Origin: Candidatus Falkowbacteria bacterium
GTDB taxonomy: Bacteria > Patescibacteriota > Patescibacteriia > Patescibacteriales > UBA12465
Length of the DNA: 64,000 nucleotides
Direction: 5' to 3'
Assembly: GCA_037132255.1 (NCBI GenBank)
Contig: JBAXPN010000001.1
Location: 191,395-255,394, forward strand
The position numbers and the translations under genes were made by a program. Under the pieces are notes generated by a model, which worked only from the letters and a program-made list of their open reading frames with translations, was not told the origin of the DNA and did not search any database. Of the stretch, positions 1 to 64,000 are shown in pieces (within the stretch, counting starts at the first letter, position 1; the number at the start of each line of letters is the position of its first letter).

Positions 1-4
1 TTAC

Positions 5-3000
5 ATGTCTTGGTACAATGACTTCAATGGCGTTGTAACTATCCCTGCTTCTGAATTACAAAGCTACCCATTAGGTGGCAATGTAGTAATGAGAGCGGGC
101 ACCAAGTTAGTGAAAATCACAACTGATCCTTCCGTTTACGCTGTTGAACCTAATGGCGTTTTAAGAAAGATCCAAAGTGAAGCACAAGCTGCAGCTTTAT
201 TCGGCACCAACTGGAACAAGAGAGTTGTTGACGTTTCTGACGCTTTCTTCACTAACTACACTATTGGCGCAGTTTTAGCTAATGGTGTTATCCCAGCTGG
301 TTCCTTAGTAAAAAATGCAAGCGGTGCTGAAATCTTTTACTTCGACGGAACTAACTATCGTTCAATCGCTAACGAAGCTGCTTTCAATGCAAATAGATTT
401 GCTTGGGGCAACATTATTACTGCTAGCTCTACTGTTACTGCTGGTGGTTCTAATCTTTCAAGCGGTGAATTCGTTAACGTCGCACAAAATGGCGGCACTG
501 GAATTGTTATTACTGGTTCTGGTTTAATGGTTTCATTAAATGCCAGCACTCCAGCTGCAGCTTCAGTACCACAAAATGGTGCACGCGTTCCAATGGCTAA
601 AATCAATTTGACTGCAGCTAATGATGGCGCGGTAAGCGTTAACTCAATTCTTGTTAAGAGAATTGGTTTATCTTCATATAGTGATGTTAACCAAGTTTGG
701 ATGGAAAAGGACGGTTCTATCGTTGCTTCCAAAAAGACTGTTAACTCCAATGACGAATCTATCTTAACTTTCTCCCCAGCTTTAATCGTTAATGCTGGCC
801 AAACTGTTACTTTAGATTTAATTGCTTCTTTGAAGGGTTCAGGCGGCAACATGGGCTTCAGTATTGCTTCTGCTTCTGCAGTTAGTTCAACTGGCGCTAC
901 TGTTTCCGGTTCTTTCCCTGTTAGTGGCAATGTAATGTCATTGACTAGCTATAACGTTGTTAACCTTTCAATCACTACTACTGCCGCTACTCAATCTGTA
1001 AAGGTTGGTGACGAAAAGGTAGAATTAGGTAGTTTTGAATTAGGTTTCAATAGTACTGCTAAGGACGTTACTGTTAGCTCAATCATGTTAAAGAATAATG
1101 GCGTTGAGGATCTTTCCAAGACTGCTATGAATCTTTACTTAGAACAAGCTGGTAATAAGGTTTCAACTGGCGTAACCGTAAATGGCCGCTATGTTACCTT
1201 TACTTTCGGTTCTGGTTTAAATTTACTTAAAGATGACTCTTCCAAGATCTTCAAGATCAAGGGTGATGTCATTGGTAAAGAAAATACCGGTACCCCTAGT
1301 TATACTTTCACTTTGAACAAGAGCACTGATTTGATTGCTTATGAAAAGAGCACAGGTTTTGGCGCTAATGTTTTAAATGGTACATCTGGCAGCGTTTCTG
1401 CTGACAACATGACTATTTCTAATGTTAACATCACTTCCGGCGCAATTTCTGTTTCTAAGAAATCAACTTCACCATCTGACACTACTATCGTTAAGGGTTC
1501 AGACAACATTGTTTTATTAGCTAACGTTAAGACTGACGAAGCGATGAATGCTGATGGCTTAAACATTAGCTACTCTTCAGACGGTTCACAGGCTCTTACA
1601 ACTGATCAATTTGAGAACGTAAGAGTTTACGTCAATGGCGTACTTTTGGATTCTTTTGATCCAGCTACGACTACAGCTGTAATTTCCAAGTCTATTGATT
1701 CAAACTTATCCTTAGTTAAGGGTGATAATGAAATCAAGGTCATGGCTAAGGCTAAGACAAATGCTACTAACAATGCAGCTTTCATTGCTAAATTAGTTAC
1801 TGGCGTTGGTTCTGATGCTTTATTTGCATCTAAGAATCCTACCTATGTTTCATCTGGTAACGCTATTGCTGCAGGCAGCATTGGTGGAAGCGCAACTGGC
1901 GCAACCTTCACTGTCGCTGGTGCAGTTATCTCTGTTACAAGAAATGATGGTTATTCCGCTGGAAAGACTATCGTTAAAGGTAGTAATGATGTTTCTTTAG
2001 GTAAGTTTACCTTAAAGGCAACTAATGATGCTTTAACAGTTACTTCTATTTCTTTAGCTGGTAACTCAACTGCATCTACTTCTACTACTACTGATTCTTC
2101 AATTTTTGACGCTAAGGTCTATGTTGATGGCGTTCAAGTTGGTAATACTGTAGATTTCACATCTACTGGTGCTAATTTCTCGTCATTAAATTTCTCCATT
2201 GCTAAGGATACTACAAAGAGTGTCGAAATTAAGGCATCCTTTGATTCTTCTGCAACTGGCGGATTTAAGACTGTTATGACTGTCAATGCTCAAGATTCAC
2301 GTGGTAAGGAAATCACAACAAACAACACTGCTTCTACTGTCGACTTCAATGTCACATCTGCTGGTTCTTTGAACGTAGCTTTAGGTGGTAATACTCCTGC
2401 TGCTGCAATCTTAGTAGCTAAGGCTGCTGAACAAGAAGTTGCTCAGATTAAGTTCACTGCTATCAACGATAGCGCGAGCATTACTGAAATCAATGTTATT
2501 AATTGGGATGGCGTATCTGCTACTTCCACAACTGCTGACCCAAGAATCGCTTCTGTCAAATTATATGATGGCAGCAATTTATTAGATTCTTTCGTTCCAG
2601 TTAACGGTGCAGGCAAATTCACTATCTCCAATGATGCAGCTTTAATCGCTGCTAATAACAGCAAGACTTTATCAGTTAAGGTTTCTTTGAACCCTATTGA
2701 TAATGACTCTGCTGCAACTGATAAGGATTTAATGATCAGAGTAACTACTGTTAAATCCAAGTCATCTGCTGGTTCTGTTACAAGCTTAACTGCTAATGTA
2801 AATGCAAATAGCTTCCGTATCAGAAAGACTGTTCCTACTGTTACTTTAGCTGCTTTACCTTCAACTTTATTAACTGCTGGTAACACAGTAGTTTCCAAGT
2901 TCACTGTAAGCGCTGATAGTAATGGTGACGTTGCTTTAGGAAAGATTGTGTTAAATTATTCTACTTCATCTGATGTAGTTCTTAACACAGCTGTTCTAGC

Positions 3001-3331
3001 CAACGCTGTTAAGGTTAATGGTGTAACCAAGTCTGCAACTTCTACTGTTAGCATTGCAAACAAGACTATCACTATCGACTTCACACAGTCTGCTGAAGAA
3101 ATTGTTTCTGCTGGTACTTCTAAGACAATTGAAATCTTAGCTAATATCGTTTCTGTTGGTAATAACTCACAATCTTTGACAACAACGATTGCTGAACCTT
3201 CTACCTACACTGATGGTGGCAGCACTACTTTCCAATGGTCTGATGGAGCTTCCATCACTGCAGCTACTTATTCTAGTGGCCGAAGAGTACCTGGCTTAAG
3301 CACGGACACTCAGGTTCTATCTAAGAACTAA
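5..3331 (+). CDS. Cell-surface protein with tandem Ig-like beta-sandwich repeats; the N-terminus lies upstream of the window (5'-partial)
   Basis: The ORF is open from the window edge. The 1108-aa translation is Thr/Ser/Val/Asn-rich and built of repeated ~100-aa beta-strand modules (e.g. VxVxDxxLxxxxxT, KGD...G). It is followed by a clean rho-independent terminator. Confidence 0.5.
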   Translation: MSWYNDFNGVVTIPASELQSYPLGGNVVMRAGTKLVKITTDPSVYAVEPNGVLRKIQSEAQAAALFGTNWNKRVVDVSDAFFTNYTIGAVLANGVIPAGSLVKNASGAEIFYFDGTNYRSIANEAAFNANRFAWGNIITASSTVTAGGSNLSSGEFVNVAQNGGTGIVITGSGLMVSLNASTPAAASVPQNGARVPMAKINLTAANDGAVSVNSILVKRIGLSSYSDVNQVWMEKDGSIVASKKTVNSNDESILTFSPALIVNAGQTVTLDLIASLKGSGGNMGFSIASASAVSSTGATVSGSFPVSGNVMSLTSYNVVNLSITTTAATQSVKVGDEKVELGSFELGFNSTAKDVTVSSIMLKNNGVEDLSKTAMNLYLEQAGNKVSTGVTVNGRYVTFTFGSGLNLLKDDSSKIFKIKGDVIGKENTGTPSYTFTLNKSTDLIAYEKSTGFGANVLNGTSGSVSADNMTISNVNITSGAISVSKKSTSPSDTTIVKGSDNIVLLANVKTDEAMNADGLNISYSSDGSQALTTDQFENVRVYVNGVLLDSFDPATTTAVISKSIDSNLSLVKGDNEIKVMAKAKTNATNNAAFIAKLVTGVGSDALFASKNPTYVSSGNAIAAGSIGGSATGATFTVAGAVISVTRNDGYSAGKTIVKGSNDVSLGKFTLKATNDALTVTSISLAGNSTASTSTTTDSSIFDAKVYVDGVQVGNTVDFTSTGANFSSLNFSIAKDTTKSVEIKASFDSSATGGFKTVMTVNAQDSRGKEITTNNTASTVDFNVTSAGSLNVALGGNTPAAAILVAKAAEQEVAQIKFTAINDSASITEINVINWDGVSATSTTADPRIASVKLYDGSNLLDSFVPVNGAGKFTISNDAALIAANNSKTLSVKVSLNPIDNDSAATDKDLMIRVTTVKSKSSAGSVTSLTANVNANSFRIRKTVPTVTLAALPSTLLTAGNTVVSKFTVSADSNGDVALGKIVLNYSTSSDVVLNTAVLANAVKVNGVTKSATSTVSIANKTITIDFTQSAEEIVSAGTSKTIEILANIVSVGNNSQSLTTTIAEPSTYTDGGSTTFQWSDGASITAATYSSGRRVPGLSTDTQVLSKN

Positions 3332-3371
3332 GTAAAGTCTTCCCGATTTTCTTTAATTAATCGGAACAATA

Positions 3372-3399
3372 AAAGAGCCCCTTTGGGGGCTCTTTTTTG
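3372..3399 (+). terminator. Rho-independent terminator
   Basis: GC hairpin AGAGCCCC-TTTG-GGGGCTCT followed by a T6 run, immediately after the stop of the surface-protein gene. Confidence 0.8.
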
Positions 3400-3426
3400 T
3401 CGGTAATTTTTGCTAATTTTATTGAA

Positions 3427-3455
3427 TTGAAGCAGACAGGGAATTATGATATAAT
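3427..3455 (+). promoter_or_regulatory. Sigma70-type promoter with extended -10 (TTGAAG-17-TGaTATAAT)
   Basis: -35 TTGAAG at 3427-3432, a 17-nt spacer, then -10 TATAAT at 3450-3455 preceded by TGa. It sits upstream of the 3576 and 3873 genes. Confidence 0.5.
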
Positions 3456-3575
3456 TTTTTATACCTCCCCGATATTTAACTTGAGATTTAACGAGCTACC
3501 GGAGGCAATTATTTATTAATTGCCGTATACCATTTATCATTATCTTCTCCTAATGTTAGATGGTGGGCCAAAATT

Positions 3576-3791
3576 ATGTCCCAATTAGCGCCAGTTATGT
3601 TAACAGCTGATCAATTTAATCAGCTCGCAACAAAAGAAGACATCAAAGAGTTGTCGGAAAAAATGGAAGAAAGATTCAATATACTTGATTACAAAATAGA
3701 CACAAACGGGGCGCAGAGCTACAAAGATACAAACGCCGCGATATTAAACCATGAAATTAGGATAAAAAAACTTGAATCAAAATATATTTAA
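3576..3791 (+). CDS. Hypothetical small protein (71 aa), predicted coiled coil
   Basis: ORF lying between a strong promoter and the next gene. It has no recognisable family; the sequence is charged and helical. Confidence 0.35.
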   Translation: MSQLAPVMLTADQFNQLATKEDIKELSEKMEERFNILDYKIDTNGAQSYKDTNAAILNHEIRIKKLESKYI

Positions 3792-3872
3792 ATTAAGCAT
3801 AATAGCCGTCGACAGCCCATCGACGGCTATGTTATAATAACCTTGTTATATATTTGCTAAATTATTAAAATT

Positions 3873-6131
3873 ATGTCGCCAAAAACTTATTTAAGAATTT
3901 TGCAGGGTGGTATTATCGCATCGCTATTTATCATTCTTCTTGTCTTTAAAAATTTGCTTTTCCCGTATATTACCTCGAAGCAACTGCCGTTTAATATTAT
4001 TATGGAGATTCTCTTCGCGCTCTGGGCTGTATTTATGCTTCGATATCCGGAGTATCGACCGAAGAAGAGTTTTATTTCTTATGGATTAATTGCATATTTT
4101 GCCGCTATTCTCGTTTCTTGTTTTATTAGTGTTGATTTTAATTTAAGTTTTTGGGGTGACGCTGAAAGAATGCTTGGCTTCTTTCACTTGGTCCATTTCT
4201 TAATCTTTTACTTTATATTGATAACAGTTTTCCGCACTTGGAAAGAATGGCGCTTGCTCTTTCAGGCATCCGTCGCGATTGCTACTATTGTCAGTTTCGT
4301 TGGTTTATGGGGCGCTAATTCTTATAGCACAATTGGTAACACAGCTTACGTTAGTGGCTATTTAATATTTAGCATTTATTTTATTATTCTGCTTTTCTTC
4401 CGTTCCCAGGATAAGTTGGCTCGTTGGCTTTATATTTTACCCTTAATACCGATGGTGATAGAATTTTGGCGAATGCATACCTCCGGAGCAATTATAGGCT
4501 TGACTCTTAGCATCCTCCTGATGATTTTATTATTCGGCTTATCCCATGTTAATAAAATAATTCGACGTAGCTCTCTAATTATATTTATTCTAGCAATCCT
4601 AGGTATAGTTTGGATATTTTCACAATCAAGTTCCTCTTGGTTTCAAAATAGTTTCTTAAGAAATTTAACTTCACAAAAAGTTACTTTCCAAACCCGTTTA
4701 ATTTCTTGGAAGGGAGCAGCGGCTGATTTTAAGTATCATCCAATTTTTGGCACCGGCTTTGGTAATTATGCCATTATTTTTGATAAGCATTTTACTTCCG
4801 ACTTTTATAACTACACGACCGGAGATACTTATTTTGATCGCGCTCATAATAATTTAATTGATATTACTTCAACCACTGGTCTTGTTGGGCTCGCAACTTA
4901 TCTCAGTATTTTCCTGGCTGCTATTTATTATCTTTGGAAAGAATTTAAGCTTAACGGGAAGAGAACAAGCTCTGATATTGGTGGTCTAAATAATATTGAA
5001 ATTATTATTGCCGTATCTCTCATTGCTGCCTATTTTATTCAAAATTTGGCAATATTTGACTCCTTCTCGACGCTTTTAGGGCTTATTAGCATCCTAGGCT
5101 TCGTTTATTGGCTTGATTATCGTCGCGGCGCAGGTAGCGAGATTAAGAAAGAACCACGCCTTGCTATAAAGGGCGACAATGCGGAATTGATTTGTCTAAT
5201 CGGCTTCTTAGCAATTGCCTATATTTTTACTAATTATTACAACGTCCGTACCTGGAAAATGTTTACCGGATCAATTGATGGCTATGCGCAAATTGCTAAT
5301 GGTCAATTAATCAGTGGCGTAGAGGCCTATAAGTCGAGTTTAACGGGGCGACCGATGGAACGTGACGCACGGGTAACTTTGATTAATCTTGTTATTTCAA
5401 ATCCTAGTTTATTATCAAATCTTGATAGTAAAAAAGCGGGCGAGATATTGGATTATGTAATTGGACTAGCCGAAAAGAATGTCTCTTATAATGTCGAGGA
5501 TAGCATGCAGCAAATGCAATTGGCACAAATTCTTGATGCGGCTGCACGCTATAATTACCGTAATGCCGAGAAATTTAATTTCTACTCAAGTCAGGCAATG
5601 TCGGCCATTGACGCTTCTATCGCGGCAAGCCCGGGACGTGCCACAACCTACTTTGTTAAAGCTCAGATGCAACTTATGCGCATGGAGAATGAGGATGCCA
5701 TAAACACTATGAAGGTCGGCATCGCTTTGAATCCTAATTATTATGAAGGTCATTGTCGTTTAGCGCAGATGTACTTTGTTCTTAAGGATCCGAAGTATGA
5801 AGCCGATAAAGGTTTGGCCTTAAATAACTGCGTTGACAAGGGAGGGGTTGATCAGATTGGTTCAGATACCCTATTAAAGTTAGCGATTAATTATTACTCA
5901 GACGCGAAAGACTATTCACGCGCGGCAATATTAACTGAGCGCCTTGCTGTTGTTACCGGAGCTGACCCAGAAGTTTGGTATAATTTAGCCAAGCTTTATG
6001 CTGTTATTGGTAGTTCAACTAAGGCTGAGGAATCATTTCAAAAGGCTTACGCGCTTGATTCTACGATTTCCGTAAAAGATTGGCAGGCATTTAAGACTAC
6101 TATTGAAACAAATCGAAAGGCCGTGAAATAA
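3873..6131 (+). CDS. O-antigen ligase (Wzy_C)-like polytopic membrane protein fused to C-terminal TPR repeats
   Basis: The N-terminal ~450 aa has about 10-12 hydrophobic helices and a large loop typical of WaaL/Wzy-type ligases. The C-terminal ~280 aa carries TPR-like motifs (...AKLYAVIGSSTKAEESFQKAYALD...). This Wzy_C-TPR fusion is a common architecture. Confidence 0.6.
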   Translation: MSPKTYLRILQGGIIASLFIILLVFKNLLFPYITSKQLPFNIIMEILFALWAVFMLRYPEYRPKKSFISYGLIAYFAAILVSCFISVDFNLSFWGDAERMLGFFHLVHFLIFYFILITVFRTWKEWRLLFQASVAIATIVSFVGLWGANSYSTIGNTAYVSGYLIFSIYFIILLFFRSQDKLARWLYILPLIPMVIEFWRMHTSGAIIGLTLSILLMILLFGLSHVNKIIRRSSLIIFILAILGIVWIFSQSSSSWFQNSFLRNLTSQKVTFQTRLISWKGAAADFKYHPIFGTGFGNYAIIFDKHFTSDFYNYTTGDTYFDRAHNNLIDITSTTGLVGLATYLSIFLAAIYYLWKEFKLNGKRTSSDIGGLNNIEIIIAVSLIAAYFIQNLAIFDSFSTLLGLISILGFVYWLDYRRGAGSEIKKEPRLAIKGDNAELICLIGFLAIAYIFTNYYNVRTWKMFTGSIDGYAQIANGQLISGVEAYKSSLTGRPMERDARVTLINLVISNPSLLSNLDSKKAGEILDYVIGLAEKNVSYNVEDSMQQMQLAQILDAAARYNYRNAEKFNFYSSQAMSAIDASIAASPGRATTYFVKAQMQLMRMENEDAINTMKVGIALNPNYYEGHCRLAQMYFVLKDPKYEADKGLALNNCVDKGGVDQIGSDTLLKLAINYYSDAKDYSRAAILTERLAVVTGADPEVWYNLAKLYAVIGSSTKAEESFQKAYALDSTISVKDWQAFKTTIETNRKAVK

Positions 6132-6155
6132 AGAAAAAATAAAGAGAGAATTTAA

Positions 6156-6188
6156 AAAATCAGATCTTCGGGTCTGATTTTTTTTATT
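6156..6188. terminator. Rho-independent terminator
   Basis: Hairpin AATCAGATC-TTCG-GGTCTGATT followed by T8. Confidence 0.8.
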
Positions 6189-6313
6189 GTCGTAAAACTC
6201 AATAAATATGGCAGAAATACTATTGATATCATTTAATATTATTTAGAAATATTTTAATTATCCATAAGTAGGGACTTGCTATAGTATTTAGACTTAAAAT
6301 TAATTCTAAACAT

Positions 6314-7243
6314 ATGAAATTATCTTTTTATCGCCAAGTAAAAATTAATCGAAAAATATTAATAATCGCCTCAGTGATACTTGTGCTTATGACGATTATT
6401 AGCTACTACCTGATTCGATTATTTAGTCTTAGTGGTTCGGAAATTGCCCTAGCCGAGCTTGAGAAGTCGTATTCGGCGGAACCAATTTGTCACGTTAAAT
6501 GTGATATTTGGCGAAGAGAAAAGGAACAAATAATAATTAAAGATTTAAAGAAGTTCTCCCCTAAAGCGACTAAAAGAATGGAAAAATATTGGTCATTTCT
6601 CCCTGACGATTCCCGATTTAAGATTGAAATTGCCCAGATTGCCCTTCTCGCTTATGGCGAAAATAATCCACCGGTTTATTTAAAAGAATACCTTGATAAT
6701 CCGTCGGCTGATTTAAAATTACTTCGCGAAATAATTATCAGATTTAATTCGCTGGCAGTTAATAATCGAATATTAATTAATAATTTATCTAAGATAGCGA
6801 AAAATGCGAGTTCAAGCGAAATAAAAATAGCGGCTATTCAAACATTAAAAGAAATTAATAACGACGGGGAAATAGGAAACTATTTCAAAATAATTAATTC
6901 GAATAGTGAGCTCAACGTTAAATTAGAATTAGTCAAAAATATAAGTAATATTCGTGATAAGCAAAATATATTCACGAAAGAGCAACTGGAAATTATTAAG
7001 AATATTATTGTGAAAGGGGATACTGAAAACCCCTTACGGCAATCATTGGTGCAATTATTAGGTGATTATTATTTGATATATCCGGATGAAAGTATCTCGA
7101 TTTGGCAATCAGTCTATAAAAATGAGGCTCTCGATAGTATCAGTCGTAGTTTTAGTGCCGACTATATAAATCACTTAACAAATACGAATTTAGATATACC
7201 GACTGTTAGCGATAATGAATGGCAAGATTATTATAATCAGTAA
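6314..7243 (+). CDS. Membrane-anchored protein with HEAT/ARM-like alpha-helical repeats
   Basis: One N-terminal TM helix, then repeated ~30-aa amphipathic helical units (...SEIKIAAIQTLKEIN..., ...PLRQSLVQLLGDY...). The family assignment is tentative. Confidence 0.35.
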   Translation: MKLSFYRQVKINRKILIIASVILVLMTIISYYLIRLFSLSGSEIALAELEKSYSAEPICHVKCDIWRREKEQIIIKDLKKFSPKATKRMEKYWSFLPDDSRFKIEIAQIALLAYGENNPPVYLKEYLDNPSADLKLLREIIIRFNSLAVNNRILINNLSKIAKNASSSEIKIAAIQTLKEINNDGEIGNYFKIINSNSELNVKLELVKNISNIRDKQNIFTKEQLEIIKNIIVKGDTENPLRQSLVQLLGDYYLIYPDESISIWQSVYKNEALDSISRSFSADYINHLTNTNLDIPTVSDNEWQDYYNQ

Positions 7244-10200
7244 TTATATGAAAAAAATATTGATAATTATATTCGGACTTATATTTTTACCCAAAATCTG
7301 TGGTGCTATGCCACCCGGAACTTTAGTCTATCGAACATCGGAAAATGGTCGGATGTTTGGTTATAGTGGCGATCCTTTAATATATTCGGAAAAAGGAATA
7401 GTAAAAAATATAAACTCCGGTCATGTTGGTATATACATCGGTCAGGAAAATGGCGTAGATTATATTGTTGAGGCCCTAGCTAATGGTATAGTAAAAACAC
7501 CGGCTGACAAATTTGTAAATTTAGGCGAGGGAGAAAAATATTTAGGAGCAAAAATTCCAAAAAATCTTTCCGCTATTCAACAGGCCAAGGTTGTCGCAAT
7601 TGCCAAGAGCTTAGTCGGAAAAAATCTGGCTTATGATTTTGATTTCAAAACTCAAAAGGGTCCGGAGTCGGGAGAATGGACTTGCGTCGGTCTAACAGAA
7701 AAGTTATACGAAAGTGCAAATATTTATAATCCAAATAATTTAGGTTCTCTAGAATATGAAACAAGCTATTACGCAATTGATATAACTCCTGACGGTTTTG
7801 ATAATTATAGTACTGTAAATTCCTACGGTGATTGTTTTTCGGCTGATTATGAATATTCAAAAATTGCTGCCCGTGTTGATATATTAATCCCCGCGCCCGA
7901 ATTAGTCGGATTCGATGTCGGTCTTATAAAAGATGATGAGCGCTATATATTTATCCCTTATACTCAATATCTTCAGCCCAGTTTAAGTGATATTACTACC
8001 GATATAACGATGGAATCATATTTTAATGGTTCGGAAGTTCGTGGTTCAACTTCTAAATATGCGCTTGCGCTGCGTTGGAGCTTAATTAATAATCCATCGT
8101 CGTCATTAAGCACAATCGCACGTAAAACAAAAGAGGCGGTAATAAGTTTGAAAAATAGAATATTCGGGAACGGAACAGACGCAGCAGAAATTGCGCTTGT
8201 TACTGAAAATACTTCAAACCAAAATGTCACGTCAGAAGACACAACTGCAAAAACCGGGGCGCTTATAAATAAAGCGACATCGACAAAATTAGAAGATGCT
8301 GAAATAAATGATCCTAAAACTACAAATACTGGTAAGCAAGCTACAACTGCAAAGACCAGTACGAGTAAAACGGTTTCTACTAAGACTAATTCAACCCAGA
8401 CTAATTCGGTTTCTAATAATAAAACGAATCAAAACACAAATACCATTAATGACTCAGTTGAGGCGGCTAGTTACTATAGTCCCGCTAAAGCGTCGGAAAA
8501 TACCGTTATAGCGGCGGATTCTAAAGTTATAGAGACGCCAAAAATTGCGACTGTAAGTAGAATATACGCGACGGGAAATAATAAATGGATTGAATTATAT
8601 AATCCGACGGATTTAGATTTTGATTTAGCGGCTGCTGGCTATCGTTTGGAAAAAGCCAAGACGGCAGCTGACCCAACTTTAATAATGCGCATCGGAAAGA
8701 CCGAAGATGGTTCTTATCCCGGAGGAACAATTATTAAAGCGCGTGGCACATATATGATTGTAAAAAGTACGGCGAGTGATTATTACTTACGACAGGCTGA
8801 TGCCGTAGCCACGCGTGATGATTTTACTTGGCCAAGTTCTGGATACACAATATATTTGGGCACGGGAGCGATAAGTTCTAATACCGATCCCGACATAGTT
8901 GAAGCTCTTGGCTATGGCGCGAATGCGACCTATTATCAAGGGGACGCTCCAGCTCCTGAAATCACTGATAATTATAGTCTTAATCGCCAAAAGGGTAGTG
9001 GAAATAATAATCTTGATTTTAAACTCGTTAAGTCCGATGACCCAACAATTGACTGGACAATTGATAATGAAGAAGAAACATCAAATACAGCAACAAGCAC
9101 GATAATAAATACAGCAGCTAGTACAAGTACTATTTCGACTACTACACATATTATTGCAACTACAACGCCAAGCATATCAAATAGTACTAATAATATTGCT
9201 TCGACGACAAGTAATATTGCGACCTCAAGCCCGAATCAGGCCAACACGCTTCCGCTTCTTATAAATGGAATTTATGGCAGCGGTGTAAATGATTGGATAG
9301 AATTGTATAACCCGAATAATTTTGCAATTGATTTGTATTCAAATGAATATCGTTTAGAAAAAACTAAAACGGCGATAGACCCAGCTCTTATCATGAGAAT
9401 TGGTGATCCGCTAGATGGTTATTATCCCGGGACTACAATCATAAACGCCAATGGTAAATATCTGATTGTGCGCGATGATGCCGATCAATTTTTTAAAGAT
9501 AAAGCCAGCGCCATTGCGACTCGTTTAGATTTTAGCTGGTTAAATTCCGGATACACATTATATTTAGCTAGCGGCCCAGTTAGTTCAAGTACCGATGAGG
9601 ATATTATCGACACCCTGGGCTTCGGACTTAATGCAACTTTTTGGCGCGGTTATAATCCAGCAGAAGCGATGAAAGACGGTTATAGTTTAAGCAGAACTTC
9701 AAATACTGGTAATAATAATTTAGATTATAATTTATTGAAGTCTGATGATCCTAGTATTGATTGGTCAGAGGAAAATAGTGATACTGGGACATCGATGAAT
9801 ATTTACAATTTTTCCACCTCTTCTTACGACCTATTTTCTTTTCCGGAACCAATAAATTCCGCCGGCTTAGAATATGTCTGGCATTTCGATGAATGCACGG
9901 GGTCTACAACTGCGAGTAGTTTAGGCAATTCTACTCTAAACGTAGCTAATCATTGGAAGTCGGGGAAGTATATTTGCTCTAAGGAAGCGGGATATGACTA
10001 CGGGAAGATAGTTGGGCCACTGGATAAACAAATTGATATAAATAATTTCACAATTAGCTTTTGGTTTAAAGCAACTCAAAGCTATCCGCGATTAAGTTTA
10101 ACTCTCGCAAACGATCAGAGTGATTCAATAAATGTAACCCTGGAACAAGGATTGATGCAATTTAGTGGCTTAGCAAATCCGAGTTGGCGATATTATCAAG

Positions 10201-11081
10201 ATTTTGCTTTTGATAATACATGGCGGCAAGCAACGCTGGTTGTTAATCGTAATGATGGTTATTGGGCTTTGTATATTGACGGGGAAGAAGTATTTTATAT
10301 TGATACTTATAAAATGATGCCTGCGATGGATTTAATTGAGCTGGGCGGCGATAATGGTCCTTTTGCTGTAGACGAATTAGCGATTTGGAGTCGTGCATTA
10401 ACGCCTGACGAAATAATTGATATCAGAAATTCTGAAGCTCCGTTTAGCCCTGTTTATTTGCCAGAAGCACAGCAAATTCCAAAATTAAAACATTTTTGGA
10501 ATTTCAATGAAGGCATTGGCACGACAACTCGAGATTTAATTGGAAACACTGACTTGCCGATTGATAAAAACGCTTGGACTAATATTGATGTTAACAATAG
10601 TGCATTAAATAATAATTCAGGTCGAATAATTAATGTAAATTTTCCCGAAATTGATTCGTCCGACCTTTCCTTAACCTTTTGGTGGCGAAGTTCTAATACC
10701 TATTATCGTAATGAATCGAGGGTAGCTCTGCGCAATGAAACAAGCGCCAATATTTTATCTCTAATTCCGAGTCAATTTGTTTCAGGCTATGTCTATAGTA
10801 ACGCCTATAGTTATTTTAGTAGTGGCGAGAATCAAACAATCCCTAATGACTTAAATTGGCATCTTTTAGCTTTAAGTTATGATTCTTATCGTAATTTACT
10901 TCGATTTTATGTTGATGGAGTTGAAAAGGGTAGTCGAAGTTATATTTGGGGAGCAGAAATACCACTCATTAATGCCTTAGAAATTGTCTCAGAGCAGGGC
11001 CAAACAGAAATTGACAATTTAGGTATTTGGGAAGGTGCGCTTAGCCCTGCCCAAATTCAAGAAATATTCGCTAATAATTGA
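7215..11081 (+). CDS. Giant secreted multidomain protein: signal peptide, permuted papain-like (YiiX/LRAT-like, His-then-Cys) domain, Thr/Asn-rich linker, two lamin-tail (LTD) domains and two LamG/concanavalin-A-like domains
   Basis: N-terminal signal/TM (KKILIIIFGLIFL). SGHVGIYIG...EWTCVGLTEKLYE has the His-before-Cys order of permuted papain-fold enzymes. WIELYNP...YRLEK...YT(I/L)YL occurs twice, which is the LTD signature. WHLLALSYD...LRFYVDG and WRQATLVVNRNDGYWALYIDG are LamG_3-like. Confidence 0.6.
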   Translation: MNGKIIIISNYMKKILIIIFGLIFLPKICGAMPPGTLVYRTSENGRMFGYSGDPLIYSEKGIVKNINSGHVGIYIGQENGVDYIVEALANGIVKTPADKFVNLGEGEKYLGAKIPKNLSAIQQAKVVAIAKSLVGKNLAYDFDFKTQKGPESGEWTCVGLTEKLYESANIYNPNNLGSLEYETSYYAIDITPDGFDNYSTVNSYGDCFSADYEYSKIAARVDILIPAPELVGFDVGLIKDDERYIFIPYTQYLQPSLSDITTDITMESYFNGSEVRGSTSKYALALRWSLINNPSSSLSTIARKTKEAVISLKNRIFGNGTDAAEIALVTENTSNQNVTSEDTTAKTGALINKATSTKLEDAEINDPKTTNTGKQATTAKTSTSKTVSTKTNSTQTNSVSNNKTNQNTNTINDSVEAASYYSPAKASENTVIAADSKVIETPKIATVSRIYATGNNKWIELYNPTDLDFDLAAAGYRLEKAKTAADPTLIMRIGKTEDGSYPGGTIIKARGTYMIVKSTASDYYLRQADAVATRDDFTWPSSGYTIYLGTGAISSNTDPDIVEALGYGANATYYQGDAPAPEITDNYSLNRQKGSGNNNLDFKLVKSDDPTIDWTIDNEEETSNTATSTIINTAASTSTISTTTHIIATTTPSISNSTNNIASTTSNIATSSPNQANTLPLLINGIYGSGVNDWIELYNPNNFAIDLYSNEYRLEKTKTAIDPALIMRIGDPLDGYYPGTTIINANGKYLIVRDDADQFFKDKASAIATRLDFSWLNSGYTLYLASGPVSSSTDEDIIDTLGFGLNATFWRGYNPAEAMKDGYSLSRTSNTGNNNLDYNLLKSDDPSIDWSEENSDTGTSMNIYNFSTSSYDLFSFPEPINSAGLEYVWHFDECTGSTTASSLGNSTLNVANHWKSGKYICSKEAGYDYGKIVGPLDKQIDINNFTISFWFKATQSYPRLSLTLANDQSDSINVTLEQGLMQFSGLANPSWRYYQDFAFDNTWRQATLVVNRNDGYWALYIDGEEVFYIDTYKMMPAMDLIELGGDNGPFAVDELAIWSRALTPDEIIDIRNSEAPFSPVYLPEAQQIPKLKHFWNFNEGIGTTTRDLIGNTDLPIDKNAWTNIDVNNSALNNNSGRIINVNFPEIDSSDLSLTFWWRSSNTYYRNESRVALRNETSANILSLIPSQFVSGYVYSNAYSYFSSGENQTIPNDLNWHLLALSYDSYRNLLRFYVDGVEKGSRSYIWGAEIPLINALEIVSEQGQTEIDNLGIWEGALSPAQIQEIFANN
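8559..9770 (+). repeat. Intragenic tandem duplication encoding the two LTD domains (copies about 8559-9055 and 9261-9770)
   Basis: The protein segments IYATGNNKWIELYNPTDLDFDL...NNNLDFKLVKSDDPTIDW and IYGSGVNDWIELYNPNNFAIDL...NNNLDYNLLKSDDPSIDW are collinear with about 50% identity. Confidence 0.6.
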
Positions 11082-11084
11082 TAA

Positions 11085-11111
11085 AAAAAGCCACTTTCGG
11101 GTGGCTTTTTA
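11085..11111 (+). terminator. Rho-independent terminator
   Basis: Hairpin AAGCCAC-TTTCGG-GTGGCTT followed by T5. Confidence 0.8.
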
Positions 11112-11149
11112 CTTGATTTATTTCTCGTTTTCTTGTATTGTGTAATTGT

Positions 11150-11545
11150 TATTAGGGCAAGCGGGCAATCGCTCTTTTTTGTAGTTTACTATAAAAGGGA
11201 GAGGAAAGTCCGGACTTCATCGCTTGGTAACAAGCGGAGACGATAGTGGGTAACGCCCACCGAGGTGTTTAATTTATTAAACGCTTTAGGGAAAGTGCCA
11301 CAGAGACAATACTAATTCTGGAATTTATTGACAGAATCAAAGGTGAAAAGATGCTGGGTGTTTCTTCTTGAAGCTACTGGCATCGGCCTCCGGTGACGGA
11401 GATGCCGTGGTAAACCCTATCAGAAGCAAGAGCAAACTTTTGCCAGTTTGGCAAAAAGACAAGTAGCTCGCATGAGCTTATTAGTAATAATAAGCCTAGA
11501 TAAATGATTGCTAGAACAGAATCCGGCTTACGGCTACCCTAATAA
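11150..11545 (+). ncRNA. rnpB: RNase P RNA, bacterial type
   Basis: Carries the universally conserved P4 strands GAGGAAAGTCCGGACTTC (5') and ACAGAATCCGGCTTACGGC (3'), plus GGTAACGCCCACC and GGTGAAA elements. The 5' ATTAGGG... and 3' ...CCCTAAT ends can pair as P1. The length of about 395 nt fits. Confidence 0.85.
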
Positions 11546-11548
11546 CAA

Positions 11549-12985
11549 ATGTTATCCATTAATTTATATATGAAAAAAATTGAAACTTTTTTTTCCACCT
11601 TATTTATTCCCGTTGATTTTATTCTCTTGGTTTTAGCCGGTCTCTCCGCTTACTACCTAAGATTTTCGAATTGGTCGGCAAATATTAGACCGATTATTTT
11701 TAATTTGCAATTCTCATCCTATTTTCGATCATTGCTTGTTGTCGCCTTGCTTTGGATAATTATTTTAGCCGTCTCTGGCGTCTATAGTATTCGCAGTGCG
11801 CGTAAATTAGCACAAGAAATTCGCAAAATTTTCTTTGCTTGCGCAGCTGGCCTCGCCTTAATCGCCATTATTATCTTTTTTCAACGTGAACTATTTGATT
11901 CACGTTTTATTGTTTTAGTCGGCTCTGTATTCGCCTTTCTCTATTTAAGTATTGCTCATGCCTTTATTCGTTGGCTGCAAAGACGTTTATATGGATATGG
12001 AATTGGCGTTCATAAAGTCATTTTAGTTGGTAATTCAAAAACTACTGATAATTTAATCGCTGAATTTTCGAGCAATAAGAAATCCGGTTACGAAGTTATA
12101 AAAAGAGTTAGAGATTTTTCTCTTGAAACTGCTCAGGAAGTAGCCGAATTTATTTCTGGCAGGGAAGTTGATGAAATTATTCAAAGTGATCCAAACTTAA
12201 CTAAAGCAGAAACCTTACGTCTCTACGATTTTACTAATGAAAACCATATTACTTTTAAATATGTCGCTGATTTACTCGAAGTAAAAGTTTTACGCACTGA
12301 AGTGGCAGAAATTATTGGTATTCCAGTCGTTGAAGTTAAGCGTACCACTTTAGAAGGTTGGGGAAGAGTGTTTAAACGAATTTTTGATATTGTCGGATCA
12401 GGTCTGCTTATTTTAATTTTTTCTCCAATTATTCTTTTAACAATGTTAGCTATTTCGCTCGATTCTCGCGGACCGATATTTTTTTCCCGCCGTGATGATG
12501 GTAATCCTGTTTATCGCGTCGGTGAAGGTGGAACGACTTTTCGTTATTTTAAATTTAGATCAATGATACCGAATTCAGATAGTATGCGCTATAACGAGCT
12601 CGCTGATCGCAATTTACGAAGCGAAGGCCCATTAGTTAAGATTCAGGATGATCCTCGCGTTACTCGTATTGGCCAACTTATCCGCCGTTGGTCGATTGAT
12701 GAATTACCGGAATTATTTTTGGTGTTCATTGGTCGTATGAGTTTAGTAGGGCCGCGCCCACATTTACCAGAAGAGGTCGCTAAATATGAAAATTATCATC
12801 GCAAAACTCTGACCATTAAGCCGGGAATAACGGGCTTAGCTCAAGTTTCGGGGCGTAGTGACTTACTCTTCGAAGAAGAGGCAAAACTTGATATTTACTA
12901 TATTGAAAATTGGTCTCTTCTACTCGATATTTCTATATTATTTAAAACACCCTTCGCGGTCTTTAAACATCGCCAGGCTGAATAA
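11549..12985 (+). CDS. Polyprenyl-phosphate sugar phosphotransferase (bacterial sugar transferase; WbaP/WcaJ-like initiating enzyme)
   Basis: N-terminal TM helices, then the C-terminal Bac_transf signature: ...RIFDIVGSGLLILIFSPIILL...FKFRSM...DELPELFLVFIGRMSLVGPRP...PGITGLAQVSGRS. The annotated ATG abuts the rnpB 3' end, so the in-frame ATG at 11570 may be the true start. Confidence 0.8.
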   Translation: MLSINLYMKKIETFFSTLFIPVDFILLVLAGLSAYYLRFSNWSANIRPIIFNLQFSSYFRSLLVVALLWIIILAVSGVYSIRSARKLAQEIRKIFFACAAGLALIAIIIFFQRELFDSRFIVLVGSVFAFLYLSIAHAFIRWLQRRLYGYGIGVHKVILVGNSKTTDNLIAEFSSNKKSGYEVIKRVRDFSLETAQEVAEFISGREVDEIIQSDPNLTKAETLRLYDFTNENHITFKYVADLLEVKVLRTEVAEIIGIPVVEVKRTTLEGWGRVFKRIFDIVGSGLLILIFSPIILLTMLAISLDSRGPIFFSRRDDGNPVYRVGEGGTTFRYFKFRSMIPNSDSMRYNELADRNLRSEGPLVKIQDDPRVTRIGQLIRRWSIDELPELFLVFIGRMSLVGPRPHLPEEVAKYENYHRKTLTIKPGITGLAQVSGRSDLLFEEEAKLDIYYIENWSLLLDISILFKTPFAVFKHRQAE

Positions 12986-12993
12986 TCAAACAA

Positions 12994-14106
12994 ATGAAAG
13001 TTGCTTTAATACACGATCACTTAGCCCAAGATGGCGGTGCTGAAAAAGTTTTAAAAGTCTTTTCTGATATGTTTCCGGAAGCGCCGATTTATACTTTATT
13101 ATATGAAGATAAAAATGTCGCTAAGTATTTTAAAGATAAGCGAATCGAAACATCTGTTATCCAAAAACTTCCCGGAGGCATTAAACATTATCAATGGTAT
13201 CTTTTTTTCATGCCAATGGCGGTGGAATTTTTTGATTTATCATCATATGATTTAGTAATCTCAGATACTAGCTCATTTGCGAAGGGGGTAATAACTAAGC
13301 CTCATTGTCTGCATATTTGCTATTGTCATACTCCTACCCGCTACTTATGGAGTGATACTCATCAATATATAAACGAACTTAAATATAATAAGTGGTTTAA
13401 GAAAATCATTTCTTTGATTTTAAACCGCATCAGACTTTGGGATCGTTTAGCGGCCGATCGCGTTGATGTCTTTATTGCAAACTCAATAACTGTTCAGGAG
13501 AGAATTACCAAGTATTATCGTCGCGATTCGACTGTTATCTATCCACCCGTTGAGACGGAAAGATTTTCTGTTATCGATATTAGTAAGCAAGCCCGGGAAG
13601 AGAAGTATTTTTTAGCCGGTTGCCGCTTGGCTCCCTATAAACGGGTCGATCTAGTTGTTGAGGCTTTTAAAAAATTAGGATCAGCTTATAAATTGAAAAT
13701 TTTCGGTGACGGGGTAGACTTAGAACGTTTAAAGATGATTGCCGGAAAAGCGGAGAATATCGAATTTTTAGGACGAGTTAGCGAGGATAATAAGGCAAAA
13801 CTATTTCAAGGCGCGCAGGCTTTTATTAATCCCCAAGAAGAAGATTTTGGTATTACTGTTGTTGAATCTATGGCGAGTGGTCGTCCAGTTATCGCTTATC
13901 GTCTCGGAGGCGCAACGGAAACAATTATTGAAGATCAAACTGGTGTATTTTTTAATGAGCAGAGCGCCGATTCTTTAATCGCTGCAATTAAAAAATTTGA
14001 AACAATTGATTTTAATTCTCAAGATATACGTCATCATGCCGAAAAGTTCTCAGTTGCTAACTTTAATCAACAAATATCCGATTTTATTGCCAGCCATAAA
14101 AAATAG
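12994..14106 (+). CDS. Glycosyltransferase family 4 (GT-B, group 1)
   Basis: C-terminal EDFGITVVESMASGRPVIA...GGATETI motif typical of GT4. Confidence 0.75.
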   Translation: MKVALIHDHLAQDGGAEKVLKVFSDMFPEAPIYTLLYEDKNVAKYFKDKRIETSVIQKLPGGIKHYQWYLFFMPMAVEFFDLSSYDLVISDTSSFAKGVITKPHCLHICYCHTPTRYLWSDTHQYINELKYNKWFKKIISLILNRIRLWDRLAADRVDVFIANSITVQERITKYYRRDSTVIYPPVETERFSVIDISKQAREEKYFLAGCRLAPYKRVDLVVEAFKKLGSAYKLKIFGDGVDLERLKMIAGKAENIEFLGRVSEDNKAKLFQGAQAFINPQEEDFGITVVESMASGRPVIAYRLGGATETIIEDQTGVFFNEQSADSLIAAIKKFETIDFNSQDIRHHAEKFSVANFNQQISDFIASHKK

Positions 14107-14109
14107 TTT

Positions 14110-15252
14110 ATGAAGATTGGAGTCGACATTAGAGTATTAATGGATGAATACTATAGCGGTGTCTCTCAATACACCGCTAATTTATTGACGGCAATTTTGG
14201 CTGCTGATAAAAAAAATAATTATAAATTATTTTATAATTCATGGGATAAACTTGATAAAAAATTGAGTATTTGGCGAAGAGATAATGCCAGCGTTATAGG
14301 TAGCCATATTCCTAATAAGATATTCAATTATTTTGGTCAAAGTGTATTAGCTTATCCTAAAATTGATAAATTATTAGGTGGCGTTGATATTTTTTGGGCT
14401 CCGCATTTTAATTTTTCGAGTCTTGGTGCAGAAACAAAAAAAATCATCACCGTTCATGACTTATCGTTTTTAAGATATCCAGAATTTTTTAGTTTGCGAA
14501 AAAATTGTTGGCACAAGGCTTTACGGGTCAGGAATATCCTCCGTAATGCTGATAAGATAATTGCCGTTTCCGAAAATACCAAAAATGATATCGTTGAACT
14601 CGTTGGTGTTCTACCTGAAAAAATTAGAGTTATTTACTCGGGTAATAATGCGATTAAAAAAGACGTAGATAAAGATAAGGCCGACAAATTCTTGCAAAGT
14701 CATAATATTTCCGGCCGTTTAATTCTATATTTAGGCACAATCGAGCCACGAAAAAACATCATTGGTTTAATTGCAGCTTACGAAGAGTTGCGCGCAAAGA
14801 ATTCTGAACTTAATGATGTAAAATTACTTTTAGTGGGTGCTAAGGGCTGGAAAAATAATCAGACCTACTCTAAATGGAAGAAATCGCCATACAAAAAGGA
14901 TATAATATTTTTAGGATATATTAATGAGGAGGAAAGAGATATTCTTTATGCTGAATCGAGTGTTTTTGCTTACCCCTCCTTTTACGAAGGTTTTGGTTTC
15001 CCACCGCTCGAGGCAATGACATATGGTTTGCCCGTTGTTTGTTCGAATGTTTCAAGCCTACCTGAAGTAGTTGGCGCGGCCGCCATAACCGTTAATCCAT
15101 ACGAGTCGGAGGAAATTGCCGATGCCTTAAGACTAGTTTTAACAGATAAGTCATTGCGCGAACTACTAATAAGCCGCGGCTATGAGCAGGCTAATAAATT
15201 TACCTGGGCTAAAACAGCAAGTGAATATCTAGATGCATTTGAAAAGATTTAG
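14110..15252 (+). CDS. Glycosyltransferase family 4 (GT-B, group 1)
   Basis: [32 protein letters not shown] motif (E-x7-E signature). Confidence 0.75.
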
Positions 15253-15305
15253 ATAATAAAAAAGTGGCTTGCAAGCAAACCACTGAAACTTTTTAAGGCC
15301 GTACC

Positions 15306-15452
15306 TTATCGCTCATATTCGGAGCGTTCATCTAAAAAAATAAGATAATCTGGAAAGTTTTCGCAGACAACTACGTCGCCTGTGTTTAGAAACACGATAA
15401 TACTTTTACTAGTAATTGTAGTTTCATTCTGAGTTAAATTTAGTTCTTCCAT
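15306..15452 (-). CDS. Candidate small protein (48 aa, MEELNLTQNETTITSKSIIVFLNTGDVVVCENFPDYLIFLDERSEYER) inside a 338-bp intergenic gap
   Basis: Not in the ORF track. A minus-strand ORF with ATG at 15452 and TAA at 15306-15308. On the - strand it is followed by the hairpin GTGGTTTGC-TTGC-AAGCCAC plus T6 (plus-strand coordinates about 15268-15295). No Shine-Dalgarno sequence was seen. Confidence 0.2.
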   Translation of the reverse strand: MEELNLTQNETTITSKSIIVFLNTGDVVVCENFPDYLIFLDERSEYER

Positions 15453-15590
15453 TCGGTAATGATTTTTTTTATGTTAACTAGCTAGACCAGTTAACCGGGC
15501 AATATAATGTAAAGTACGATATTAAGGTACCGCCAGTATTATCCTATATTTAAGACGAATTGTCAAACTTAAAAAAATATAAATTCACAT

Positions 15591-16691
15591 ATGAAAGTAA
15601 TTAAGAAAAAAATAATCACCAAGAAAAAGGGTAAAGTTCTTGTTGCCATGTCAGGCGGAGTCGATTCTAGTGTGGCCGCTCAATTGTTAAAAAATCAAGG
15701 CTACGACGTTGCTGGAGTCTTTTTGCATTTCTGGAAAGATGAATCTGCCGGCTTAAACCACGAAAATCGTTGTTGCTCCTTAGAATCATTAATGGACGCT
15801 AAATTAGTCGCTGCTAAAATCGGCATGCCTTTATATACTTTTAACTTTTCCGAACCCTTTAAAAAGGCAGTGGTCGATAACTTTCTCAGCGAGTATGATG
15901 CCGGTCGTACACCGAATCCTTGTGTTGTTTGTAACCGGAAAATTAAAATTGGGCTTCTATTAAAGCATGCACGTGCGCTAGGTTATGATTATGTCGCTAC
16001 TGGTCATTATTTAACACTAAAGAAAGTCGGACGTGAGATTCAATTATTTAAAGCCAAAGATAAAAATAAAGATCAGTCATATTTTTTATATACCTTTAAA
16101 CCTGATGAGCTCAAACATCTATTATTTCCCCTCGGATCATATGTAAAACCAGAGGTCAGAAAATTAGCGGCTAAGTTCAAGTTAGTGGTTGCGGGTAAAG
16201 CTGAGAGTCAAGATATTTGTTTTTTAGCAGGCGATCATAATAATTTTCTAAAAAAATATTTGGATTTGAAGTCAGGCGATATTAAAATTTTGGAAACAGG
16301 AGAAAAAATAGGCGAACATCTTGGCCTACCACTTTACACAATCGGTCAAAGACGTGGCCTAGTTGGAGGAACGGGCCCGTATTACGTCGCAAAATTTGAT
16401 TATAAGAATAATATCCTCTACGTCGTTAAAAATTGGAATGAGAATATTCTCTATGAGAAAACGCTGATTGCTAAAGACGTTAATTGGCTAAGTGGACGTG
16501 CGCCTAAACGCCTTCTAGAATGTGAGGCTGTTATTCGCTATGGCCATAAAGCTGTTAAATGCACGGTAAGCCCAAAGAACAAAAATGATTACAACGTTGA
16601 GTTTAAAGCGGTTCAACGAGCCGTTACGCCGGGACAAAGCATTGTATTTTATAATAAAAAACAGGTTTTAGGCGGAGGCATAATTAAATAA
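15591..16691 (+). CDS. mnmA: tRNA-specific 2-thiouridylase (tRNA 2-thiouridine(34) synthase)
   Basis: PP-loop VLVAMSGGVDSSVAA, conserved NPCVVCNRKIK, and a typical C-terminal domain. Confidence 0.85.
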   Translation: MKVIKKKIITKKKGKVLVAMSGGVDSSVAAQLLKNQGYDVAGVFLHFWKDESAGLNHENRCCSLESLMDAKLVAAKIGMPLYTFNFSEPFKKAVVDNFLSEYDAGRTPNPCVVCNRKIKIGLLLKHARALGYDYVATGHYLTLKKVGREIQLFKAKDKNKDQSYFLYTFKPDELKHLLFPLGSYVKPEVRKLAAKFKLVVAGKAESQDICFLAGDHNNFLKKYLDLKSGDIKILETGEKIGEHLGLPLYTIGQRRGLVGGTGPYYVAKFDYKNNILYVVKNWNENILYEKTLIAKDVNWLSGRAPKRLLECEAVIRYGHKAVKCTVSPKNKNDYNVEFKAVQRAVTPGQSIVFYNKKQVLGGGIIK

Positions 16692-16753
16692 ATTTCACAT
16701 ATTAATATTTGTGCTATAATACACGAGTCTTAAAATATTAATTTTAAATAATT

Positions 16754-17110
16754 ATGTCTCAACAACTCCCCGATGTTTTTAAAAGAATTCAGGATAAGAA
16801 AAGGGAACAACGTGATCTGAAAACTATCTATCGCGACGCCCTCTCGGTCAATGGTGAATATCAGCAAGCCCTTGAAGAACTAGAAGCACTTAAAATCAAG
16901 AAGAAAAAAATTGAAGCCTCGGTGCAATCTGATTTTAAAGAAGAATTTGATAAATTAGAGGGACTGAAATTAAATATCGCCGGAGATAATCAATTACTTA
17001 GCGATTTAGCTTTAACCCAATTAACTAGCGGTGAACCGGTTAAAATTATTGATGAAAATAAGGTTGAGTACGAACCAGTATTTACCGTAAGATTTAAAAA
17101 AACCAAATAG
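16754..17110 (+). CDS. Hypothetical coiled-coil protein (118 aa)
   Basis: Charged heptad-like sequence with no recognisable family. It is followed by a terminator. Confidence 0.4.
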   Translation: MSQQLPDVFKRIQDKKREQRDLKTIYRDALSVNGEYQQALEELEALKIKKKKIEASVQSDFKEEFDKLEGLKLNIAGDNQLLSDLALTQLTSGEPVKIIDENKVEYEPVFTVRFKKTK

Positions 17111-17121
17111 AATAATTTGAA

Positions 17122-17155
17122 ACAAAAAACAGACCAAAATTGAGGTCTGTTTTTG
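17122..17155. terminator. Bidirectional rho-independent terminator
   Basis: Hairpin CAGACC-AAAATTGA-GGTCTG flanked by A6 upstream and T5 downstream. It lies between a + strand ORF and the - strand tRNA. Confidence 0.7.
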
Positions 17156-17159
17156 CATG

Positions 17160-17243
17160 TGCCGCGAGAGGGAATCGAACCCTCACTAGGTCGCCCCAAC
17201 ACGATTTTGAGTCGTGCGCGTCTACCAGTTCCGCCATCGCGGC
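17160..17243 (-). tRNA. tRNA-Leu (anticodon CAA)
   Basis: The reverse complement reads GCCGCGA TG GCGGAACTGGTAGACGCGC CACGA-CTCAAAA-TCGTG TTGGGGCGACCTAGT GAGGG-TTCGATT-CCCTC TCGCGGC A. This gives a 7-bp acceptor, U33, anticodon CAA and the long variable arm typical of Leu. No CCA is encoded. Confidence 0.85.
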
Positions 17244-17331
17244 ATACTAATTACGAAATTTAGTATAATAAATATATGTCTAATTGTCAAAGATTTTTCT
17301 TTAAGATATAATAAATATAGTTATAAATCCT

Positions 17332-18096
17332 ATGGGAAAAATCATTGCTATTGTTAATCAAAAAGGCGGTGTCGGCAAGACAACGACGGCCGTAAATTTA
17401 GGTGCCTATTTAGCTTATCTTGGTAAACAGGTTCTTTTGGTTGATATTGACCCTCAAGCTAATGCAACTTCAGGTCTTGGCCTAGATCATCGAAATTTAG
17501 AGGCGGGCGTTTATGAATCCTTAATTGGCGACAAACCAGTTTTTGAAGTTATTAAAAGAACGATGCAAGAAGGTTTAAAAGTCGCTCCAGCTACTCTTTC
17601 TCTCGCTGGAGCTGGTATAGATTTGGTTAATCTCGAAAATCGCGAATTTCGCTTGTCGATAATTTTAGAAGAAATTAGAAAAGATTATGATTATATAATT
17701 ATTGACGGTCCACCATCTCTCGGATTATTAACGGTTAATAGTTTAGTCGCGGCTGATGAGGTATTAATTCCGATCCAAAGTGAATACTTCGCGCTTGAAG
17801 GCTTGAGTCAATTACTTGAAACAATCAGCCTTGTTCAAAATAATTTGAAGCCATCGCTGGGCATTATGGGCGCGGTCATTACCATGTTTGATAAACGAAA
17901 TAAATTATCCGAGGCGGTGATGGAAGAACTTTATAAATTTTTTCCCAACCGAATATTTCGCTCGGTTATTCCACGAAGTGTTCGTTTGGCCGAGGCACCG
18001 AGCTACGGACGTTCCATTTTGCACTATGATCCAAAATCTCGTGGCGGAAAAGCATATGAAGGCTTAGCGAAAGAAGTGTTGAGCCTAGAAAAATAA
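17332..18096 (+). CDS. parA: Chromosome partitioning ATPase ParA/Soj
   Basis: Deviant Walker A motif KIIAIVNQKGGVGKTTTAVNL. Confidence 0.85.
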   Translation: MGKIIAIVNQKGGVGKTTTAVNLGAYLAYLGKQVLLVDIDPQANATSGLGLDHRNLEAGVYESLIGDKPVFEVIKRTMQEGLKVAPATLSLAGAGIDLVNLENREFRLSIILEEIRKDYDYIIIDGPPSLGLLTVNSLVAADEVLIPIQSEYFALEGLSQLLETISLVQNNLKPSLGIMGAVITMFDKRNKLSEAVMEELYKFFPNRIFRSVIPRSVRLAEAPSYGRSILHYDPKSRGGKAYEGLAKEVLSLEK

Positions 18097-18107
18097 TTAA
18101 GATTTTT

Positions 18108-18503
18108 ATGAAAGTCTACAAATTCAAATACGAAAAATTAGTCCGGGATATGATACCGACGAAAATAAAAAAATCTGGCGGGAAAGTAAAACAGAAGACG
18201 CTTAGCACTAACAAATACATTTACGAACTAAAAAGGAAATTGATTGAAGAGGGAGAAGAATTACTGGTCGCAAAAAATACAAAAGACACACTTGATGAGA
18301 TGGCAGATATTCAGGAGCTAATTGATTGCTTATTGGTTTCCTTGGGCAAGAAAACACCTGATTTAAAAAAGCTGCAAAAAGAAAAGAATAAAAAGAACGG
18401 ATCTTTTAAGGACAAGATATATATAAACAATATAAGCGCTGATGAGAATTTTGATTGGTTAGACTATCATTTAAAAAACAAACAGAAATATCCCCTAATA
18501 TAA
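18108..18503 (+). CDS. MazG-like / HisE-like all-alpha NTP pyrophosphohydrolase family protein
   Basis: The core motif E47-x2-E50 ...(13 aa)... E64-x2-D67 (EEGEEL...DEMAD) matches the ExxE-x12-28-ExxD metal-binding signature. The N-terminal KLVRDMIP resembles the KLVRDxIPE start of small MazG-like proteins. Confidence 0.6.
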   Translation: MKVYKFKYEKLVRDMIPTKIKKSGGKVKQKTLSTNKYIYELKRKLIEEGEELLVAKNTKDTLDEMADIQELIDCLLVSLGKKTPDLKKLQKEKNKKNGSFKDKIYINNISADENFDWLDYHLKNKQKYPLI

Positions 18504-18509
18504 TAATAT

Positions 18510-19388
18510 ATGCCTCAAGGATTAGGCCGTGGACTCGGCTCTCTTATTCCAAAAAAAACAATGACTTACGGCCAGAATCCATTTAAGTCAGAGATGGCCG
18601 AAGAAGAAACGGTTGTTCTTCATGATGGGGATAGAATTTTAAAAATTAATCCCAGCCGCATTTCAATAAATCCGCAGCAACCACGTACTTTTTTTTCGGA
18701 CACCGCTCTTAATGACTTAGCTGAATCTATTAAGCAGCACGGCATTATCTCGCCGCTTATCGTTACTAAAAAAGACGATGGCTATGAACTTATTGCCGGA
18801 GAGCGCCGCTTGCGAAGCGCCAAATTAATTGGCCTTAAGGAAGTTCCAGTTATTGTCCGCGAAGAAAAAGATCAGAAAAAATTAGAAATCGCTCTAATTG
18901 AAAATTTGCAACGCGAAGACTTGAACCCGCTCGAAACAGCTCGTGCTTACCAAAGATTAATCGATGAATTTAGTATCACCCAAGAAGAAGCAGCCCGTAA
19001 GCTAGGGAAAGCGCGCTCAAGTGTTGCTAATGCTTTGCGTTTATTAGCGCTTCCACTTGAAATCCAGGAAGCCTTAGCTAGCGGAAAGATTAGCGAGGCC
19101 CATGCTAAATATTTACTTGGTCTTGAAGGAGAGGCAAAGCAAATAAACATGCTTAAAAAAATAATGCGGCAGAATTTAACAGTTGCTGAAACTGATAAAG
19201 AAATTAAGCGACTAGGCGGTACGAAGGCGGCAAAAACAAAAGATTATTTCGACCGCGCTCGCGAAGAAGAACTCGGAGAACTACTTGCGACAAAAGTAGA
19301 AATAAAGCGCCAAGGTAAGGGTGGAAAATTAGTCTTTGATTTTTACTCGGAAGAAGAATTAAATGAAATTATTAAGAAAATAAAATAA
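18510..19388 (+). CDS. parB: Chromosome partitioning protein ParB/Spo0J
   Basis: ParB box LIAGERRLRSAKLIGLKEVPVIVRE and helix-turn-helix region. Confidence 0.85.
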   Translation: MPQGLGRGLGSLIPKKTMTYGQNPFKSEMAEEETVVLHDGDRILKINPSRISINPQQPRTFFSDTALNDLAESIKQHGIISPLIVTKKDDGYELIAGERRLRSAKLIGLKEVPVIVREEKDQKKLEIALIENLQREDLNPLETARAYQRLIDEFSITQEEAARKLGKARSSVANALRLLALPLEIQEALASGKISEAHAKYLLGLEGEAKQINMLKKIMRQNLTVAETDKEIKRLGGTKAAKTKDYFDRAREEELGELLATKVEIKRQGKGGKLVFDFYSEEELNEIIKKIK

Positions 19389-19426
19389 ATTTTAGGTGAT
19401 GATTTTTTAAAAATATTAGTATAGAT

Positions 19427-19463
19427 AAAAGTGGCAATTTCTAAAAGAATGCCACTTTTTTTG
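19427..19463 (+). terminator. Rho-independent terminator
   Basis: Hairpin AAAGTGGCA...TGCCACTTT followed by T7. Confidence 0.7.
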
Positions 19464-19565
19464 TTTAAAATTATATTTGCCATCCTGAACTTCTTATACT
19501 AAAATGATAATGGCTTGATGAGTTAATAATCACCAATTTTTAAGAATAAAATAAGCACATAATTA

Positions 19566-22500
19566 ATGTCTTTTGTCCACCTCCACAATCATAGCCATTA
19601 TTCATTACTCGACGGTTTAACTAAACTGGACGAGATGATTAATTTTGCCAAGGAGCAAGGATCGCCGGCGGTCGCTTTAACTGACCACGGTTCCATGTAT
19701 GGCGCTATAGAATTCTATCAGAAGGCTAAAAAGGCCGGAATTAAGCCAATTATTGGTGTAGAGACCTATTTAGCCCATAATTCTCGTTTTGATAAAAATA
19801 CCCGAGAAGATGCACGTAGTTTCCATCTTTTATTACTGGCTAAAAACGAAATAGGTTATAAAAATCTCATAAAATTAGTTTCCCATGCTCATATGGAGGG
19901 CTTTTATTATAAGCCACGTATTGATTGGGATTTGCTAAAAGAACATAGCGAGGGGCTTATTGCCTCAACAGCTTGTTTAGCCGGGGAAATACCACGCTTA
20001 ATCATGGCCGAAAAGCTTGACGAGGCTAAAAAGAGAATCAAGGAGTATAGTGAGCTATTTGGGCCGGGGAATTTTTATCTTGAGTTAATGGATCATCCTG
20101 AAATTCCCGAGCTTGTTAAAGTTAATGCTGTTCTCATTGAGCTTTCCAAAGAGCTAAAGATCCCCGTTATTGCTACTAATGATGTCCATTATTTAAAAAA
20201 AACCGATGCTGAGGCTCAGGATATTCTTTTATGTTTGCAGAATAAGAAAAAAATAACCGATACCGATCGCATGAAAATGATTGGCACTGGAGACTACTCG
20301 ATGCGTCCAAATGCGGAGATGATAGCCGCCTTCAAGCATATTCCAGAGGCGATTGAAAATACTCTGAAAATTGCCGATATGTGCAATTTAGAAATTGAAT
20401 TAGGTAATATCCAATTACCGCATTTTGAAGTTCCTGATGGTTATGACGGTAATTCCTATTTGCGTGAATGGTCAGAGAATGGAATCTTAAAACGTTTTCC
20501 AAATGCTACAAACGAGGAGCTAGTCCCTGTTCGCGAAAGACTTGATTACGAACTCGCCGTTATTGCTAAAATGGGCTGGCCATCATACTTTTTAATTGTC
20601 GCTGATTTTATCAATTGGGCAAAGGAAAATAAAATCGTCGTTGGACCTGGTCGCGGTAGCGCAGCGGGTTCTATGGTCTGCTATTTAACTGGTATTACGA
20701 ATTTAGATCCTTTAAAGTATGATTTACTCTTTGAACGTTTCTTAAATCCAGAACGTATCTCCATGCCTGATATCGATATGGACTTTGCTGATATAAGACG
20801 CGGCGAAGTTTTAAATTATGTCGGAGAAAAATATGGGCACGATCACGTCGCTCAGATTATAACTTTTGGAACTATGGCAGCCCGGGCGGCCGTGCGAGAC
20901 GTCGGCAGAGTACTTGATGAACCTTATGAATTTTGTGATAAAATTTCGAAGAGTATTCCGATGTTCATGAAGCTCGATGAGGCAATTAAAACGGTTCCAG
21001 AGCTTAAGGACCTATATAATAACGAGCCGGCAGCCAAGCGTATTTTAGATTATGCGCGCCGTCTTGAAGGAGTTGCTCGCCACTCTTCGACTCATGCCTG
21101 TGGTGTTTTAATTACCAAGAATCCCTTAACTGAATACGTTCCGATTCAATACGCATCGTCCTCTGATCGCAGTATTATTTCACAATACTCTTTGCATCCG
21201 ATTGAAGATCTCGGTCTCTTAAAGATGGATTTTTTAGGATTAAAAAATTTAACGATTATTGAATCCGCACTTAAAATTATTAAAAATACTCGCGGTCTGG
21301 AAATAAATATTGATGAAATTCCACTTGATGACAAACAGAGCTACAAATTATTTCAGGATGGGGAAACCACTGGTGTTTTTCAATTTGAATCATCTGGCAT
21401 GAAGCGTTATTTGCGGGAATTGAAGCCAACTGTTTTTGAAGATATTATTGCCATGGTTGCCTTATATCGTCCGGGGCCAATGGAGTGGATTCCCGATTAT
21501 ATTTCCGGAAAACATAAAACAAAAAAAGTTGTTTATTTGCATGAAAAACTTGCTCCAATTTTAGAAAAAACTTATGGGGTAGCTATCTATCAGGAACAAG
21601 TTATGCAAATTGCTCGTGATTTAGCTGGCTTCACTATGGGTCAGGCTGATGTTTTGCGTAAAGCGATGGGTAAAAAAATTGCATCGCTACTCGCCGAACA
21701 AAAGGAAAAATTCATTGAAGGTTGTGTAAAAAATGGTGTTTATAAGGAATTAGGGGAAAAGGTTTTCTCATTTATCGAGCCATTCGCTGGTTATGGCTTT
21801 AATCGGTCACACGCCGCTTGCTACGCGATGATTGGCTATCAAACCGCTTATCTTAAAGCTCATTGGCCGGTCGAGTTTATGGCCGCATTACTAACCTCTG
21901 ATCAAGGCGACACCGACCGCGTGGCGATTGAAATCGAAGAATGTCGGAATATGGGCATTAAGATAATGGCGCCTGATATTAATGAATCATTTGGAACATT
22001 CACGGTTGTTACTGCCGGCACAAAAGAAAATCGAATTGTGGCAGCCAATGAAAAAGTCGATACTGTTCGCTTTGGATTAAAAGCGATTAAAAATGTTGGC
22101 GAGCATATTGTCGATACCGTAATTCAAGAAAGAAAAGAGAAAGGTCCCTTCAAAGATATCTTTGATCTACTTGAAAGAGTGACTGATCGTGATTTAAATA
22201 AAAAATCACTCGAGAGTTTAATTAAGAGCGGAGCTATGGATAGTTTCGGCGAAAGGGGTGAGCTGCTCGCAAACATGGAAAAGCTTTTGAATTATAATAA
22301 AGAATTAGCAAAAAATCGTGATAGTCGGCAGAGTAGTTTATTCGGCGATCTTCCTGAAGGGTCGGGTTTAAGTCGGACAACTCTTACGCCGGCACCGCCA
22401 GCCGAGCAAAACGAAAAGTTGATTTGGGAAAAAGCCTTATTAGGTTTATATGTTAGCGAACATCCTTATAGCGTATTTCGACCTTATTTAGTAAATTATA

Positions 22501-23153
22501 CAGTTCCGCTAGTTAAACTTAGCCACCATAAGGGAGCAGAAAGAGTTATAACGGCCGGTATTATTTCGACGGTTAAAAAAATTATCACGCGTAAGGGCGA
22601 GTCAATGCTGTTTGTTAAACTTGAAGACGCTACCAATACGGTTGAATTATTAATATTTCCTCGATTATATAAGGAGACATTGAATCTTTGGGTTGAAGGT
22701 CAGGCGATTATTCTTGATGGCAAAGTCTCGGAAAAGGATCAGGAGATAAAAGTATTAGTCAATCGCGCGACTCCGCTTGATCCTGATGCACCAACCAAAT
22801 CAATTGACGACTTTAAGCGGATTATAATGGCTGCTGGGCCACCGAAACCAAGTTACATGAATAAATATCGTAACGCTAATGCTGTAATTGCAAAAAAAGT
22901 TGAAGTTGCCGAAGAAACATCGATGCCTAAAAATCCTTTGCGCCTTATTTTTCTTAGCGACCTCGATCAACAAGATTTATTAAATTTAAAATCCGTCTTT
23001 TCTAAATATCCCGGCGAAAACGAAGTATATTTTAAAATTACCGAGAGCGGTAAGGCAAAAATTCTTAAAACTGCTTTTCGCGTTGAAAATAATGATGACT
23101 TAATAAAGAAATTAAAAGAAGATTTTAAAGATCTTATTAAGATTGCAGAATAA
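19566..23153 (+). CDS. dnaE: DNA polymerase III alpha subunit
   Basis: N-terminal PHP domain HLHNHSHYSLLDG, followed by the polymerase core, an OB domain and a C-terminal tail. Length is 1195 aa. Confidence 0.9.
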   Translation: MSFVHLHNHSHYSLLDGLTKLDEMINFAKEQGSPAVALTDHGSMYGAIEFYQKAKKAGIKPIIGVETYLAHNSRFDKNTREDARSFHLLLLAKNEIGYKNLIKLVSHAHMEGFYYKPRIDWDLLKEHSEGLIASTACLAGEIPRLIMAEKLDEAKKRIKEYSELFGPGNFYLELMDHPEIPELVKVNAVLIELSKELKIPVIATNDVHYLKKTDAEAQDILLCLQNKKKITDTDRMKMIGTGDYSMRPNAEMIAAFKHIPEAIENTLKIADMCNLEIELGNIQLPHFEVPDGYDGNSYLREWSENGILKRFPNATNEELVPVRERLDYELAVIAKMGWPSYFLIVADFINWAKENKIVVGPGRGSAAGSMVCYLTGITNLDPLKYDLLFERFLNPERISMPDIDMDFADIRRGEVLNYVGEKYGHDHVAQIITFGTMAARAAVRDVGRVLDEPYEFCDKISKSIPMFMKLDEAIKTVPELKDLYNNEPAAKRILDYARRLEGVARHSSTHACGVLITKNPLTEYVPIQYASSSDRSIISQYSLHPIEDLGLLKMDFLGLKNLTIIESALKIIKNTRGLEINIDEIPLDDKQSYKLFQDGETTGVFQFESSGMKRYLRELKPTVFEDIIAMVALYRPGPMEWIPDYISGKHKTKKVVYLHEKLAPILEKTYGVAIYQEQVMQIARDLAGFTMGQADVLRKAMGKKIASLLAEQKEKFIEGCVKNGVYKELGEKVFSFIEPFAGYGFNRSHAACYAMIGYQTAYLKAHWPVEFMAALLTSDQGDTDRVAIEIEECRNMGIKIMAPDINESFGTFTVVTAGTKENRIVAANEKVDTVRFGLKAIKNVGEHIVDTVIQERKEKGPFKDIFDLLERVTDRDLNKKSLESLIKSGAMDSFGERGELLANMEKLLNYNKELAKNRDSRQSSLFGDLPEGSGLSRTTLTPAPPAEQNEKLIWEKALLGLYVSEHPYSVFRPYLVNYTVPLVKLSHHKGAERVITAGIISTVKKIITRKGESMLFVKLEDATNTVELLIFPRLYKETLNLWVEGQAIILDGKVSEKDQEIKVLVNRATPLDPDAPTKSIDDFKRIIMAAGPPKPSYMNKYRNANAVIAKKVEVAEETSMPKNPLRLIFLSDLDQQDLLNLKSVFSKYPGENEVYFKITESGKAKILKTAFRVENNDDLIKKLKEDFKDLIKIAE

Positions 23154-23256
23154 GTTCGCCTATAAATTGCTCGGAATAAAATATTCTGTTATAATAAAGT
23201 TAAATTAATATTTAACTTTTTTTAAATTAAAATAATTTTCATTTTCTTTTTGTCAT

Positions 23257-24768
23257 ATGCCAAGAGTTAAAAAAAATACTGACTTGAGTCCAGAAAAAAA
23301 GATTGTCAAGAAAAGTAAAACCAAAATCAAAATAAAGTCACCTGAAAAGAAAGCTGCCCCGAAAAAAAAGGCTCGCCCGGTTGTTATTGATGTAATTGAA
23401 GACGATGAACCGGAAATTTCTTTTCCAGAACTAAAAAAAGAGGCGATCGGGAGCTTTGCTCCAGATGAATCAAGCGAAGAAGATGACGAAGAAGAGGCAC
23501 CAGTGGAAATCGATCAGCAAAAAAAGTTTTTTTCAGAACTCGTAACTGAGATAAAGGAAAAAAATCCTAAGACTGCTTCGATTAGGCGTACTAATGGCGA
23601 TGAAGAGCTTGAAGATGAGCCGCGCGCTCGTAAAAGTGTCAGTCTTTATCGTCGTTTAGTTTGGCGCTTCATCGCTTTTACGGTTATTTTACTATTAGTT
23701 GTTTTTTATTTTTCCTTTTCTAAGCTGACTATTTATATTTCTCCAAAAGGTGAAACCATAAATGATAATCTTTTATTAAAAGTTGGACCAGTGGAGTCAG
23801 CTGGCGAAAATTCAGAAACAGATTTTCGTGAACAGGTTGCCGGAACGGCAAAAGAAGTTAGTGTGACCGATGAAAAATCGTTTCCAGCAACAGGTGAAGA
23901 GTTTACCGGCGAAGAAATCTCGGGACAGGTCAGTATTATTAATAATTCTGCCAAAAGTCAGGCTCTCGTTGCAACAACCAGAATATTAAGTCCAGACGGT
24001 AAGCTGTTTAGAATAAAGGATGCTGTGAATGTTCCGGCTGGCGTGGAAGTTAATGTCGATATCTACGCCGAGAAGCCGAGCGAGGATTTAGCTATTGCCG
24101 CGACTACTTTCACAATTCCAGGACTTTGGCTGGGCTTGCAGGATAAAATTTATGCTAAGAGTAAGACTGATTTTGTCTTCCGTCAAAAAATTAAGAAATA
24201 CATAAAAGCTTCAGATATCGAGCAGGCAACTAAGGATATGAATGATCTATTAGTAGCAAAGGCTAAAATAAGCGTTGATTCAACGAGCACTAACGCCGAA
24301 ACTCTTTATGAAAGTTTAGATACGGCGAGTTTTGAGATTGATGCTAAGGCCGGTGAAACAAAGGATAGTTTTACAATTAAAGCTAAGGGCAGCTTAGCAA
24401 TTGTCAGTTTTTCAAAGGATGAAGCGGCGAAATTAGCGTCTGCGAAATTAGCCTTACTTGTGCCTGATGATAAAGAGCTTGTTGATTATAGTGCTGACAA
24501 TATAAGTTATACATTCGATAATTACGACACTAAAACGGGAGTTGCTTCAGTTAAGGCAAGTTTTAGCGGCACCATGGTCTTAAAGAGTGATACTCAAATC
24601 ATTGATAAGAAACAGTTAGTAAATTTAAATCGGCAGCAATTAGAAAACTACCTTAAATCTTTTCCGGAAATTAAAAATTATGAATTTAAATTTTTTCCAT
24701 CATTTATAAATCGAGCACCAAGACTACCGGAAAGAATCCAGATTGAAGTAAAAGGATTAGAGAAATAG
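23257..24768 (+). CDS. Hypothetical membrane-anchored protein with a Lys-rich N-terminal tail
   Basis: About 120 aa of basic, low-complexity sequence (KKSKTKIKIKSPEKKAAPKKK) and an acidic stretch, then one TM helix (FIAFTVILLLVVFYF) and a ~350-aa extracytoplasmic domain. Confidence 0.4.
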   Translation: MPRVKKNTDLSPEKKIVKKSKTKIKIKSPEKKAAPKKKARPVVIDVIEDDEPEISFPELKKEAIGSFAPDESSEEDDEEEAPVEIDQQKKFFSELVTEIKEKNPKTASIRRTNGDEELEDEPRARKSVSLYRRLVWRFIAFTVILLLVVFYFSFSKLTIYISPKGETINDNLLLKVGPVESAGENSETDFREQVAGTAKEVSVTDEKSFPATGEEFTGEEISGQVSIINNSAKSQALVATTRILSPDGKLFRIKDAVNVPAGVEVNVDIYAEKPSEDLAIAATTFTIPGLWLGLQDKIYAKSKTDFVFRQKIKKYIKASDIEQATKDMNDLLVAKAKISVDSTSTNAETLYESLDTASFEIDAKAGETKDSFTIKAKGSLAIVSFSKDEAAKLASAKLALLVPDDKELVDYSADNISYTFDNYDTKTGVASVKASFSGTMVLKSDTQIIDKKQLVNLNRQQLENYLKSFPEIKNYEFKFFPSFINRAPRLPERIQIEVKGLEK

Positions 24769-24784
24769 TTCTAAAACATACAAA

Positions 24785-24813
24785 AAAAGCCTCGCGCATA
24801 ACGAGGCTTTTTA
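24785..24813. terminator. Bidirectional rho-independent terminator between convergent genes
   Basis: Hairpin AAGCCTCG-CGCATAA-CGAGGCTT flanked by A and T runs. Confidence 0.8.
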
Positions 24814-24823
24814 TATAGATTTT

Positions 24824-25729
24824 CTAAAATATTCCTAAGAAATTTGAATTAGCTTTCTTCTTTGGGCTGTGAATAACCAAACTTAAATCATTAGCTAATT
24901 TAATTGCATCAGCGAGTGAGCGCTGGTGAAGATTACGTCCAATAGCTAGACCGTTTGTTCCGGCAATACTTAATTGTTCACCTGTAGTTTGAAGCATTTC
25001 TTTGTTTGTTCGTTTTTCGCCGCCGACACATATTACTTTTGTTCGACCAGCCGCTAAAATAACCTCCTTAAATTTCTCGGCAATTAACTTATTATTTTTA
25101 GCGCCGTATGGGTATTTTACTTTTACGAAATCAGCCCCAAGACAGGCGGCCATCCCTGCACCACCGGCAATTGTATGAATATCTTCCTCTTTAATATTTT
25201 TCGCTCGTGGATAAACCCAGAGTACAGCAATCAAGCCATTTTGATGTGCATCGTTAATAGCTCTAGCAACTTTTGCAAGCATTTTGGACTCAAATTTACC
25301 ACCAAGATATAAAGTATAGCCGATGCCAACGACATTCAGGCTGGACTGCTTTTTAAAATCAACAATATCTTTTACTTTCCACCAGCATTTACTTGAATCT
25401 TTCTCTTCGTTTAAACCGATGTTTGATTTACCGTTGAGTTTTACCAAATAAGAAATACGACGATAATCCATTCCATATTGTGCAATTAAACCCAAATGTG
25501 TTGCAAATAGCGCACCTTTTGTACCGGCCGCAATTTTAAATAGATGTTCTGGACTGGCATCATCTTTTGATATACCGGTGCCAAAAAAATCATCATTTAA
25601 ATGCTCAACCTTTTGATCACCGGCAATAAGTAATAATTTGCCCGTACCGGATGTAGCGAGTTCGTAATTGCGACGAAATTCACTCTTTTTAGCTGATGGA
25701 ACACTCAAGGGAAATTTGATTTCTAACAT
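24824..25729 (-). CDS. Class I fructose-bisphosphate aldolase (DhnA/FbaB, DeoC-fold) family
   Basis: TIM-barrel aldolase signature, including the ...DFVKVKYP... Schiff-base lysine region and ...LLLIAGDQKVEH... Confidence 0.65.
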   Translation of the reverse strand: MLEIKFPLSVPSAKKSEFRRNYELATSGTGKLLLIAGDQKVEHLNDDFFGTGISKDDASPEHLFKIAAGTKGALFATHLGLIAQYGMDYRRISYLVKLNGKSNIGLNEEKDSSKCWWKVKDIVDFKKQSSLNVVGIGYTLYLGGKFESKMLAKVARAINDAHQNGLIAVLWVYPRAKNIKEEDIHTIAGGAGMAACLGADFVKVKYPYGAKNNKLIAEKFKEVILAAGRTKVICVGGEKRTNKEMLQTTGEQLSIAGTNGLAIGRNLHQRSLADAIKLANDLSLVIHSPKKKANSNFLGIF

Positions 25730-25794
25730 ATAAATATTTATAAATTTATGAAAATATGCTATGCTATTTTTGTTAGAGTAATTATATCATAATT

Positions 25795-26694
25795 ATGTCA
25801 AAAGATAAAAATAATCTCGAAATTGATTTAAATAAATATAAGGATCTTGAAGGACTGAGTTTGAAAAAAATGAATTTCGGGCTTTGGTTATCCGAACATC
25901 GTGCGCAAATCGGAAAATTTTTTATAATTTTTTTAATTGCGATTTCCGCTTTTTTCTTTATTTTTACTTCCTATAATTATTTTGTTTATTTTCGCAATAG
26001 TTCTCTTAAGGCAGACGACATCGCATCAACAATTAGTAACGTTGTATCCCAGCGGAATATCGCGTCTGATATTACTTATGGCATACCGCAAATTTTTCGA
26101 AGCGGAGAAAATTATGATCTCGTTGTCTTAATAAAAAATCCAAACGATAAATTTACTGCCCATTTTCAATATTGTTTTGCCACCAGCGAAAAGAATATTA
26201 AATGTAGTAGTGGGTTTATTATGCCACTGGAAGAGAAATATATTTTTGCTTTAGGACAAAAAATTCAAACTGCTTCTCCGGTTGTTAGCTTTAAAATAAC
26301 GAGTACTTCTTGGCAGAGAATAGACACTCATCAAATTGCCGATTGGTCAAGCTATTTTAATAGCCACATTAATTTTGCTTTTGAAAATATTAACTTGGCA
26401 CTAGCTGATGAAAGTGGTCTATCTGAAAAAATCGGTTTAGACTCTCTTGAATTTACGGCTATAAATCGTTCAAATTTTGGTTATTACGAAGTACCATTTA
26501 ACATCTCTTTTTATAGCGGTTCCGAGCTCATCGGTGTAAATCGTTATATTATTAAAAACTTTTTAGCCGGCGAAAGCCGAACCGTTCGCATGAGCTGGCT
26601 TGGCGGCCTATCGAGCAATATTAGAACAGAAATTCGCCCCGAGCTTGATCTACTTGACGATAGTATTTATCTGAAGTATCAGGGCGCAAAATAA
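25795..26694 (+). CDS. Hypothetical membrane-anchored protein
   Basis: One N-terminal TM helix (FFIIFLIAISAFFFIF). No recognisable family. Confidence 0.4.
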   Translation: MSKDKNNLEIDLNKYKDLEGLSLKKMNFGLWLSEHRAQIGKFFIIFLIAISAFFFIFTSYNYFVYFRNSSLKADDIASTISNVVSQRNIASDITYGIPQIFRSGENYDLVVLIKNPNDKFTAHFQYCFATSEKNIKCSSGFIMPLEEKYIFALGQKIQTASPVVSFKITSTSWQRIDTHQIADWSSYFNSHINFAFENINLALADESGLSEKIGLDSLEFTAINRSNFGYYEVPFNISFYSGSELIGVNRYIIKNFLAGESRTVRMSWLGGLSSNIRTEIRPELDLLDDSIYLKYQGAK

Positions 26695-26724
26695 AAACCT
26701 TAAACCGATAAATGATTATAAAAT

Positions 26725-27831
26725 ATGCTTAGTCGCTTCAGGCTATATCTGAAAAATTTTGATTGGCTGATATTTTCCGCAGTAATTCTTCTTATTGCTT
26801 TTAGCTTAGTAGAAATTTATAGCGTGGCCTTAGGTCAGGAAAAATTTAGTTTGCTTAATTTTCAAAAGCAGATTTTTTTTGCCGCTTTTGGTATTATTTT
26901 GCTTTTTTTATTTGCTTTCATCGATTCTTATTTTTTAAAAAGTTTAAGCCGTTATTTCTATATATTTGGAGTTATTGTTCTTTTGGCTGTATTAATGTTT
27001 GGCTCAACGATTCGCGGCACCAAGGGCTGGTTTAATATTTTTGGCTTTGGTTTGCAACCAGTTGAGTTTATTAAAATAATCCTCATTTTATTTTTAGCCA
27101 ATTATTTCTCGGGGCTAGCCACTAAGGTTAAAACAGCGCGCCATTTTTTTGTCTCCGCCGCGAGTGCATTTTTTTTGATCTTTTTAGTCTTGATGCAGCC
27201 CGATTTTGGCTCTTCTTTAATTCTCGGTAGTATTTGGCTTATTATTATTATGGCAGCCGGATTTCCCAAAAAATATTTTATTATTATTGGCGTCGCCGTT
27301 GTGATCGTTTTTACGATTTCCTGGTTTTTCCTTTTTAAACAATACCAAAAAGAGAGAATTCAAACTTTTCTTGATCCAACGGCCAATTCTTTGGAATCGG
27401 GATACAATATCTCTCAAGCCATGATTGCTGTCGGCTCGGGCGGACTAATTGGGAAAGGCGTAGGATTCGGTTCTCAATCACAATTAAAATTCTTGCCCGA
27501 AGCACAAAATGACTTTATTTTCGCCGTTATTGCAGAGGAATTGGGTCTTTTAGGAGTACTATTGGTTCTTGGTTTCTATTCGCTCTTCTTTTTTCGCTGC
27601 TTCGCAGCCCTCAAGAAAGTCGGTAACGATTTCGGCATATATTTTATAATTGGCGCCTCAGGCTTGATTTTTATTCAAATGTTTATTAATATTGGTATGA
27701 ATCTAGGAATTATGCCTGTCGTGGGCCTACCGCTGCCTTTTGTCAGCTATGGTGGCAGTTCCTTATTATCTTTACTAATATTAGTCGGGATAATTGAAAA
27801 TATTATAATTAAATCAAAAATTAGCTATTAA
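26725..27831 (+). CDS. SEDS-family peptidoglycan polymerase (FtsW/RodA)
   Basis: About 10 TM helices; the conserved ...DFIFAVIAEELGLLG... and C-terminal ...LPFVSYGGSSLL... motifs are present. Confidence 0.8.
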   Translation: MLSRFRLYLKNFDWLIFSAVILLIAFSLVEIYSVALGQEKFSLLNFQKQIFFAAFGIILLFLFAFIDSYFLKSLSRYFYIFGVIVLLAVLMFGSTIRGTKGWFNIFGFGLQPVEFIKIILILFLANYFSGLATKVKTARHFFVSAASAFFLIFLVLMQPDFGSSLILGSIWLIIIMAAGFPKKYFIIIGVAVVIVFTISWFFLFKQYQKERIQTFLDPTANSLESGYNISQAMIAVGSGGLIGKGVGFGSQSQLKFLPEAQNDFIFAVIAEELGLLGVLLVLGFYSLFFFRCFAALKKVGNDFGIYFIIGASGLIFIQMFINIGMNLGIMPVVGLPLPFVSYGGSSLLSLLILVGIIENIIIKSKISY

Positions 27832-27835
27832 ATCT

Positions 27836-28468
27836 ATGGAATTAAAGTTAAAGGCAGAGAAGAGAACTGATAATGAAAAATTATCAGCAGAATTCATTCC
27901 GGCAGTTATTTACGGGAAGGGTGTTTCTAATCAAAATTTAAAAATTAAACGTGTCGATTTTGAAAAGGCTTTTGCCGCCGCCGGTGAATCAAATTTAATC
28001 AGTCTAGATTTCGGCGAAGGTGCAGTTAAGGTTTTAGTCAAAGAAACACAACGTGATGTTTTGAAATATACTTTTACTCATGTCGATTTTTATCAAGTCA
28101 ACATGAAGGAAAAAATTACTACTGAAATCCCATTACACTTTATCGGCGAATCAAAAGCAATTAAGGAATTAGGCGGCATGTTGATGAAAGAAATCAATGA
28201 GCTCGAAGTTGAATGTTTGCCTAGTGATTTAGTTGACCACATCGATATCGATATTTCGGTATTAGCAACTTATGATGACGTTATTAAGATTGCGGATCTA
28301 GTTTTACCTAGCGGTTTCAGACTAACTCATAACCATCCTTCTGATGTCGTCGTAGTTGTTGTTGAACCAAAGGCGATAGTGGAAGAAGTTAAGCCAGTTG
28401 AGGCTGCTCCGGTTGCTTACGCGAAAGATGCCAAGAAGGACGCAAAGAAAGAAGAAACAAAGAAATAA
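27836..28468 (+). CDS. rplY: 50S ribosomal protein L25 (Ctc-form with C-terminal extension)
   Basis: The N-terminus (RTDNEKLSAEFIPAVIYGKG) matches the L25/Ctc family. The acidic/Lys-rich C-terminal tail is typical of Ctc-type L25. Confidence 0.8.
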   Translation: MELKLKAEKRTDNEKLSAEFIPAVIYGKGVSNQNLKIKRVDFEKAFAAAGESNLISLDFGEGAVKVLVKETQRDVLKYTFTHVDFYQVNMKEKITTEIPLHFIGESKAIKELGGMLMKEINELEVECLPSDLVDHIDIDISVLATYDDVIKIADLVLPSGFRLTHNHPSDVVVVVVEPKAIVEEVKPVEAAPVAYAKDAKKDAKKEETKK

Positions 28469-28487
28469 ATCTACAATAGATCAAATA

Positions 28488-28524
28488 AAAAATATCCCTG
28501 GTATTTGCCTGGGATATTTTTTAT
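28488..28524. terminator. Bidirectional rho-independent terminator between convergent rplY and prmC
   Basis: Hairpin ATATCCC-TGGTATTTGCCT-GGGATAT flanked by A6 and T6. Confidence 0.75.
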
Positions 28525-28525
28525 T

Positions 28526-29395
28526 TTAACTTATAATTGTTTCAATTATTGCTAAACGTCGCTTGCCAGCTAAATCTTTTTTAATTTTAATGAATCCATG
28601 CGGAAAATACTTTTTTGCGAGGAGTGAAATTGATATATGCTGACTATCATCGATCTCGCACAATACACTAGCGCCAAGCTTGAGAGTTTTTAACTCATTA
28701 AATAGCTCGCGATAGCATTTTAAACCATCTCTACCGGCCACCAAGGCTTGCCCTGGCTCTTTGCTGATACTTGGTGATGACTTTATCTGTAATGGACTTA
28801 AATACGGCAAATTAGCCGCTATTAGCAATCTCTTGCTATATAATTTTGTGAAGTCACGTTTATTTACTAATGGTTCTAATAAATTTCCCAAAAGAAAATC
28901 AATTTTCTTAGCTTGTTTATTAGTTTTAGCGTTTTCTCGTGCTATTTTTAGTGCTGAACTCGAGATATCTATTGCCTTAAACTCCGTCTTATTATAAATA
29001 GCTTTATTTAATTTACTGAGTTCATGTGCTAGAGAAATAATTATAGCGCCAGAGCCGGTACCTAAATCAATTATCATGCTTGGCGTATTTTCATTAAGAG
29101 CCAAACTCAATAATTCTTCGACCATTAATTCTGTTTCCGGGCGGGGAACTAAAACATTTTTATCAACCTTAAATTCCAAGCTAAAAAATTCTTTTTTTCC
29201 AATTAATACCGCGATTGACCAATCCTCCAAACGTTTTCTTTCTAAAACTTTATATTTACTATAAATAGCTGTTTTAACATCAAGTTCAAGATGGCTGATT
29301 AAATATTCCTGACGACATTTCAATAAATAGGCCAACAATAACTGACTTTCTTTTATTGATATTTTTGAAGACTTTAGTATTTCTGAAACTTTCAT
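28526..29395 (-). CDS. prmC: Release-factor glutamine N5-methyltransferase
   Basis: SAM-binding IIDLGTGSGAI and an NLPY(L) substrate motif (a variant of NPPY). It sits next to prfA. Confidence 0.75.
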   Translation of the reverse strand: MKVSEILKSSKISIKESQLLLAYLLKCRQEYLISHLELDVKTAIYSKYKVLERKRLEDWSIAVLIGKKEFFSLEFKVDKNVLVPRPETELMVEELLSLALNENTPSMIIDLGTGSGAIIISLAHELSKLNKAIYNKTEFKAIDISSSALKIARENAKTNKQAKKIDFLLGNLLEPLVNKRDFTKLYSKRLLIAANLPYLSPLQIKSSPSISKEPGQALVAGRDGLKCYRELFNELKTLKLGASVLCEIDDSQHISISLLAKKYFPHGFIKIKKDLAGKRRLAIIETIIS

Positions 29396-29412
29396 CTTTT
29401 ATTATTTCAAAA

Positions 29413-30459
29413 TTATTTGCGATTATCACGATCAGCCTTTTTCAAAGCACCAACAATTTCCGCAATATCACCATCCATAATTCTGATAATACTATGCCAA
29501 GAGATATTAATGCGATGATCGGTAACGCGATCCTGTGGAAAATTATAGGTACGAATTTTATCAGATCGATCGCCGTCACCAATTTGAGTTTTACGCGCAC
29601 TAGAGTCGGCTGCTAGACGCTCCGCCTCTTGTTTAGCAAGTAAGCGTGAGCGCAAAACCTGCAGAGCTTTCTCTTTATTTTGATGTTGAGATTTTTGATC
29701 TTGGCAAGAAACAGTTATCCCGGTTGGGATATGAACAATACGGATTGCCGAATAAGTTGTATTAACACATTGACCGCCAGGACCGCTTGAGCAAAAAGTA
29801 TCGATTCTAATTTCATTTGCTTTAATTTCAACATCTACTTCTTCCGCTTCAGGCAAAGCAACAACTGTCGCCGTTGATGTATGAACACGCCCTTGCTTCT
29901 CGGTTTCGGGAACACGCTGAACACGATGTGTCCCGGCCTCAAATTTAAGTAAACCGAAAGCGCCCTCGCCCTTAACGGCAAAAATAATTTCCTTATAGCC
30001 ACCAATACCGATTACAGATGAGTCGATTAAGCTTAATTTCCAGCCCTGGCGCTCACAGAAGCGTGAATACATTCGGAAGAGATCACCCGCGAAGAGAGCC
30101 GCCTCGTCACCACCGGCGCCAGCCCGAATTTCGATAATGGTATTCTTTTTATCATTAGGGCTTGAGGGATTAACCTCTTCGTCAATTTCTTCTTTTAGTT
30201 TTTCAACTTTTGCATTTAGTGTAATTAATTCCTCGCTTGCCATTGTTGCATACTCATTATTCGCCTCGGTTTTAAGAATTTCATTATTTTGTTCGATATC
30301 TTTTTCTGCTTTTTCCAAATCTAAAATAAGCGCGATTGCTCGCCTTAGACTGGCGTGCGCCTGAGAAACTTTAACAGTCTCCTTCGCATCTTTCAAAAGC
30401 TCGGGATCCATTAATTTTTGTTCTAGGTCGGCAAATTTTTGTTTTATCTCCTCAAACAT
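29413..30459 (-). CDS. prfA: Peptide chain release factor 1
   Basis: GGQ motif (SSGPGGQCVNTT) and a P-x-T (PET) tripeptide anticodon motif in RVQRVPETEKQGRVHTS, which is diagnostic of RF1 rather than RF2. Confidence 0.85.
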   Translation of the reverse strand: MFEEIKQKFADLEQKLMDPELLKDAKETVKVSQAHASLRRAIALILDLEKAEKDIEQNNEILKTEANNEYATMASEELITLNAKVEKLKEEIDEEVNPSSPNDKKNTIIEIRAGAGGDEAALFAGDLFRMYSRFCERQGWKLSLIDSSVIGIGGYKEIIFAVKGEGAFGLLKFEAGTHRVQRVPETEKQGRVHTSTATVVALPEAEEVDVEIKANEIRIDTFCSSGPGGQCVNTTYSAIRIVHIPTGITVSCQDQKSQHQNKEKALQVLRSRLLAKQEAERLAADSSARKTQIGDGDRSDKIRTYNFPQDRVTDHRINISWHSIIRIMDGDIAEIVGALKKADRDNRK

Positions 30460-30574
30460 ATTAATACGATTAATTCTTATCTATTATAGATGATTTACTT
30501 AACAAAAAAGCAATCTATTGTAACATTGTAGCATGTTAATACTACAAAATTAAAGTCGATTGCTTTTTATGAGG

Positions 30575-30907
30575 CTATTTTTTGTTTAATTTTACTTGAG
30601 CTATTTTTTTGATATCCTTGGTTTTAACAACCACTTCTTTCTTAGCACGAGCTTCCGCGCGCGCAGCACGCTTAACTTTCTTTCCTTTTACTTCTTTAAC
30701 GCTATCCTTAGCCTTAACTTTAGCTTCAAATTTTTCAACACGACGAGCCGTATCGACTAATTTTTGCTTACCAGTATAGAATGGATGGCAGGCAGAACAT
30801 AGTTCAACCTTAATTTCCGGTTCAGTCGAGCCGGTTGTAAAAGTGTTGCCACAAACGCAGATTACTTTGCAGTTGGGGTAATATTTTGGGTGGATGTCTT
30901 TCTTCAT
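30575..30907 (-). CDS. rpmE: 50S ribosomal protein L31 with a ~40-aa Lys/Ala-rich C-terminal extension
   Basis: [10 protein letters not shown]...CxC...C..CHPFYTG is the L31 zinc-ribbon signature. Total length is 110 aa, versus about 70 aa for a typical L31. Confidence 0.8.
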
Positions 30908-31037
30908 ATAAATAAAAAAAATTCTATTGATATTTAATAAAATTTGAACTATTGAATATCTTTAAATTATGGTAGTATTATGTTATCATAACTTTGAAAT
31001 TTAATCAAGAGTTGCCATAATACACTCCAGAAGACGT

Positions 31038-32471
31038 ATGACCAAAATAAGTAATATTGCTAAAAATACTTCATATTTAACTATAGCACTGATTTTTCAA
31101 AAAATCATTTCTTTTACCTACTTTACACTTTTGGCTCGTTATGTTGGTCCAGCTAATCTCGGTAAGTACTATTTTGCCTTATCTTTCACGACAATTTTTG
31201 CCATATTTATTGATCTTGGCTTCGCTAATGTCCTAACCAGGGAAGTGGCGAAGGATTCGTCTCGCGCTGAGACTTGGTTAGCCAATATACTATCATTAAA
31301 AGTTCCGCTCGCTTTTTTATCATTAGCAGCGGTTTTTATTTTAATAAATGTTCTTGGTTATGACCCTTTAACGCGTAATTTGGTTTATATCTGTTCTATC
31401 TGCATGGTGTTAGACTCGTTTACGGCCACATTTTTTTCCGTTGTTCGCGGCTTTCATAATTTAAAATATGAGAGCATTTCTTCAGTTATATTCCAGATTA
31501 TTGTTTTAACTATCGGCTATAGCGCCTTATTACTTGGTGGTGGTCTTATTCCAGCGATGTTCGCGCTAGCAATAGCGAGCGCTTATAATTTTATCTACGC
31601 GATAATCATTCTAAAAAATAAAATTAAAGTTGCGATTAAGCTTATTTACGATAAGCATCTGACCAAGGAAATAATCACCATCTCTTGGCCCTTTGCTGTC
31701 TACGCAATATTCCAACGACTGTATACATATTTAGATTCAGTATTTTTATCAGTGTTGGCCGGGGACGAACAGGTCGGATTATACCAAATTGCTTTTAAAA
31801 TTATATTTGCTTTACAATTTTTGCCCATGGCGTTCACAGCCTCGCTTTACCCGGCCATGAGTTCTTATTGGCATAATAACCGCGAGCAATTAATTATTTC
31901 CTTTGAGAGAGCTTTGAGTTATTTGATTATTATTTCGCTACCGATTATTGTCGGTGCAGTCGTTCTGGCTGACAAAATTATTTTATTATTCAAAGCTGGT
32001 TACGGCGGAGCTCTATTGCCTTTGCAAATATCGATTATTTCTCTATTTTTTATCTTTATTAATTTTCCCATCGGCTCTCTCCTTAACGCTTGTGATAAAC
32101 AAAGAAAGAATACCTTAAACATGGGAATCGTAACAATTACCAGTATTATCCTTAACTTATTATTAATTCCTCATTATCAAGCCGTCGGTGCCAGCGTAAC
32201 CGTTCTTATTACTAATGCCTTAATGTTCATTTTGGGAATATATTGGGTGAAAAAAATTATTCCTTATCGAGCAGCCAAAAATTTGTTGATCTTTACTAAG
32301 GTTCTCTTTGCCTGTTTAGTCATGGGTGTAATAATATATTTCGGAAAAAGTTATTTAAATGTTTTTGTCGCGACGATAATTGGTTCCTTAATTTATTTTA
32401 CTTTATTACTAGGGCTCGGAGCTTTCAAGCGAGCTGATCTAAATAGCATTCTACAATCATTTAAGCGTTAA
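31038..32471 (+). CDS. Polysaccharide biosynthesis protein / Wzx-like oligosaccharide flippase (MOP superfamily)
   Basis: About 12-14 TM helices and 477 aa. It sits at the head of a glycosyltransferase operon. Confidence 0.65.
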   Translation: MTKISNIAKNTSYLTIALIFQKIISFTYFTLLARYVGPANLGKYYFALSFTTIFAIFIDLGFANVLTREVAKDSSRAETWLANILSLKVPLAFLSLAAVFILINVLGYDPLTRNLVYICSICMVLDSFTATFFSVVRGFHNLKYESISSVIFQIIVLTIGYSALLLGGGLIPAMFALAIASAYNFIYAIIILKNKIKVAIKLIYDKHLTKEIITISWPFAVYAIFQRLYTYLDSVFLSVLAGDEQVGLYQIAFKIIFALQFLPMAFTASLYPAMSSYWHNNREQLIISFERALSYLIIISLPIIVGAVVLADKIILLFKAGYGGALLPLQISIISLFFIFINFPIGSLLNACDKQRKNTLNMGIVTITSIILNLLLIPHYQAVGASVTVLITNALMFILGIYWVKKIIPYRAAKNLLIFTKVLFACLVMGVIIYFGKSYLNVFVATIIGSLIYFTLLLGLGAFKRADLNSILQSFKR

Positions 32472-32474
32472 TAT

Positions 32475-33557
32475 ATGAAAACTCTCTTATTTACTTTAGA
32501 ATATCCACCATTTCATGGTGGCGTCGCAAATTATTACGGTAATTTGGCGAAGTACTGGCCAATCTCAGAAAAAATGAGCATTCTTAACAATGATAAGGGC
32601 GAGCTTAGTCGCGGCACTGGCTTTTTTTCCTGGTGGCCAGCCCTGTTCTCTCTATATAGAAAATTGAGCAGGGAAGAATTTGAGTCATTACTAGTTGGTC
32701 AAATTCTACCATTGGGAACAGTCGCCTATTTAATATCACGTCTTATCCCGATAAAATATACCGTTTTTTTGCACGGCATGGATTTTGCCTTAGCAATTAA
32801 AACGCCATGGAAACAATTTTTAAGTAAATTAATACTTCGTCGGGCCGATAAAATTATTTGTGCTAATAGTTATGTACGGGATAGATTAATTGAATTTCTT
32901 CCTGAGTCTTCAATCAAAACTAGAATTGTTAATCCTGGAATCGAAGGTGGAGCACCTGAAATAGACGCCAAAGATATTGCGGAAATTAAAAATGAGTATC
33001 ATCTGGAAAATAAAACAGTTTTACTCAGTCTTGGCCGCTTAGTTAAAAGAAAGGGAGTCGACATGACTATAGACGCCTTGGCCTTGATTCCCGAAGAAGA
33101 AAGTAAAAATTTAATGTATTTTATCGCCGGCGCCGGTCCGCGTGAGGAATTTCTAAAAAAATTAGTTCCGCCAAGATTACTCGACAAAATTATTTTTCTC
33201 GGTAGCTTAAATGATCAAGAAAAATGGACCTGGCTAAAAATATGCGATATTTTTGTTATGCCTTCACGCGATATTTCTGGAGACTTCGAGGGTTTCGGTA
33301 TCGTTTATCTTGAAGCTAACTTAAGTGGTAAGCCTGTCATTGCCGGTAATTCCGGAGGTGTCCGCGACGCTGTCGTTGATGGAGTAACGGGCATAATGGT
33401 TGATCCCGAAAGGATAGAGGAAATTAAAGAAACAATAGTCACTCTTGTTAAAAATCCAGAATTAAGAAATAAGCTAGGACATGACGGAAAAATGCGCGCC
33501 ATGGAAGATTTTGATTGGGAAAACCAAGCTATTAAGGTTTGGCAATTTATAAAATAA
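32475..33557 (+). CDS. Glycosyltransferase family 4
   Basis: FEGFGIVYLEANLSGKPVIAGNSGG motif. Confidence 0.7.
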   Translation: MKTLLFTLEYPPFHGGVANYYGNLAKYWPISEKMSILNNDKGELSRGTGFFSWWPALFSLYRKLSREEFESLLVGQILPLGTVAYLISRLIPIKYTVFLHGMDFALAIKTPWKQFLSKLILRRADKIICANSYVRDRLIEFLPESSIKTRIVNPGIEGGAPEIDAKDIAEIKNEYHLENKTVLLSLGRLVKRKGVDMTIDALALIPEEESKNLMYFIAGAGPREEFLKKLVPPRLLDKIIFLGSLNDQEKWTWLKICDIFVMPSRDISGDFEGFGIVYLEANLSGKPVIAGNSGGVRDAVVDGVTGIMVDPERIEEIKETIVTLVKNPELRNKLGHDGKMRAMEDFDWENQAIKVWQFIK

Positions 33558-33563
33558 TAAATT

Positions 33564-34265
33564 ATGATTTCGATAATAATACCGGTTTATAACCAAGCTA
33601 CAAAATTAATTAAAACACTAGAGAGTATTAATAATCAGAGCTACCAAGAGTTTGAAGTAATAATTGTTAATGATGGTTCTAGTGATGGCGTTGAAATTCT
33701 TTGTGGCAATTATTTGAATAAGTTAGGCTCAACGAACTCTTATCTTTTTTTAAACCAAACAAATCATGGTGCCCCTGCAGCCCGCAACCGTGGTTATGTG
33801 CAAGCTAAAGGTAATTATTTATTTTTTTGCGATGCCGACGCGATACTGCACCCGCAAGCTTTAGAAATACTTCTTAAAACATTAGAAGCAAACCCAAATG
33901 TAAGTTACGCTTACTCTTCATTTTTATGGGGAAAGAAATTATTTAAACTTGGCGAATTTGACGCAGAGAAATTACAGAGCATGCCGTATATCCATACCAT
34001 GTCTTTAATTCGACGCTCCGATTATACTCCGACTGGTTGGGATGAAAGCATTACGAAACTTCAAGACTGGGATTTGTGGCTTACAATGCTTGAACAGGGA
34101 AGAATCGGCATATTCGTTTCTGAAGTCTTATTCACGGTAACGCCCGGCGGAACAATCAGCACTTGGCTTCCGGCTGTTGCTTACAAATATTTACCTTTTT
34201 TATCGCAAGTTAAGAAATATAAAAGAGCATTAAAAATTGTTAAAGACAAACATGGCCTTAAATAA
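33564..34265 (+). CDS. Glycosyltransferase family 2 (GT-A)
   Basis: N-terminal ISIIIPVYN, then ...VNDGSSDG... and a DAD (DxD-type) motif in FFCDADAIL. Confidence 0.7.
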   Translation: MISIIIPVYNQATKLIKTLESINNQSYQEFEVIIVNDGSSDGVEILCGNYLNKLGSTNSYLFLNQTNHGAPAARNRGYVQAKGNYLFFCDADAILHPQALEILLKTLEANPNVSYAYSSFLWGKKLFKLGEFDAEKLQSMPYIHTMSLIRRSDYTPTGWDESITKLQDWDLWLTMLEQGRIGIFVSEVLFTVTPGGTISTWLPAVAYKYLPFLSQVKKYKRALKIVKDKHGLK

Positions 34266-34725
34266 CAAAAAACGATATTTTATAATTTTACTGGTGTTAA
34301 TTGTATTTATTTTTATTGTAATTTACAGTACTTTTCGAGTTACAAATAAAAATATAAATACTAAATATTCAGTTCGAATTAATAATATTAAAATTGCCAT
34401 TGAGGTCGCATCAAGTCCGCTGCAACAATACCTTGGTTTAAGTAACCGTGAATCATTGTGCCCTAATTGTGGAATGTTGTTTATATTTAAAGATAAAGAA
34501 GAGCAGATATTTGTCATGCGGGATATGAAATTTCCGCTTGATATCGTTTTTATTGATGACAATAAAATTATCAATATTGAAAATAACTTAGTCCCCGAAG
34601 GGGATAAACCGAAAATGCTATACAAAAGTTTAACGCCCTCAAATCGAGTACTTGAATTACCTGGCGGCTTTTGTGAACAAAATAAGATTAAAGCTGGAGA
34701 CGCAGTAAATATTTTTGAGAATTGA
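34237..34725 (+). CDS. DUF192-family protein (COG1430)
   Basis: Signal anchor plus ...MLFIFKDKEEQIFVMRDMKFPLDIVFIDDNKII..., typical of DUF192. Confidence 0.6.
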   Translation: MLKTNMALNNKKRYFIILLVLIVFIFIVIYSTFRVTNKNINTKYSVRINNIKIAIEVASSPLQQYLGLSNRESLCPNCGMLFIFKDKEEQIFVMRDMKFPLDIVFIDDNKIINIENNLVPEGDKPKMLYKSLTPSNRVLELPGGFCEQNKIKAGDAVNIFEN

Positions 34726-36197
34726 CTATGAATAGCCTAAATATAAAAACAAAAATCGCCATTTACTTGGGAATTATAATTATCCTCGAATTTTTGTCTT
34801 ACGCTTCATTATTATCACAAAATCTAAGTGCACTTATTTTTATTATAATTATTACCGCTAGTTTAGCACTTACAGTATATCGTTTAGAATATGGCTTATT
34901 AGTTGTAATTGCCGAACTTTTAGTCGGTTCAATGGGGCATTTATTTATGCTTCATATTTCTGACCAACAAATTTCTATTAGAATTTGCCTTTGGTTTATT
35001 ACTTTAACAATTTTTTTCCTGAAGTTTATTGGACAAATTATTTGCGACGGAAAGGAATCAAAATATCTAAAAGCGCTCCTGAGTTTTTCCGGAGCTAAAT
35101 ATTTTATAATTCTGGCCATCTTTGCGTTTATTGGTCTCATAAACGCATTGCTACGCGGACAGCAATTAAATTTAATCGTCAGTGACTTTAATTCTTGGTT
35201 ATATTGGTTACTAATGCTTCCCGCAATTGTAACTTTTTCGGGCGATAGTAAAAAAAGTTTTGAAAATTTGAAAACAATTTTTTTGAGCGCTACAATCTGG
35301 CTAAGCTTAAAAACCTTAATTTTGCTTTACATCTTTACCCATAATTTAGTAATCGCGCCTGATGTTTATCTCTGGCTGCGTAAAACTTTAGTCGGGGAAA
35401 TGACCCCAACTTTATCTGGCTGGCCACGCATATTTATTCAAGGGCAAATATTTTCCGGCGTTGCCTTGTTTTTAACATTTTGGCTTAACAATAAAAGATT
35501 GAAAAATATTTCCAGCTTACTATTGGGGGCCGTATTTTCCAGCGCTCTTCTTATTAGCTTTTCTCGAAGTTTTTGGGTAGCCCTAATTGTCTCCATAATA
35601 TTTAGTTTAATAATTATTTGGCGTCTTTACTATTTTAAGGCTGCGCTAAAGAGTGCGCTTTGGTTCGCAATTAGTTTTTCGCTTGGCTTAGTCTTAATTA
35701 TTTTAGTTGCTATTTTTCCATACCCTGAGTCGGGGAAATTTAATGCTGATTTTATTAGTCGCGTTAGCAACGGAAATGAGGCGGCGCTTGCTTCTCGTTG
35801 GTCGCTATTACCGATATTAACGCAGGAAATAAAAAAAGAGCCCTTCTTTGGTCAGGGCTTCGGGGCAACTATCACCTATAAATCGAGTGATCCGCGCGTA
35901 TTAGAGAATGACCCGAGTGGTAAATACACGACCTACGCCTTTGAATGGGGCTATCTTGATTTATGGCTAAAAATTGGGCTCTTTGGCCTCTTGGCCTATC
36001 TTTTTTTAATATTATATTTAACAAATAAAGCAATTAAATATGGAGCTAAAAATAGCGATTATTTACTTTTAGGTCTGGCTGCAAGTTTCGTATTTTTAGC
36101 TATTACAAACATCTTTACGCCCTACTTAAATCATCCATTAGGGATGGGAATTCTGCTTATCGGGGCTTGTCTAATTCGAAAAGATAGGGTATATTAA
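34722..36197 (+). CDS. O-antigen ligase (Wzy_C)-like polytopic membrane protein
   Basis: About 12 TM helices with a large extracytoplasmic loop near the C-terminal third. It lies in the glycan operon. Confidence 0.5.
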   Translation: MTMNSLNIKTKIAIYLGIIIILEFLSYASLLSQNLSALIFIIIITASLALTVYRLEYGLLVVIAELLVGSMGHLFMLHISDQQISIRICLWFITLTIFFLKFIGQIICDGKESKYLKALLSFSGAKYFIILAIFAFIGLINALLRGQQLNLIVSDFNSWLYWLLMLPAIVTFSGDSKKSFENLKTIFLSATIWLSLKTLILLYIFTHNLVIAPDVYLWLRKTLVGEMTPTLSGWPRIFIQGQIFSGVALFLTFWLNNKRLKNISSLLLGAVFSSALLISFSRSFWVALIVSIIFSLIIIWRLYYFKAALKSALWFAISFSLGLVLIILVAIFPYPESGKFNADFISRVSNGNEAALASRWSLLPILTQEIKKEPFFGQGFGATITYKSSDPRVLENDPSGKYTTYAFEWGYLDLWLKIGLFGLLAYLFLILYLTNKAIKYGAKNSDYLLLGLAASFVFLAITNIFTPYLNHPLGMGILLIGACLIRKDRVY

Positions 36198-36231
36198 AAA
36201 TTAACTAATCTTCAATAAATAAAATAAAATT

Positions 36232-36690
36232 ATGAACGAGCAAATCATCTCACAAGAGGGTTACGATAAATTAAAAGACGAGTTAACCCTACTTACAACC
36301 GTAAAACGAAAAGATATTGCCGAAAGAATTGAGCGGGCCAAGGAATTAGGTGATTTAAGTGAGAATGCCGAATATAGCGAAGCTAAAGATGCTCAGGCTT
36401 TAAACGAAGGTAGAGTACTTGAACTAACTAATACCTTAAAGAACGTCACCGTTGTTCAACACGAAGATTCAAATGAACAAGTTGTCATGGGTTCAAAAGT
36501 AACAGTAAAAACTGGTGACAAGGAAAAACAATACACCATCGTTAGTTTTAATGAGGCCGACCCCTTGGATGGTAAAATCTCAAATGAATCTCCGCTCGGA
36601 GTAGCATTCTTAAACAAGAAGAAGGGAACATCTGTTGAGGTTGAGACTCCAAAAGGATTAGTAAAATATAAAATCTTAAAAATCGAATAA
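36232..36690 (+). CDS. greA: Transcription elongation factor GreA
   Basis: N-terminal coiled coil with the acidic tip ...LGDLSENAEYSEAKD... and a C-terminal FKBP-like domain. Confidence 0.85.
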   Translation: MNEQIISQEGYDKLKDELTLLTTVKRKDIAERIERAKELGDLSENAEYSEAKDAQALNEGRVLELTNTLKNVTVVQHEDSNEQVVMGSKVTVKTGDKEKQYTIVSFNEADPLDGKISNESPLGVAFLNKKKGTSVEVETPKGLVKYKILKIE

Positions 36691-36698
36691 AGGAATTT

Positions 36699-38189
36699 AT
36701 GTCCGAGAAGAAAGAGATTGAGCAGAAAACTGCGGCGCCAGTTAGCGAACGCGGCGATAGAATTAAAAAATTAGAAGAGCTTATTAAAGCTGGAATAAAT
36801 CCATATCCGGCTAAAGTTAAGCGTGATTTTGAAATTAAAGAAATTATCAAAAATTTTGATTCATTATCCGAGTCTCAAAAAGAATTTTATATTGTCGGAC
36901 GACTGCGTTCAAAACGTGAACATGGTAATTTAGCCTTTGCGAATCTCGAAGATGCATCAGGCACAATCCAATTAGCATTTTCAAAAAAAGATTTAGGTGT
37001 TGATTTGTATAAAAATTTTTTAAAGTTGATTGATATCGCTGATTTTATTCAGATTCAGGGGGCATCTTTCTTGACTCATAAAGGTGAGAAGAGCGTCATG
37101 GTGAAAGATTGGCAATTGCTCTCAAAAGCATTGCGACCGATTCCGGATTCTTGGTACGGGCTAAAGGATGAAGATGAAAAGATGCGTAAGCGCTATCTTG
37201 ATTTACTACTTAATCCCGAACTTCGTGATTTATTCTATAAAAAATCTCTATTTTGGGAAGTTACTCGCGATTTCATGAAAAAGCGTGGATTTTTTGAAGT
37301 CGAAACTCCAACTATCGAAGTAACAACAGGAGGTGCTGAAGCTAATCCATTTAAAACTCATCACGACGATTTTGATCTCGATGTTTATTTAAGAATATCC
37401 GTCGGTGAACTTTGGCAGAAAAGATTAATGGCGGCCGGTTATGAAAAAGTTTTTGAAATTGGTCGCGTTTACCGCAACGAGGGGTCTAGCCCTGATCATC
37501 TTCAAGAATTCACCAACATGGAATTCTACTGGGCCTACGCTGATTATGAAATGGGCATGAAATTAACCCAAGAACTATATCAAGAAATTGCGCAAAAAGT
37601 TTTCGGCACCATGAAATTTAAAACGAAAGGTTTTTCATATGATTTATCAGGCGAGTGGCCAAGAATAGATTATTGTGAAGAAGTTTTAAAACAGACTGGA
37701 ATTAATATTTTAAAAGCGAGTGAAAAAGAAATGGCCTCAAAGCTCGATGAATTAAAAGTTAAATACGAGGGAACTAATCGCGAACGCTTAATGGACTCTC
37801 TCTGGAAATATTGTCGTAAAAGTATTTCTGGCCCGGTATTTCTTATTAACCATCCAAAACTCGTAAGCCCCTTATCGAAAGCAAAAACTGACAACCCGGA
37901 ACTAACTGAACGTTTCCAAGTAATAATTGCTGGCAGCGAACTCTGTAATGGTTTCTCCGAATTAAATGACCCTATTGATCAGAACAACAGATTTAAAGAA
38001 CAACAAAAACTAATTGATCGCGGCGATAAAGAAGCGATGATGCCAGATTTTGAATTTGTCGAAATGCTTGAACATGGCATGCCACCAACTTGTGGTTTTG
38101 GCTTTGGAGAAAGACTATTCGCCTTCTTAGTTGATAAACCAATCAGAGAAACCACGCTATTCCCGCTGATGAAACCAAAATTAGACTAA
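36699..38189 (+). CDS. lysS: Lysine--tRNA ligase (class II)
   Basis: N-terminal OB anticodon-binding domain, class II motifs 1-3, ...FEVETP... and ...GFGFGERL.... Confidence 0.9.
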   Translation: MSEKKEIEQKTAAPVSERGDRIKKLEELIKAGINPYPAKVKRDFEIKEIIKNFDSLSESQKEFYIVGRLRSKREHGNLAFANLEDASGTIQLAFSKKDLGVDLYKNFLKLIDIADFIQIQGASFLTHKGEKSVMVKDWQLLSKALRPIPDSWYGLKDEDEKMRKRYLDLLLNPELRDLFYKKSLFWEVTRDFMKKRGFFEVETPTIEVTTGGAEANPFKTHHDDFDLDVYLRISVGELWQKRLMAAGYEKVFEIGRVYRNEGSSPDHLQEFTNMEFYWAYADYEMGMKLTQELYQEIAQKVFGTMKFKTKGFSYDLSGEWPRIDYCEEVLKQTGINILKASEKEMASKLDELKVKYEGTNRERLMDSLWKYCRKSISGPVFLINHPKLVSPLSKAKTDNPELTERFQVIIAGSELCNGFSELNDPIDQNNRFKEQQKLIDRGDKEAMMPDFEFVEMLEHGMPPTCGFGFGERLFAFLVDKPIRETTLFPLMKPKLD

Positions 38190-38190
38190 G

Positions 38191-38631
38191 ATGAGACTTT
38201 GGAGTATTAGCCCTATATATTTAGATACTAAGGGGCTATTGGCTGTATGGCGCGAAGCCTTGCTGGCGAAAAAAGTTCTCGAAGGAAATACTAATGGTTA
38301 TAAGAACCATCCGCAATTAATAAGGTTTAAGGAAAGCAAAGATACCGAAGCTAATATTAACGCTTACTTGTTTGGCATCTATTTAGAAGCCGAGTCTCGC
38401 GGATATAAGTTTTCTGCAGACAAGATTAAGACCTTGAAAATTTTAAATAAAAAGATTAAGGTAAATAAAGATCAGCTAGATTACGAATTTTCACATTTAC
38501 TTAATAAGTTAAAGGCTAGAGATACAAAAAAATATAGAGAGATTAAAGATATTAAACGGCCGGAAGCCCATTTTTTATTTGAAGAAATACCAGGCGGAGT
38601 AGAGAAGTGGGAAATAGTTAAGGACAATTGA
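38191..38631 (+). CDS. Pyrimidine-dimer DNA glycosylase (T4 endonuclease V-like) family protein
   Basis: The N-terminus MRLWSISPIYLDTKGLLAVWREALLA aligns with T4 endoV (T)[25 protein letters not shown], including the catalytic Glu in (Y/W)RE. This is recalled from memory, not searched. Confidence 0.55.
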   Translation: MRLWSISPIYLDTKGLLAVWREALLAKKVLEGNTNGYKNHPQLIRFKESKDTEANINAYLFGIYLEAESRGYKFSADKIKTLKILNKKIKVNKDQLDYEFSHLLNKLKARDTKKYREIKDIKRPEAHFLFEEIPGGVEKWEIVKDN

Positions 38632-38637
38632 ATACAT

Positions 38638-38708
38638 TCGGGGATCGTCTAACGGTAGGACAACAGGTTCTGGTCCTGTTTATTGGGGTTCGAATCCCTA
38701 TCCCCGAG
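38638..38708 (+). tRNA. tRNA-Gln (anticodon CUG)
   Basis: TCGGGGA acceptor (U1:A72, typical of bacterial Gln), anticodon arm ACAGG-TTCTGGT-CCTGT giving anticodon CTG, and T-arm TGGGG-TTCGAAT-CCCTA. No CCA is encoded. Confidence 0.85.
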
Positions 38709-38847
38709 CACTGAAGAAAAATCGCTTTTATTGATGATTTCACCGAAGGATTATGATAATTTTTTCAATAAATTAAGAAATGGTAAATGGAATGATTTTG
38801 TTTCTACCCTGGAAATTGACTTAGAACAAATATAAAAAAACTCTAAC

Positions 38848-39558
38848 ATGAGCTTAAAATCCTTTATTGATAATTGGAAAAAGAAACGGATAGAGAGAGC
38901 CGCGGAACAGAAACGCCTAAAGGATCTTTTCGAAAAGTTTTTAGTTGAAACACGACCATTAGCTCCTAAAGCACCAAAATATCATGAGGCAGCAATCCTT
39001 CGTTATGCTTGGAAGCGAGCTGTTATCCTTAGCTTTTTATTTGAAGATATTCCAAATTCAGAAAAAAATTATCTATATCGAAATTTTGCACAAATTGCAT
39101 CAAGAAAATATAATCGTATCGCACCAGAAAATGCCTATGGTAAAGTTAGGCTAAGTATTGAGCAAAATGCAGCCATGAAACTTTTTGAAAAGGAAAAGGG
39201 AATGCTTTTTCCTCAAAAAGTGGCGTCGGCTTATTCTCGAGAACTCGCCTGTATCTACTTGGGGACCGATGATCAAGGCAAATGTTATATTGGACAAACA
39301 TTAGGAGCTCCAGAGTTTCGCTGGGTGCAACATAGGGCGGGCAATACAGGACCCTTTAAAAAGGGCGCTACTTATGTTAAATGGGAAGTTTTAGAGCGTA
39401 ACGTAGACCCCTTTGACTTGAATAAAAAAGAAGCTTACTATATTGGTCTTTACAATTCATTAACAGATGGTCATAACGATAATCGGGGTAATGATTTTGA
39501 AGCTTATGAAAAGGGTCTCAGTGAGAATCGTATAAAAAATATCGGAACTATAGCCTAA
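38848..39558 (+). CDS. GIY-YIG nuclease-domain protein with an unknown N-terminal domain
   Basis: ACIYLGTDDQGKCYIGQT is GIY-x9-YIG. It is followed by the conserved Arg (EFRWVQHR) and ...YYIGLYNS.... The gene lies 140 bp downstream of tRNA-Gln. Confidence 0.6.
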   Translation: MSLKSFIDNWKKKRIERAAEQKRLKDLFEKFLVETRPLAPKAPKYHEAAILRYAWKRAVILSFLFEDIPNSEKNYLYRNFAQIASRKYNRIAPENAYGKVRLSIEQNAAMKLFEKEKGMLFPQKVASAYSRELACIYLGTDDQGKCYIGQTLGAPEFRWVQHRAGNTGPFKKGATYVKWEVLERNVDPFDLNKKEAYYIGLYNSLTDGHNDNRGNDFEAYEKGLSENRIKNIGTIA

Positions 39559-39585
39559 TTATTTGATAATTTTTATTTTAAAAAT

Positions 39586-40419
39586 ATGAAATTTAAAAAA
39601 CTAGGTAAGTTGAGCCTAACGGCAATCTATTATTTTGTAAATTTAGTTATTATATTGATTGGAATATTATTTTTTTGGCCCATAAGTCCTTTTATAAGTC
39701 AACCTTATGAAATATATTCAACAATTTCTTTTCTAGCTTTAATTTTGATTCCTATTTACGCGATTTTTTATAAAAATAAAATAATGAGTAAATCAGTAAG
39801 AGTTATATTATTATTAATTTTATTTACTTTATTATGCTCAGCTGAATTTTATATTTTAAGCTTTTTTGAGATATTACCGATAATATTAGTACTATTAGCT
39901 TTAATTTATTTTAACAGAATTAGTTTAAAAAAATGGTTATCGTCTGAAAAAAATAATCTTTCGATGGTATTTCGTAAAAAATCGAATATACTAAATAAAA
40001 ATATCAACAAGCTGTTAACTAAAATTTTACCACTTATTATTCTCTATTTATTATTTATTATTTCCTTCCTCGGAAATAGCGATTATGAGCTATTGATTGT
40101 TTTACTAGCCGCAATTCCTCTAATTATTTATATATTTACCGAGAATGGCAATCTTAAAAAGTATCTTCAGTACCTACTATACCTATTTATTATTGGTATT
40201 ATATTTTATTGGGTGAAAGATTCTTATGGTTATGTCTGGTCAATATTTAATGGTTATTTTTCATTTTCTTGGCCTTCTTGTTACTTTGCAGGATGTTATG
40301 GTGAGACAGGACGGAATGTTTTTATTCAGAGTGGTGTTTTTTATGGAGATTTAAAGGTTATATTTTATTTAGGAGTTATTTATTTAGCTATTAAAAATAA
40401 GAATAGAATTAAGGATTAA
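39586..40419 (+). CDS. Very AT-rich polytopic membrane protein (277 aa), probably horizontally acquired
   Basis: About 7-8 TM helices. Estimated gene GC is about 20-25%, markedly below the neighbouring genes. No recognisable family. Confidence 0.45.
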   Translation: MKFKKLGKLSLTAIYYFVNLVIILIGILFFWPISPFISQPYEIYSTISFLALILIPIYAIFYKNKIMSKSVRVILLLILFTLLCSAEFYILSFFEILPIILVLLALIYFNRISLKKWLSSEKNNLSMVFRKKSNILNKNINKLLTKILPLIILYLLFIISFLGNSDYELLIVLLAAIPLIIYIFTENGNLKKYLQYLLYLFIIGIIFYWVKDSYGYVWSIFNGYFSFSWPSCYFAGCYGETGRNVFIQSGVFYGDLKVIFYLGVIYLAIKNKNRIKD

Positions 40420-40542
40420 AATCTTATTTATTACTAGTCATCCAAGTTCTAAAGCAATCCTTCTAGGAGAGAAAATAGCCAAAATTGCACGTTCTTATGA
40501 TTTTTTTTGAAAGAGCGTATTAATAAATATAAATAAAAAAAT

Positions 40543-40791
40543 ATGAATCAACCAGAAATAAAACAACAAGAAATAGAGACCGTTAAAGAAACTAGATCAA
40601 ATTTAACAGTTGGAAATGGATTTAATTTTGGCCTTGGTTTTGGAATCGGATTTTTTATTTCCGGAGTCATCATTTCTATTATAACGGGCTTTATTGTATT
40701 TACTCTTTTTGCGTCAACTATCACTTCTTTTCAGAAAGCTATAACTGACCCATTCGGATTTAAAAGCAGCAGTCAAAGCTTATTTAAATAG
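40543..40791 (+). CDS. Small membrane protein with a Gly-zipper TM segment (82 aa)
   Basis: GNGFNFGLGFGIGFFISGVIISIITGFIVF, a GxxxG-rich hydrophobic helix. Confidence 0.35.
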   Translation: MNQPEIKQQEIETVKETRSNLTVGNGFNFGLGFGIGFFISGVIISIITGFIVFTLFASTITSFQKAITDPFGFKSSSQSLFK

Positions 40792-40936
40792 CAAATGGGT
40801 CACGACTTAGATCCTAAGTTCAGATGGAACAAGAATACAAATTGACAAAGTAGGGCATTATCACCGTTCCAACTATACCCCAAATTCCAAGCAATACATT
40901 AAATAGGCTTAAATTAGCCTATTTTTTGTTATAGTA

Positions 40937-40965
40937 TTGACAAATATGATATAATATGATATAGT
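40937..40965 (+). promoter_or_regulatory. Near-consensus sigma70 promoter (TTGACA-17-TATAGT)
   Basis: -35 TTGACA at 40937-40942, a 17-nt spacer, and -10 TATAGT at 40960-40965. It lies about 115 bp upstream of the small TM peptide genes. Confidence 0.55.
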
Positions 40966-41081
40966 ATTCTTGTTAGAATATGAACCTTAAAAATATATTT
41001 TATTTGGATTAATCACTAAGAGCGCCTAAAAAGACGAGCTTGGTAATTAATCCAAATATTCATACACAAACAAATTTTAGC

Positions 41082-41219
41082 CATGAAAAACAAAAGAACA
41101 ATGCTAATTATTAAACTGGCCCTAATACTGGGCTTTACAATCGGAATGTTACTGATAATTAACAACATGACGGGCCCGACATTGGATCCGCCGCGCACAA
41201 TTAAGTCAGTTAAATAAAA
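41082..41219 (+). CDS. Small hydrophobic peptide (45 aa, MKNKRTMLIIKLALILGFTIGMLLIINNMTGPTLDPPRTIKSVK)
   Basis: Not in the ORF track (under 60 aa). It has a single TM helix and lies downstream of a strong promoter. Confidence 0.3.
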
Positions 41220-41238
41220 CCATATAAAGTAAAAGGCA

Positions 41239-41433
41239 ATGACGCAATTTTGGAAAGTAATAATGTGGATCACATTCGTGACCATGATCGGCGGAGTGAC
41301 ATACTCTGCAGCTATAATGTTCTTAGAACACAAAGCGGTACTAATATTGCCGTCCTGGCTAGTATTTATAGCAGCAGTACTCGGTCTAATCGCCGCCATA
41401 ATGACAATTACTCGATTAGATTTGGAAGATTAA
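41239..41433 (+). CDS. Small two-TM membrane protein (64 aa)
   Basis: Two hydrophobic helices. It is followed by a clean terminator. The overlapping 127-aa minus-strand ORF is judged spurious. Confidence 0.4.
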   Translation: MTQFWKVIMWITFVTMIGGVTYSAAIMFLEHKAVLILPSWLVFIAAVLGLIAAIMTITRLDLED

Positions 41434-41447
41434 CATCTTTCCATTTC

Positions 41448-41480
41448 TGGCCCCGGAAACAAATCGGGGCTTTTTTATTT
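41448..41480 (+). terminator. Rho-independent terminator
   Basis: Hairpin GCCCCG-GAAACAAAT-CGGGGC followed by T6. Confidence 0.8.
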
Positions 41481-41538
41481 TTCCAATTTTTCATATATTA
41501 GGTTATAATATATAAATAATGTCCTAAAAAGAATTATT

Positions 41539-42168
41539 ATGATTCGTTTTAAAACTATCTCTATTTTTGTCGCGATTTCGCTAATTTTATTTATAGCTGT
41601 CTTTTTCTACGGTCGTTATCTGGGGCAAAAAAATGTTTCATTAGAAGCTCAAAAGCCGACCATAAATTCTCAAACAGTTTTAGAGCGGATAACAAGCCAA
41701 TATTTTTTAGTTACAAAAACTGTTTTTGTTAATAGTAAGGCCGAAATTGAAACACCAAAAAATAACAATTGGACCGATATATTTACCGGAAAGAAAATTA
41801 CAGTTGACGGCTTAATTAGGGTCGATGTCGGTGTCGAGATGAAAAATATGCGCCCGGAAAATATCGTCGTCGATTCTGAACAAAAAACGGTAACGATCAG
41901 CCTTCCACACGCCGAAATACTTGATGCCTCGTTATCTGGTGAATTAAATATCGATGAAGATAAAGCAATTACCGAGAAGCTCAAAGATGTTTTTAAGAAT
42001 ACGCAAAATGATGATTATAACTTAGCCCTCCAAACATTAATCGACAGCGCAAAAAGCCAAGTAACAGCCGACGAGAATATATTTAATTCTGCGCGAAGCG
42101 ATTCATTAAAGTTAGTCGAATTGATAGTTTCTGGCATGCTTGATGGATACAAATTAATAATTAAATAA
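41539..42168 (+). CDS. DUF4230-like membrane-anchored protein
   Basis: N-terminal TM, then ...SQYFLVTKTVFVNSKAEIE... and ...KITVDGLIRVDVGVEM..., resembling DUF4230. Confidence 0.45.
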   Translation: MIRFKTISIFVAISLILFIAVFFYGRYLGQKNVSLEAQKPTINSQTVLERITSQYFLVTKTVFVNSKAEIETPKNNNWTDIFTGKKITVDGLIRVDVGVEMKNMRPENIVVDSEQKTVTISLPHAEILDASLSGELNIDEDKAITEKLKDVFKNTQNDDYNLALQTLIDSAKSQVTADENIFNSARSDSLKLVELIVSGMLDGYKLIIK

Positions 42169-42179
42169 AAAATCTATTT

Positions 42180-43721
42180 ATGATATTTTGGGTATTGTAT
42201 TTTAGTGCTATAGCGTATTTTCAGATATCCAATACGATTAACGCGAATGCCTTTCTTAATCTGGGACTCTGCCTTTTTGTATTTATTCCGGTTCCTGAGA
42301 ATTTAAAGAGTAAAAAAATAATAAATATTATACGGACGCTTATTGCCTATATTCTTGCAATAACTTTATTATGGTCCGAATCTTATTTACCCCCCTTTAA
42401 AGTTATTTGGAATTTTTTTGTGCGTCCTGAGCTGCGACCAAGCCTGAGCTATATTTTGAATTTTGTGAACTCATTTTTCCAAATAAAATCTCTTCTTATT
42501 GTTTTAGCGATAATTACCATAGCATTACTTTTTAAATATACTAAACTAAAAAAAATCTCTCCAGCATTTTTTGCGATTTGCATCTTGATTCTATTCATTA
42601 CACAAAAGACAGCCATCAGCAAGGATTTTATTGATCGTTTCTATGCGAAAGAAGCGGCAAGATCATTCAGTATTTCGGAAAATCCGCAGAATAATTTCGA
42701 TGTAATAATTCTACAAATATGTTCGTTGTCCTGGGATGATTTGCAATACGCCAATACTGACGCAAAGTCTTTATTACGAAAATTTGATTATGTTTTCACC
42801 AATTTTAATTCAGCTACCCCATATAGCGATCCAGCAGCTCTTCGATTATTACAATCGGGTTGTGGACAAAAAACTGAGGGAGAATTATTTGCCACAGCTC
42901 CTGACAAATGTTATCTTTTAAACAATTTCCGAGCTCTAGACTATTCGACCTATTCCGCCTGGAATCATGATGGAAATTATTCAGACTTTAAATCCATAGT
43001 TCCTAAATACGGCAAGGCAGACCAGCCAATCAATATCAGCAGCCTGAAGCCGACTGAATTAAGTTTTGATAATGCGCCTATTTACCGTGATGGGGAGGTC
43101 TTGGATTTATGGCTCAAACAAAGAGAAACTAGCGGTAAGAAGTCTCTATTATTTTATAATAGTATTAGCCTGCATACAGGTTCGAGCTACATAGACGGCC
43201 AAAAATTATCTGAAAAGGATGAATATTCTTTGGCTTCAAAAAATGTTTTTAGCGATCTTGATAGTTTCCTGGATAAAATTAAGGCCAGTCAGCGCAATAC
43301 AATCGTTATATTATTAGGTGAACACGGGGCGGCGATTAGCGGCTCTAGCGTCCAGCCATCGACGGTCAGGGATATTCCGCTACCTTCGATCACGCAGGTG
43401 CCAGCGGCTGTAAAAATATTTGGACCTGGCTTTAATAGTGAAAACCCAAACAAAACAAGCATTATTAGTGATCCGGTTAGTTATACAGCTTTAGTCAAAA
43501 TTATCTCAAATGTTTTAGAAACCAACCCACAAAGTAGGCAAGAGCTACAAAATGCTAAGGTTGATAATAATTTACCGTTAACCGATCTTGTATCAGAATC
43601 TGAGAGCAGTATTGTATTCCAGGACGCGAGCGGGGTATTCTATAAATCTAAAAAAGATAAAAATTGGAATCAATTACCAAGCTCTTTTATGGTCAAGCCA
43701 GCGAACTATTTAGCGAATTAA
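42180..43721 (+). CDS. Membrane protein with a C-terminal alkaline-phosphatase-superfamily-like domain; candidate BcsG-like (phosphoethanolamine transferase) homologue
   Basis: Four or five N-terminal TM helices, then a ~350-aa extracytoplasmic domain containing ...VIILQICSLSWDDLQY... and ...VILLGEHGAAISG.... The Glu-His pair (rather than Asp-His) and a CSLSW-like nucleophile motif match what I recall for E. coli BcsG. It lies immediately upstream of the cellulose-synthase-family GT2. Confidence 0.4.
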   Translation: MIFWVLYFSAIAYFQISNTINANAFLNLGLCLFVFIPVPENLKSKKIINIIRTLIAYILAITLLWSESYLPPFKVIWNFFVRPELRPSLSYILNFVNSFFQIKSLLIVLAIITIALLFKYTKLKKISPAFFAICILILFITQKTAISKDFIDRFYAKEAARSFSISENPQNNFDVIILQICSLSWDDLQYANTDAKSLLRKFDYVFTNFNSATPYSDPAALRLLQSGCGQKTEGELFATAPDKCYLLNNFRALDYSTYSAWNHDGNYSDFKSIVPKYGKADQPINISSLKPTELSFDNAPIYRDGEVLDLWLKQRETSGKKSLLFYNSISLHTGSSYIDGQKLSEKDEYSLASKNVFSDLDSFLDKIKASQRNTIVILLGEHGAAISGSSVQPSTVRDIPLPSITQVPAAVKIFGPGFNSENPNKTSIISDPVSYTALVKIISNVLETNPQSRQELQNAKVDNNLPLTDLVSESESSIVFQDASGVFYKSKKDKNWNQLPSSFMVKPANYLAN

Positions 43722-43817
43722 AAAATGAGCCGCGAGGCTCTTTTTTGAAATAGCAAGCTTATTTAATATATGGTATATTAAATATGTGGAATTTAAGCAA
43801 AACTAAAGCCTTGCCAG

Positions 43818-45356
43818 GTGAAGAAAAGAACTCGAATATATTTAATTCTATTCAGTCTAGCAGCGCTAGGCTTATTTGTGTATTTTGGGGTTCGCCTCTA
43901 TGTCTTTTTTTCCAATGGTCATGGATTCTTAAACGTTACAATTTCCTTTTTTCTTTTACTAGCCGAAACTCATTCTATTCTGCATTCACTGGGTTTTATA
44001 ATTGGTCTTATTAGACTTCGTAATACTAGTGACGAACACAACCGTCACGCAAAGCTTGATCGAAATAATTTACCATCCGTCAGCATTCTGATACCAGCGA
44101 GAAACGAACCTTTAGACATACTCGAGATTACCTTTATCTCAGTTGTTTCTCTGGATTATGTAAATAAAAAAATTGTCTTTCTGGATGGCTCGGATGAAAA
44201 ATATTTAGCCGATAATAAAAACCTTGCCCTAAAATACGGTATCGACTACTTTCATCCAAACGAAAAACCAAAAAGTAAAGCAGAAATAGTAAATAAGTAT
44301 TTGCCGAGCATTTTAAGTAAGTACATAACAATTTTTGATGCCGATCAAAACCCCTTACCAGAATTTTTAATGGAAACTGTCGGACTAGCTGAGTATTCAA
44401 ATAAAATCGGCTTCATTCAAACGCCACAACTATACTCGAATCTTAACGCCAGTCCGATCGCCCGCGGCGCTGCCCTCCAGCAATCAATTTTTTATGAAAA
44501 TGTCTGCGAGGCGAAAGGGAAGTCTGGCGCTATGTTTTGTTGTGGCACGAACTTCCTTATGCAAACAGTTGCCTTGAAAAAAGTCGGAGGATTTGACGAG
44601 GACTCTGTGACTGAAGATTTTGCAACCTCCGTTAAAATTCATTCTTTAGGCTATCGTTCAATATACTATAACCACGTCAGAGTTTTCGGTATGGCTCCTG
44701 AAACTTTACCAGCCTATCTTAAACAACAATTTCGCTGGTCTGCGGGTTCGGTTGGTGTTTTACGCCGCCTGGTGATTGATTCTTGGAATGGTAAATTACA
44801 CCTCCGCATTTCCCAAGTTTGGGAATACTTTCTTTCAGCAACCTATTATTTCGTTGGCTGGTCATTCTTAATTTTAATGCTTTGTCCGATTCTTTATTTA
44901 TTATTTGATGTGCCGACATACTTTGCGAGTCCATATCTTTATCTCGGAACATTTATCCCTTACTACGTTCTAATGATGATTACTTTCTATTCAACCATGA
45001 AAAGAAGGCATTATAAAATGAAAGATGTTTTCAATGGCATTATCATGGGTTCATTAAGTTATCCGGTACTCATAAAATCAACCACGGCCGCAATTTTAGG
45101 AAAAAGAGTAACTTTTGAAATCACTGATAAAGGCAAATCAGGAAAACTAAGTTTTCTCAGTTTATGGCCTTGGACAATAATGATCGCCTTAAATATACTC
45201 GCAATCACTAACGGCCTACTTCATTTTTCTGAAAACCCCTACGCAATAATCGTAAATATTGTTTGGTGCACTTACCACGCCTTACTACTTTCACGTGTAT
45301 TTAAATTAAACAGAACTCCAATAATAGAAAAAAATAATGTCCTAAACTATACTTAA
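43818..45356 (+). CDS. Processive family-2 glycosyltransferase of the cellulose synthase (BcsA/CelA) family, with no PilZ domain
   Basis: IQTPQ, MFCCGTNF (similar to FFCGS), VTEDFATSVKIHSLGYRSIY (the TED ... H..GW.S.Y block) and QQFRWSAGS (QxxRW). TM helices flank both sides of the catalytic domain. Confidence 0.7.
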   Translation: MKKRTRIYLILFSLAALGLFVYFGVRLYVFFSNGHGFLNVTISFFLLLAETHSILHSLGFIIGLIRLRNTSDEHNRHAKLDRNNLPSVSILIPARNEPLDILEITFISVVSLDYVNKKIVFLDGSDEKYLADNKNLALKYGIDYFHPNEKPKSKAEIVNKYLPSILSKYITIFDADQNPLPEFLMETVGLAEYSNKIGFIQTPQLYSNLNASPIARGAALQQSIFYENVCEAKGKSGAMFCCGTNFLMQTVALKKVGGFDEDSVTEDFATSVKIHSLGYRSIYYNHVRVFGMAPETLPAYLKQQFRWSAGSVGVLRRLVIDSWNGKLHLRISQVWEYFLSATYYFVGWSFLILMLCPILYLLFDVPTYFASPYLYLGTFIPYYVLMMITFYSTMKRRHYKMKDVFNGIIMGSLSYPVLIKSTTAAILGKRVTFEITDKGKSGKLSFLSLWPWTIMIALNILAITNGLLHFSENPYAIIVNIVWCTYHALLLSRVFKLNRTPIIEKNNVLNYT

Positions 45357-45357
45357 T

Positions 45358-45615
45358 ATGAAAAATAAACCAAATATTATGTCCCCAGAGCTAGTTTTAC
45401 AGCTCATTAACGAGGCAAGGATAAAAGAAGAGTTAGCTATCCCGATTTATACTAGCCATATAAAACAAACCCTGTTTTGGTCTGGACTACCTAATGCTAA
45501 GCAAGAAAAAATAATAGCGAGTTTAAAATTACTAGAAGCGGATTCGCAGAAACACGCTAAAATCTTAAAAATGGTCGCAAATAATTACACTAAATATCTT
45601 AAAAAATATGTTTAA
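45358..45615 (+). CDS. Ferritin-like half-domain protein (85 aa); possibly the 5' part of a frameshifted gene
   Basis: Helix pair with E...E and ExxH (LEADSQKHAKIL). It overlaps the next ORF by 8 nt at an A6 run (45601-45606). Confidence 0.4.
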   Translation: MKNKPNIMSPELVLQLINEARIKEELAIPIYTSHIKQTLFWSGLPNAKQEKIIASLKLLEADSQKHAKILKMVANNYTKYLKKYV

Positions 45616-45796
45616 TAATAACGATTATCGTACATATTTTAAGCAGCTTTACGAAGTTGAATTAATGATGAAGCGTGAAGGCGAGGAATTATTAAAATTA
45701 GTTCCCGACGAAGAATCGCAATTAATTCTAAAAAGTCTAGTCGCTGATGAAATAAGACACGCTAAAATAGTTAAAGAAATGATGGCACTTATTTAA
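45608..45796 (+). CDS. Ferritin-like half-domain protein (62 aa); possibly the 3' part of the same frameshifted gene
   Basis: Helix pair with E...E and ExxH (ADEIRHAKIV). It is in the +1 frame relative to the upstream ORF. Confidence 0.4.
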   Translation: MFNNNDYRTYFKQLYEVELMMKREGEELLKLVPDEESQLILKSLVADEIRHAKIVKEMMALI

Positions 45797-45806
45797 CAAT
45801 AATCTT

Positions 45807-46697
45807 ATGTCTAAAATAAAAACTGCAGTTATACCAGTCGGTGGTTGGGGTACTAGATTCCTTCCAATTACTAAAAGTATCCCAAAAGAGATGCTTCCGC
45901 TCGGCAACAAACCTATAATTCTTCACGTTGTCGAAGAAGTAGTTGCATCCGGCATCACCAATATTATTTTCGTCGTTTCGCAACATAAGCAAGTTATTGA
46001 AAGTTTCTTTTCCAGCAACGAAATGCTCGAAGATTATTTTCTTAAAATTGGAGCTAAGGCACAGGCGGAAAATCTGAAGAAAATTACCGAGATGGCCAAT
46101 TTTACTTTCGTCTACACTAAAAATCCTCACGGAAATAGCGGCGCTCTTGGAGCTGTTCGTAATTTAGTTAAAGATGAACCATTTATAGTTATCTGGTCAG
46201 ACGAAGTAATTATTTCGAAAGAAAAAACACGTGTCAAGCAATGTCTTGAAACTTTCGAAAAATATAATAAGCCAGTTATCTCAGCTGTGAAAATACTTGA
46301 CCCGAAAAAACGACAGCGCTATGGCATGGCTGAATTAGCTGACATGGAAGGCGAAACTGATATTAAAGAAATCAAAAGCATCGTCGAAAAACCGGCCTTC
46401 GGAACCGAACCATCGGAATACGCAACACATGGTGCTTATGTCCTAACTTCAGAAATATTTACTGCACTTGATACAATTCCTGATAATGAGGAAAAGGAAA
46501 TTAGCCTTGTTGATGTAATCAATATCATGAAGGAAAAAACCGGTTTAATCGCAAAAATTATTCCCGATGCACATTATCTTGATTGTGGTAATCCGCTCGA
46601 ATATCTGTATTCGCAAATTGACTATTATGCCAATTACTCGGAATACTCCGCTGACGTTCTTGATTACCTGGGAAAGGGAGTTTGCAAACGAGTCTAA
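45807..46697 (+). CDS. galU: UTP--glucose-1-phosphate uridylyltransferase
   Basis: AVIPVGGWGTRFLPITKSIPKEMLP, the G-x-G-T-R-x-L-P-x-T-K nucleotidyltransferase motif. Confidence 0.8.
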   Translation: MSKIKTAVIPVGGWGTRFLPITKSIPKEMLPLGNKPIILHVVEEVVASGITNIIFVVSQHKQVIESFFSSNEMLEDYFLKIGAKAQAENLKKITEMANFTFVYTKNPHGNSGALGAVRNLVKDEPFIVIWSDEVIISKEKTRVKQCLETFEKYNKPVISAVKILDPKKRQRYGMAELADMEGETDIKEIKSIVEKPAFGTEPSEYATHGAYVLTSEIFTALDTIPDNEEKEISLVDVINIMKEKTGLIAKIIPDAHYLDCGNPLEYLYSQIDYYANYSEYSADVLDYLGKGVCKRV

Positions 46698-46708
46698 ACA
46701 ATATACGA

Positions 46709-46742
46709 CAAAAAAAACGAGCGCTTGGCTCGTTTTTTATTT
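46709..46742. terminator. Bidirectional rho-independent terminator between convergent genes
   Basis: Hairpin AACGAGC-GCTTG-GCTCGTT flanked by A8 and T6. Confidence 0.8.
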
Positions 46743-46748
46743 AAGAAA

Positions 46749-47522
46749 TTATTTTGTTATTAGACTCCGCATCGAAAGGCTTTTATTTGAGATTCCTTCG
46801 CTGAATGATTTTATCTCTTCATTCTCATATTGAAGTCCGAGAAAATATATTAATGGTAAATAATGTTCTGGTGTCGGAATAGATGATTTCGCCTCTGGGC
46901 CTAATTTTTCGAAATCAATTAATTTTTTATAGTCATGACTATTTATGAGTTGCGAGACGTGTTCATCAAATTTAGAAGCCCAAGAGTAGGGAATAGCGCT
47001 TTCATCAAAGTCGATAAGTCCAAGATTATGAACAATATTCCCGCTACAGACGATTAAACATCCATCTTCACGCAAAGCGCGTCCAATCTGAAAATGATAA
47101 TCAGAAGGCTTGCTGCCGTTTATACTTAATTGAGCTACCGGAATATCGGCCTTCGGGAATAAGCGTGACAGTGGAACCCAGGCGCCATGATCAATGCCCC
47201 ACGAATTATCAAATTCAATATTTTCTATCGGTTCGAGCAACTCTTTTATCTTTTTCGCAATTTCCGGCGAACCAATTACAGGATATTTAAGCACGTATAG
47301 TTCTTCGGGAAAACCATAAAAATCATTAATCTGCTTTGGTTGTTTTGTATCCGAGGTCACCGTCTTATCAGTATACCAATGCGCAGAGATGCATAAAATT
47401 GCCTTTGGCCTAACAAGATCTTGCCCGATTTTTTCCCAGGATGCAGTATAGACATTATTCTCAATTGCGTTCATCGGACTTCCATGCCCAATAAATATAG
47501 CTGGCATTCTTGATTTTGTCAT
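46749..47522 (-). CDS. Class III extradiol dioxygenase (LigB/YgiD-type, 4,5-DOPA-dioxygenase-like)
   Basis: MPAIFIGHGSPMNA... and ...ILCISAHW... are characteristic YgiD-family motifs. Confidence 0.7.
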   Translation of the reverse strand: MTKSRMPAIFIGHGSPMNAIENNVYTASWEKIGQDLVRPKAILCISAHWYTDKTVTSDTKQPKQINDFYGFPEELYVLKYPVIGSPEIAKKIKELLEPIENIEFDNSWGIDHGAWVPLSRLFPKADIPVAQLSINGSKPSDYHFQIGRALREDGCLIVCSGNIVHNLGLIDFDESAIPYSWASKFDEHVSQLINSHDYKKLIDFEKLGPEAKSSIPTPEHYLPLIYFLGLQYENEEIKSFSEGISNKSLSMRSLITK

Positions 47523-47605
47523 AGATTTTATATATTTCGATTAATATTCTTAATTAATTATATTCCAGTTTTCAAATAAATACACGATATTTCTAAAAAT
47601 TTTCA

Positions 47606-47634
47606 TTGACCACGCCCAATTTTAAGTCTAAAAT
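47606..47634 (+). promoter_or_regulatory. Sigma70-like promoter (TTGACC-17-TAAAAT)
   Basis: -35 at 47606-47611 and -10 at 47629-47634, about 35 nt upstream of the permease start. Confidence 0.4.
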
Positions 47635-47669
47635 AATTATAAGAAGACATAAATTATAATAAAAATATA

Positions 47670-48635
47670 ATGTTTTATCCCCTCGAACTATTTGCAAATT
47701 GGCTAACATTCTCAGTTTTTAGGCTTGCGCAGAATACGAAAAGCGGAGAAGTTCTGAGCTATTTTATTTTCGATACCTTAAAAATTATCATTCTTCTGTT
47801 CATTATTATCTTTCTTGTTTCCTTTATCAGGACGTACCTTCCAGCAGATAAAGTTAGAATATTTCTAGCGAAGAAACGAAAACTAAGCGCACATATTTTA
47901 GCCTCACTACTGGGCATAATAACACCATTTTGTTCCTGTTCGGCTGTGCCCCTATTTTTAGGGTTCGTTGAGGCGGGCATACCGCTTGGCGTAACTTTCT
48001 CTTTTTTAGTAGCATCACCAATGATTAACGAAGTCGCTTTAGTTTTATTATTAGGACTCTTTGGCTGGAAAATCGCTCTCATATATATTATTAGTGGACT
48101 ACTTATCGCAATAATATCCGGTCTTATAATCGGTCGTTTAAAAGTGGAGCATCTCATCGCTGATTTTGTCTGGACTAAAAATGAAAACAAAATTAAAACA
48201 AATAGCACTCAAAAGACATTTAATGAAAGGGTTCGTTATTCAAAAAAATATGCCCTGAATATTATTAAAAATGTCTGGGCATATATTATTATTGGAGTCG
48301 GCCTTGGCGCCTGGATTCACGGATACGTGCCAGCTGATTTTTTAATAAAATATGCTGGGGCGGGAAAATGGTATGCCGTCCCCTTAGCCACATTAATCGG
48401 AATACCATTATACTCAAATACTGCTGGGGTCATCCCGCTTGTTAGCGCCCTCACAGAGAAGGGTCTAGCGATTGGCACAACCCTAGCGTTTATGATGGCC
48501 GTAACCGCGCTTTCGCTTCCCGAGTTTATGATTTTAAAAAGAATCATGAAAACAAAACTTATTGTTATATTTGCCTCAGTTGTTGGCTCAGGCATAATTA
48601 TCGTCGGCTACCTATTTAATTATATTTTAAAATAG
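47670..48635 (+). CDS. DUF318/ArsP-like permease
   Basis: About 8 TM helices and a TPFCSCS motif (ILASLLGIITPFCSCSAVPLF), which is the signature of the ArsP organoarsenical-efflux-permease family. Confidence 0.65.
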   Translation: MFYPLELFANWLTFSVFRLAQNTKSGEVLSYFIFDTLKIIILLFIIIFLVSFIRTYLPADKVRIFLAKKRKLSAHILASLLGIITPFCSCSAVPLFLGFVEAGIPLGVTFSFLVASPMINEVALVLLLGLFGWKIALIYIISGLLIAIISGLIIGRLKVEHLIADFVWTKNENKIKTNSTQKTFNERVRYSKKYALNIIKNVWAYIIIGVGLGAWIHGYVPADFLIKYAGAGKWYAVPLATLIGIPLYSNTAGVIPLVSALTEKGLAIGTTLAFMMAVTALSLPEFMILKRIMKTKLIVIFASVVGSGIIIVGYLFNYILK

Positions 48636-49108
48636 TGTTAATAATATTAACTTCTAAATGTATGGAAGATAAACAAATTTTTTCAAACAATAAAGAAAAA
48701 AATGAGACTAAGACCTGGCACGAGAAACATATTGTAAGCTCAAGTTGGGGACAAAAAGTCGCCGATAGCACAGCAAATTTGATGGGCTCTTGGAAATTCA
48801 TTATTGGTCAGACAATTTTTGTCATCCTCTGGATGTCGCTAAATACAATTGCCTATATAAACCATTGGGATATTTATCCATTCATTCTTCTCAATCTAAT
48901 ATTTTCTACTCAGGCGGCGTATGCTGCGCCGATAATTATGATGGCACAAAATCGCCAAAATGACCGTGACCGCTTTCAAGCTAAAGAAGATTATTCCACC
49001 AATCTTTCGGCAAAAAAAGAAATTGAAGACTTGCAAACTTCTTTAGCGCGAATCGAAACCGAAAAATTAGATAAAATTATTGATATTCTAAATAAATCAA
49101 CAAAATAA
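48635..49108 (+). CDS. DUF1003 membrane protein
   Basis: Carries LNLIFSTQAAYAAPIIMMAQNRQNDRDR, the conserved DUF1003 core. The annotated start is a GTG overlapping the upstream stop; the in-frame ATG at 48662 is an alternative start. Confidence 0.65.
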   Translation: MLIILTSKCMEDKQIFSNNKEKNETKTWHEKHIVSSSWGQKVADSTANLMGSWKFIIGQTIFVILWMSLNTIAYINHWDIYPFILLNLIFSTQAAYAAPIIMMAQNRQNDRDRFQAKEDYSTNLSAKKEIEDLQTSLARIETEKLDKIIDILNKSTK

Positions 49109-49113
49109 TTGAA

Positions 49114-49275
49114 ATGGATAAAAAAATTATAATTTTAGGAATGTGCTTTGGTTCGATAATAGGATCATATTTGCCGACACTATTCGGGGCAAACATTTTT
49201 TCAATTGTCAGCGTATTAAGCGGCGCTGTCGGGGGATTACTGGGCATCTGGTTATCATATCGGATATTAAACTGA
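49114..49275 (+). CDS. Small membrane protein (53 aa), GlsB/YeaQ/YmgE-like
   Basis: Not in the ORF track. Sequence MDKKIIILGMCFGSIIGSYLPTLFGANIFSIVSVLSGAVGGLLGIWLSYRILN has the Gly-rich two-helix pattern of this family. Confidence 0.35.
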   Translation: MDKKIIILGMCFGSIIGSYLPTLFGANIFSIVSVLSGAVGGLLGIWLSYRILN

Positions 49276-49307
49276 TCATTTCATAACAAATATGTTATAA
49301 TCATCTT

Positions 49308-50111
49308 ATGAAAAGAAAAACAAAAATCAAACATTATAAAATATATATACTGATATTTATCGGCGGAATTATTATTGGATCTGGTATTTTTTGTCTGTAT
49401 TCTATTTTAAAAAACAAAGACACAATAGCCCAAAACGATTCTAATATAAATTACGCTGTCTTCAATTGCGTAAATAGCAAAACAATCCAAGCAATTTTTT
49501 TTAATGGCAAGGTTGAACTTATACTAAATGATGGGCGGAATCTGCTTCTTGAACAGGCGATTTCCGCTTCTGGCGCCAGGTATGCGAATAGCGACGAAAG
49601 TATTGTTTTTTGGAATAAGGGAAATACCGCCTTTATCGAAGAAGCTGGCCAAGTAAGCTTTTCTGACTGTAGTGAAGGGAACAAAACAGATTCAACGCTA
49701 GCTGGTTTAAATTCTCAAGAAAGCGGAAATAATCAAATCGATTCAAGCTCGCCAATTTTACCACTATACCCAAACTTAACTTGGAATAAGGAAGTTGCCA
49801 CAACAACTGTTGCTTTTGGCATGTATCTAACTGGAACGAGAATTAATTCTAAGCAAATTAGCGATAGCGCCTATTATAAATCAACTTCTTTATTCGATAA
49901 GTATTACGACAACCAATTAACGGCTAATGGCTGGGGAAAAAATAAAGATTATGTCGCCGATGGGCCAGGCACATCTATCTGGGCGTATACAAAGGGTAGT
50001 AAGATTATTGTTCTGTCTTATACGTCCGAAGAATTAAATCCAAGCACGAATCGACCTTTCTCATGTCCCTGTCAAATGACATTCTCGATATTTTACGGTG
50101 AAATCAAATAA
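49308..50111 (+). CDS. Membrane-anchored protein with an N-terminal MliC-like (C-type lysozyme inhibitor) domain
   Basis: After the signal anchor: ...FNCVNSKTIQAIFFNGKVELILNDGRNLLLEQAISASGARYANSDESIVFWNKGNTAFIEEAGQVSFSDC.... The Cys...SGARY...W.KG...C pattern is MliC-like. The C-terminal ~130 aa is unknown. Confidence 0.5.
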   Translation: MKRKTKIKHYKIYILIFIGGIIIGSGIFCLYSILKNKDTIAQNDSNINYAVFNCVNSKTIQAIFFNGKVELILNDGRNLLLEQAISASGARYANSDESIVFWNKGNTAFIEEAGQVSFSDCSEGNKTDSTLAGLNSQESGNNQIDSSSPILPLYPNLTWNKEVATTTVAFGMYLTGTRINSKQISDSAYYKSTSLFDKYYDNQLTANGWGKNKDYVADGPGTSIWAYTKGSKIIVLSYTSEELNPSTNRPFSCPCQMTFSIFYGEIK

Positions 50112-50751
50112 ACCTATGAAAGAAAACCGCGAAAATTTTTGCACTTTATATATTGTGAGACACGGTGAAACCGAATGGAACGCCGCCAAAATAACACAGG
50201 GGCAAACCGATTCGCCACTAACTAATAATGGCATTAGCCAAGTATTAACGACCGCCAAAGAACTTAAAAATATAAAATTTAATGCAATATATTCTTCAGA
50301 TTTAGGCCGAACAAAACAAAGTGCCGAAATTCTTAAAATGGAAAGGGAATTAGCCATAGAAACTTCTAAGGCACTCCGAGAAAGAAATTATGGCAGCTTC
50401 GAAAGTCGACCTTCGACTGACTTTAAAGACGCCTTTCGCGATATAAGGGAAAATATAATGCAATTATCTGAAGAGGAGAGAGTAAATTTTAAATTCGCTG
50501 ACGATATTGAAAGTGATGCCGAAATTATTGCCCGATTTATCACTAAACTTCGAGAAATATCAGTCGCTAATCCCGCACAAAAAATTCTCGTAAGCACCCA
50601 TGGCGGCCCAATACGTCTCTTATTAATCCATACTGGATATTATAAACGCGGTGAATTGCCACCGGGCTCGATTGCCAACGCTGCTTATGTTAAACTTCTT
50701 TGTGATGGTATAGATTTTTTCATCGAAGAAGTAAAAGGTATTAAAAAATAA
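50098..50751 (+). CDS. Histidine phosphatase family protein (phosphoglycerate-mutase-like)
   Basis: LYIVRHGETEWN (RHG catalytic motif) and ...STHGGPIRLLL.... Confidence 0.75.
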   Translation: MKSNKPMKENRENFCTLYIVRHGETEWNAAKITQGQTDSPLTNNGISQVLTTAKELKNIKFNAIYSSDLGRTKQSAEILKMERELAIETSKALRERNYGSFESRPSTDFKDAFRDIRENIMQLSEEERVNFKFADDIESDAEIIARFITKLREISVANPAQKILVSTHGGPIRLLLIHTGYYKRGELPPGSIANAAYVKLLCDGIDFFIEEVKGIKK

Positions 50752-50763
50752 TAAATAAACCAT

Positions 50764-51168
50764 ATGACTAAAAAAATGAAAATAATTTCGATTTTACTCG
50801 CTTCGGCAATTATTGTTGTAGCCGTGCTTGTATATTCCAATTCAAAATCAAAAACTAATTTAAATATTCAAAACACCAACAGCAATTCTTCCGTTTCCTT
50901 CGCCCAGTGTCTAAAGAACCAGGGAGCCTTGTTCTATGGCGCTTTTTGGTGCTCACATTGTCAAAATCAAAAAGCAATGTTCGGCTCAGATGCGAAAGAT
51001 TTACCATTTGTTGAATGCTCAACTCCTGACGGTCAGGGTCAATTAGCAATTTGCCAACAAAATAACATTCCTGGCTATCCAACCTGGGTTTTTAAAGACG
51101 GCTCTCGCCTATCAGGCGAATTAACGCTAACACAGCTCGCTGAAAAAACTGGATGCACCCAAAAGTAA
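50764..51168 (+). CDS. Membrane-anchored thioredoxin-fold (DsbA/BdbD-like) protein
   Basis: N-terminal TM and the active site FWCSHCQ (CxxC). It is paired with the downstream DsbB-like gene. Confidence 0.6.
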   Translation: MTKKMKIISILLASAIIVVAVLVYSNSKSKTNLNIQNTNSNSSVSFAQCLKNQGALFYGAFWCSHCQNQKAMFGSDAKDLPFVECSTPDGQGQLAICQQNNIPGYPTWVFKDGSRLSGELTLTQLAEKTGCTQK

Positions 51169-51186
51169 ATTAAAAGAAAAATTGAT

Positions 51187-51729
51187 ATGATTGAAAATTT
51201 TAATCAAGTTATCGGAGCCCTAACAATATTTGCTCAAATAGCAAGCATCAGCGGCCTCGTCTATTTATTCTTACCAAATATAAAGCATAATATCCGTCTC
51301 GATAATTTTATTAGAAACTGGGGAGTTCCGCTCACATTTATAATCGCTTTAACAGCTACACTGGGAAGTCTTTTTTATTCTGAGATTGCCGGTTATCCAC
51401 CCTGCGAATTATGTTGGTATCAAAGAATATTCATGTACCCTCAGGTTCTCCTACTCGGACTTGCCTCTTGGCGGAAAGAAAATAATATAATCCGCTACAG
51501 TCTAATTCTAACTGTCATCGGTTTTATTATTGCCGCATACCATAGCTATATTGCCTATGCTGGATCAAGCTCAGCTGCTTGCTCAGCCGTCGCCTTTACG
51601 GGAATATCCTGCCTGCGCCGATATGTTTTAACTTTTAACTATATAACCATCCCCATAATGGCCGCCAGTGCTTTCGCGCTTATGATTGTTATCCTATTAA
51701 ATGTGAATAAAATTCGCAAAAGAAACTAA
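51187..51729 (+). CDS. Disulfide bond formation protein B (DsbB/BdbC family)
   Basis: Four TM helices. CELCWYQRIFMYP is the first periplasmic CxxC loop, and a second Cys pair is in ...SAACSAVAFTGISC.... Confidence 0.7.
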   Translation: MIENFNQVIGALTIFAQIASISGLVYLFLPNIKHNIRLDNFIRNWGVPLTFIIALTATLGSLFYSEIAGYPPCELCWYQRIFMYPQVLLLGLASWRKENNIIRYSLILTVIGFIIAAYHSYIAYAGSSSAACSAVAFTGISCLRRYVLTFNYITIPIMAASAFALMIVILLNVNKIRKRN

Positions 51730-51817
51730 TAGCGGTCGCAATTTAGCTAAAAATAAACAAATATATAAAAAACACTCTCTCCGGAAAGTGGTTTTTTTAT
51801 TATAGCTCTCACATCTA

Positions 51818-51846
51818 TTGACAAATATCAAATTAGGTGATATTAT
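51818..51846 (+). promoter_or_regulatory. Consensus-like sigma70 promoter (TTGACA-17-TATTAT)
   Basis: -35 TTGACA at 51818-51823, a 17-nt spacer, and -10 at 51841-51846. It lies downstream of the dsbB terminator-like hairpin and about 110 bp upstream of the DUF1294 gene. Confidence 0.5.
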
Positions 51847-51958
51847 AGAATGTTAAACAAAAAATATATGGGATTCTTAGACGCATTAATCGGCCAAATT
51901 CTTGGCGGAGCGAAAAAATAATTTAATAATTTGTTGATTAAAAACGCCAAAAAGCGCC

Positions 51959-52315
51959 ATGATTTTTTTGTGTCTTAAAAAGCGACCCCCGATGTCGTTT
52001 TATGTTATAATTTTATATATGGCAATTGAAGTAATTATAAAATATTTAACTTATCTAATTATTGCAATTAATCTGCTTTCATTTTTTATTGTTTTTTTGG
52101 ATAAGAAAAAAGCAGAAAATGAAACAGAGAGAATTAGCGAAAAGACCTTATTTGCCTTGGCTATTCTTTTTGGTGGTATCGGAATATATTTTGCTATGTT
52201 TAGCTTTCATCATAAAACAAAAAAATGGTATTTCGTTTTAGGAATACCATTTATAATCGCCGCTAATATTTATCTACTGAATATTGCTTTAAACTTTTTA
52301 AATAGACAAGTCTAA
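51959..52315 (+). CDS. DUF1294 membrane protein
   Basis: ...ISEKTLFALAILFGGIGIYFAMFSFHHKTKKWYF... matches the DUF1294 core. Confidence 0.55.
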   Translation: MIFLCLKKRPPMSFYVIILYMAIEVIIKYLTYLIIAINLLSFFIVFLDKKKAENETERISEKTLFALAILFGGIGIYFAMFSFHHKTKKWYFVLGIPFIIAANIYLLNIALNFLNRQV

Positions 52316-54091
52316 CCATTCCTCCTCAAGGGATTTAATTTCTGCCTCAATATTATCTAATTCGGCTTTTTTGTTTGAATCGTAATTTACAATATTATCC
52401 AAAAAATATTGATGAATTGCTGAGCGCTCCTCAGATAGTTTTGTTAATTTACTTTCTAAACTTTTTATTCTTTTCTTATTTTCTTTTTTTAAATCATAAG
52501 ACGAGTTAGCTTTAGCGGACACCGAAACATTTACATCCTCATTACTTGCGACCAGTCGCTTTTCTAATTGAGAAACATAATCTTCGTAGTCATGATAATG
52601 GCGCTTAACTCGACCTTCAGTAATTTCAATTATTTCGCTTGCCAGCATATTCGCAAAGGTTCGGTCATGGCTTGTAAATATTATGGTGCCATTGAACTCA
52701 ACTAAGGCCGCCCCTAGAGCCTCTATAGTCTCAAAATCAAGATGATTAGTCGGTTCATCGAGAATTAGGACGTCTGGCTTGCCAAGCAACAGGCCGGCCA
52801 ATATTAGGCGTGATTTCTCGCCGCCGCTTAAAACACCGACGGTCTTTTTTAAGTCATCACCGGAAAACAGAAAATCACCCGCCATTTGCAAAACTTTTTC
52901 GGTTTTTAAATTAACATCAGCCAAACGACGTAAATAATCACCGAGTTGTTCGTCCGGATTTAAGTCGTGAGCGGATAGTTGAGCATAGTAAGCAATTTTT
53001 AAATCGGCGAACCAGGAATATTTACCGGTAATCGGCGTTAATTCTCCTGCTAATGTTTTTAAAAAAGTACTTTTGCCCTGACCGTTATCCCCAACAACAA
53101 TTATTTTTTCTCCGCTTTTGACATCAAAATCAAAACCCGAGGCTAATACTTTGCTATCATAACCAATAGCCATATCTCGAATCGCTAAAACGCGATTTTT
53201 CTTTTTTTCAATCGGCGGAATATTTATTCGGACATTACTTGAATTATGTTCGATACTGATTTTATGCGTTTGTAGTTTATCAATTTTCTTGATGAAAGCC
53301 TGAGCCTGAGCCGCCTTCGAAGACTTATAGCGAAAACGGTCGACGAAATCTTGCATATGTTTCTGCTCGCGAACTAATTTCTCGTTTATTTTATGTTCAC
53401 TCGCCGCACGTTGTTCCTTGTAAGCCAAGTAGGCTTCAAGGGGCTGTGGAAAAGCTAAACAACGATGCGGAGTGATTTCCATTGTTTCTAAGCAGGTATT
53501 TTTCAAAAACTCCCGATCATGAGAAATTATCAGAAAACCGCCTTTATATGTTTTTAAAAATTCTTCGAGCAATAATATAGTTCCTAAGTCTAAATAATTA
53601 GTTGGTTCGTCAAGTAGAAATAGATTAGGTTCAAGAAGTAACATGGCACTTAACTTTAAACGCATTTGCCACCCGCCCGAAAGCTCAGTAATCGAACACT
53701 CTAATTGCTCGGCCGTAAATCTAAAACGACTTGCTACCTTTCGGCATTGCCATTCTTCTCTTGCGCTCATCCTCATAAGATAAGTTAAACCATTTTCGCT
53801 CACTAGAAAATTATTCTCTTGCTCAATATAGCCGATCTTTGCCTCACGACTAATAATGACGTTACCGCCATCAGCCTCTTCGCTGCCAAGGATAATTCTA
53901 AACATTGTTGATTTACCGGCGCCATTTCGTCCGATAATACCAATCTTCTGCTTTGGAAAAACACTAAAAGAGAGGCCAGAGAAAATTGTCTGACCACTAT
54001 ATTTCTTGCTCAAATTATTAACTTGAAGAAAGGGAACCATAAAATATGTATTTAATACTAATATAATAGATATATTCTGGTAATTGAGCAA
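52298..54091 (-). CDS. ABC-F family ATPase (tandem ABC domains, no TMD; EttA/Uup-like translation factor)
   Basis: Two Walker A motifs (GRNGAGKST, GDNGQGKST), two ABC signature motifs (LSGGWQMRL, LSGGEKSRL), and an inter-domain linker plus C-terminal coiled coil. Confidence 0.85.
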   Translation of the reverse strand: MLNYQNISIILVLNTYFMVPFLQVNNLSKKYSGQTIFSGLSFSVFPKQKIGIIGRNGAGKSTMFRIILGSEEADGGNVIISREAKIGYIEQENNFLVSENGLTYLMRMSAREEWQCRKVASRFRFTAEQLECSITELSGGWQMRLKLSAMLLLEPNLFLLDEPTNYLDLGTILLLEEFLKTYKGGFLIISHDREFLKNTCLETMEITPHRCLAFPQPLEAYLAYKEQRAASEHKINEKLVREQKHMQDFVDRFRYKSSKAAQAQAFIKKIDKLQTHKISIEHNSSNVRINIPPIEKKKNRVLAIRDMAIGYDSKVLASGFDFDVKSGEKIIVVGDNGQGKSTFLKTLAGELTPITGKYSWFADLKIAYYAQLSAHDLNPDEQLGDYLRRLADVNLKTEKVLQMAGDFLFSGDDLKKTVGVLSGGEKSRLILAGLLLGKPDVLILDEPTNHLDFETIEALGAALVEFNGTIIFTSHDRTFANMLASEIIEITEGRVKRHYHDYEDYVSQLEKRLVASNEDVNVSVSAKANSSYDLKKENKKRIKSLESKLTKLSEERSAIHQYFLDNIVNYDSNKKAELDNIEAEIKSLEEEWLDLSI

Positions 54092-54157
54092 ATCTTGCCA
54101 TAATTATGAAAATACCCTATGCTGTAAAAGTGAATAAGCTTATAAGATAAATTCCAT

Positions 54158-54280
54158 ATGGCTAAAAGAGACACCGGGGTCGGGAAAATGAAAAAATCCC
54201 ACTCCCATAAAACAGCAAAACGGTTAGAAATCAAGCGTTTAATGCTTGCCGCCCTTGCCGCAAAAAGAAGTCATCGATAG
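54158..54280 (+). CDS. Candidate small basic protein (40 aa, MAKRDTGVGKMKKSHSHKTAKRLEIKRLMLAALAAKRSHR), with a possible bL28-like N-terminal motif
   Basis: Not in the ORF track. Very basic sequence in which SHSHKTAKRL resembles the bL28 signature SH(s/a)n.KTkRrf. It is far shorter than bL28, and no Shine-Dalgarno sequence was seen. Confidence 0.25.
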   Translation: MAKRDTGVGKMKKSHSHKTAKRLEIKRLMLAALAAKRSHR

Positions 54281-54429
54281 ATAATTGAGGACATATTTTT
54301 GATTAACCTGCTATTTAGTGGGTTTTTTTGTTGGTTATTACTCTTATAGCTTAAATATTAGTAATAAATTTTAGATAGTGCTATATTTTTAATGGCATTG
54401 TACTTTATTTAACTTATCTAAAAAGGGAG

Positions 54430-54633
54430 GTGAACATGGATTCGCAAATTAGAGAAGAAGACAAATTCAAAAAAGCATTACAAAAGACAAATTCAAAAAA
54501 GCTAAAAAGGCAAAAATATGAGGAGCTTTTAGCCGAATCAGAAAAAGAACCTGGATTCTTCCGCAAAATTTTCTCGAGATTAACTATAGTCCCGGGCTTT
54601 GCCCTAAATAGTCCAGTTCCGACCGAAGAATAA
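54430..54633 (+). CDS. Small Lys-rich hypothetical protein (67 aa)
   Basis: Strong Shine-Dalgarno sequence AAAGGGAGGTGAACATG and a terminator directly downstream. The overlapping minus-strand ORF 54414-54803 is judged spurious. Confidence 0.45.
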   Translation: MNMDSQIREEDKFKKALQKTNSKKLKRQKYEELLAESEKEPGFFRKIFSRLTIVPGFALNSPVPTEE

Positions 54634-54647
54634 ATCAAAAACATCAT

Positions 54648-54676
54648 TAACCGCTCAAAAAAGGGCGGTTTTTTAT
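54648..54676 (+). terminator. Rho-independent terminator
   Basis: Hairpin CCGC-TCAAAAAAGG-GCGG followed by T6. Confidence 0.6.
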
Positions 54677-54768
54677 AACTTGACTTATTTCGATAAATGT
54701 AGTATATTTTAATATCGAACTTTAAAAATAAATTTCTAACCAAATATCTAACCAAAAAACGACGAACG

Positions 54769-55494
54769 ATGAAAACATCAGATTTAGTTAACAGAAGCGC
54801 CAAATATTCATGGTATTATCTCCTCCTAGCAGTATTAATTTTTTTCGTTGCAACGAAAGTAAAATTAATATACGGCGTGAACGTTTCCGATTACCAGATA
54901 AATGATACTAGGCTTTGGCTCTATTTAGCCGCCTCATTTTATCTCGTAAACTGGATATGTGGCGCGTTTTACTTTCCGATTAAGTACCGCAAGGTGCTCA
55001 ATCGTTATTGGCTTAAAGATGCTGAACATCTCGATCTATCATTTATGCGCGGCTATATTGCTGCAATTATTACTTTTATCTATTTTATCATTCCTTGCAG
55101 CAACATCGGGTTCTGGGCCGTTCCACTTTCTATTATTTGGTTGTGTCTGCACATTCTTTTAGCCCAAACAGTGCGCACCGACAAACTATTCAAAAGGACT
55201 TCGGTAATGATAAATGAGCTAATTCTCATGCCCTTTATTACTCGACCTGCGGAAATAAAAGGCGTCTTCACTAATGTTGAATACATTCTTCCTCTTCAGG
55301 AAAATAAGGAAGAATGGATAAGGAAAACTGTCGTCGCCTACGCTTCGCATCGCCGCGCTGGCTATTTTGACTTCCTAAAAAGTCCAGAATACCCAGAAAT
55401 CATACGTCAAAATGAAGCTGAACGTCTAAAAAGACATCTTGGGGAGCAAGAAGCTTCTGATTTGTCCGCAAACATCTACAATTACTGCAACTAA
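54769..55494 (+). CDS. Hypothetical polytopic membrane protein
   Basis: Four or five hydrophobic helices and a charged C-terminal tail. No recognisable family. Confidence 0.45.
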   Translation: MKTSDLVNRSAKYSWYYLLLAVLIFFVATKVKLIYGVNVSDYQINDTRLWLYLAASFYLVNWICGAFYFPIKYRKVLNRYWLKDAEHLDLSFMRGYIAAIITFIYFIIPCSNIGFWAVPLSIIWLCLHILLAQTVRTDKLFKRTSVMINELILMPFITRPAEIKGVFTNVEYILPLQENKEEWIRKTVVAYASHRRAGYFDFLKSPEYPEIIRQNEAERLKRHLGEQEASDLSANIYNYCN

Positions 55495-55518
55495 GTAAAA
55501 AGCTCTTCGAGTTAATTT

Positions 55519-55548
55519 TAAACCCCCGATCAAACTGGGGTTTTTTAT
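55519..55548 (+). terminator. Rho-independent terminator
   Basis: Hairpin CCCCC-GATCAAACT-GGGG followed by T6. Confidence 0.7.
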
Positions 55549-55603
55549 TCTAGAAAAATAAGTCAATTTGTGCTAGAATGCGATTATAATTAATAATAAC
55601 TAT

Positions 55604-56374
55604 ATGAACACATTTTCAATCATTATCGGACTCGTTATTTTTATCTTAGCGATCTCGCTCAAAGTCGTTAAACAGTACGAACGCGCCGTTATTTTTTTCC
55701 TCGGAAAATATACCGGCATGCGCGGACCAGGTTTGATTTTTCTTGTTCCGGTGTTCGAAAAAATGTCACGCGTCGTCCTGCGAACTGTTACGATGGATAT
55801 TCCATCGCAAAAGATTATCACGCGGGATAATGTATCAATCGATATTGCCGCGGTCGCTTATTATCATATCGTTGATGCCTCTAAGGCGGTAATTGCGATT
55901 GAAAACATTTATCAAGCAGTTAATCAAATCAGCCAAACAACGGTCCGCAATGTCGTCGGGCAATTTAGCCTTGATCAACTCTTGTCGCAAACAGCACAAA
56001 TTAATGAACAAATAAAAAATGTTATCGATACCCATACCGAACCCTGGGGAGCGCAAGTAACAGCTGTTGAAATTAAAGATATATTTCTTCCGGAAAATAT
56101 GCAGAGAGCGATGGCTAAAGAAGCGGAAGCGGAGCGCGAACGTCGCGCCAAGATTGTTGCCGCTGAAGGAGAATTCCAGGCTGCCGAAAAACTTGGTCAG
56201 GCCGCTGATTTAATTTCGGCCCATCCAGTTGCATTGCAATTAAGAACTCTGCAAACTATGGCGGAAATTAGTGTAGAAAAAAATTCTACAATCATTTTTC
56301 CCGCACAATTTATGACAACCGTTGAAGAAGCCATTAAAACAATAAGACGTGAAGAAAATATTATTAAACAATAA
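55604..56374 (+). CDS. SPFH/band-7 (stomatin/prohibitin-like) membrane protein
   Basis: N-terminal TM, the SPFH core (...TRDNVSIDIAAVAYYHIVD...) and a C-terminal coiled coil rich in AEAERER. Confidence 0.8.
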   Translation: MNTFSIIIGLVIFILAISLKVVKQYERAVIFFLGKYTGMRGPGLIFLVPVFEKMSRVVLRTVTMDIPSQKIITRDNVSIDIAAVAYYHIVDASKAVIAIENIYQAVNQISQTTVRNVVGQFSLDQLLSQTAQINEQIKNVIDTHTEPWGAQVTAVEIKDIFLPENMQRAMAKEAEAERERRAKIVAAEGEFQAAEKLGQAADLISAHPVALQLRTLQTMAEISVEKNSTIIFPAQFMTTVEEAIKTIRREENIIKQ

Positions 56375-57302
56375 TAACTATAATCGTATGTTAAAAAAGA
56401 ATATCTTCAAGATAATCGCGGTTATAGCTATCGCCGTTTTAGCTTACTTTGTTTTACAAACTAAGCCAGCAATTAATGAAGCAGTCGTTGTTCCTGGTAT
56501 TAACAATGATAATCTTTTTAACGTAAAAACCTGCGAATACTTGATTGACAAAAATATATCATCTAATTCTCAGTATTTCGGAAATGACGTTAAAGCTGAT
56601 TTTAATAAGGATGGTTTAGAAGATGACGCCTTAATTATTATCCAGAATTCAGAGGGAAGCGGTGTGTTTTATTATATTGTTGCCGCGCTCCGTAGCGAAA
56701 CAGGATGTATTGGCACAAACGCGATTTTGCTAGGAGACCGAATCGCTCCGCAAAATACTGAATATGTAAACGGCGAGATTGTCGTTAATTATGCCGATCG
56801 TCGAGTAAGCGAGGCGATGACCGTCACACCTTCTATTGGTGTATCGCGCTACTTTAAAGTTGAGAACGGAAAATTAATTGAAATTATAAAGGAAGCAGCT
56901 AAAACTCCAAATAATTATAAAAACAGCGAATACGGATTTGAATTAAACTTGCCCGATTCTTGGCTCGGATATTCAATTGTCACTGAAAACTGGAACGGTC
57001 AATTACTTATTGAACCGAACACAAAGTATCAAGGTCCAAAAATATTAATTCGTAATCCGAAGTGGTCAGCGAAAGCACATTGGCAAGATATTCCAGTATT
57101 AGTTTTCACACCAGCGGAATGGAAATTAATCCAGGAAGAGAACTTGGGTATTAGTGCCGCTCCAATTGGTCCAAGCAAGCTCGGAGAAAATTCTGCATAT
57201 ATTTTTGCTCTACCACCACGTTGGCTTGGCTTTACTGATGATTTAGGCCAAGATGAAGCAGCTGAAATTGTAAAAACATTTAAAGCATACGGGATTAAAT
57301 AA
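56349..57302 (+). CDS. Hypothetical membrane-anchored / secreted protein
   Basis: One N-terminal TM (IIAVIAIAVLAYFVL). No recognisable family. An internal ATG at 56388 is an alternative start. Confidence 0.45.
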   Translation: MKKILLNNNNYNRMLKKNIFKIIAVIAIAVLAYFVLQTKPAINEAVVVPGINNDNLFNVKTCEYLIDKNISSNSQYFGNDVKADFNKDGLEDDALIIIQNSEGSGVFYYIVAALRSETGCIGTNAILLGDRIAPQNTEYVNGEIVVNYADRRVSEAMTVTPSIGVSRYFKVENGKLIEIIKEAAKTPNNYKNSEYGFELNLPDSWLGYSIVTENWNGQLLIEPNTKYQGPKILIRNPKWSAKAHWQDIPVLVFTPAEWKLIQEENLGISAAPIGPSKLGENSAYIFALPPRWLGFTDDLGQDEAAEIVKTFKAYGIK

Positions 57303-57370
57303 GCAGAGACACTTGTTTTATTCTAACTTTGAGACTAAACTATTTATACGTTAATCAATTAATTAATATT

Positions 57371-58045
57371 ATGAAAAATTTTAATCGTGATGGGGGAGGA
57401 GATCGTAAATTTGGCGGCGACCGAAAATTCGGTGGTGACTTTAAAAAACGTGGATTTGGTGGAGGAGGCGGAGGCTTCGGCGGAGACAGACGTGACCGTG
57501 GCGACAGACCAGAGATGTTTAAGGCTGTCTGCGCTGATTGTGGCGCTGCTTGCGAAGTTCCATTTAAACCAAGTGGCAATCGACCCGTTTTATGCAGTAA
57601 TTGCTTCAAGGGAAGTGATCGGCCAGAAGGACGTCGTGAAGAAAGAAGATTCAGCGATAAGCCAATGTTTACGGCTACCTGCAGTTCTTGCGGCAATAAC
57701 TGCGAAGTTCCATTTAAGCCAACTAGCGGCAAACCTGTTTTCTGCAGTAATTGCTTCAAGCAAGGCGATGCTCCAAGCGCAGCTCCAAGACATGAGCACC
57801 ATCAAGCTGACAACAGCAAATTAGAAGAAAGACTAGAGGCAATTAACTCTAAATTGGAGAAAATATTAAAGTTTTTGAACCCATCTATTGTTTCTGAGCC
57901 TGTTAAAATCGTTAAAGAAGAAAAGGCAATTGTTAAAGAACTTAAACCGGTAGTAAAACTTAAGGCTTCCAAGCCAGAAAAGAAAGAAAAAGTCGAAACA
58001 AAAAAAGCGATCAAAAAACCAGTAAAAAAATCTGCAAAGAAATAG
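57371..58045 (+). CDS. RGG-box protein with two tandem CxxC-x17-CxxC zinc-ribbon domains and a Lys-rich C-terminal tail (putative nucleic-acid-binding protein)
   Basis: N-terminal RDGGGDRKFGGDRKFGGDFKKRGFGGGGGGFGGDRRDRGDR. Two copies of C-x2-CG-x2-CEVPFKP-x5-PV-x-CSNCF (CADCGAACEVPFKPSGNRPVLCSNC and CSSCGNNCEVPFKPTSGKPVFCSNC) each have exactly 17 residues between the CxxC pairs. The C-terminal tail is KKxKxxKK-rich. The ORF-track start at 57329 is probably too far upstream. Confidence 0.6.
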   Translation: MKNFNRDGGGDRKFGGDRKFGGDFKKRGFGGGGGGFGGDRRDRGDRPEMFKAVCADCGAACEVPFKPSGNRPVLCSNCFKGSDRPEGRREERRFSDKPMFTATCSSCGNNCEVPFKPTSGKPVFCSNCFKQGDAPSAAPRHEHHQADNSKLEERLEAINSKLEKILKFLNPSIVSEPVKIVKEEKAIVKELKPVVKLKASKPEKKEKVETKKAIKKPVKKSAKK

Positions 58046-58168
58046 GGGTTTACTTATTAGTAAATACGTGCTATTATAAAAGGGCATAATTTTATTGGTT
58101 AGAAAAGTCGTCGAGTTTCAAAAATATATCAAAAAAAATTGCAACTTTATTTACTAAGTCTAAAATAA

Positions 58169-58366
58169 ATGACTGGTGTTATCAAAAGTTTAACTGACAA
58201 AGGATTTGGCTTCATCACTGTTGAAGGCCAAGAGAAAGATTTATTCTTTCACAGCAATGCTTTAGTTGGAGTTTCATACAATGAACTTCACGAAGGTCAA
58301 ACTGTTTCTTTTGAGCAGGAACAATCAGCTAAAGGAATGAACGCGGTAAACGTTAAGCTTGCCTAA
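58169..58366 (+). CDS. Cold-shock protein (CspA family)
   Basis: GVIKSLTDKGFGFITVEGQEKDLFFH contains the RNP1/RNP2 motifs. Confidence 0.85.
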   Translation: MTGVIKSLTDKGFGFITVEGQEKDLFFHSNALVGVSYNELHEGQTVSFEQEQSAKGMNAVNVKLA

Positions 58367-58378
58367 TCAATCTTTTAC

Positions 58379-58414
58379 CAAAAAACCCTCTGGTTCAGCC
58401 AGAGGGTTTTTTGT
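58379..58414 (+). terminator. Rho-independent terminator
   Basis: Hairpin CCCTCTGG-TTCAG-CCAGAGGG followed by T6. Confidence 0.85.
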
Positions 58415-58468
58415 TTTCCGAACAAAAATTTTGTGATATAATAATGCTTATTAAATAAATACAAAATT

Positions 58469-59272
58469 ATGAAAAAATTTCTACTAGCGATGATGATTTT
58501 TTCAATTATTTTTGCAGTAAGCGGCGTTGTGCTTGCTCAAGAATTAGAAAAAATTCCTTCTCCTGATCAAATTAAGAATTTTAAAATGATCAAGAAAGAT
58601 GGCGGTGCTTTATTCGGAGTACGAATAAACACAAGTTCAAACCCACTAATACCAAGACAAGAGAGGGCCACTGGCACGCTTGAAAGACAAGAACGCGCTT
58701 CAAGCGAAGTAATACGAGCAACAGGCACATCCCCAATTCTTGAAAAAATATTACATCCAGGTGAAATAAAATTATTTGAAAAAATAAAACAAATCGGAAC
58801 TGCTCTGTGGGGGATTAGAAAGGGTGATGTAAAAAATCCTAATGAGAGCCCAAAGCCAATGGAAGCGAGACCAATATTAGTTAAGCCCGTCGCTGTTCAA
58901 TGCGTTAAAAGCGCAATTGATAAAAAGGATACTTCTTTAACCAGCTCTATGGCTAGCAGTAGCGAGGCGCTGATTTCAACCATTAACAATCGAAATGCCT
59001 GTCAAAAATCAGCTCTAGATAAAACTACTGAGCAAGAACAATTCGAAGCTAATAAGATCTGTGTTAATTCTTTTCAGACAAGCAGCAAAAACACCAACGA
59101 ATCCTTAAAAAAATCCCGGAATGATGCTTGGAAAATTTACCGAGACGATCTTAAAGAGTGCTCAGTATTGCAAAGAGAAAGTAACGCTACTAGCACAATA
59201 TCCGGCGCTACTAGTGCTAATAATGAAATCATGATTAATGATGGCGAAGAAAATAACGAAATTGTTAAATAG
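58469..59272 (+). CDS. Hypothetical secreted protein with an internal duplication
   Basis: Signal peptide; (P/H)(S/G)(D/E)IK.F(K/E)(M/K)IKK.G.ALWG(V/I)R occurs twice (aa ~30-55 and ~95-120). Confidence 0.45.
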   Translation: MKKFLLAMMIFSIIFAVSGVVLAQELEKIPSPDQIKNFKMIKKDGGALFGVRINTSSNPLIPRQERATGTLERQERASSEVIRATGTSPILEKILHPGEIKLFEKIKQIGTALWGIRKGDVKNPNESPKPMEARPILVKPVAVQCVKSAIDKKDTSLTSSMASSSEALISTINNRNACQKSALDKTTEQEQFEANKICVNSFQTSSKNTNESLKKSRNDAWKIYRDDLKECSVLQRESNATSTISGATSANNEIMINDGEENNEIVK

Positions 59273-59296
59273 ATATTTATCTAAATAGTAAAACAA

Positions 59297-59322
59297 AAGA
59301 GAGGACAAAACCTCTTTTTTGT
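59297..59322 (+). terminator. Rho-independent terminator
   Basis: Hairpin GAGAGG-ACAAAA-CCTCT followed by T6. Confidence 0.6.
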
Positions 59323-59380
59323 TTGTTCACGAATATCGGCCATGATATACTTAAAATGAAGTTAACGCCAAAATAATCTT

Positions 59381-60628
59381 ATGAAATACGATTTAGCGAT
59401 AATTGGAGCCGGGCCGGCTGGCCTTATGGCTGCCTGCCGCGCCACTGAACTTGGCGCCTCAGTTATTATTTTAGAAAAAAACAAAAGACCAGGAATAAAG
59501 CTTCTTACGACAGGTGGCGGGCGTTGTAATTTTACCAATAATATTCCCGACCCAAAAATCTTAGCCTCTTATTATCTTCCCAATAATAAATTCCTTATTT
59601 CCGCTTTTTCCCGTTTCGGAAGCAGAGAGACAATTAATTTCTTTAATACTCACGGAGTAACTACAAAAATAGAAGCAAACGGCCGCGTATTTCCGCTTAG
59701 TAATTTAGCGACTGATATTCTAAACGTTCCTCTAAATATAATCAAAAATAATTCCTGCGAGCTGAAATACGGCGCTGAGGTAAAAAAAATTACGAGTCGC
59801 CAGAATAAGATAGAGAAAATTATTTTAAATAATGGAGAAAGTATCACAGCAGATAATTATTTAATTGCGACTGGCGGTCGCTCTTATCCGCTGACCGGAT
59901 CCAGTGGGGAAGCTTACGGCTGGCTCACGCAATTAGGCCATAAGATTATTAAACCCCGACCGGCTTTAGTTGCAATTCACCTCAAAGAAAAATTTATTCC
60001 TGACTTAGAAGGTTTAAGCCTTGAGAATATTAAACTAAATCTTTACGGAAATAATAAAAAAATAAGTGCCGCTCGCGGTGATATAATATTTACGCGAAAT
60101 GGACTAAGCGGTCCCGCCGCTCTTAATCTTAGCCGAGAAATTGATTTGTTTTCGAATCAAAAATACCGCCTTGAACTAGACTTTAAACCGGAAAGTACTG
60201 AGACGGAGTTAGCTAATTATCTCCAAAAAATATTTCACTCCGGACAAAAAATATTTCGCAATATTTTAGAGGGCCTGATTGCGCCAAAATTTATTCCGGT
60301 CTTAATTAAACTTACTGGCATTAATCCCGAGAAGCAGGCAAATTCTATTACCAAAGATGAAAAGACTATAATTATCAATTGTTTAAAAAAATTAGAATTA
60401 ACAGTTCTTGGTCTGGGCGATTTTGATCAGGCCATGGTCACGGCCGGAGGAATCGATTTAAAAGAAGTCGACCCGAAAACCATGCGCTCAAAAATAATTT
60501 CGAACTTATTCTTTGCTGGAGAAATACTGGATTTGACCGGACCAACTGGAGGCTATAATCTGCAACTCTCTTGGTCAACGGGCTATATAGCAGGGGAATC
60601 ATCCATTGACAAAAATATTCACTCGTGA
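59381..60628 (+). CDS. HI0933-family FAD-dependent flavoprotein (BaiN-like / aminoacetone-oxidase-like)
   Basis: DLAIIGAGPAGLMAA Rossmann motif, ...LTTGGGRCNFTN..., and a C-terminal ...FFAGEILD.TGPTGGYNLQ.... Confidence 0.75.
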   Translation: MKYDLAIIGAGPAGLMAACRATELGASVIILEKNKRPGIKLLTTGGGRCNFTNNIPDPKILASYYLPNNKFLISAFSRFGSRETINFFNTHGVTTKIEANGRVFPLSNLATDILNVPLNIIKNNSCELKYGAEVKKITSRQNKIEKIILNNGESITADNYLIATGGRSYPLTGSSGEAYGWLTQLGHKIIKPRPALVAIHLKEKFIPDLEGLSLENIKLNLYGNNKKISAARGDIIFTRNGLSGPAALNLSREIDLFSNQKYRLELDFKPESTETELANYLQKIFHSGQKIFRNILEGLIAPKFIPVLIKLTGINPEKQANSITKDEKTIIINCLKKLELTVLGLGDFDQAMVTAGGIDLKEVDPKTMRSKIISNLFFAGEILDLTGPTGGYNLQLSWSTGYIAGESSIDKNIHS

Positions 60629-60686
60629 TATTATTCTAGTCTAACAAAAGATTCGAATCTCCTTCATATATAAAGTCTATCTAAGT

Positions 60687-60726
60687 AAGTGGCCTTTGAG
60701 AGAAATCGGGTCACTTATTTTTTATT
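60687..60726 (+). terminator. Rho-independent terminator
   Basis: Imperfect hairpin AAGTGGCC...GGTCACTT followed by an A/T-interrupted T run. Confidence 0.5.
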
Positions 60727-62217
60727 ATGAACACTATTACAAGCTCAAAACAAGCTATCTCTTTAAGTAAAAAAACCGCAGAAATTACATTTTCTGATCT
60801 CGGCATCAGTAAATCAATTCTTGAGATTCTGAAGAATCTTAAACTCGAAACGCCAACTCCAATTCAACATCAAGCAATCCCAATCGCTCTCAAGGGACAA
60901 GATATTATTGGAATCGCTCAAACCGGGACTGGCAAAACATTTGCTTTTGGTATCCCAATTTTGCAACGTCTCGGCCTGGAAAAAGGTCAGGCGCTTGTTG
61001 TTGTACCAACCCGCGAATTAGCAATCCAAGTTGGCGATAGTTTAAAAAAATTAGGCATGAGTTTAGGACTCCGAATCGCGACTCTTATTGGTGGCGAAGC
61101 AATAGACCGTCAATTATTCATGCTAAGAAAGAAACCGCATATTATTGTCGCTACCCCCGGTCGTTTACTGGATCACTTAAAACGCCATACTGTTAAACTC
61201 GATCAAATTAAAATACTTGTACTTGATGAAGCCGATATGATGCTTGATTTAGGTTTTGCTCCACAAGTCGAAGAAATTCTCAAGCAAACTCCGAAAGAAA
61301 AACAAACAATGCTATTTTCCGCGACCATGCCAGCAACTATTGCGAAACTTGCCGCTAACCATTTGAAATTACCAATCAGTATTGAAGTTGCACCGCAGGG
61401 AACAACCGCAGAAAGAGTTGAACAAGAAGTCTTTGTTGTTAAACCAGCTGATCGCTTTTCACATCTTGAAAAAATTATTAAAGAACATGAGGGTTCAATC
61501 CTGGTTTTTGTTCGCACCAAACACGGCGTTAAAGAAGTAACCCAAAAATTATTTAACCTCGGACATAAGGCGACTGAGATTCATTCAAATTTATCTTTAA
61601 GTCGTCGTCGCGCCGCGCTTGATGCTTTTAAAAGTATGCACTCAAGAATTCTTGTGGCGACAGATGTGGCTGCGCGTGGTTTAGATGTTAATGGGATCGA
61701 ATTAGTTGTAAATTATAATTTGCCTGACGCATCTTCAGATTATGTCCATCGTATCGGTCGGACTGGTCGTGCGGGAAAAATTGGTAAAGCAATTTCATTT
61801 GCGACTCCTAATCAATTAAAAGATGTTAGAGATATTGAACGCTTAATTAATAAGACATTAGCGATCAAAGAATTTGCTCATTTTGACCAAGTTTCGAGCC
61901 GAAGCTTTGGGCCCCGTTCAGGCGGTGGACGCTCAAATTCAGGCCGACCAAATTCAGGTCGCTCAGGTGGCGCGCGCCAATCAAATAGTGGTCGCTCAAT
62001 TCTTGGACAAAGGCCAAGCGGTTCATATCAATCTAGCCAACCAGGCCAGTCTGGCCAATCAACAAACCAAAGCTCACGACCATCAGGTGTAAGCTCGACC
62101 AACTCTCGATTCGGTAGCGCAAAACCCGGCTTCAAAACAGGCTCCGGACGAACAAGCGGCTCAGCTAGCCGTCGACCTAATCCTCATTTTTTCAGTCGTA
62201 AAAATAACGAAAAATAA
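60727..62217 (+). CDS. DEAD-box ATP-dependent RNA helicase with a ~120-aa C-terminal RGG/SG-rich tail
   Basis: Q-motif; AQTGTGKT (motif I), DEAD (II), SAT (III) and HRIGRTGRAG (VI). The tail reads GPRSGGGRSNSGRPNSGRSGGARQSNSGRS.... Confidence 0.85.
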   Translation: MNTITSSKQAISLSKKTAEITFSDLGISKSILEILKNLKLETPTPIQHQAIPIALKGQDIIGIAQTGTGKTFAFGIPILQRLGLEKGQALVVVPTRELAIQVGDSLKKLGMSLGLRIATLIGGEAIDRQLFMLRKKPHIIVATPGRLLDHLKRHTVKLDQIKILVLDEADMMLDLGFAPQVEEILKQTPKEKQTMLFSATMPATIAKLAANHLKLPISIEVAPQGTTAERVEQEVFVVKPADRFSHLEKIIKEHEGSILVFVRTKHGVKEVTQKLFNLGHKATEIHSNLSLSRRRAALDAFKSMHSRILVATDVAARGLDVNGIELVVNYNLPDASSDYVHRIGRTGRAGKIGKAISFATPNQLKDVRDIERLINKTLAIKEFAHFDQVSSRSFGPRSGGGRSNSGRPNSGRSGGARQSNSGRSILGQRPSGSYQSSQPGQSGQSTNQSSRPSGVSSTNSRFGSAKPGFKTGSGRTSGSASRRPNPHFFSRKNNEK

Positions 62218-62242
62218 TTGAATATATAAATGGATATTAAAA

Positions 62243-62270
62243 GAGAGGACTGTTTGGCCCTCTTTTTTTA
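62243..62270. terminator. Terminator between convergent genes
   Basis: Hairpin GAGGAC...GCCCTC followed by T8. Confidence 0.55.
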
Positions 62271-62286
62271 TTTATCTTTCAACGAT

Positions 62287-63321
62287 TTACTTTTTCACTA
62301 ATTGCTGCAAACTTTTATACAAAATTTGTGCAAGTGATTCTTCGACAAAAATATCATGGATCTTACCTCCCGTTCTTTTTGAGTAATCACGGGGAATCGT
62401 ATTTCCCATTAATATCTTATCAAAGGGGTTATTATCAAATAACTTCCGGCGCCAAGATCTAACTAAGACAGGGTGCATGGCTAAAAAAATAATTAGCCTT
62501 GATCCTAATTCTTTTAACCTTTCTCCAGTCGAATTGGCGGTTTCGCCCGTGCAAACTTCATCCTCAGTTACAACGATCGCCTGGTCTTTAATATGCTCTA
62601 TATCAGCATATGCTATATCAGGGAAGTTAAAGTTTGCTTGGTAGTACTTAATTAGCTCAGTGATTTCTAACTCATCTTCAGCTTTAATTGTTATTGCATT
62701 ATTTAAGCCACGTTCTTTTAAGCTAAAAATAACTCTACTCCCAGTTAACTTAGCCAAACCAATAGCACGAACAATTGAACCTTTATCAGGAGCATAGATT
62801 TCCGGAATTTCGTCGAGGTAGGTTTTGATAGCAGATGAGAAGAGGGGCGATGGATCAAGTTCACGCATTACAATTCCATACTCGTCGCAAAATTGCTTCA
62901 TCTTGGGTGAATGTGGTGACACGGTGATGATTTCATCGACACCAGCATGTTTTAAGCGGTCAATAACCATGCGCAAACGGCAAACTTCATCAAGTTTTTC
63001 TTCGTGATCCTGACGCCTAAAAATTAAAAAGGCAATTACTGCAATCAAGTATTTCGCTTTATACTGTCGCTTTAAGGCCCAGATTGCTTCCAGCGCTTCT
63101 TCAAGCAATTCGCGATTATAAATACTTTGAAAATATACGACTGTTCTATTCTCGATTTCCTCGTAATGAGGAAATTTATCATCACATTCTTCGTCGGTAT
63201 ACTCAGCGATGTCGACATGACTAAAGACAAGCTCTTTGCCATGATATTCACCCAAATGTTTTAAAGTCGCAGCTGCCAAATGATGGTTTCCGCGACCACT
63301 GTAATAAAGGACTTTTTCCAT
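62287..63321 (-). CDS. Divergent ribose-phosphate pyrophosphokinase (PRPP synthetase)-like protein
   Basis: Collinear with Prs: LYYSGRGNHHLAAATLKHLG...VFSHVDIAEY aligns with LFSGNANPELAQKIA..LG...VSRFSDGE; IFRRQD with YARQDR; and VTEDEVCTGET with the PRPP loop VDDMIDTGGT. The motifs carry non-canonical substitutions. Confidence 0.5.
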   Translation of the reverse strand: MEKVLYYSGRGNHHLAAATLKHLGEYHGKELVFSHVDIAEYTDEECDDKFPHYEEIENRTVVYFQSIYNRELLEEALEAIWALKRQYKAKYLIAVIAFLIFRRQDHEEKLDEVCRLRMVIDRLKHAGVDEIITVSPHSPKMKQFCDEYGIVMRELDPSPLFSSAIKTYLDEIPEIYAPDKGSIVRAIGLAKLTGSRVIFSLKERGLNNAITIKAEDELEITELIKYYQANFNFPDIAYADIEHIKDQAIVVTEDEVCTGETANSTGERLKELGSRLIIFLAMHPVLVRSWRRKLFDNNPFDKILMGNTIPRDYSKRTGGKIHDIFVEESLAQILYKSLQQLVKK

Positions 63322-63490
63322 TTTTACCTGTTTTAGTGAAAATTTATGTTAATTTTAAATGTACTAATCAAAATTATTAATATTAAATTTAATCACTATT
63401 TAGCCATTTAGTCAAATATGTGGGATAATAATAAATAAGTAATGCGTAGTAATATTATAGATAAATGATTCCTAAATTTACTTTATATAT

Positions 63491-64000
63491 ATGATTCATA
63501 TAATTAAATATATTAAAACCGAAAATCTTGCGAACGAAACCGCCGCTTTCTATTTTGAAAAGCCCAGTAGTTTTACATATCGTGCAGGGCAATTTGGCGA
63601 TTTTACTATTATTAACCCGGTTGAAAGCGACGCGGAAGGGAATACGAGAACTTTTTCCCTCGTAAGCTCGCCTGAAGAAAACCATATTTCAATCGCGACG
63701 CGACTACGCGACACGGCGTTTAAACGCAATTTAAAAAAATTCACTCCTGGAATGGAAATTATATTCGATGCTCCTATGGGAATATTTACACTCGATAAAG
63801 ACATGGAGCGACCTGTAGTATTCTTGGCTGGAGGAATCGGTATAACTCCTTTTAAAAGTATTATTACGGATGCAAGCCTAAAAAAATTAAAGCAGAAAAT
63901 CTACTTATTTTATAGCAACAAAAAACCAGAAGATGCACCTTATCTTGAAGAGCTTAATTCTCTTGAGAAACTAAATCCGAATTTTAAAATGATAGCCATA
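63491..64000 (+). CDS. Ferredoxin-NADP-reductase-like FAD/NAD(P)-binding oxidoreductase, 3'-truncated by the window end
   Basis: The ORF runs open from ATG 63491 to the window end. It has RAGQFGDF...RTFSLVSSP (R-x-F-S FAD motif) and VFLAGGIGITPF (NAD(P) GGxGxxP motif). Confidence 0.6.
   Translation, partial: MIHIIKYIKTENLANETAAFYFEKPSSFTYRAGQFGDFTIINPVESDAEGNTRTFSLVSSPEENHISIATRLRDTAFKRNLKKFTPGMEIIFDAPMGIFTLDKDMERPVVFLAGGIGITPFKSIITDASLKKLKQKIYLFYSNKKPEDAPYLEELNSLEKLNPNFKMIAI

Follow-up and report, generated by a model that had tools for sequence, protein, structure and literature searches.

How could a cellulose-type synthase that has neither a PilZ domain nor a BcsB partner operate in a tiny-genome bacterium, and what role could a neighbouring BcsG play there? 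Both questions are raised by a gene cluster at 41539-46697 (+ strand) of the 64-kb stretch of DNA analysed here (the window), which comes from a Candidatus Falkowbacteria MAG, in keeping with the Patescibacteria-like host proposed in a first-pass annotation. The cluster encodes a DUF4230 protein, BcsG, a 512-aa BcsA-like GT2, two overlapping small genes of 85 and 62 aa (s85 and s62), and galU, and all of these open reading frames (ORFs) were verified at their coordinates on the + strand. Their domain identities lie beyond chance by E-value, with the TIGR03368, TIGR03030 and TIGR01099 scores of BcsG, GT2 and galU each under the NCBI trusted cut-off. From its gene content, the cluster is predicted to be a minimal cellulose-type synthase module in a tiny-genome Patescibacteria bacterium.

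No homologue of E. coli BcsB, BcsC, BcsZ, BcsE, BcsF, BcsR or PdeK was found across the 64-kb window (phmmer, E ≤ 1). GGDEF, EAL, PilZ and BcsB domains were likewise absent from its Pfam-checked ORFs, which comprised 37 of the 42 ORFs of at least 150 aa (shadow ORFs inside larger genes excluded) and four more covered by a precomputed Pfam table (locus L001); the sole ORF outside Pfam scanning lies at 62287-63321 (− strand, 344 aa). The first-pass annotation had reported no BcsB, BcsC, BcsZ or diguanylate cyclase nearby, and these searches agree with it. The window additionally encodes Wzx/Wzy-type glycan pathways.

A short BcsA-like synthase of a widespread family

The gene at 43818..45356 (+ strand) is predicted to encode a short BcsA-like processive GT2 synthase-translocase of 512 aa. 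Its best NCBIfam model is CelA (TIGR03030), at 219.5 bits compared with 77 for PgaC and 29 for NodC; the match is confined to positions 57-559 of 714 and therefore ends before the PilZ part, and neither a PilZ domain, as judged also by Pfam, nor an E. coli-type N-terminal extension is present. Six transmembrane (TM) helices are accompanied by a GT-A domain, interface helices and the gating loop FEITDK; this loop and the DAD, QTPQ, FCCGT, TED and QQFRW motifs are conserved family-wide. It matches BcsA in the PDB with an E-value of 3e-36, and Foldseek comparison of its structural model (pLDDT 82.8) gives TMq values of 0.83-0.84 for R. sphaeroides BcsA, about 0.70 for plant CesA, 0.65 for CslF6 and 0.46-0.62 for hyaluronan synthases. 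The earlier placement of this enzyme in the BcsA/CelA family, with the quoted motifs and an end without PilZ, is thus upheld by both profile search and structure, neither of which favours PgaC, NodC or hyaluronan synthases. In R. sphaeroides, BcsA activity depends on a BcsB membrane anchor, and no analogue of this anchor was identified at the window locus.

Judged by sequence, the window GT2 is no one-off truncation but a member of a large family of PilZ-less synthases of about 510 aa, present in at least 490 species genomes from many phyla. We analysed synteny in the best 80 species loci of this family, 17 of which are from Patescibacteria. Among these 80 loci, none contains a BcsB homologue and nine contain BcsG. 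The system had been called unusual, which is correct for the uncommon combination with BcsG but not for the short PilZ-less synthase itself. A GH26-like gene (54 of 63) and a TPR/BcsC-like gene (45 of 63), both contributed by diderm phyla, accompany most loci from other phyla in this set and are found at none of the 17 Patescibacteria loci, where galU instead adjoins the short GT2 in 14 cases and in no other phylum. In the window, the predicted galU, expected from the earlier annotation, lies downstream (45807..46697, + strand) and encodes a GalU-type UTP-glucose-1-phosphate uridylyltransferase of 296 aa; TIGR01099 is its top model by a wide margin (219.6 bits), yet under the cut-off of 326.8, and its product also matches Pfam NTP_transferase (E 1e-29).

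These data bear on the identity of the polymer. A cellulose-synthase-like enzyme might make another β-glycan, such as a mixed-linkage β-1,3/1,4-glucan, a β-1,3-glucan or a polymer of another UDP-sugar, which BcsG would decorate where present. The CelA score, far under the equivalog cut-off (219 versus 699), the 20-22% identity to BcsA, the general lack of BcsB among the best 80 loci and the structural proximity of the mixed-linkage synthase CslF6 would all suit such a product, as would the hydrolase tied to the family in other phyla, which is GH26-like, whereas cellulose operons carry BcsZ, a GH8 enzyme. Mannanases are the best-known members of GH26, a CAZy family that also contains lichenases. 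We nevertheless regard this possibility as somewhat unlikely: BcsA is the nearest match in sequence and in structure, the adjacency of galU in Patescibacteria points to UDP-glucose as the donor, and the repeated occurrence of BcsG next to the synthase speaks for a β-1,4-glucan-like acceptor, cellulose being the only demonstrated acceptor of BcsG and the residues Y277 and R458, proposed to touch the glucan, being conserved.

A linker-less BcsG beside the synthase

Upstream of GT2, a gene at 42180..43721 (+ strand) encodes a 513-aa predicted BcsG-family phosphoethanolamine (phospholipid-headgroup) transferase, with matches to Pfam CBP_BcsG (382.6 bits, E 3.5e-114), TIGR03368 (365 bits) and BcsG in the PDB (E 2e-60); a protein identical to it carries the name BcsG at NCBI. 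A five-TM N-terminal domain precedes an extracytoplasmic catalytic domain of alkaline-phosphatase fold, and the model (pLDDT 86.3) matches 6pcz and 5ojh in Foldseek with TM scores of 0.84-0.88 and an rmsd of 2.1-2.5 Å. Residues C243, S278, H396, E442 and H443 of E. coli BcsG correspond to C181, S216, H332, E381 and H382, completing the metal and nucleophile site; C290 and C306 correspond to C228 and C244, and Y277 and R458 to Y215 and R397. The CSLSW-like motif and Glu-His pair noticed previously are accordingly present as ICSLSW (C181) and E381/H382. With its catalytic residues mapped in this way, sequence and model alike indicate a true BcsG. According to bioRxiv 10.64898/2026.09.23.753746, BcsG is apparently limited to Gram-negative bacteria; the window thus extends a phosphoethanolamine-adding enzyme earlier tied to that group into Patescibacteria.

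The catalytic cysteine lies 33 aa from the last TM helix, compared with 82 in E. coli, and the N-linker of about 45 residues of the E. coli enzyme is missing; in all GT2-linked BcsGs this distance is 33-45 residues. In E. coli, the linker matches the BcsB crown in height, and the BcsA N-terminal domain recruits BcsG as a trimer. A shorter N-linker in Salmonella lowers phosphoethanolamine cellulose, and other substrates have been proposed for very short-linker BcsGs (bioRxiv 10.64898/2026.09.23.753746).

Such a proposal raises the question of whether BcsG serves the neighbouring synthase at all. At least five gene orders place BcsG next to the short GT2, and they come from two phyla, Patescibacteria (the window, L005/L010, L012, L013 and L087) and Elusimicrobia (L019, L028, L030, L034, L073, L080 and L089), whose BcsGs form separate clades. 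Close relatives also have BcsG with no GT2 nearby, including the stand-alone genes of P0002 and P0004 (69% and 63% identity) and that of P0005, which lies on a separate contig from GT2, and GT2-adjacent and free-standing genes are interleaved inside a single Patescibacteria clade. BcsG could therefore act on another acceptor (for instance a wall polymer, a protein or a lipid-linked glycan), its adjacency being local synteny in two lineages, a reading with which the substrates proposed for very short-linker enzymes, the missing BcsA N-terminal recruiting domain and the Wzx/Wzy-type pathways in the window would also agree. Inherited synteny alone is, however, a hard explanation for adjacency over two phyla and so many gene orders; at least one assembly with an 'unlinked' BcsG also holds a short GT2 cluster on a different contig, and the BcsG-specific Y277 and R458, proposed glucan contacts, are retained. 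We consider an unrelated BcsG improbable.

Candidate transcription signals touch on the same point. A short GC-rich palindromic hairpin with T-runs on either side (43727..43740, both strands) lies immediately 3′ of the BcsG stop and is possibly a terminator or attenuator separating the BcsG unit from the synthase unit. It is followed, 5′ of the GT2 start, by a sigma-70-like promoter candidate (TTGAAA-18-TATGGT, 43745..43774, + strand); both are consensus matches only, and together they suggest separate transcripts, as an unrelated BcsG might have. At the other end, the DUF4230 gene (41539..42168, + strand; Pfam PF14014, E 3.9e-10) stops 11 nt before the BcsG start and encodes a 209-aa protein in which a single TM helix at the N terminus precedes an extracytoplasmic domain. 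It does head the cluster, as annotated; the case for counting it as part of the module is weak because it recurs at only one other BcsG locus (L010/L005) and is absent from L012 and L013, so the protein is at most a possible accessory. A further sigma-70-like candidate (TTTCCA-18-TATAAT, 41480..41509, + strand; consensus match only) lies 30 nt 5′ of its start, and a candidate terminator-like hairpin with a T-run (41449..41471, + strand; consensus scan) likely ends the upstream transcript and forms the 5′ boundary of the cluster, on weak evidence because such sites do not exceed those in shuffled sequence here.

Two half-ferritin proteins as conserved partners

Directly after GT2, where a single small ferritin-like gene had been described, there are two genes, both of ferritin-like character. 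The first, s85 (45358..45615, + strand, 85 aa), starts 1 nt past the GT2 stop; the second, s62 (45608..45796, + strand, 62 aa), annotated as 'hypothetical protein WCN88_01245', overlaps it by 8 nt (ATGTTTAA). Each is a putative cytoplasmic helix-hairpin 'half-ferritin', a prediction based for s85 on synteny, conserved residues and ferritin-like profile matches and for s62 on family profile matches to diiron hairpins. In s85, E24, Y31, H34, F40, S63 and H66 are conserved and there is no TM segment; its top PDB profile match is EncC (E 0.024), and an Omnitrophota homologue matches the N-terminal half of Pfam Rubrerythrin (E 2.2e-5). In place of the Glu usual in ExxH there is a Ser, so metal binding by this non-canonical half-site is not assured. 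The s62 family, with at least 251 clusters at 50% identity (E ≤ 1e-10), matches Due Ferri diiron hairpins (1mft, E 3.5e-9), TM1526, symerythrin and EncB, and contains invariant E18, E48 and H51, the latter two forming an E48-x-x-H51 motif. The two proteins are homologous to each other (hhalign, E 2.8e-5) and are paralogues.

Among the best 80 loci, s85 and s62 lie 3′ of GT2 in 69, spanning at least seven phyla in which the other genes are rearranged. The pair is a hallmark partner of the short GT2 family, and two very small ferritin-like proteins thereby emerge as conserved partners of a synthase family across many phyla. A synthase lacking PilZ and BcsB, as described earlier, is indeed found here, but it is not partner-less. 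In 10 of 76 family members, among them some Omnitrophota and Planctomycetes relatives, s62 carries a C-terminal PilZ domain with the canonical c-di-GMP motifs RxxxR and (D/N)xSxxG; the window s62 has none. These fusions constitute a Rosetta-stone link for the pair and the synthase class. That the pair instead has an iron or oxidative-stress function and merely rides in the operon of a constitutively active, partner-less synthase would accord with its similarity to ferritin-like and rubrerythrin-like diiron proteins and with database annotations such as 'ferritin family protein' and 'rubrerythrin', but is hardly likely given its persistence next to GT2 despite rearrangement of every other gene, the apparent sharing of contigs by s62 and GT2 matches, its apparent translational coupling to the synthase, ten independent fusions to PilZ, the domain that classically regulates such enzymes, and an s85 half-site degenerate for ferroxidase activity.

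A model for single-membrane glucan secretion

We favour, with a probability of roughly 0.55, a reading of sequence and structural models in which the cluster is a minimal single-membrane, synthase-dependent secretion system for a cellulose-type glucan; the identity of the polymer, phosphoethanolamine transfer and the role of the small proteins are inferred. GalU would make UDP-glucose, from which GT2 would polymerise a β-glucan, most likely β-1,4, and thread it through its own channel without BcsB or a built-in PilZ domain. The 85-aa and 62-aa proteins, probably translationally coupled to the synthase as the gap and overlap of their genes suggest, would pair in the cytoplasm into a heterodimeric four-helix 'half-ferritin' bundle that probably binds metal and would dock onto the synthase as a regulatory or adaptor subunit. 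In the relatives with fusions, s62-PilZ would be a c-di-GMP receptor supplied in trans; the window s62 has no PilZ, so control here is probably independent of c-di-GMP. In the same membrane, the linker-less BcsG would transfer the head group of a phospholipid (phosphoethanolamine from phosphatidylethanolamine, judging by homology) to the glucan emerging at the surface. With no BcsB crown and no outer membrane to cross, a long tether, a TPR/porin protein and a periplasmic hydrolase would be unneeded. The polymer might serve in attachment to a host, as the first-pass annotation had suggested.

Comparison with known systems

The type II Bcs system of E. coli and Salmonella (BcsRQABZC-BcsEFG), the producer of phosphoethanolamine cellulose, shares with the window a BcsA-type synthase with all catalytic and gating motifs and a BcsG with an identical zinc and nucleophile site, disulfide pair and Y277/R458, the catalytic domains superposing at 2.1-2.5 Å. 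Unlike that system, the window has no PilZ, BcsA N-terminal domain, BcsB crown or BcsC, Z, E, F, Q and R, its BcsG has no N-linker of about 45 residues, and its synthase has six rather than eight TM helices; it has instead two half-ferritin proteins and galU. R. sphaeroides BcsA-BcsB (type III; PDB 4HG6, 4P00 and 5EJ1) resembles the GT2 model most closely in structure (TMq 0.83-0.84, rmsd 3.5 Å), with the GT-A domain, QxxRW interface helix, FxVTxK gating loop and channel-forming TM helices in common. At 788 aa, compared with 512 aa, the R. sphaeroides synthase is longer, and only it has four N-terminal TM helices, a C-terminal c-di-GMP-gating PilZ domain and an obligatory BcsB. Clostridial ccsZABHI is likewise a Bcs-like system with no outer membrane and no BcsC, in Gram-positive bacteria; it differs in that CcsA retains PilZ, the membrane partner CcsB contains a CBM, and genes for a GH5 hydrolase and for O-acetylation are present, whereas BcsG and a half-ferritin pair are not.

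Like the encapsulated ferritin-like cargo proteins EncB and EncC and the designs of the Due Ferri type, s85 and s62 are two-helix units of 60-85 aa with a helix-1 Glu and a helix-2 ExxH, two of which must pair to build a four-helix di-metal site. They differ from these in being diverged tandem paralogues, implying a heterodimer, and in one non-canonical half-site (ESxxH plus an extra invariant His); unlike EncB and EncC, they occur with no encapsulin and always adjoin a GT2 synthase, in some cases with PilZ fused on. In alginate synthesis, Alg44, a membrane-fusion-type co-polymerase, is a trans-acting PilZ c-di-GMP receptor subunit, and the Omnitrophota and Planctomycetes s62-PilZ proteins similarly place PilZ on a separate small subunit outside the synthase, although there the carrier is a half-ferritin hairpin and the window s62 has no PilZ. 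The BcsGs of the window and of Elusimicrobia belong to the very short-linker class (33-45 residues) termed 'free-standing' in bioRxiv 10.64898/2026.09.23.753746, in which short-N-linker BcsGs of Elusimicrobiota and others are not co-localised with bcs clusters; in contrast, the genes described here lie repeatedly beside a non-canonical BcsA-like synthase, labelled simply 'glycosyltransferase' by NCBI, and the host is a member of the Patescibacteria.

A BcsA-like synthase and a BcsG homologue share a compact gene cluster

Six closely spaced ORFs, all on the + strand, occupy positions 41539–46697 of the window. They encode a DUF4230 protein (41539–42168, 209 aa), a BcsG-like protein (42180–43721, 513 aa), a BcsA-like synthase referred to here as GT2 (43818–45356, 512 aa), two small helix-hairpin proteins, s85 (45358–45615, 85 aa) and s62 (45608–45796, 62 aa), and a GalU-like protein (45807–46697, 296 aa). 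The s85 gene starts 1 nt past the GT2 stop codon and overlaps s62 by 8 nt (ATGTTTAA). The first-pass annotation had placed one small ferritin-like gene after GT2, which resolves into these two genes. A single frameshifted gene was rejected, as the split is kept in 69 loci across phyla and each part has its own start codon. For the downstream galU-like gene the best model is GalU TIGR01099, matched over model positions 1–259 of 261 at 219.6 bits, below its cut-off of 326.8; the N-terminal GalU motif GGxGTRxLPxTKxxPKE(M)LP is visible as VGGWGTRFLPITKSIPKEMLP. Membership of the DUF4230 gene in the module is not established, because a two-sequence profile matched only the window and the related locus L010. 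A terminator-like hairpin (41449–41471) and a promoter-like site (41480–41509) precede DUF4230, and a short hairpin (43727–43740) and a promoter-like site (43745–43774) lie between BcsG and GT2. These sites offer only a hint that BcsG and GT2 belong to two adjacent transcription units, because the promoter and terminator scan found no enrichment over shuffled sequence. A LigB-family extradiol dioxygenase-like gene (257–264 aa) adjoins the module in the window (46749–47522, − strand) and in two close Falkowbacteria-type relatives (L006:310–1185 and L087:8560–9354); its position relative to the module differs, and its presence could reflect shared synteny or a functional link.

Canonical Bcs partners are missing from the window. 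Searches with phmmer for E. coli BcsB, BcsC, BcsZ, BcsE, BcsF, BcsR and PdeK returned no homologue in the 64 kb, so that BcsG has neither BcsE nor BcsF beside it, and Pfam scans of window ORFs of at least 150 aa detected no GGDEF, EAL, PilZ or BcsB domain; these scans and the Pfam table already computed for locus L001 covered all non-shadow ORFs of that size but one (62287–63321). The reported lack of BcsB, BcsC, BcsZ and diguanylate cyclases is thus upheld for the 64 kb, and a homology search by sequence, which would miss an unrelated analogue, found no BcsB, the obligate partner of BcsA, in the window or in any of 80 related loci. A ParA-like ATPase (17332–18096) was considered as BcsQ and rejected, given 34 bits for CBP_BcsQ versus 218 bits for AAA_31/ParA and a neighbouring ParB (group 17332–19388).

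GT2 is related to BcsA and ends without PilZ

The best NCBIfam model for GT2 is CelA, at 219.5 bits over model positions 57–559 of 714, well above PgaC (77) and NodC (29). GT2 nevertheless falls below the cut-offs of both BcsA models, TIGR03030 (219.5 versus 699.1 bits) and PRK11498 (150 versus 992). The processive-synthase motifs, including those recognized at first pass, align with BcsA: DAD, QTPQ, FCCGT, TED and QQFRW are invariant in 13 family members, and the gating loop FEITDK aligns with FNVTAK/FAVTAK (FxVTxK) of BcsA. A predicted structure (pLDDT 82.8, pTM 0.82) is closest to Rhodobacter sphaeroides BcsA (TMq 0.83–0.84, rmsd 3.5 Å), followed by E. coli BcsA (0.70–0.80), plant CesA (about 0.70) and hyaluronan synthases (0.46–0.62). 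A PgaC, NodC or hyaluronan-synthase identity, the alternative raised with the first-pass annotation, is therefore disfavoured, because CelA/BcsA ranks best in both profile and structure comparisons.

The model keeps the GT-A domain and the BcsA-type channel formed by the transmembrane helices of the synthase itself; it contains six of these helices, whereas BcsA has eight, and the first two are missing. E. coli BcsA carries an N-terminal part of about 195 residues that is absent in GT2, and extends about 180 residues past its last transmembrane helix, including PilZ, whereas GT2 stops about 20 residues past it. Consistent with the earlier reading of a PilZ-less enzyme, Pfam gave no PilZ match in GT2, and its alignment to the 714-position CelA model stops at position 559. 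By profile and model, we consider GT2 to be BcsA-like yet not BcsA. Its product would be a β-1,4-glucan made from UDP-glucose, to which the adjacency of galU and the pairing with BcsG point indirectly.

Short GT2 synthases form a large family with its own partners

GT2 belongs to a large, unstudied family of short synthases, labelled only "glycosyltransferase" by NCBI. Nearly all of the best 120 homologues are 470–540 aa long, with outliers of 420 and 610 aa; none is annotated with PilZ, and the phyla represented are Patescibacteria, Elusimicrobia, Fibrobacteres, Verrucomicrobia and Latescibacterota. Scanning one genome per species yielded at least 490 short GT2 loci, the best 80 of which (17 from Patescibacteria, 63 from other phyla) we analysed for gene neighbours with profiles made from the window's own proteins. 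Downstream of the synthase, the s85–s62 pair occurs in 69 of the 80 loci, 15/17 in Patescibacteria and 54/63 in other phyla, and truncated contigs account for most exceptions. The remaining neighbours differ by lineage. A secreted GH26-like protein of about 320 aa (Pfam GH26, E ~1e-15) and an upstream TPR/BcsC-like secreted protein adjoin the synthase in 54/63 and 45/63 loci of other phyla, respectively, and in 0/17 Patescibacteria loci each; galU is present in 14/17 Patescibacteria loci and 0/63 others; and BcsG is present in 3/17 Patescibacteria loci and 6/63 others, all six among the 16 Elusimicrobia loci. These counts define a diderm order, TPR–GT2–GH26–s85–s62, and a Patescibacteria order, GT2–s85–s62–galU. 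The GH26-like protein has no NCBIfam model.

Several lineages show variations. Synthases of about 610 aa (L066:9998–11833, L037:9986–11830, L040, L043, L047, L058, L064, L067 and L070) carry an additional C-terminal stretch of about 100 residues that has no Pfam PilZ or s85/s62 profile match and, judged by eye, is possibly a degenerate PilZ-like barrel. Here s85/s62 directly follow GT2 and are succeeded by receiver and histidine-kinase genes, often with a GH26 gene that has a second s85/s62 pair. In several Patescibacteria (L018:1079–3072, L020:7995–9999 and L025:7745–11919) small genes (about 125–150 aa) and a larger gene (375–569 aa) directly flank GT2, and fall into one BLAST cluster with receiver/kinase-sized genes of other phyla and with the L010 PAS protein; as candidates for two-component signalling, they may provide transcriptional control where PilZ is missing. 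Elusimicrobia operons have a conserved neighbour specific to this lineage, a protein of about 265 aa (L019:12976–13794, L021, L024, L027:12835–13752, L028, L030, L034 and L080, and the 264-aa gene at L089:8578–9372), usually encoded between s62 and BcsG; this protein has no Pfam or NCBIfam match. Four loci labelled 'uncultured Gammaproteobacteria' or 'Pseudomonadales' (L007, L008, L014 and L015; CAZFBV01, CAYYDR01, CAZUFH01 and CAZJEP01) contain the Patescibacteria-type cluster GT2–s85–s62–galU at 60–77% identity to the window, and the taxon labels of these third-party MAGs look wrong.

s85 and s62 are probable half-ferritin partners, and s62 can carry PilZ

Neither s85 nor s62 contains a transmembrane segment, and neither window protein matches Pfam or has a curated family in NCBIfam or Pfam; s62 is annotated as "hypothetical protein WCN88_01245". 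The s62 profile matches the Due Ferri designed diiron hairpins (E 3.5e-9) as well as the ferritin-like diiron-carboxylate protein TM1526, symerythrin and the encapsulin cargo proteins EncB/EncC, and its residues E18, E48 and H51 (ExxH) are invariant. For s85, in which E24, Y31, H34, F40, S63 and H66 are conserved, the best PDB profile matches are weak (E 0.024), and a homologue from Omnitrophota matches the N-terminal half of Pfam Rubrerythrin (E 2e-5). Compared by hhalign, the s85 and s62 profiles prove homologous (E 2.8e-5), and s85 has 9 additional residues inserted in the loop. This mutual homology and the ferritin-like matches point to s85 and s62 being diverged paralogous half-ferritin hairpins, which by analogy with encapsulated ferritins and Due Ferri should pair into one four-helix bundle. 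s62 has the full ferritin-like signature of a helix-1 Glu and a helix-2 ExxH; s85 retains E24 and H66, and its half-site is non-canonical because a Ser sits at the ExxH Glu position, so that metal binding by the bundle is no more than plausible. At E ≤ 1e-10 the s62 family fills no fewer than 251 clusters of 50% identity, and its best 150 members are all stand-alone proteins of 58–103 aa.

Fusions provide a link between the small proteins and c-di-GMP. Among the 80 loci, from which alone the frequency derives, 10 of 76 s62-family ORFs join the s62 hairpin to a C-terminal PilZ domain (L059:12646–13185, L050:12543–13046, L049, L053, L056, L057, L076, L077, L079 and L084); a word-indexed search with the s62 profile gave 51 stand-alone matches and missed the fusions. 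The fusion loci belong to Omnitrophota, Planctomycetes and unclassified MAGs. Their PilZ domains have canonical RxxxR and (D/N)xSxxG motifs, and Pfam PilZ matched the two fusions scanned at E 2e-6 and 4e-8. PilZ is the gating domain of BcsA, and the fusions thus place a c-di-GMP receptor in trans to a PilZ-less synthase. Attachment of PilZ to the invariant small neighbour of the synthase speaks for a regulatory or adaptor role of the s85/s62 bundle as a synthase subunit, and the fusions imply several states of c-di-GMP control within the family. In the Patescibacteria state, including the window, no c-di-GMP control is visible.

A BcsG without the N-linker accompanies some short synthases

Multiple comparisons indicate that the protein encoded upstream of GT2 is a real BcsG. 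It matches Pfam CBP_BcsG (PF11658) at 382.6 bits (E 3.5e-114, cut-off 24.8) and TIGR03368 at 365.3 bits, just under the equivalog cut-off of 410.2; an identical NCBI entry bears the name BcsG; and solved BcsG catalytic domains match at E 2e-60. In alignment, the Zn ligands and nucleophile of E. coli BcsG (C243, S278, H396, E442 and H443) correspond to C181, S216, H332, E381 and H382, all identical, the disulfide C290–C306 to C228/C244, and the BcsG-specific Y277 and R458, which are reported to be essential and possibly to contact the glucan (PMC8892547), to Y215 and R397. Most of the Zn-site, nucleophile and disulfide residues are invariant across 27 homologues, with S216, C228 and C244 at least 90% conserved. 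An AlphaFold model (pLDDT 86.3) superposes on the catalytic domains 6pcz and 5ojh at 2.1–2.5 Å (TM 0.84–0.88), with PbgA, LtaS and EptA, the next-best structural matches, trailing by about 20 orders of magnitude. The BcsG identity and the alkaline-phosphatase-type domain proposed at first pass are borne out by these comparisons, metal site included.

The model has five N-terminal transmembrane helices (2–16, 24–35, 45–67, 102–120 and 123–140) and short helices at 73–81 and 89–98, and a hydropathy scan agrees with a five-helix membrane domain. E. coli BcsG has the same five-helix domain with interface helices. By contrast, its N-linker of about 45 aa, the stretch between the last transmembrane helix and the catalytic domain, is absent from the window protein (a 47-residue alignment gap), and 33 residues separate the last transmembrane helix from the catalytic Cys compared with 82 in E. 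coli.

Further Patescibacteria (L005/L010, L012, L013 and L087, in addition to the window) and Elusimicrobia (L019, L028, L030, L034, L073, L080 and L089) have BcsG no more than a few kb from a short GT2, in at least five gene orders overall, and every GT2-adjoining BcsG has a short linker of 33–45 residues. Linkage is not obligatory: the homologues P0002 and P0004 stand alone, and P0005 is on a contig other than that of the GT2 cluster (L017) of the same assembly. In the Paceibacteria assembly GCA_041738235.1, BcsG is on JBGSQF010000018 (L004) beside a P-type ATPase and a DsbD-like protein, and GT2–s85–s62–galU is on JBGSQF010000013 (L017); BcsG and short GT2 can therefore co-occur unlinked. 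A simple neighbour-joining tree, drawn without support values, places the BcsGs of Patescibacteria and those of Elusimicrobia in distinct clades, and adjacent and free-standing genes interleave within the Patescibacteria clade. A more distant homologue, P0013, adjoins a full-length BcsA with PilZ; on its contig a 267-aa gene sits between a GH10 gene and the PilZ-containing BcsA.

The window also contains two glycan-assembly gene groups of the Wzx/Wzy type (3873–15252 and 31038–36197), which encode two Wzy_C (O-antigen ligase-like) proteins, one with TPR repeats, a Bac_transf initiating transferase, three GT4 enzymes, one GT2 enzyme and a Polysacc_synt flippase. As further surface glycan pathways in the cell, these could also furnish acceptors for BcsG. 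Two very large ORFs are present at 5–3331 and 7215–11081. One (1108 aa) has no Pfam match; the 1288-aa product of the other, with Lamin-tail and Laminin_G_3 (concanavalin-like) domains, probably functions at the cell surface or in adhesion.

Proposed mechanism and relation to known systems

Bacterial cellulose synthesis is understood through BcsA–BcsB with a built-in PilZ switch, and phosphoethanolamine cellulose is viewed as a trait of Gram-negative, mostly enterobacterial, bacteria. Alongside the gene identities, intact active sites, domain losses, family-wide synteny and PilZ fusions observed here, we propose that GalU would supply UDP-glucose, GT2 alone would polymerize and export the glucan, s85/s62 would form a cytoplasmic bundle regulating or scaffolding the synthase, and BcsG would transfer a phospholipid head group, by homology phosphoethanolamine, onto the glucan at the membrane surface. 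More specifically, tandem s85/s62 may represent a new class of regulatory subunit for processive GT2 polysaccharide synthases, a bundle that senses metal, redox state or oxygen and binds at the site of PilZ action in BcsA. In Patescibacteria and Elusimicrobia it would take the place of c-di-GMP control, and in some Omnitrophota and Planctomycetes it would bear PilZ in trans; with a linker-less BcsG, the system would produce head-group-modified cellulose directly at the surface of a host-dependent bacterium that has no outer membrane. We regard this full reading as speculative, with roughly a one-in-four chance of being correct; if true, it would also account for 'free-standing' BcsGs in the literature.

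The observation made at first pass is confirmed overall, and its interpretation is supported with refinements: two small genes, a partner pair and a large family. Individually the module genes are of known kinds and partly annotated. Literature searches on PilZ-less BcsA and on cellulose synthase in the candidate phyla radiation found nothing relevant, nor did a search on phosphatidylethanolamine in Patescibacteria, and no paper describing BcsG in Patescibacteria or the short GT2 family was found; as far as we found, the system-level architecture is undescribed. If our reading is right, minimal synthases without BcsB or intrinsic PilZ are widespread, uncharacterized and attractive for structural work and engineering; the split half-ferritin partner makes polysaccharide secretion responsive to metal or redox state, or serves as the dock for c-di-GMP control in trans; and Patescibacteria, in which host attachment is poorly understood, may wear a zwitterionic modified glucan coat.

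The architecture departs from known systems in its synthase, its partners and its BcsG. A minimal synthase family with neither PilZ nor BcsB is combined with a conserved split half-ferritin partner, to which some lineages attach PilZ in trans, and with a BcsG that lacks its linker and belongs to an outer-membrane-less lineage; the hydrolase of the family is GH26-like rather than GH8, which tempers the β-1,4 assignment of the polymer. In E. coli, the BcsG trimer is recruited by an N-terminal BcsA domain of about 140 residues that only pEtN-cellulose producers have; the window GT2 lacks this domain. BcsG has seemed restricted to Gram-negative bacteria, and the shortest-N-linker BcsGs, including those of Elusimicrobiota, were described as not co-localized with bcs clusters and hypothesized to act on other substrates (bioRxiv 10.64898/2026.09.23.753746). 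Here BcsG is also present in a lineage thought to have no outer membrane, and its neighbour is a non-canonical synthase labelled "glycosyltransferase", which suggests that shortest-linker BcsGs do have a neighbouring, non-canonical synthase. With no BcsB crown, the tether provided by a long BcsG linker would be unnecessary; if so, the 'free-standing' BcsGs have a cognate synthase, and loss of the linker follows from the missing BcsB crown.

Follow-up and report, generated by a model that had tools for sequence, protein, structure and literature searches.

A CxxC-x17-CxxC zinc protein encoded near cold-shock, RNA-helicase and ribosome-associated genes in a member of the Patescibacteria

Introduction

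What does a small protein with paired cysteine modules between two disordered ends do, and does the proximity of its gene to those for a cold-shock protein and a DEAD-box helicase carry functional meaning? These questions are raised by a locus in a 64,000-nucleotide stretch of DNA from Candidatus Falkowbacteria bacterium (contig JBAXPN010000001.1), hereafter referred to as the window, for which the original prediction proposed an RNA-binding or condensate-forming factor that acts with the two neighboring gene products. The observation that starts at position 57371 is real, and all three open reading frames are found at the coordinates listed in Table 1.

Results

Family Membership of the CxxC-x17-CxxC Protein

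The 224 aa product, as counted from the ATG codon in the open reading frame, is small and basic (pI 9.7). The ATG at position 57371 is likely to be the true start rather than the upstream TTG at position 57329, because the N-terminus M-x-N-F-N-R-G-G is common to the homologues. In profile searches, the protein matched TIGR04272 with 110.5 bits (E=2.1e-32) and PF23477 with 110.1 bits (E=3.8e-32), each in two stretches, while the curated cut-offs are 36 and 27 bits, and both matches are far beyond chance. The domain is exactly TIGR04272, for which a profile search with a similar model had been suggested. The family comprises at least 6,900 clusters at 50% identity, nearly all of which are from Patescibacteria, and the members in GenBank already carry the name “CxxC-x17-CxxC domain-containing protein”. 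Since the family is catalogued and automatically annotated, this is not a new domain, and the protein is unremarkable within this group of small zinc-binding proteins from bacteria of the candidate phyla radiation (CPR). All of the top 150 representatives stand alone, with lengths of 138–339 aa, and none was seen to be fused to a known domain for RNA binding, to a ribosomal domain or to a cold-shock domain (CSD). No sequence or structural relative was found in PDB, including the solved ribosomes, and the best Foldseek hit had an E-value of only 0.37.

Table 1. Features of the CxxC-x17-CxxC locus, with positions in the window.
Feature	Position	Strand	Evidence
ABC-F ATPase gene, 3.3 kb upstream of the CxxC gene	52298..54091	-	Two ABC_tran domains and ABC_tran_Xtn linker
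CxxC-x17-CxxC (TIGR04272/PF23477) protein gene	57371..58045	+	ORF, family matches, 879 homologues, conserved architecture
Residues 1-46, MKNFNR start, then Gly/Arg/Asp/Phe-rich disorder	57371..57508	+	pLDDT <50, composition
Zinc module 1, residues 47-82 (Cys 54, 57, 75, 78)	57509..57616	+	HMM stretch 48-80
Zinc module 2, residues 97-132 (Cys 104, 107, 125, 128)	57659..57766	+	Second HMM stretch, exact x17
Amphipathic helix, residues 148-169, LEERLEAINSKLEKILKFL	57812..57877	+	AF2 helix, pLDDT ~90, a/d heptad spacing
Lys-rich disordered C-terminal tail (residues 173-224) and stop codon	57887..58045	+	pLDDT ~40, composition
Promoter-like site for csp, TTTACT-17-TATTAT with upstream TG	58049..58077	+	Promoter scan
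Conserved box AAAGTCGTCGAGTTT in presumed csp 5'UTR	58104..58118	+	Identical in loci L081-L084
Cold-shock-domain protein gene (csp), 65 aa, KGFGFI and DLFFH motifs	58169..58366	+	PF00313, 67.8 bits
Intrinsic terminator after csp	58379..58413	+	Hairpin and U-tract, dG -25 kcal/mol, z = -7.75
HI0933-like FAD flavoprotein gene	59381..60628	+	TIGR00275, 438 bits
Promoter-like site 5' of helicase gene, TTGACA-17-TATTAT with TG	60606..60634	+	11/12 positions
DEAD-box RNA helicase gene, 496 aa	60727..62217	+	PF00270 and PF00271
Hairpin between convergent helicase and PRPP-synthetase genes	62239..62266		z = -3.25

Zinc Modules

Both C-x2-C-x17-C-x2-C modules (residues 54–78 and 104–128) are exact in the sequence, as had been claimed, with 58% identity between them. 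All eight cysteines are invariant or nearly so in an alignment of homologues, and of the 138 modules compared across 80 species, 136 have the x17 spacing. Profile, PDB and structure searches placed the domain outside the known families of DNA-repair and translation factors; with the conserved spacing, the original prediction therefore stands on both points. Two single-module members of the same family from Methanosarcina mazei, A00184 and A01980, bound Zn as measured by ICP-MS on the purified proteins (PMC12704099). The window protein scores far above the cut-offs for TIGR04272 and PF23477 (zf_Tbcl_2), the members of which share the invariant cysteine pattern with an E-V-P-F-[KR]-P core. The archaeal members consist of single modules of about 55 aa or, in DPANN, of bare two-module proteins of about 100 aa, whereas the window protein adds the Gly/Arg-rich N-terminus, heptad helix and Lys-rich tail of the Patescibacteria.

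The two modules are ordered in the AF2 model, with pLDDT values of 84–91 and 83–92, respectively, and the first contains a beta-hairpin (residues 50–63) and a short helix (residues 76–82). This arrangement fits a treble clef better than the “zinc ribbon” that was first suggested, and Pfam labels the module a probable treble clef. As modeled, the module thus looks like a treble clef rather than a classical zinc ribbon.

Disordered Ends and Heptad Helix

In the same model, residues 1–45 and 175–224 are disordered, while the helix between them (residues 148–169) is ordered. The N-terminal region (pI 10.9) contains three copies of GGDR and four of FGG; its MKNFNR start is conserved, and beyond this the composition is kept in the homologues, but not the motif. 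The Gly/Arg composition appears to have been selected, because this region is encoded at 51% GC in a window of 36.6% GC. The description of this region as “eukaryote-like RGG/GGDR” was correct for GGDR but overstated for the remainder, since a motif count recovered not a single RGG tripeptide in either this protein or the helicase; some homologues contain up to four true RGG repeats. The region resembles the GAR/RGG segments of nucleolin and fibrillarin in that Gly/Arg/Phe-rich disorder is located beside folded binding modules, but the window protein is bacterial, lacks RGG and has many Asp residues, and the likeness is one of composition, not of homology.

The heptad pattern of the helix can be read directly from the sequence, and its consensus, EQFExLNxKLDKILKxL, is conserved in the homologues; we infer that it is likely to serve as an oligomerization element. 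The C-terminal tail has 19 Lys and Arg residues out of 52 (pI 10.1), and KKKK-like tails end nearly all homologues. The overall layout recurs in 29 aligned homologues and in 72 CPR loci: a disordered N-terminus rich in Gly and Arg is followed by one or two zinc modules and then by the heptad helix, and the chain ends in a tail rich in Lys. The Lys-rich tails, like the GreA neighbors described below, fit DNA binding as well as they fit RNA binding.

Cold-Shock, Helicase and Other Genes in the Window

As predicted, a gene of the CspA family with its own terminator follows at a short distance, 123 nt after the stop codon of the CxxC gene. None of 200 shuffled sequences was as stable as this terminator, and no comparable structure was found between the two genes (z = -0.45). 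The csp product scores below every NCBIfam equivalog cut-off. The promoter-like site for csp is kept in loci L081 and L083, and in L085 with a shifted context. The box in the presumed 5'UTR had no match in Rfam, and among 8 other CPR loci, 7 carry a looser GTCGA-N-TTT box upstream of the csp gene. A secreted-looking 267-aa open reading frame and the HI0933-like flavoprotein gene separate csp from the helicase gene; the latter flavoprotein is a functionally unexplained but recurrent neighbor, encoded no more than 10 kb from the CxxC gene in 11 of the 72 CPR loci. The hairpin downstream of the helicase gene is likely a bidirectional terminator. The CxxC, csp and helicase genes appear to be separate transcription units rather than one clean operon.

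All helicase motifs that we searched for were present (PTPIQ, AQTGTGKT, DEAD, SAT, HRIGRTGRAG). The best NCBIfam match was to CshA (424.6 bits, cut-off 646), followed by DbpA (376, cut-off 524) and RhlE (352, cut-off 743), and because its score stays short of the equivalog cut-off for each named subfamily, the assignment goes no further than a generic DEAD-box RNA helicase. It is similar to RhlE, CshA and CsdA/DeaD in that a complete DEAD-box core is joined to a disordered, basic tail, and differs from them in falling below these cut-offs. The tail (residues 386–496, positions 61882–62214, pI 12) has 29 Ser, 19 Gly and 14 Arg residues and four copies of SGR. It is 111 aa long, close to the 120 aa originally estimated, but the “matching composition” is loose, because only Gly and Arg are shared, with Asp and Phe being specific to the N-terminus of the CxxC protein and Ser to the helicase tail. 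We do not regard the tail as a sign of a special partnership: a basic C-terminal extension is usual among bacterial DEAD-box proteins and tunes RNA binding in RhlE (PMC11260450), and basic Arg-rich tails, often with Ser and Gly, were found in 9 of the 13 CPR helicases encoded near CxxC genes.

The ABC-F protein of the window is similar to that of locus L050 (phmmer, E=1.5e-52), and ABC-F genes are placed likewise in L081 and L083.

Gene Neighborhood Across Loci

We surveyed 80 loci from as many species, of which 72 are CPR, with flanks to 10 kb. In the CPR loci, genes for ABC-F, TypA/BipA, YsxC, YchF, Csp, DEAD-box proteins and GreA have a density of 25.3 per 100 kb at distances of up to 1 kb from the CxxC gene, and of 5.1, 1.8, 2.4 and 1.4 per 100 kb in the successive bins to 10 kb. 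They are thus about 10–18 times denser within 1 kb than at 5–10 kb, with the outer flanks of these loci, rather than whole genomes, serving as the background. At least one such gene is located within 5 kb in 30 of the 72 CPR loci and none in 42. ABC-F is the most frequent neighbor family (16 loci), TypA/BipA is directly adjacent in all 8 loci where it is a neighbor, and YsxC/EngB is directly downstream in all 5. DEAD-box genes occur within 10 kb in 13–17 of the 80 loci and csp genes in 8–11, of which 4 are directly adjacent on the same strand. A GreA gene is found no further than 10 kb away in 6 of the 72 CPR loci, and within about 700 nt in 3 of them. Among 139 immediate neighbors, the top Pfam families were MMR_HSR1 (13), GTP_EFTU (12, including 8 with BipA_C), ABC_tran (7) and CSD (4). 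The links are spread over independent lineages, with 10 linked clusters at 55% identity for ABC-F, 5 each for TypA and Csp, and 3 for DEAD-box genes. Other recurrent neighbors are unrelated, such as P-type ATPases (10 loci) and cupins (8 loci). Close relatives hold ABC-F, CxxC, Csp and DEAD-box genes within about 5 kb despite rearrangements, and in L085 the csp, CxxC, ABC-F and DEAD-box genes form an uninterrupted run on one strand, separated by 101, 5 and 40 nt. At two loci in DPANN archaea, the gene is flanked by gatB/E on one side and by a gene for a class II Asp/Asn-tRNA synthetase on the other. The proposed neighborhood with csp and DEAD-box genes is thus recurrent and survives rearrangement, but the commonest partners are ribosome-binding NTPases, not RNA chaperones, and the common denominator is the ribosome and translation at large.

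The linkage could be without functional meaning if this is a zinc protein with a housekeeping role and high abundance, encoded among highly expressed small genes in compact genomes, with Csp, helicase and NTPases not being its co-workers. The many CPR loci without a listed partner within 5 kb, the variation among lineages in which partner is present, the separate promoters of csp (conserved, and with a terminator) and the helicase gene, the unrelated intervening genes and the control drawn from the same loci are all consistent with this explanation. We nevertheless consider it unlikely, since the density, 25 per 100 kb next to the gene, has dropped to about 2 a few kilobases away, TypA and YsxC are always strictly adjacent, the links recur in independent clusters and the quartet persists through rearrangements, including the operon-like run with 5- and 40-nt gaps. 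All of these patterns are hard to obtain by drift alone.

Discussion

It is equally improbable, in our judgment, that the protein is a DNA-binding nucleoid-associated protein or general transcription factor, with modules and a histone-H1-like tail that bind or compact DNA or touch RNA polymerase, and with incidental translation neighbors. Like nucleoid proteins it is small, basic and probably oligomeric, its Lys-rich tail ending in KKKK is conserved, GreA is a neighbor at some loci, and a role in transcription has been speculated on by analogy with TFIIB zinc ribbons (PMC12704099). However, the adjacent genes mostly code for ribosome-binding NTPases, Csp and DEAD-box helicases rather than for DNA metabolism, and profile, PDB and structure searches gave no similarity to known DNA-binding families. 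The Lys-richness is partly expected in a genome of 37% GC, the tail being encoded at 31% GC, and the tails cannot be the core function, because both are wholly absent from the DPANN homologues.

Treble-clef fingers often mediate protein contacts, but that the modules are LIM- or DnaJ-type fingers of an adaptor or holdase for proteins rather than nucleic acids is very improbable, given that the sole marginal resemblance in PDB sequences, of a 55-aa archaeal homologue to the second finger of the LIM-domain protein CRP1 (E=0.014), is below significance, that Foldseek gave nothing better, and that the strongly basic disordered tails at both ends and the RNA/ribosome-gene neighborhood favor a nucleic-acid ligand.

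The recurrent location beside genes for cold-shock proteins, RNA helicases and ribosome-binding NTPases instead suggests a role in RNA or ribosome handling. Each module of about 35 residues would hold one Zn via four invariant cysteines and may present conserved aromatic and basic side chains (M-[HF]-K-A...E-V-P-F-[KR]-P...[KR]-P-V...C-F). Arg/Gly-rich disordered regions are common RNA-binding elements that bind RNA non-specifically (PMC9718894), and the Gly/Arg-rich N-terminus and Lys-rich C-terminus could add non-specific affinity for the phosphate backbone, while the short heptad helix probably brings two or more chains together in a multivalent particle. We propose that the substrate is RNA rather than DNA, most likely rRNA or ribosomes during assembly or adaptation to cold and stress. 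At low temperature, BipA and the DEAD-box helicase DeaD take part in assembly of the 50S subunit, and CspA serves as an RNA chaperone in cold shock (PMC8313970, PMC1616957). The CxxC protein would then act as a passive binder or chaperone beside the energy-using DEAD-box helicase, ABC-F ATPase, TypA/BipA and YsxC, and the RNA chaperone Csp.

A functional analogy, without sequence homology, is provided by the plant proteins AtCSP3 and WCSP1, in which Gly-rich stretches and zinc knuckles of the CCHC type come after a CSD; the DEAD-box helicase AtRH7 is an interaction partner of AtCSP3 (PMC4846089). Cold-shock domain, Gly-rich disorder with zinc fingers and DEAD-box helicase are here encoded by separate adjacent genes, and the modules are of the C4 type and about 35 residues long, unlike the CCHC knuckles. 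With moderate confidence, we infer that the protein represents a zinc-dependent RNA- or ribosome-associated binding protein that is typical of the Patescibacteria.

The CxxC protein and its family

The 224-residue protein with two C-x2-C-x17-C-x2-C modules (hereafter the CxxC protein) matched the NCBIfam profile TIGR04272 with a score of 110.5 bits (E = 2.1e-32; cut-off 36 bits) and the Pfam profile PF23477 (zf_Tbcl_2, "probable treble clef zinc finger") with a score of 110.1 bits (cut-off 27), in two stretches each, and its modules span residues 54-78 and 104-128. By every feature that could be tested it belongs to the TIGR04272/PF23477 family. The domain and its automatic annotation are already known, and the protein is a further, ordinary member of this catalogued family. 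The description of the locus in the original prediction was genuine in that the modules, the cold-shock gene (csp), its terminator, and the DEAD-box helicase with its tail were found as stated, apart from three corrections.

A word-indexed search recovered 879 relatives, of which the named ones were "CxxC-x17-CxxC domain-containing protein" entries from Patescibacteria MAGs. Searching 1.84 billion representatives with a domain-only profile yielded 6,906 clusters at E ≤ 1e-3, of which 3,922 reached E ≤ 1e-10. The best 150 of the 6,906 clusters were all stand-alone proteins of 138-339 amino acids with 2-5 modules and included no long domain fusions; no module-bearing protein longer than 300 amino acids was found in the 80 loci that were compared across species. 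When one genome per species was scanned, at least 591 module stretches were confirmed. Among 83 homologues from 80 species, the x17 spacing was exact in 136 of 138 modules, with two modules in 55 proteins and one module in 27.

An alignment of 29 homologues demonstrated that the whole layout of the protein is conserved: a M-x-N-F-N-R-G-G start, a Gly/Arg-rich stretch, two modules (consensus M-[HF]-K-A-x-C-x-x-C-G-x-x-C-E-V-P-F-[KR]-P-x-G-x-K-P-V-x-C-S-x-C-F), a short helix (E-Q-F-E-x-L-N-x-K-L-D-K-I-L-K-x-L) and a Lys-rich tail, in most cases with KKKK at its end. In the literature, the domain was named in only one relevant paper, in which zinc binding by two small homologues from Methanosarcina mazei was measured by ICP-MS (PMC12704099). 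The domain is absent from the supplements of the Southlakia Tn-seq paper, and no publication was found that connects zinc fingers and Patescibacteria with Csp or DEAD-box genes. Phage and defence libraries gave no match to the CxxC protein and generic SF2 similarity only for the helicase.

Predicted structure and composition

AlphaFold2 (AF2) modelling with an alignment placed the modules (block means 83-92) and a helix at residues 148-169 with confidence and predicted residues 1-45 and 175-224 to be disordered; a trimmed model agreed. In the predicted module, the first CxxC is part of a beta-hairpin and the second marks the start of a short helix, an arrangement that looks like a treble clef rather than a zinc ribbon. 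A classical zinc ribbon consists of two zinc knuckles on a three-stranded beta-sheet and has no ligand-bearing helix. The module had been called a zinc ribbon in the original prediction; its spacing is exact as described, but its fold is more probably a treble clef. From the invariant cysteines and the confidently modelled modules, we infer that each module would bind one zinc ion. The hydrophobic residues of helix 148-169 are placed at a/d heptad spacing (L-x3-L-x2-I-x3-L-x2-I-x3-L), which suggests a short coiled coil.

No sequence or fold relative was identified among solved structures by profile search of the PDB or by Foldseek. With the full-length profile, nothing scored below E = 0.37 (the best hit being a helix of the RSV phosphoprotein), and a 55-residue archaeal homologue used as the query retrieved the second finger of the LIM protein CRP1 (E = 0.014); both were taken as chance or generic zinc-finger resemblances. 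Foldseek searches against the PDB were uninformative, with best E-values of 0.63 for the full model and 0.37 for the trimmed 130-residue model at very high rmsd.

The N-terminus contains three GGDR and four FGG motifs, no RGG tripeptide and only two RG dipeptides. Homologues carry between zero and four RGG tripeptides each; the Gly/Arg-rich composition is conserved and the motif is not. Strictly speaking, the CxxC protein does not qualify as an RGG-motif protein, since RGG/RG clusters and di- or tri-RGG boxes are absent; of the RGG character attributed to it and to the helicase, the Gly/Arg-rich composition stands, but the RGG tripeptide is missing from both. The N-terminal coding region (57371-57508) has a GC content of 51% as compared to 36.6% for the window, and the Gly/Arg content thus appears to be maintained by selection that opposes the mutational bias of the genome. 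The C-terminal tail is encoded at 31% GC, and its richness in lysine is therefore partly compositional.

The cold-shock gene, the helicase and their surroundings

Features of the window discussed in the text
Feature	Position	Strand	Remarks
RNase P RNA, bacterial class A	11153-11545		196 bits
tRNA-Leu(CAA)	17159-17243	-	
tRNA-Gln(CTG)	38638-38709	+	
BcsG-like protein and family 2 glycosyltransferase	42180-45356		PF11658, 382 bits (BcsG-like)
DsbB, DUF1294, ABC-F run	50764-54091	-	
ABC-F ATPase	52298-54091	-	3.3 kb upstream of CxxC gene, opposite strand
317-aa ORF	56349-57302	+	N-terminal hydrophobic segment; flanks CxxC-csp pair; no match in Pfam, NCBIfam or PHROGs
CxxC gene, 224 aa	57371-58045	+	TIGR04272 and PF23477 matches
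Box upstream of csp	58104-58118		
csp, 65 aa	58169-58366	+	Cold-shock domain, PF00313 match
267-aa ORF	58469-59272	+	Signal-peptide-like N-terminus; flanks CxxC-csp pair; no match in Pfam, NCBIfam, PHROGs or PADLOC
HI0933-like FAD flavoprotein	59381-60628	+	TIGR00275
DEAD-box helicase, 496 aa	60727-62217	+	PF00270 and PF00271
PRPP-synthetase-like gene			Convergent with helicase gene
SPFH protein gene	3' end of window	+	

The csp gene starts 123 nt past the stop codon of the CxxC gene. Its product scored 67.8 bits against PF00313 (cut-off 27 bits), contains the RNP1- and RNP2-like motifs KGFGFI and DLFFH, and is by its sequence a generic cold-shock-domain protein; no named paralogue could be assigned, since the score was below all NCBIfam equivalog cut-offs. 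A hairpin with a U-tract is located 3' of csp (dG -25 kcal/mol, z = -7.75), a terminator that was recovered by folding and missed by a simple terminator scan. The region between the CxxC gene and csp has no comparable structure (z = -0.45), and no Rfam family matched around csp.

We also compared the DNA upstream of csp with that of other loci. The segment (window 58046-58168) is about 90% identical to its counterparts in two close relatives, L081 (8544-8666) and L083 (8778-8897), whereas identity between the flanking CxxC proteins is only about 60%. Within the segment lie a conserved promoter-like site and the box AAAGTCGTCGAGTTT. The comparison also covered the loci L012, L021, L022, L038, L044, L050 and L064, and a looser GTCGA-N-TTT box was present 45-90 nt upstream of csp in seven of eight other CPR (patescibacterial) loci. 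The box region may be a conserved regulatory element in the csp 5'UTR of Patescibacteria.

The helicase scored 180.8 bits against PF00270 and 101 bits against PF00271, and all motifs sought (Q, I, Ia, II, III and VI) were present as PTPIQ, AQTGTGKT, PTRELA, DEAD, SAT and HRIGRTGRAG. It is a generic DEAD-box enzyme that falls under the cut-off of every named subfamily in NCBIfam (CshA 424.6 against 646, DbpA 376.4 against 524, RhlE 352.5 against 743 and CsdA 334.1 against 890). The 111-residue tail contains 29 Ser, 19 Gly and 14 Arg residues, with four SGR and no RGG. Such a tail is not a special feature, since basic C-terminal tails were found in 9 of the 13 helicases near CxxC genes and are well described in RhlE-type enzymes (PMC11260450). 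The suggested match in composition between this tail and the N-terminus of the CxxC protein extends to Gly and Arg and to nothing further.

The run of genes for DsbB, DUF1294 and ABC-F in the window is syntenic with positions 2482-5314 of L081, which indicates that conservation in the lineage extends over the whole 10-kb region, beyond the CxxC-csp pair. In the window, a thioredoxin-like gene is located just upstream of DsbB; L081 has a 257-aa ORF at the position equivalent to that of the 267-aa ORF. The locus in the window is in no way out of the ordinary for its lineage. Elsewhere in the window, the gene for the BcsG-like cellulose-modification protein adjoins that for a cellulose-synthase-like family 2 glycosyltransferase, a pairing that is unexpected in a genome with its closest matches in Patescibacteria.

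Gene neighbourhoods across species

Neighbourhoods were sampled up to 10 kb on each side of the CxxC gene in the 80 best species-level loci, of which 72 are bacterial. Open reading frames were called and clustered, and recurrent families were identified with NCBIfam and Pfam.

Recurrent neighbours of CxxC genes in bacterial loci (clusters are of CxxC proteins at 55% identity)
Family	Loci within 10 kb (of 72)	Directly adjoining	Linked clusters
ABC-F ATPase	16	7	10
DEAD-box helicase	13		3
HI0933-like flavoprotein	11		
TypA/BipA	8	8 of 8	5
Csp	8	4 (same strand)	5
GreA	6		3
YsxC/EngB	5	5 of 5	2
YchF	1		

Genes from seven translation/RNA families were concentrated beside the CxxC gene, with 25.3 genes per 100 kb at a distance of 0-1 kb and 5.1 at 1-2.5 kb, followed by 1.8 at 2.5-5 kb, 2.4 at 5-7.5 kb and 1.4 at 7.5-10 kb. 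Relative to the outer portions of these loci, which served as the control, the excess is 10- to 18-fold. At least one such gene was present within 5 kb in 30 of the 72 loci. The linkages recur in separate clusters of CxxC proteins and are spread across independent lineages. An RNA-chaperone neighbourhood had been proposed, and the linkage to csp and DEAD-box genes is indeed real and recurrent, but the strongest and most position-specific partners are ribosome-binding NTPases, among them the ABC-F proteins, whose binding site on the ribosome is the E site.

The closest relatives (54-63% identity) retain the same gene set despite rearrangement. The gene order in L081 is as in the window, HI0933 is shifted upstream in L083, and L085 has csp, the CxxC gene, ABC-F and the DEAD-box gene consecutively on one strand, separated by gaps of 101, 5 and 40 nt. 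The HI0933-like FAD flavoprotein, which is outside the translation/RNA theme, is found in the vicinity of CxxC genes at a frequency similar to that of Csp and sometimes adjoins them.

In seven loci from DPANN archaea (L048, L049, L052, L057, L059, L065 and L068), the homologues are bare two-module proteins of about 100 amino acids without tails, and up to 55% identical to the core of the protein in the window. This level of identity suggests that the module has been exchanged between Patescibacteria and DPANN. In two of these loci (L049 and L065), the CxxC gene is located between gatB/E and a class II Asp/Asn-tRNA synthetase gene. A contig from the Methanocellaceae (L054) contains four 55-aa single-module genes, of which three are in tandem.

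Proposed role of the CxxC protein

The neighbouring genes and the anatomy of the protein together point to RNA binding or chaperoning as the most likely role. We consider the chances about even that the CxxC protein passively binds or chaperones RNA, with ribosomes or rRNA in the course of assembly or under stress as the most probable setting. Assembly of the 50S subunit in the cold requires BipA and the DEAD-box helicase DeaD in E. coli, where CspA is the cold-shock RNA chaperone (PMC8313970, PMC1616957). In its working, the protein may be likened most to the non-homologous cold-shock-domain proteins of plants, in which the cold-shock domain is joined to Gly-rich zinc-knuckle regions and for which interaction with a DEAD-box helicase is known (PMC4846089). 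A further resemblance is to the Gly/Arg-rich RNA-binding regions of eukaryotes (PMC9718894).

A more specific version is put forward only tentatively. The CxxC family would be an abundant, Patescibacteria-wide factor on ribosomes, possibly a lineage-specific ribosomal or assembly/hibernation protein, with zinc modules that dock on rRNA and Gly/Arg and Lys tails whose action resembles that of GAR regions in nucleolar proteins. Its partners would be Csp, the DEAD-box helicase, ABC-F and TypA/BipA, and the bare two-module core would be common to DPANN, possibly via transfer between ultra-small symbiont groups. No chain from a solved ribosome matched the protein significantly, and none of the hits obtained was from a patescibacterial ribosome. 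Archaeal zinc-containing ribosomal chains were retrieved by Foldseek at non-significant levels (E ≥ 0.37, rmsd > 20 Å). Because Methanosarcina ribosome entries were among these fold matches, we compared the hibernation factors SriA-D, which are unrelated to the CxxC family.

It is unlikely that the gene linkage has no functional meaning, given the excess of translation/RNA genes beside the CxxC gene, yet several observations count against a role with RNA or ribosomes: 42 of the 72 loci have no translation/RNA partner within 5 kb, the unrelated families HI0933, P-type ATPase and cupin also recur nearby, and the best 150 clusters and the 80 loci contained no informative domain fusion. In the window, moreover, csp is equipped with a conserved promoter-like site and a terminator of its own, and a separate promoter-like site belongs to the helicase. 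The Lys-rich tail and the GreA neighbours would fit a DNA-binding or nucleoid protein, which we likewise regard as improbable next to the binding of RNA.

A large part of bacterial diversity belongs to the Patescibacteria, which have many conserved proteins without a known role. The CxxC family comprises thousands of clusters with a fixed layout, unusual among bacterial proteins, in which a disordered Gly/Arg-rich region is combined with C4 zinc modules, a probable short coiled coil and a Lys-rich tail. Our survey documents the conservation of this architecture in Patescibacteria and quantifies the link of the CxxC gene to ribosome and RNA genes, and it yields a testable hypothesis in which the protein is a binder of RNA or ribosomes that cooperates with cold-shock and ribosome-assembly factors. 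If this is false, the CxxC protein is a further zinc-finger protein without an assigned function; should it hold, the unusual translation machinery of the Patescibacteria would gain a component specific to the lineage.
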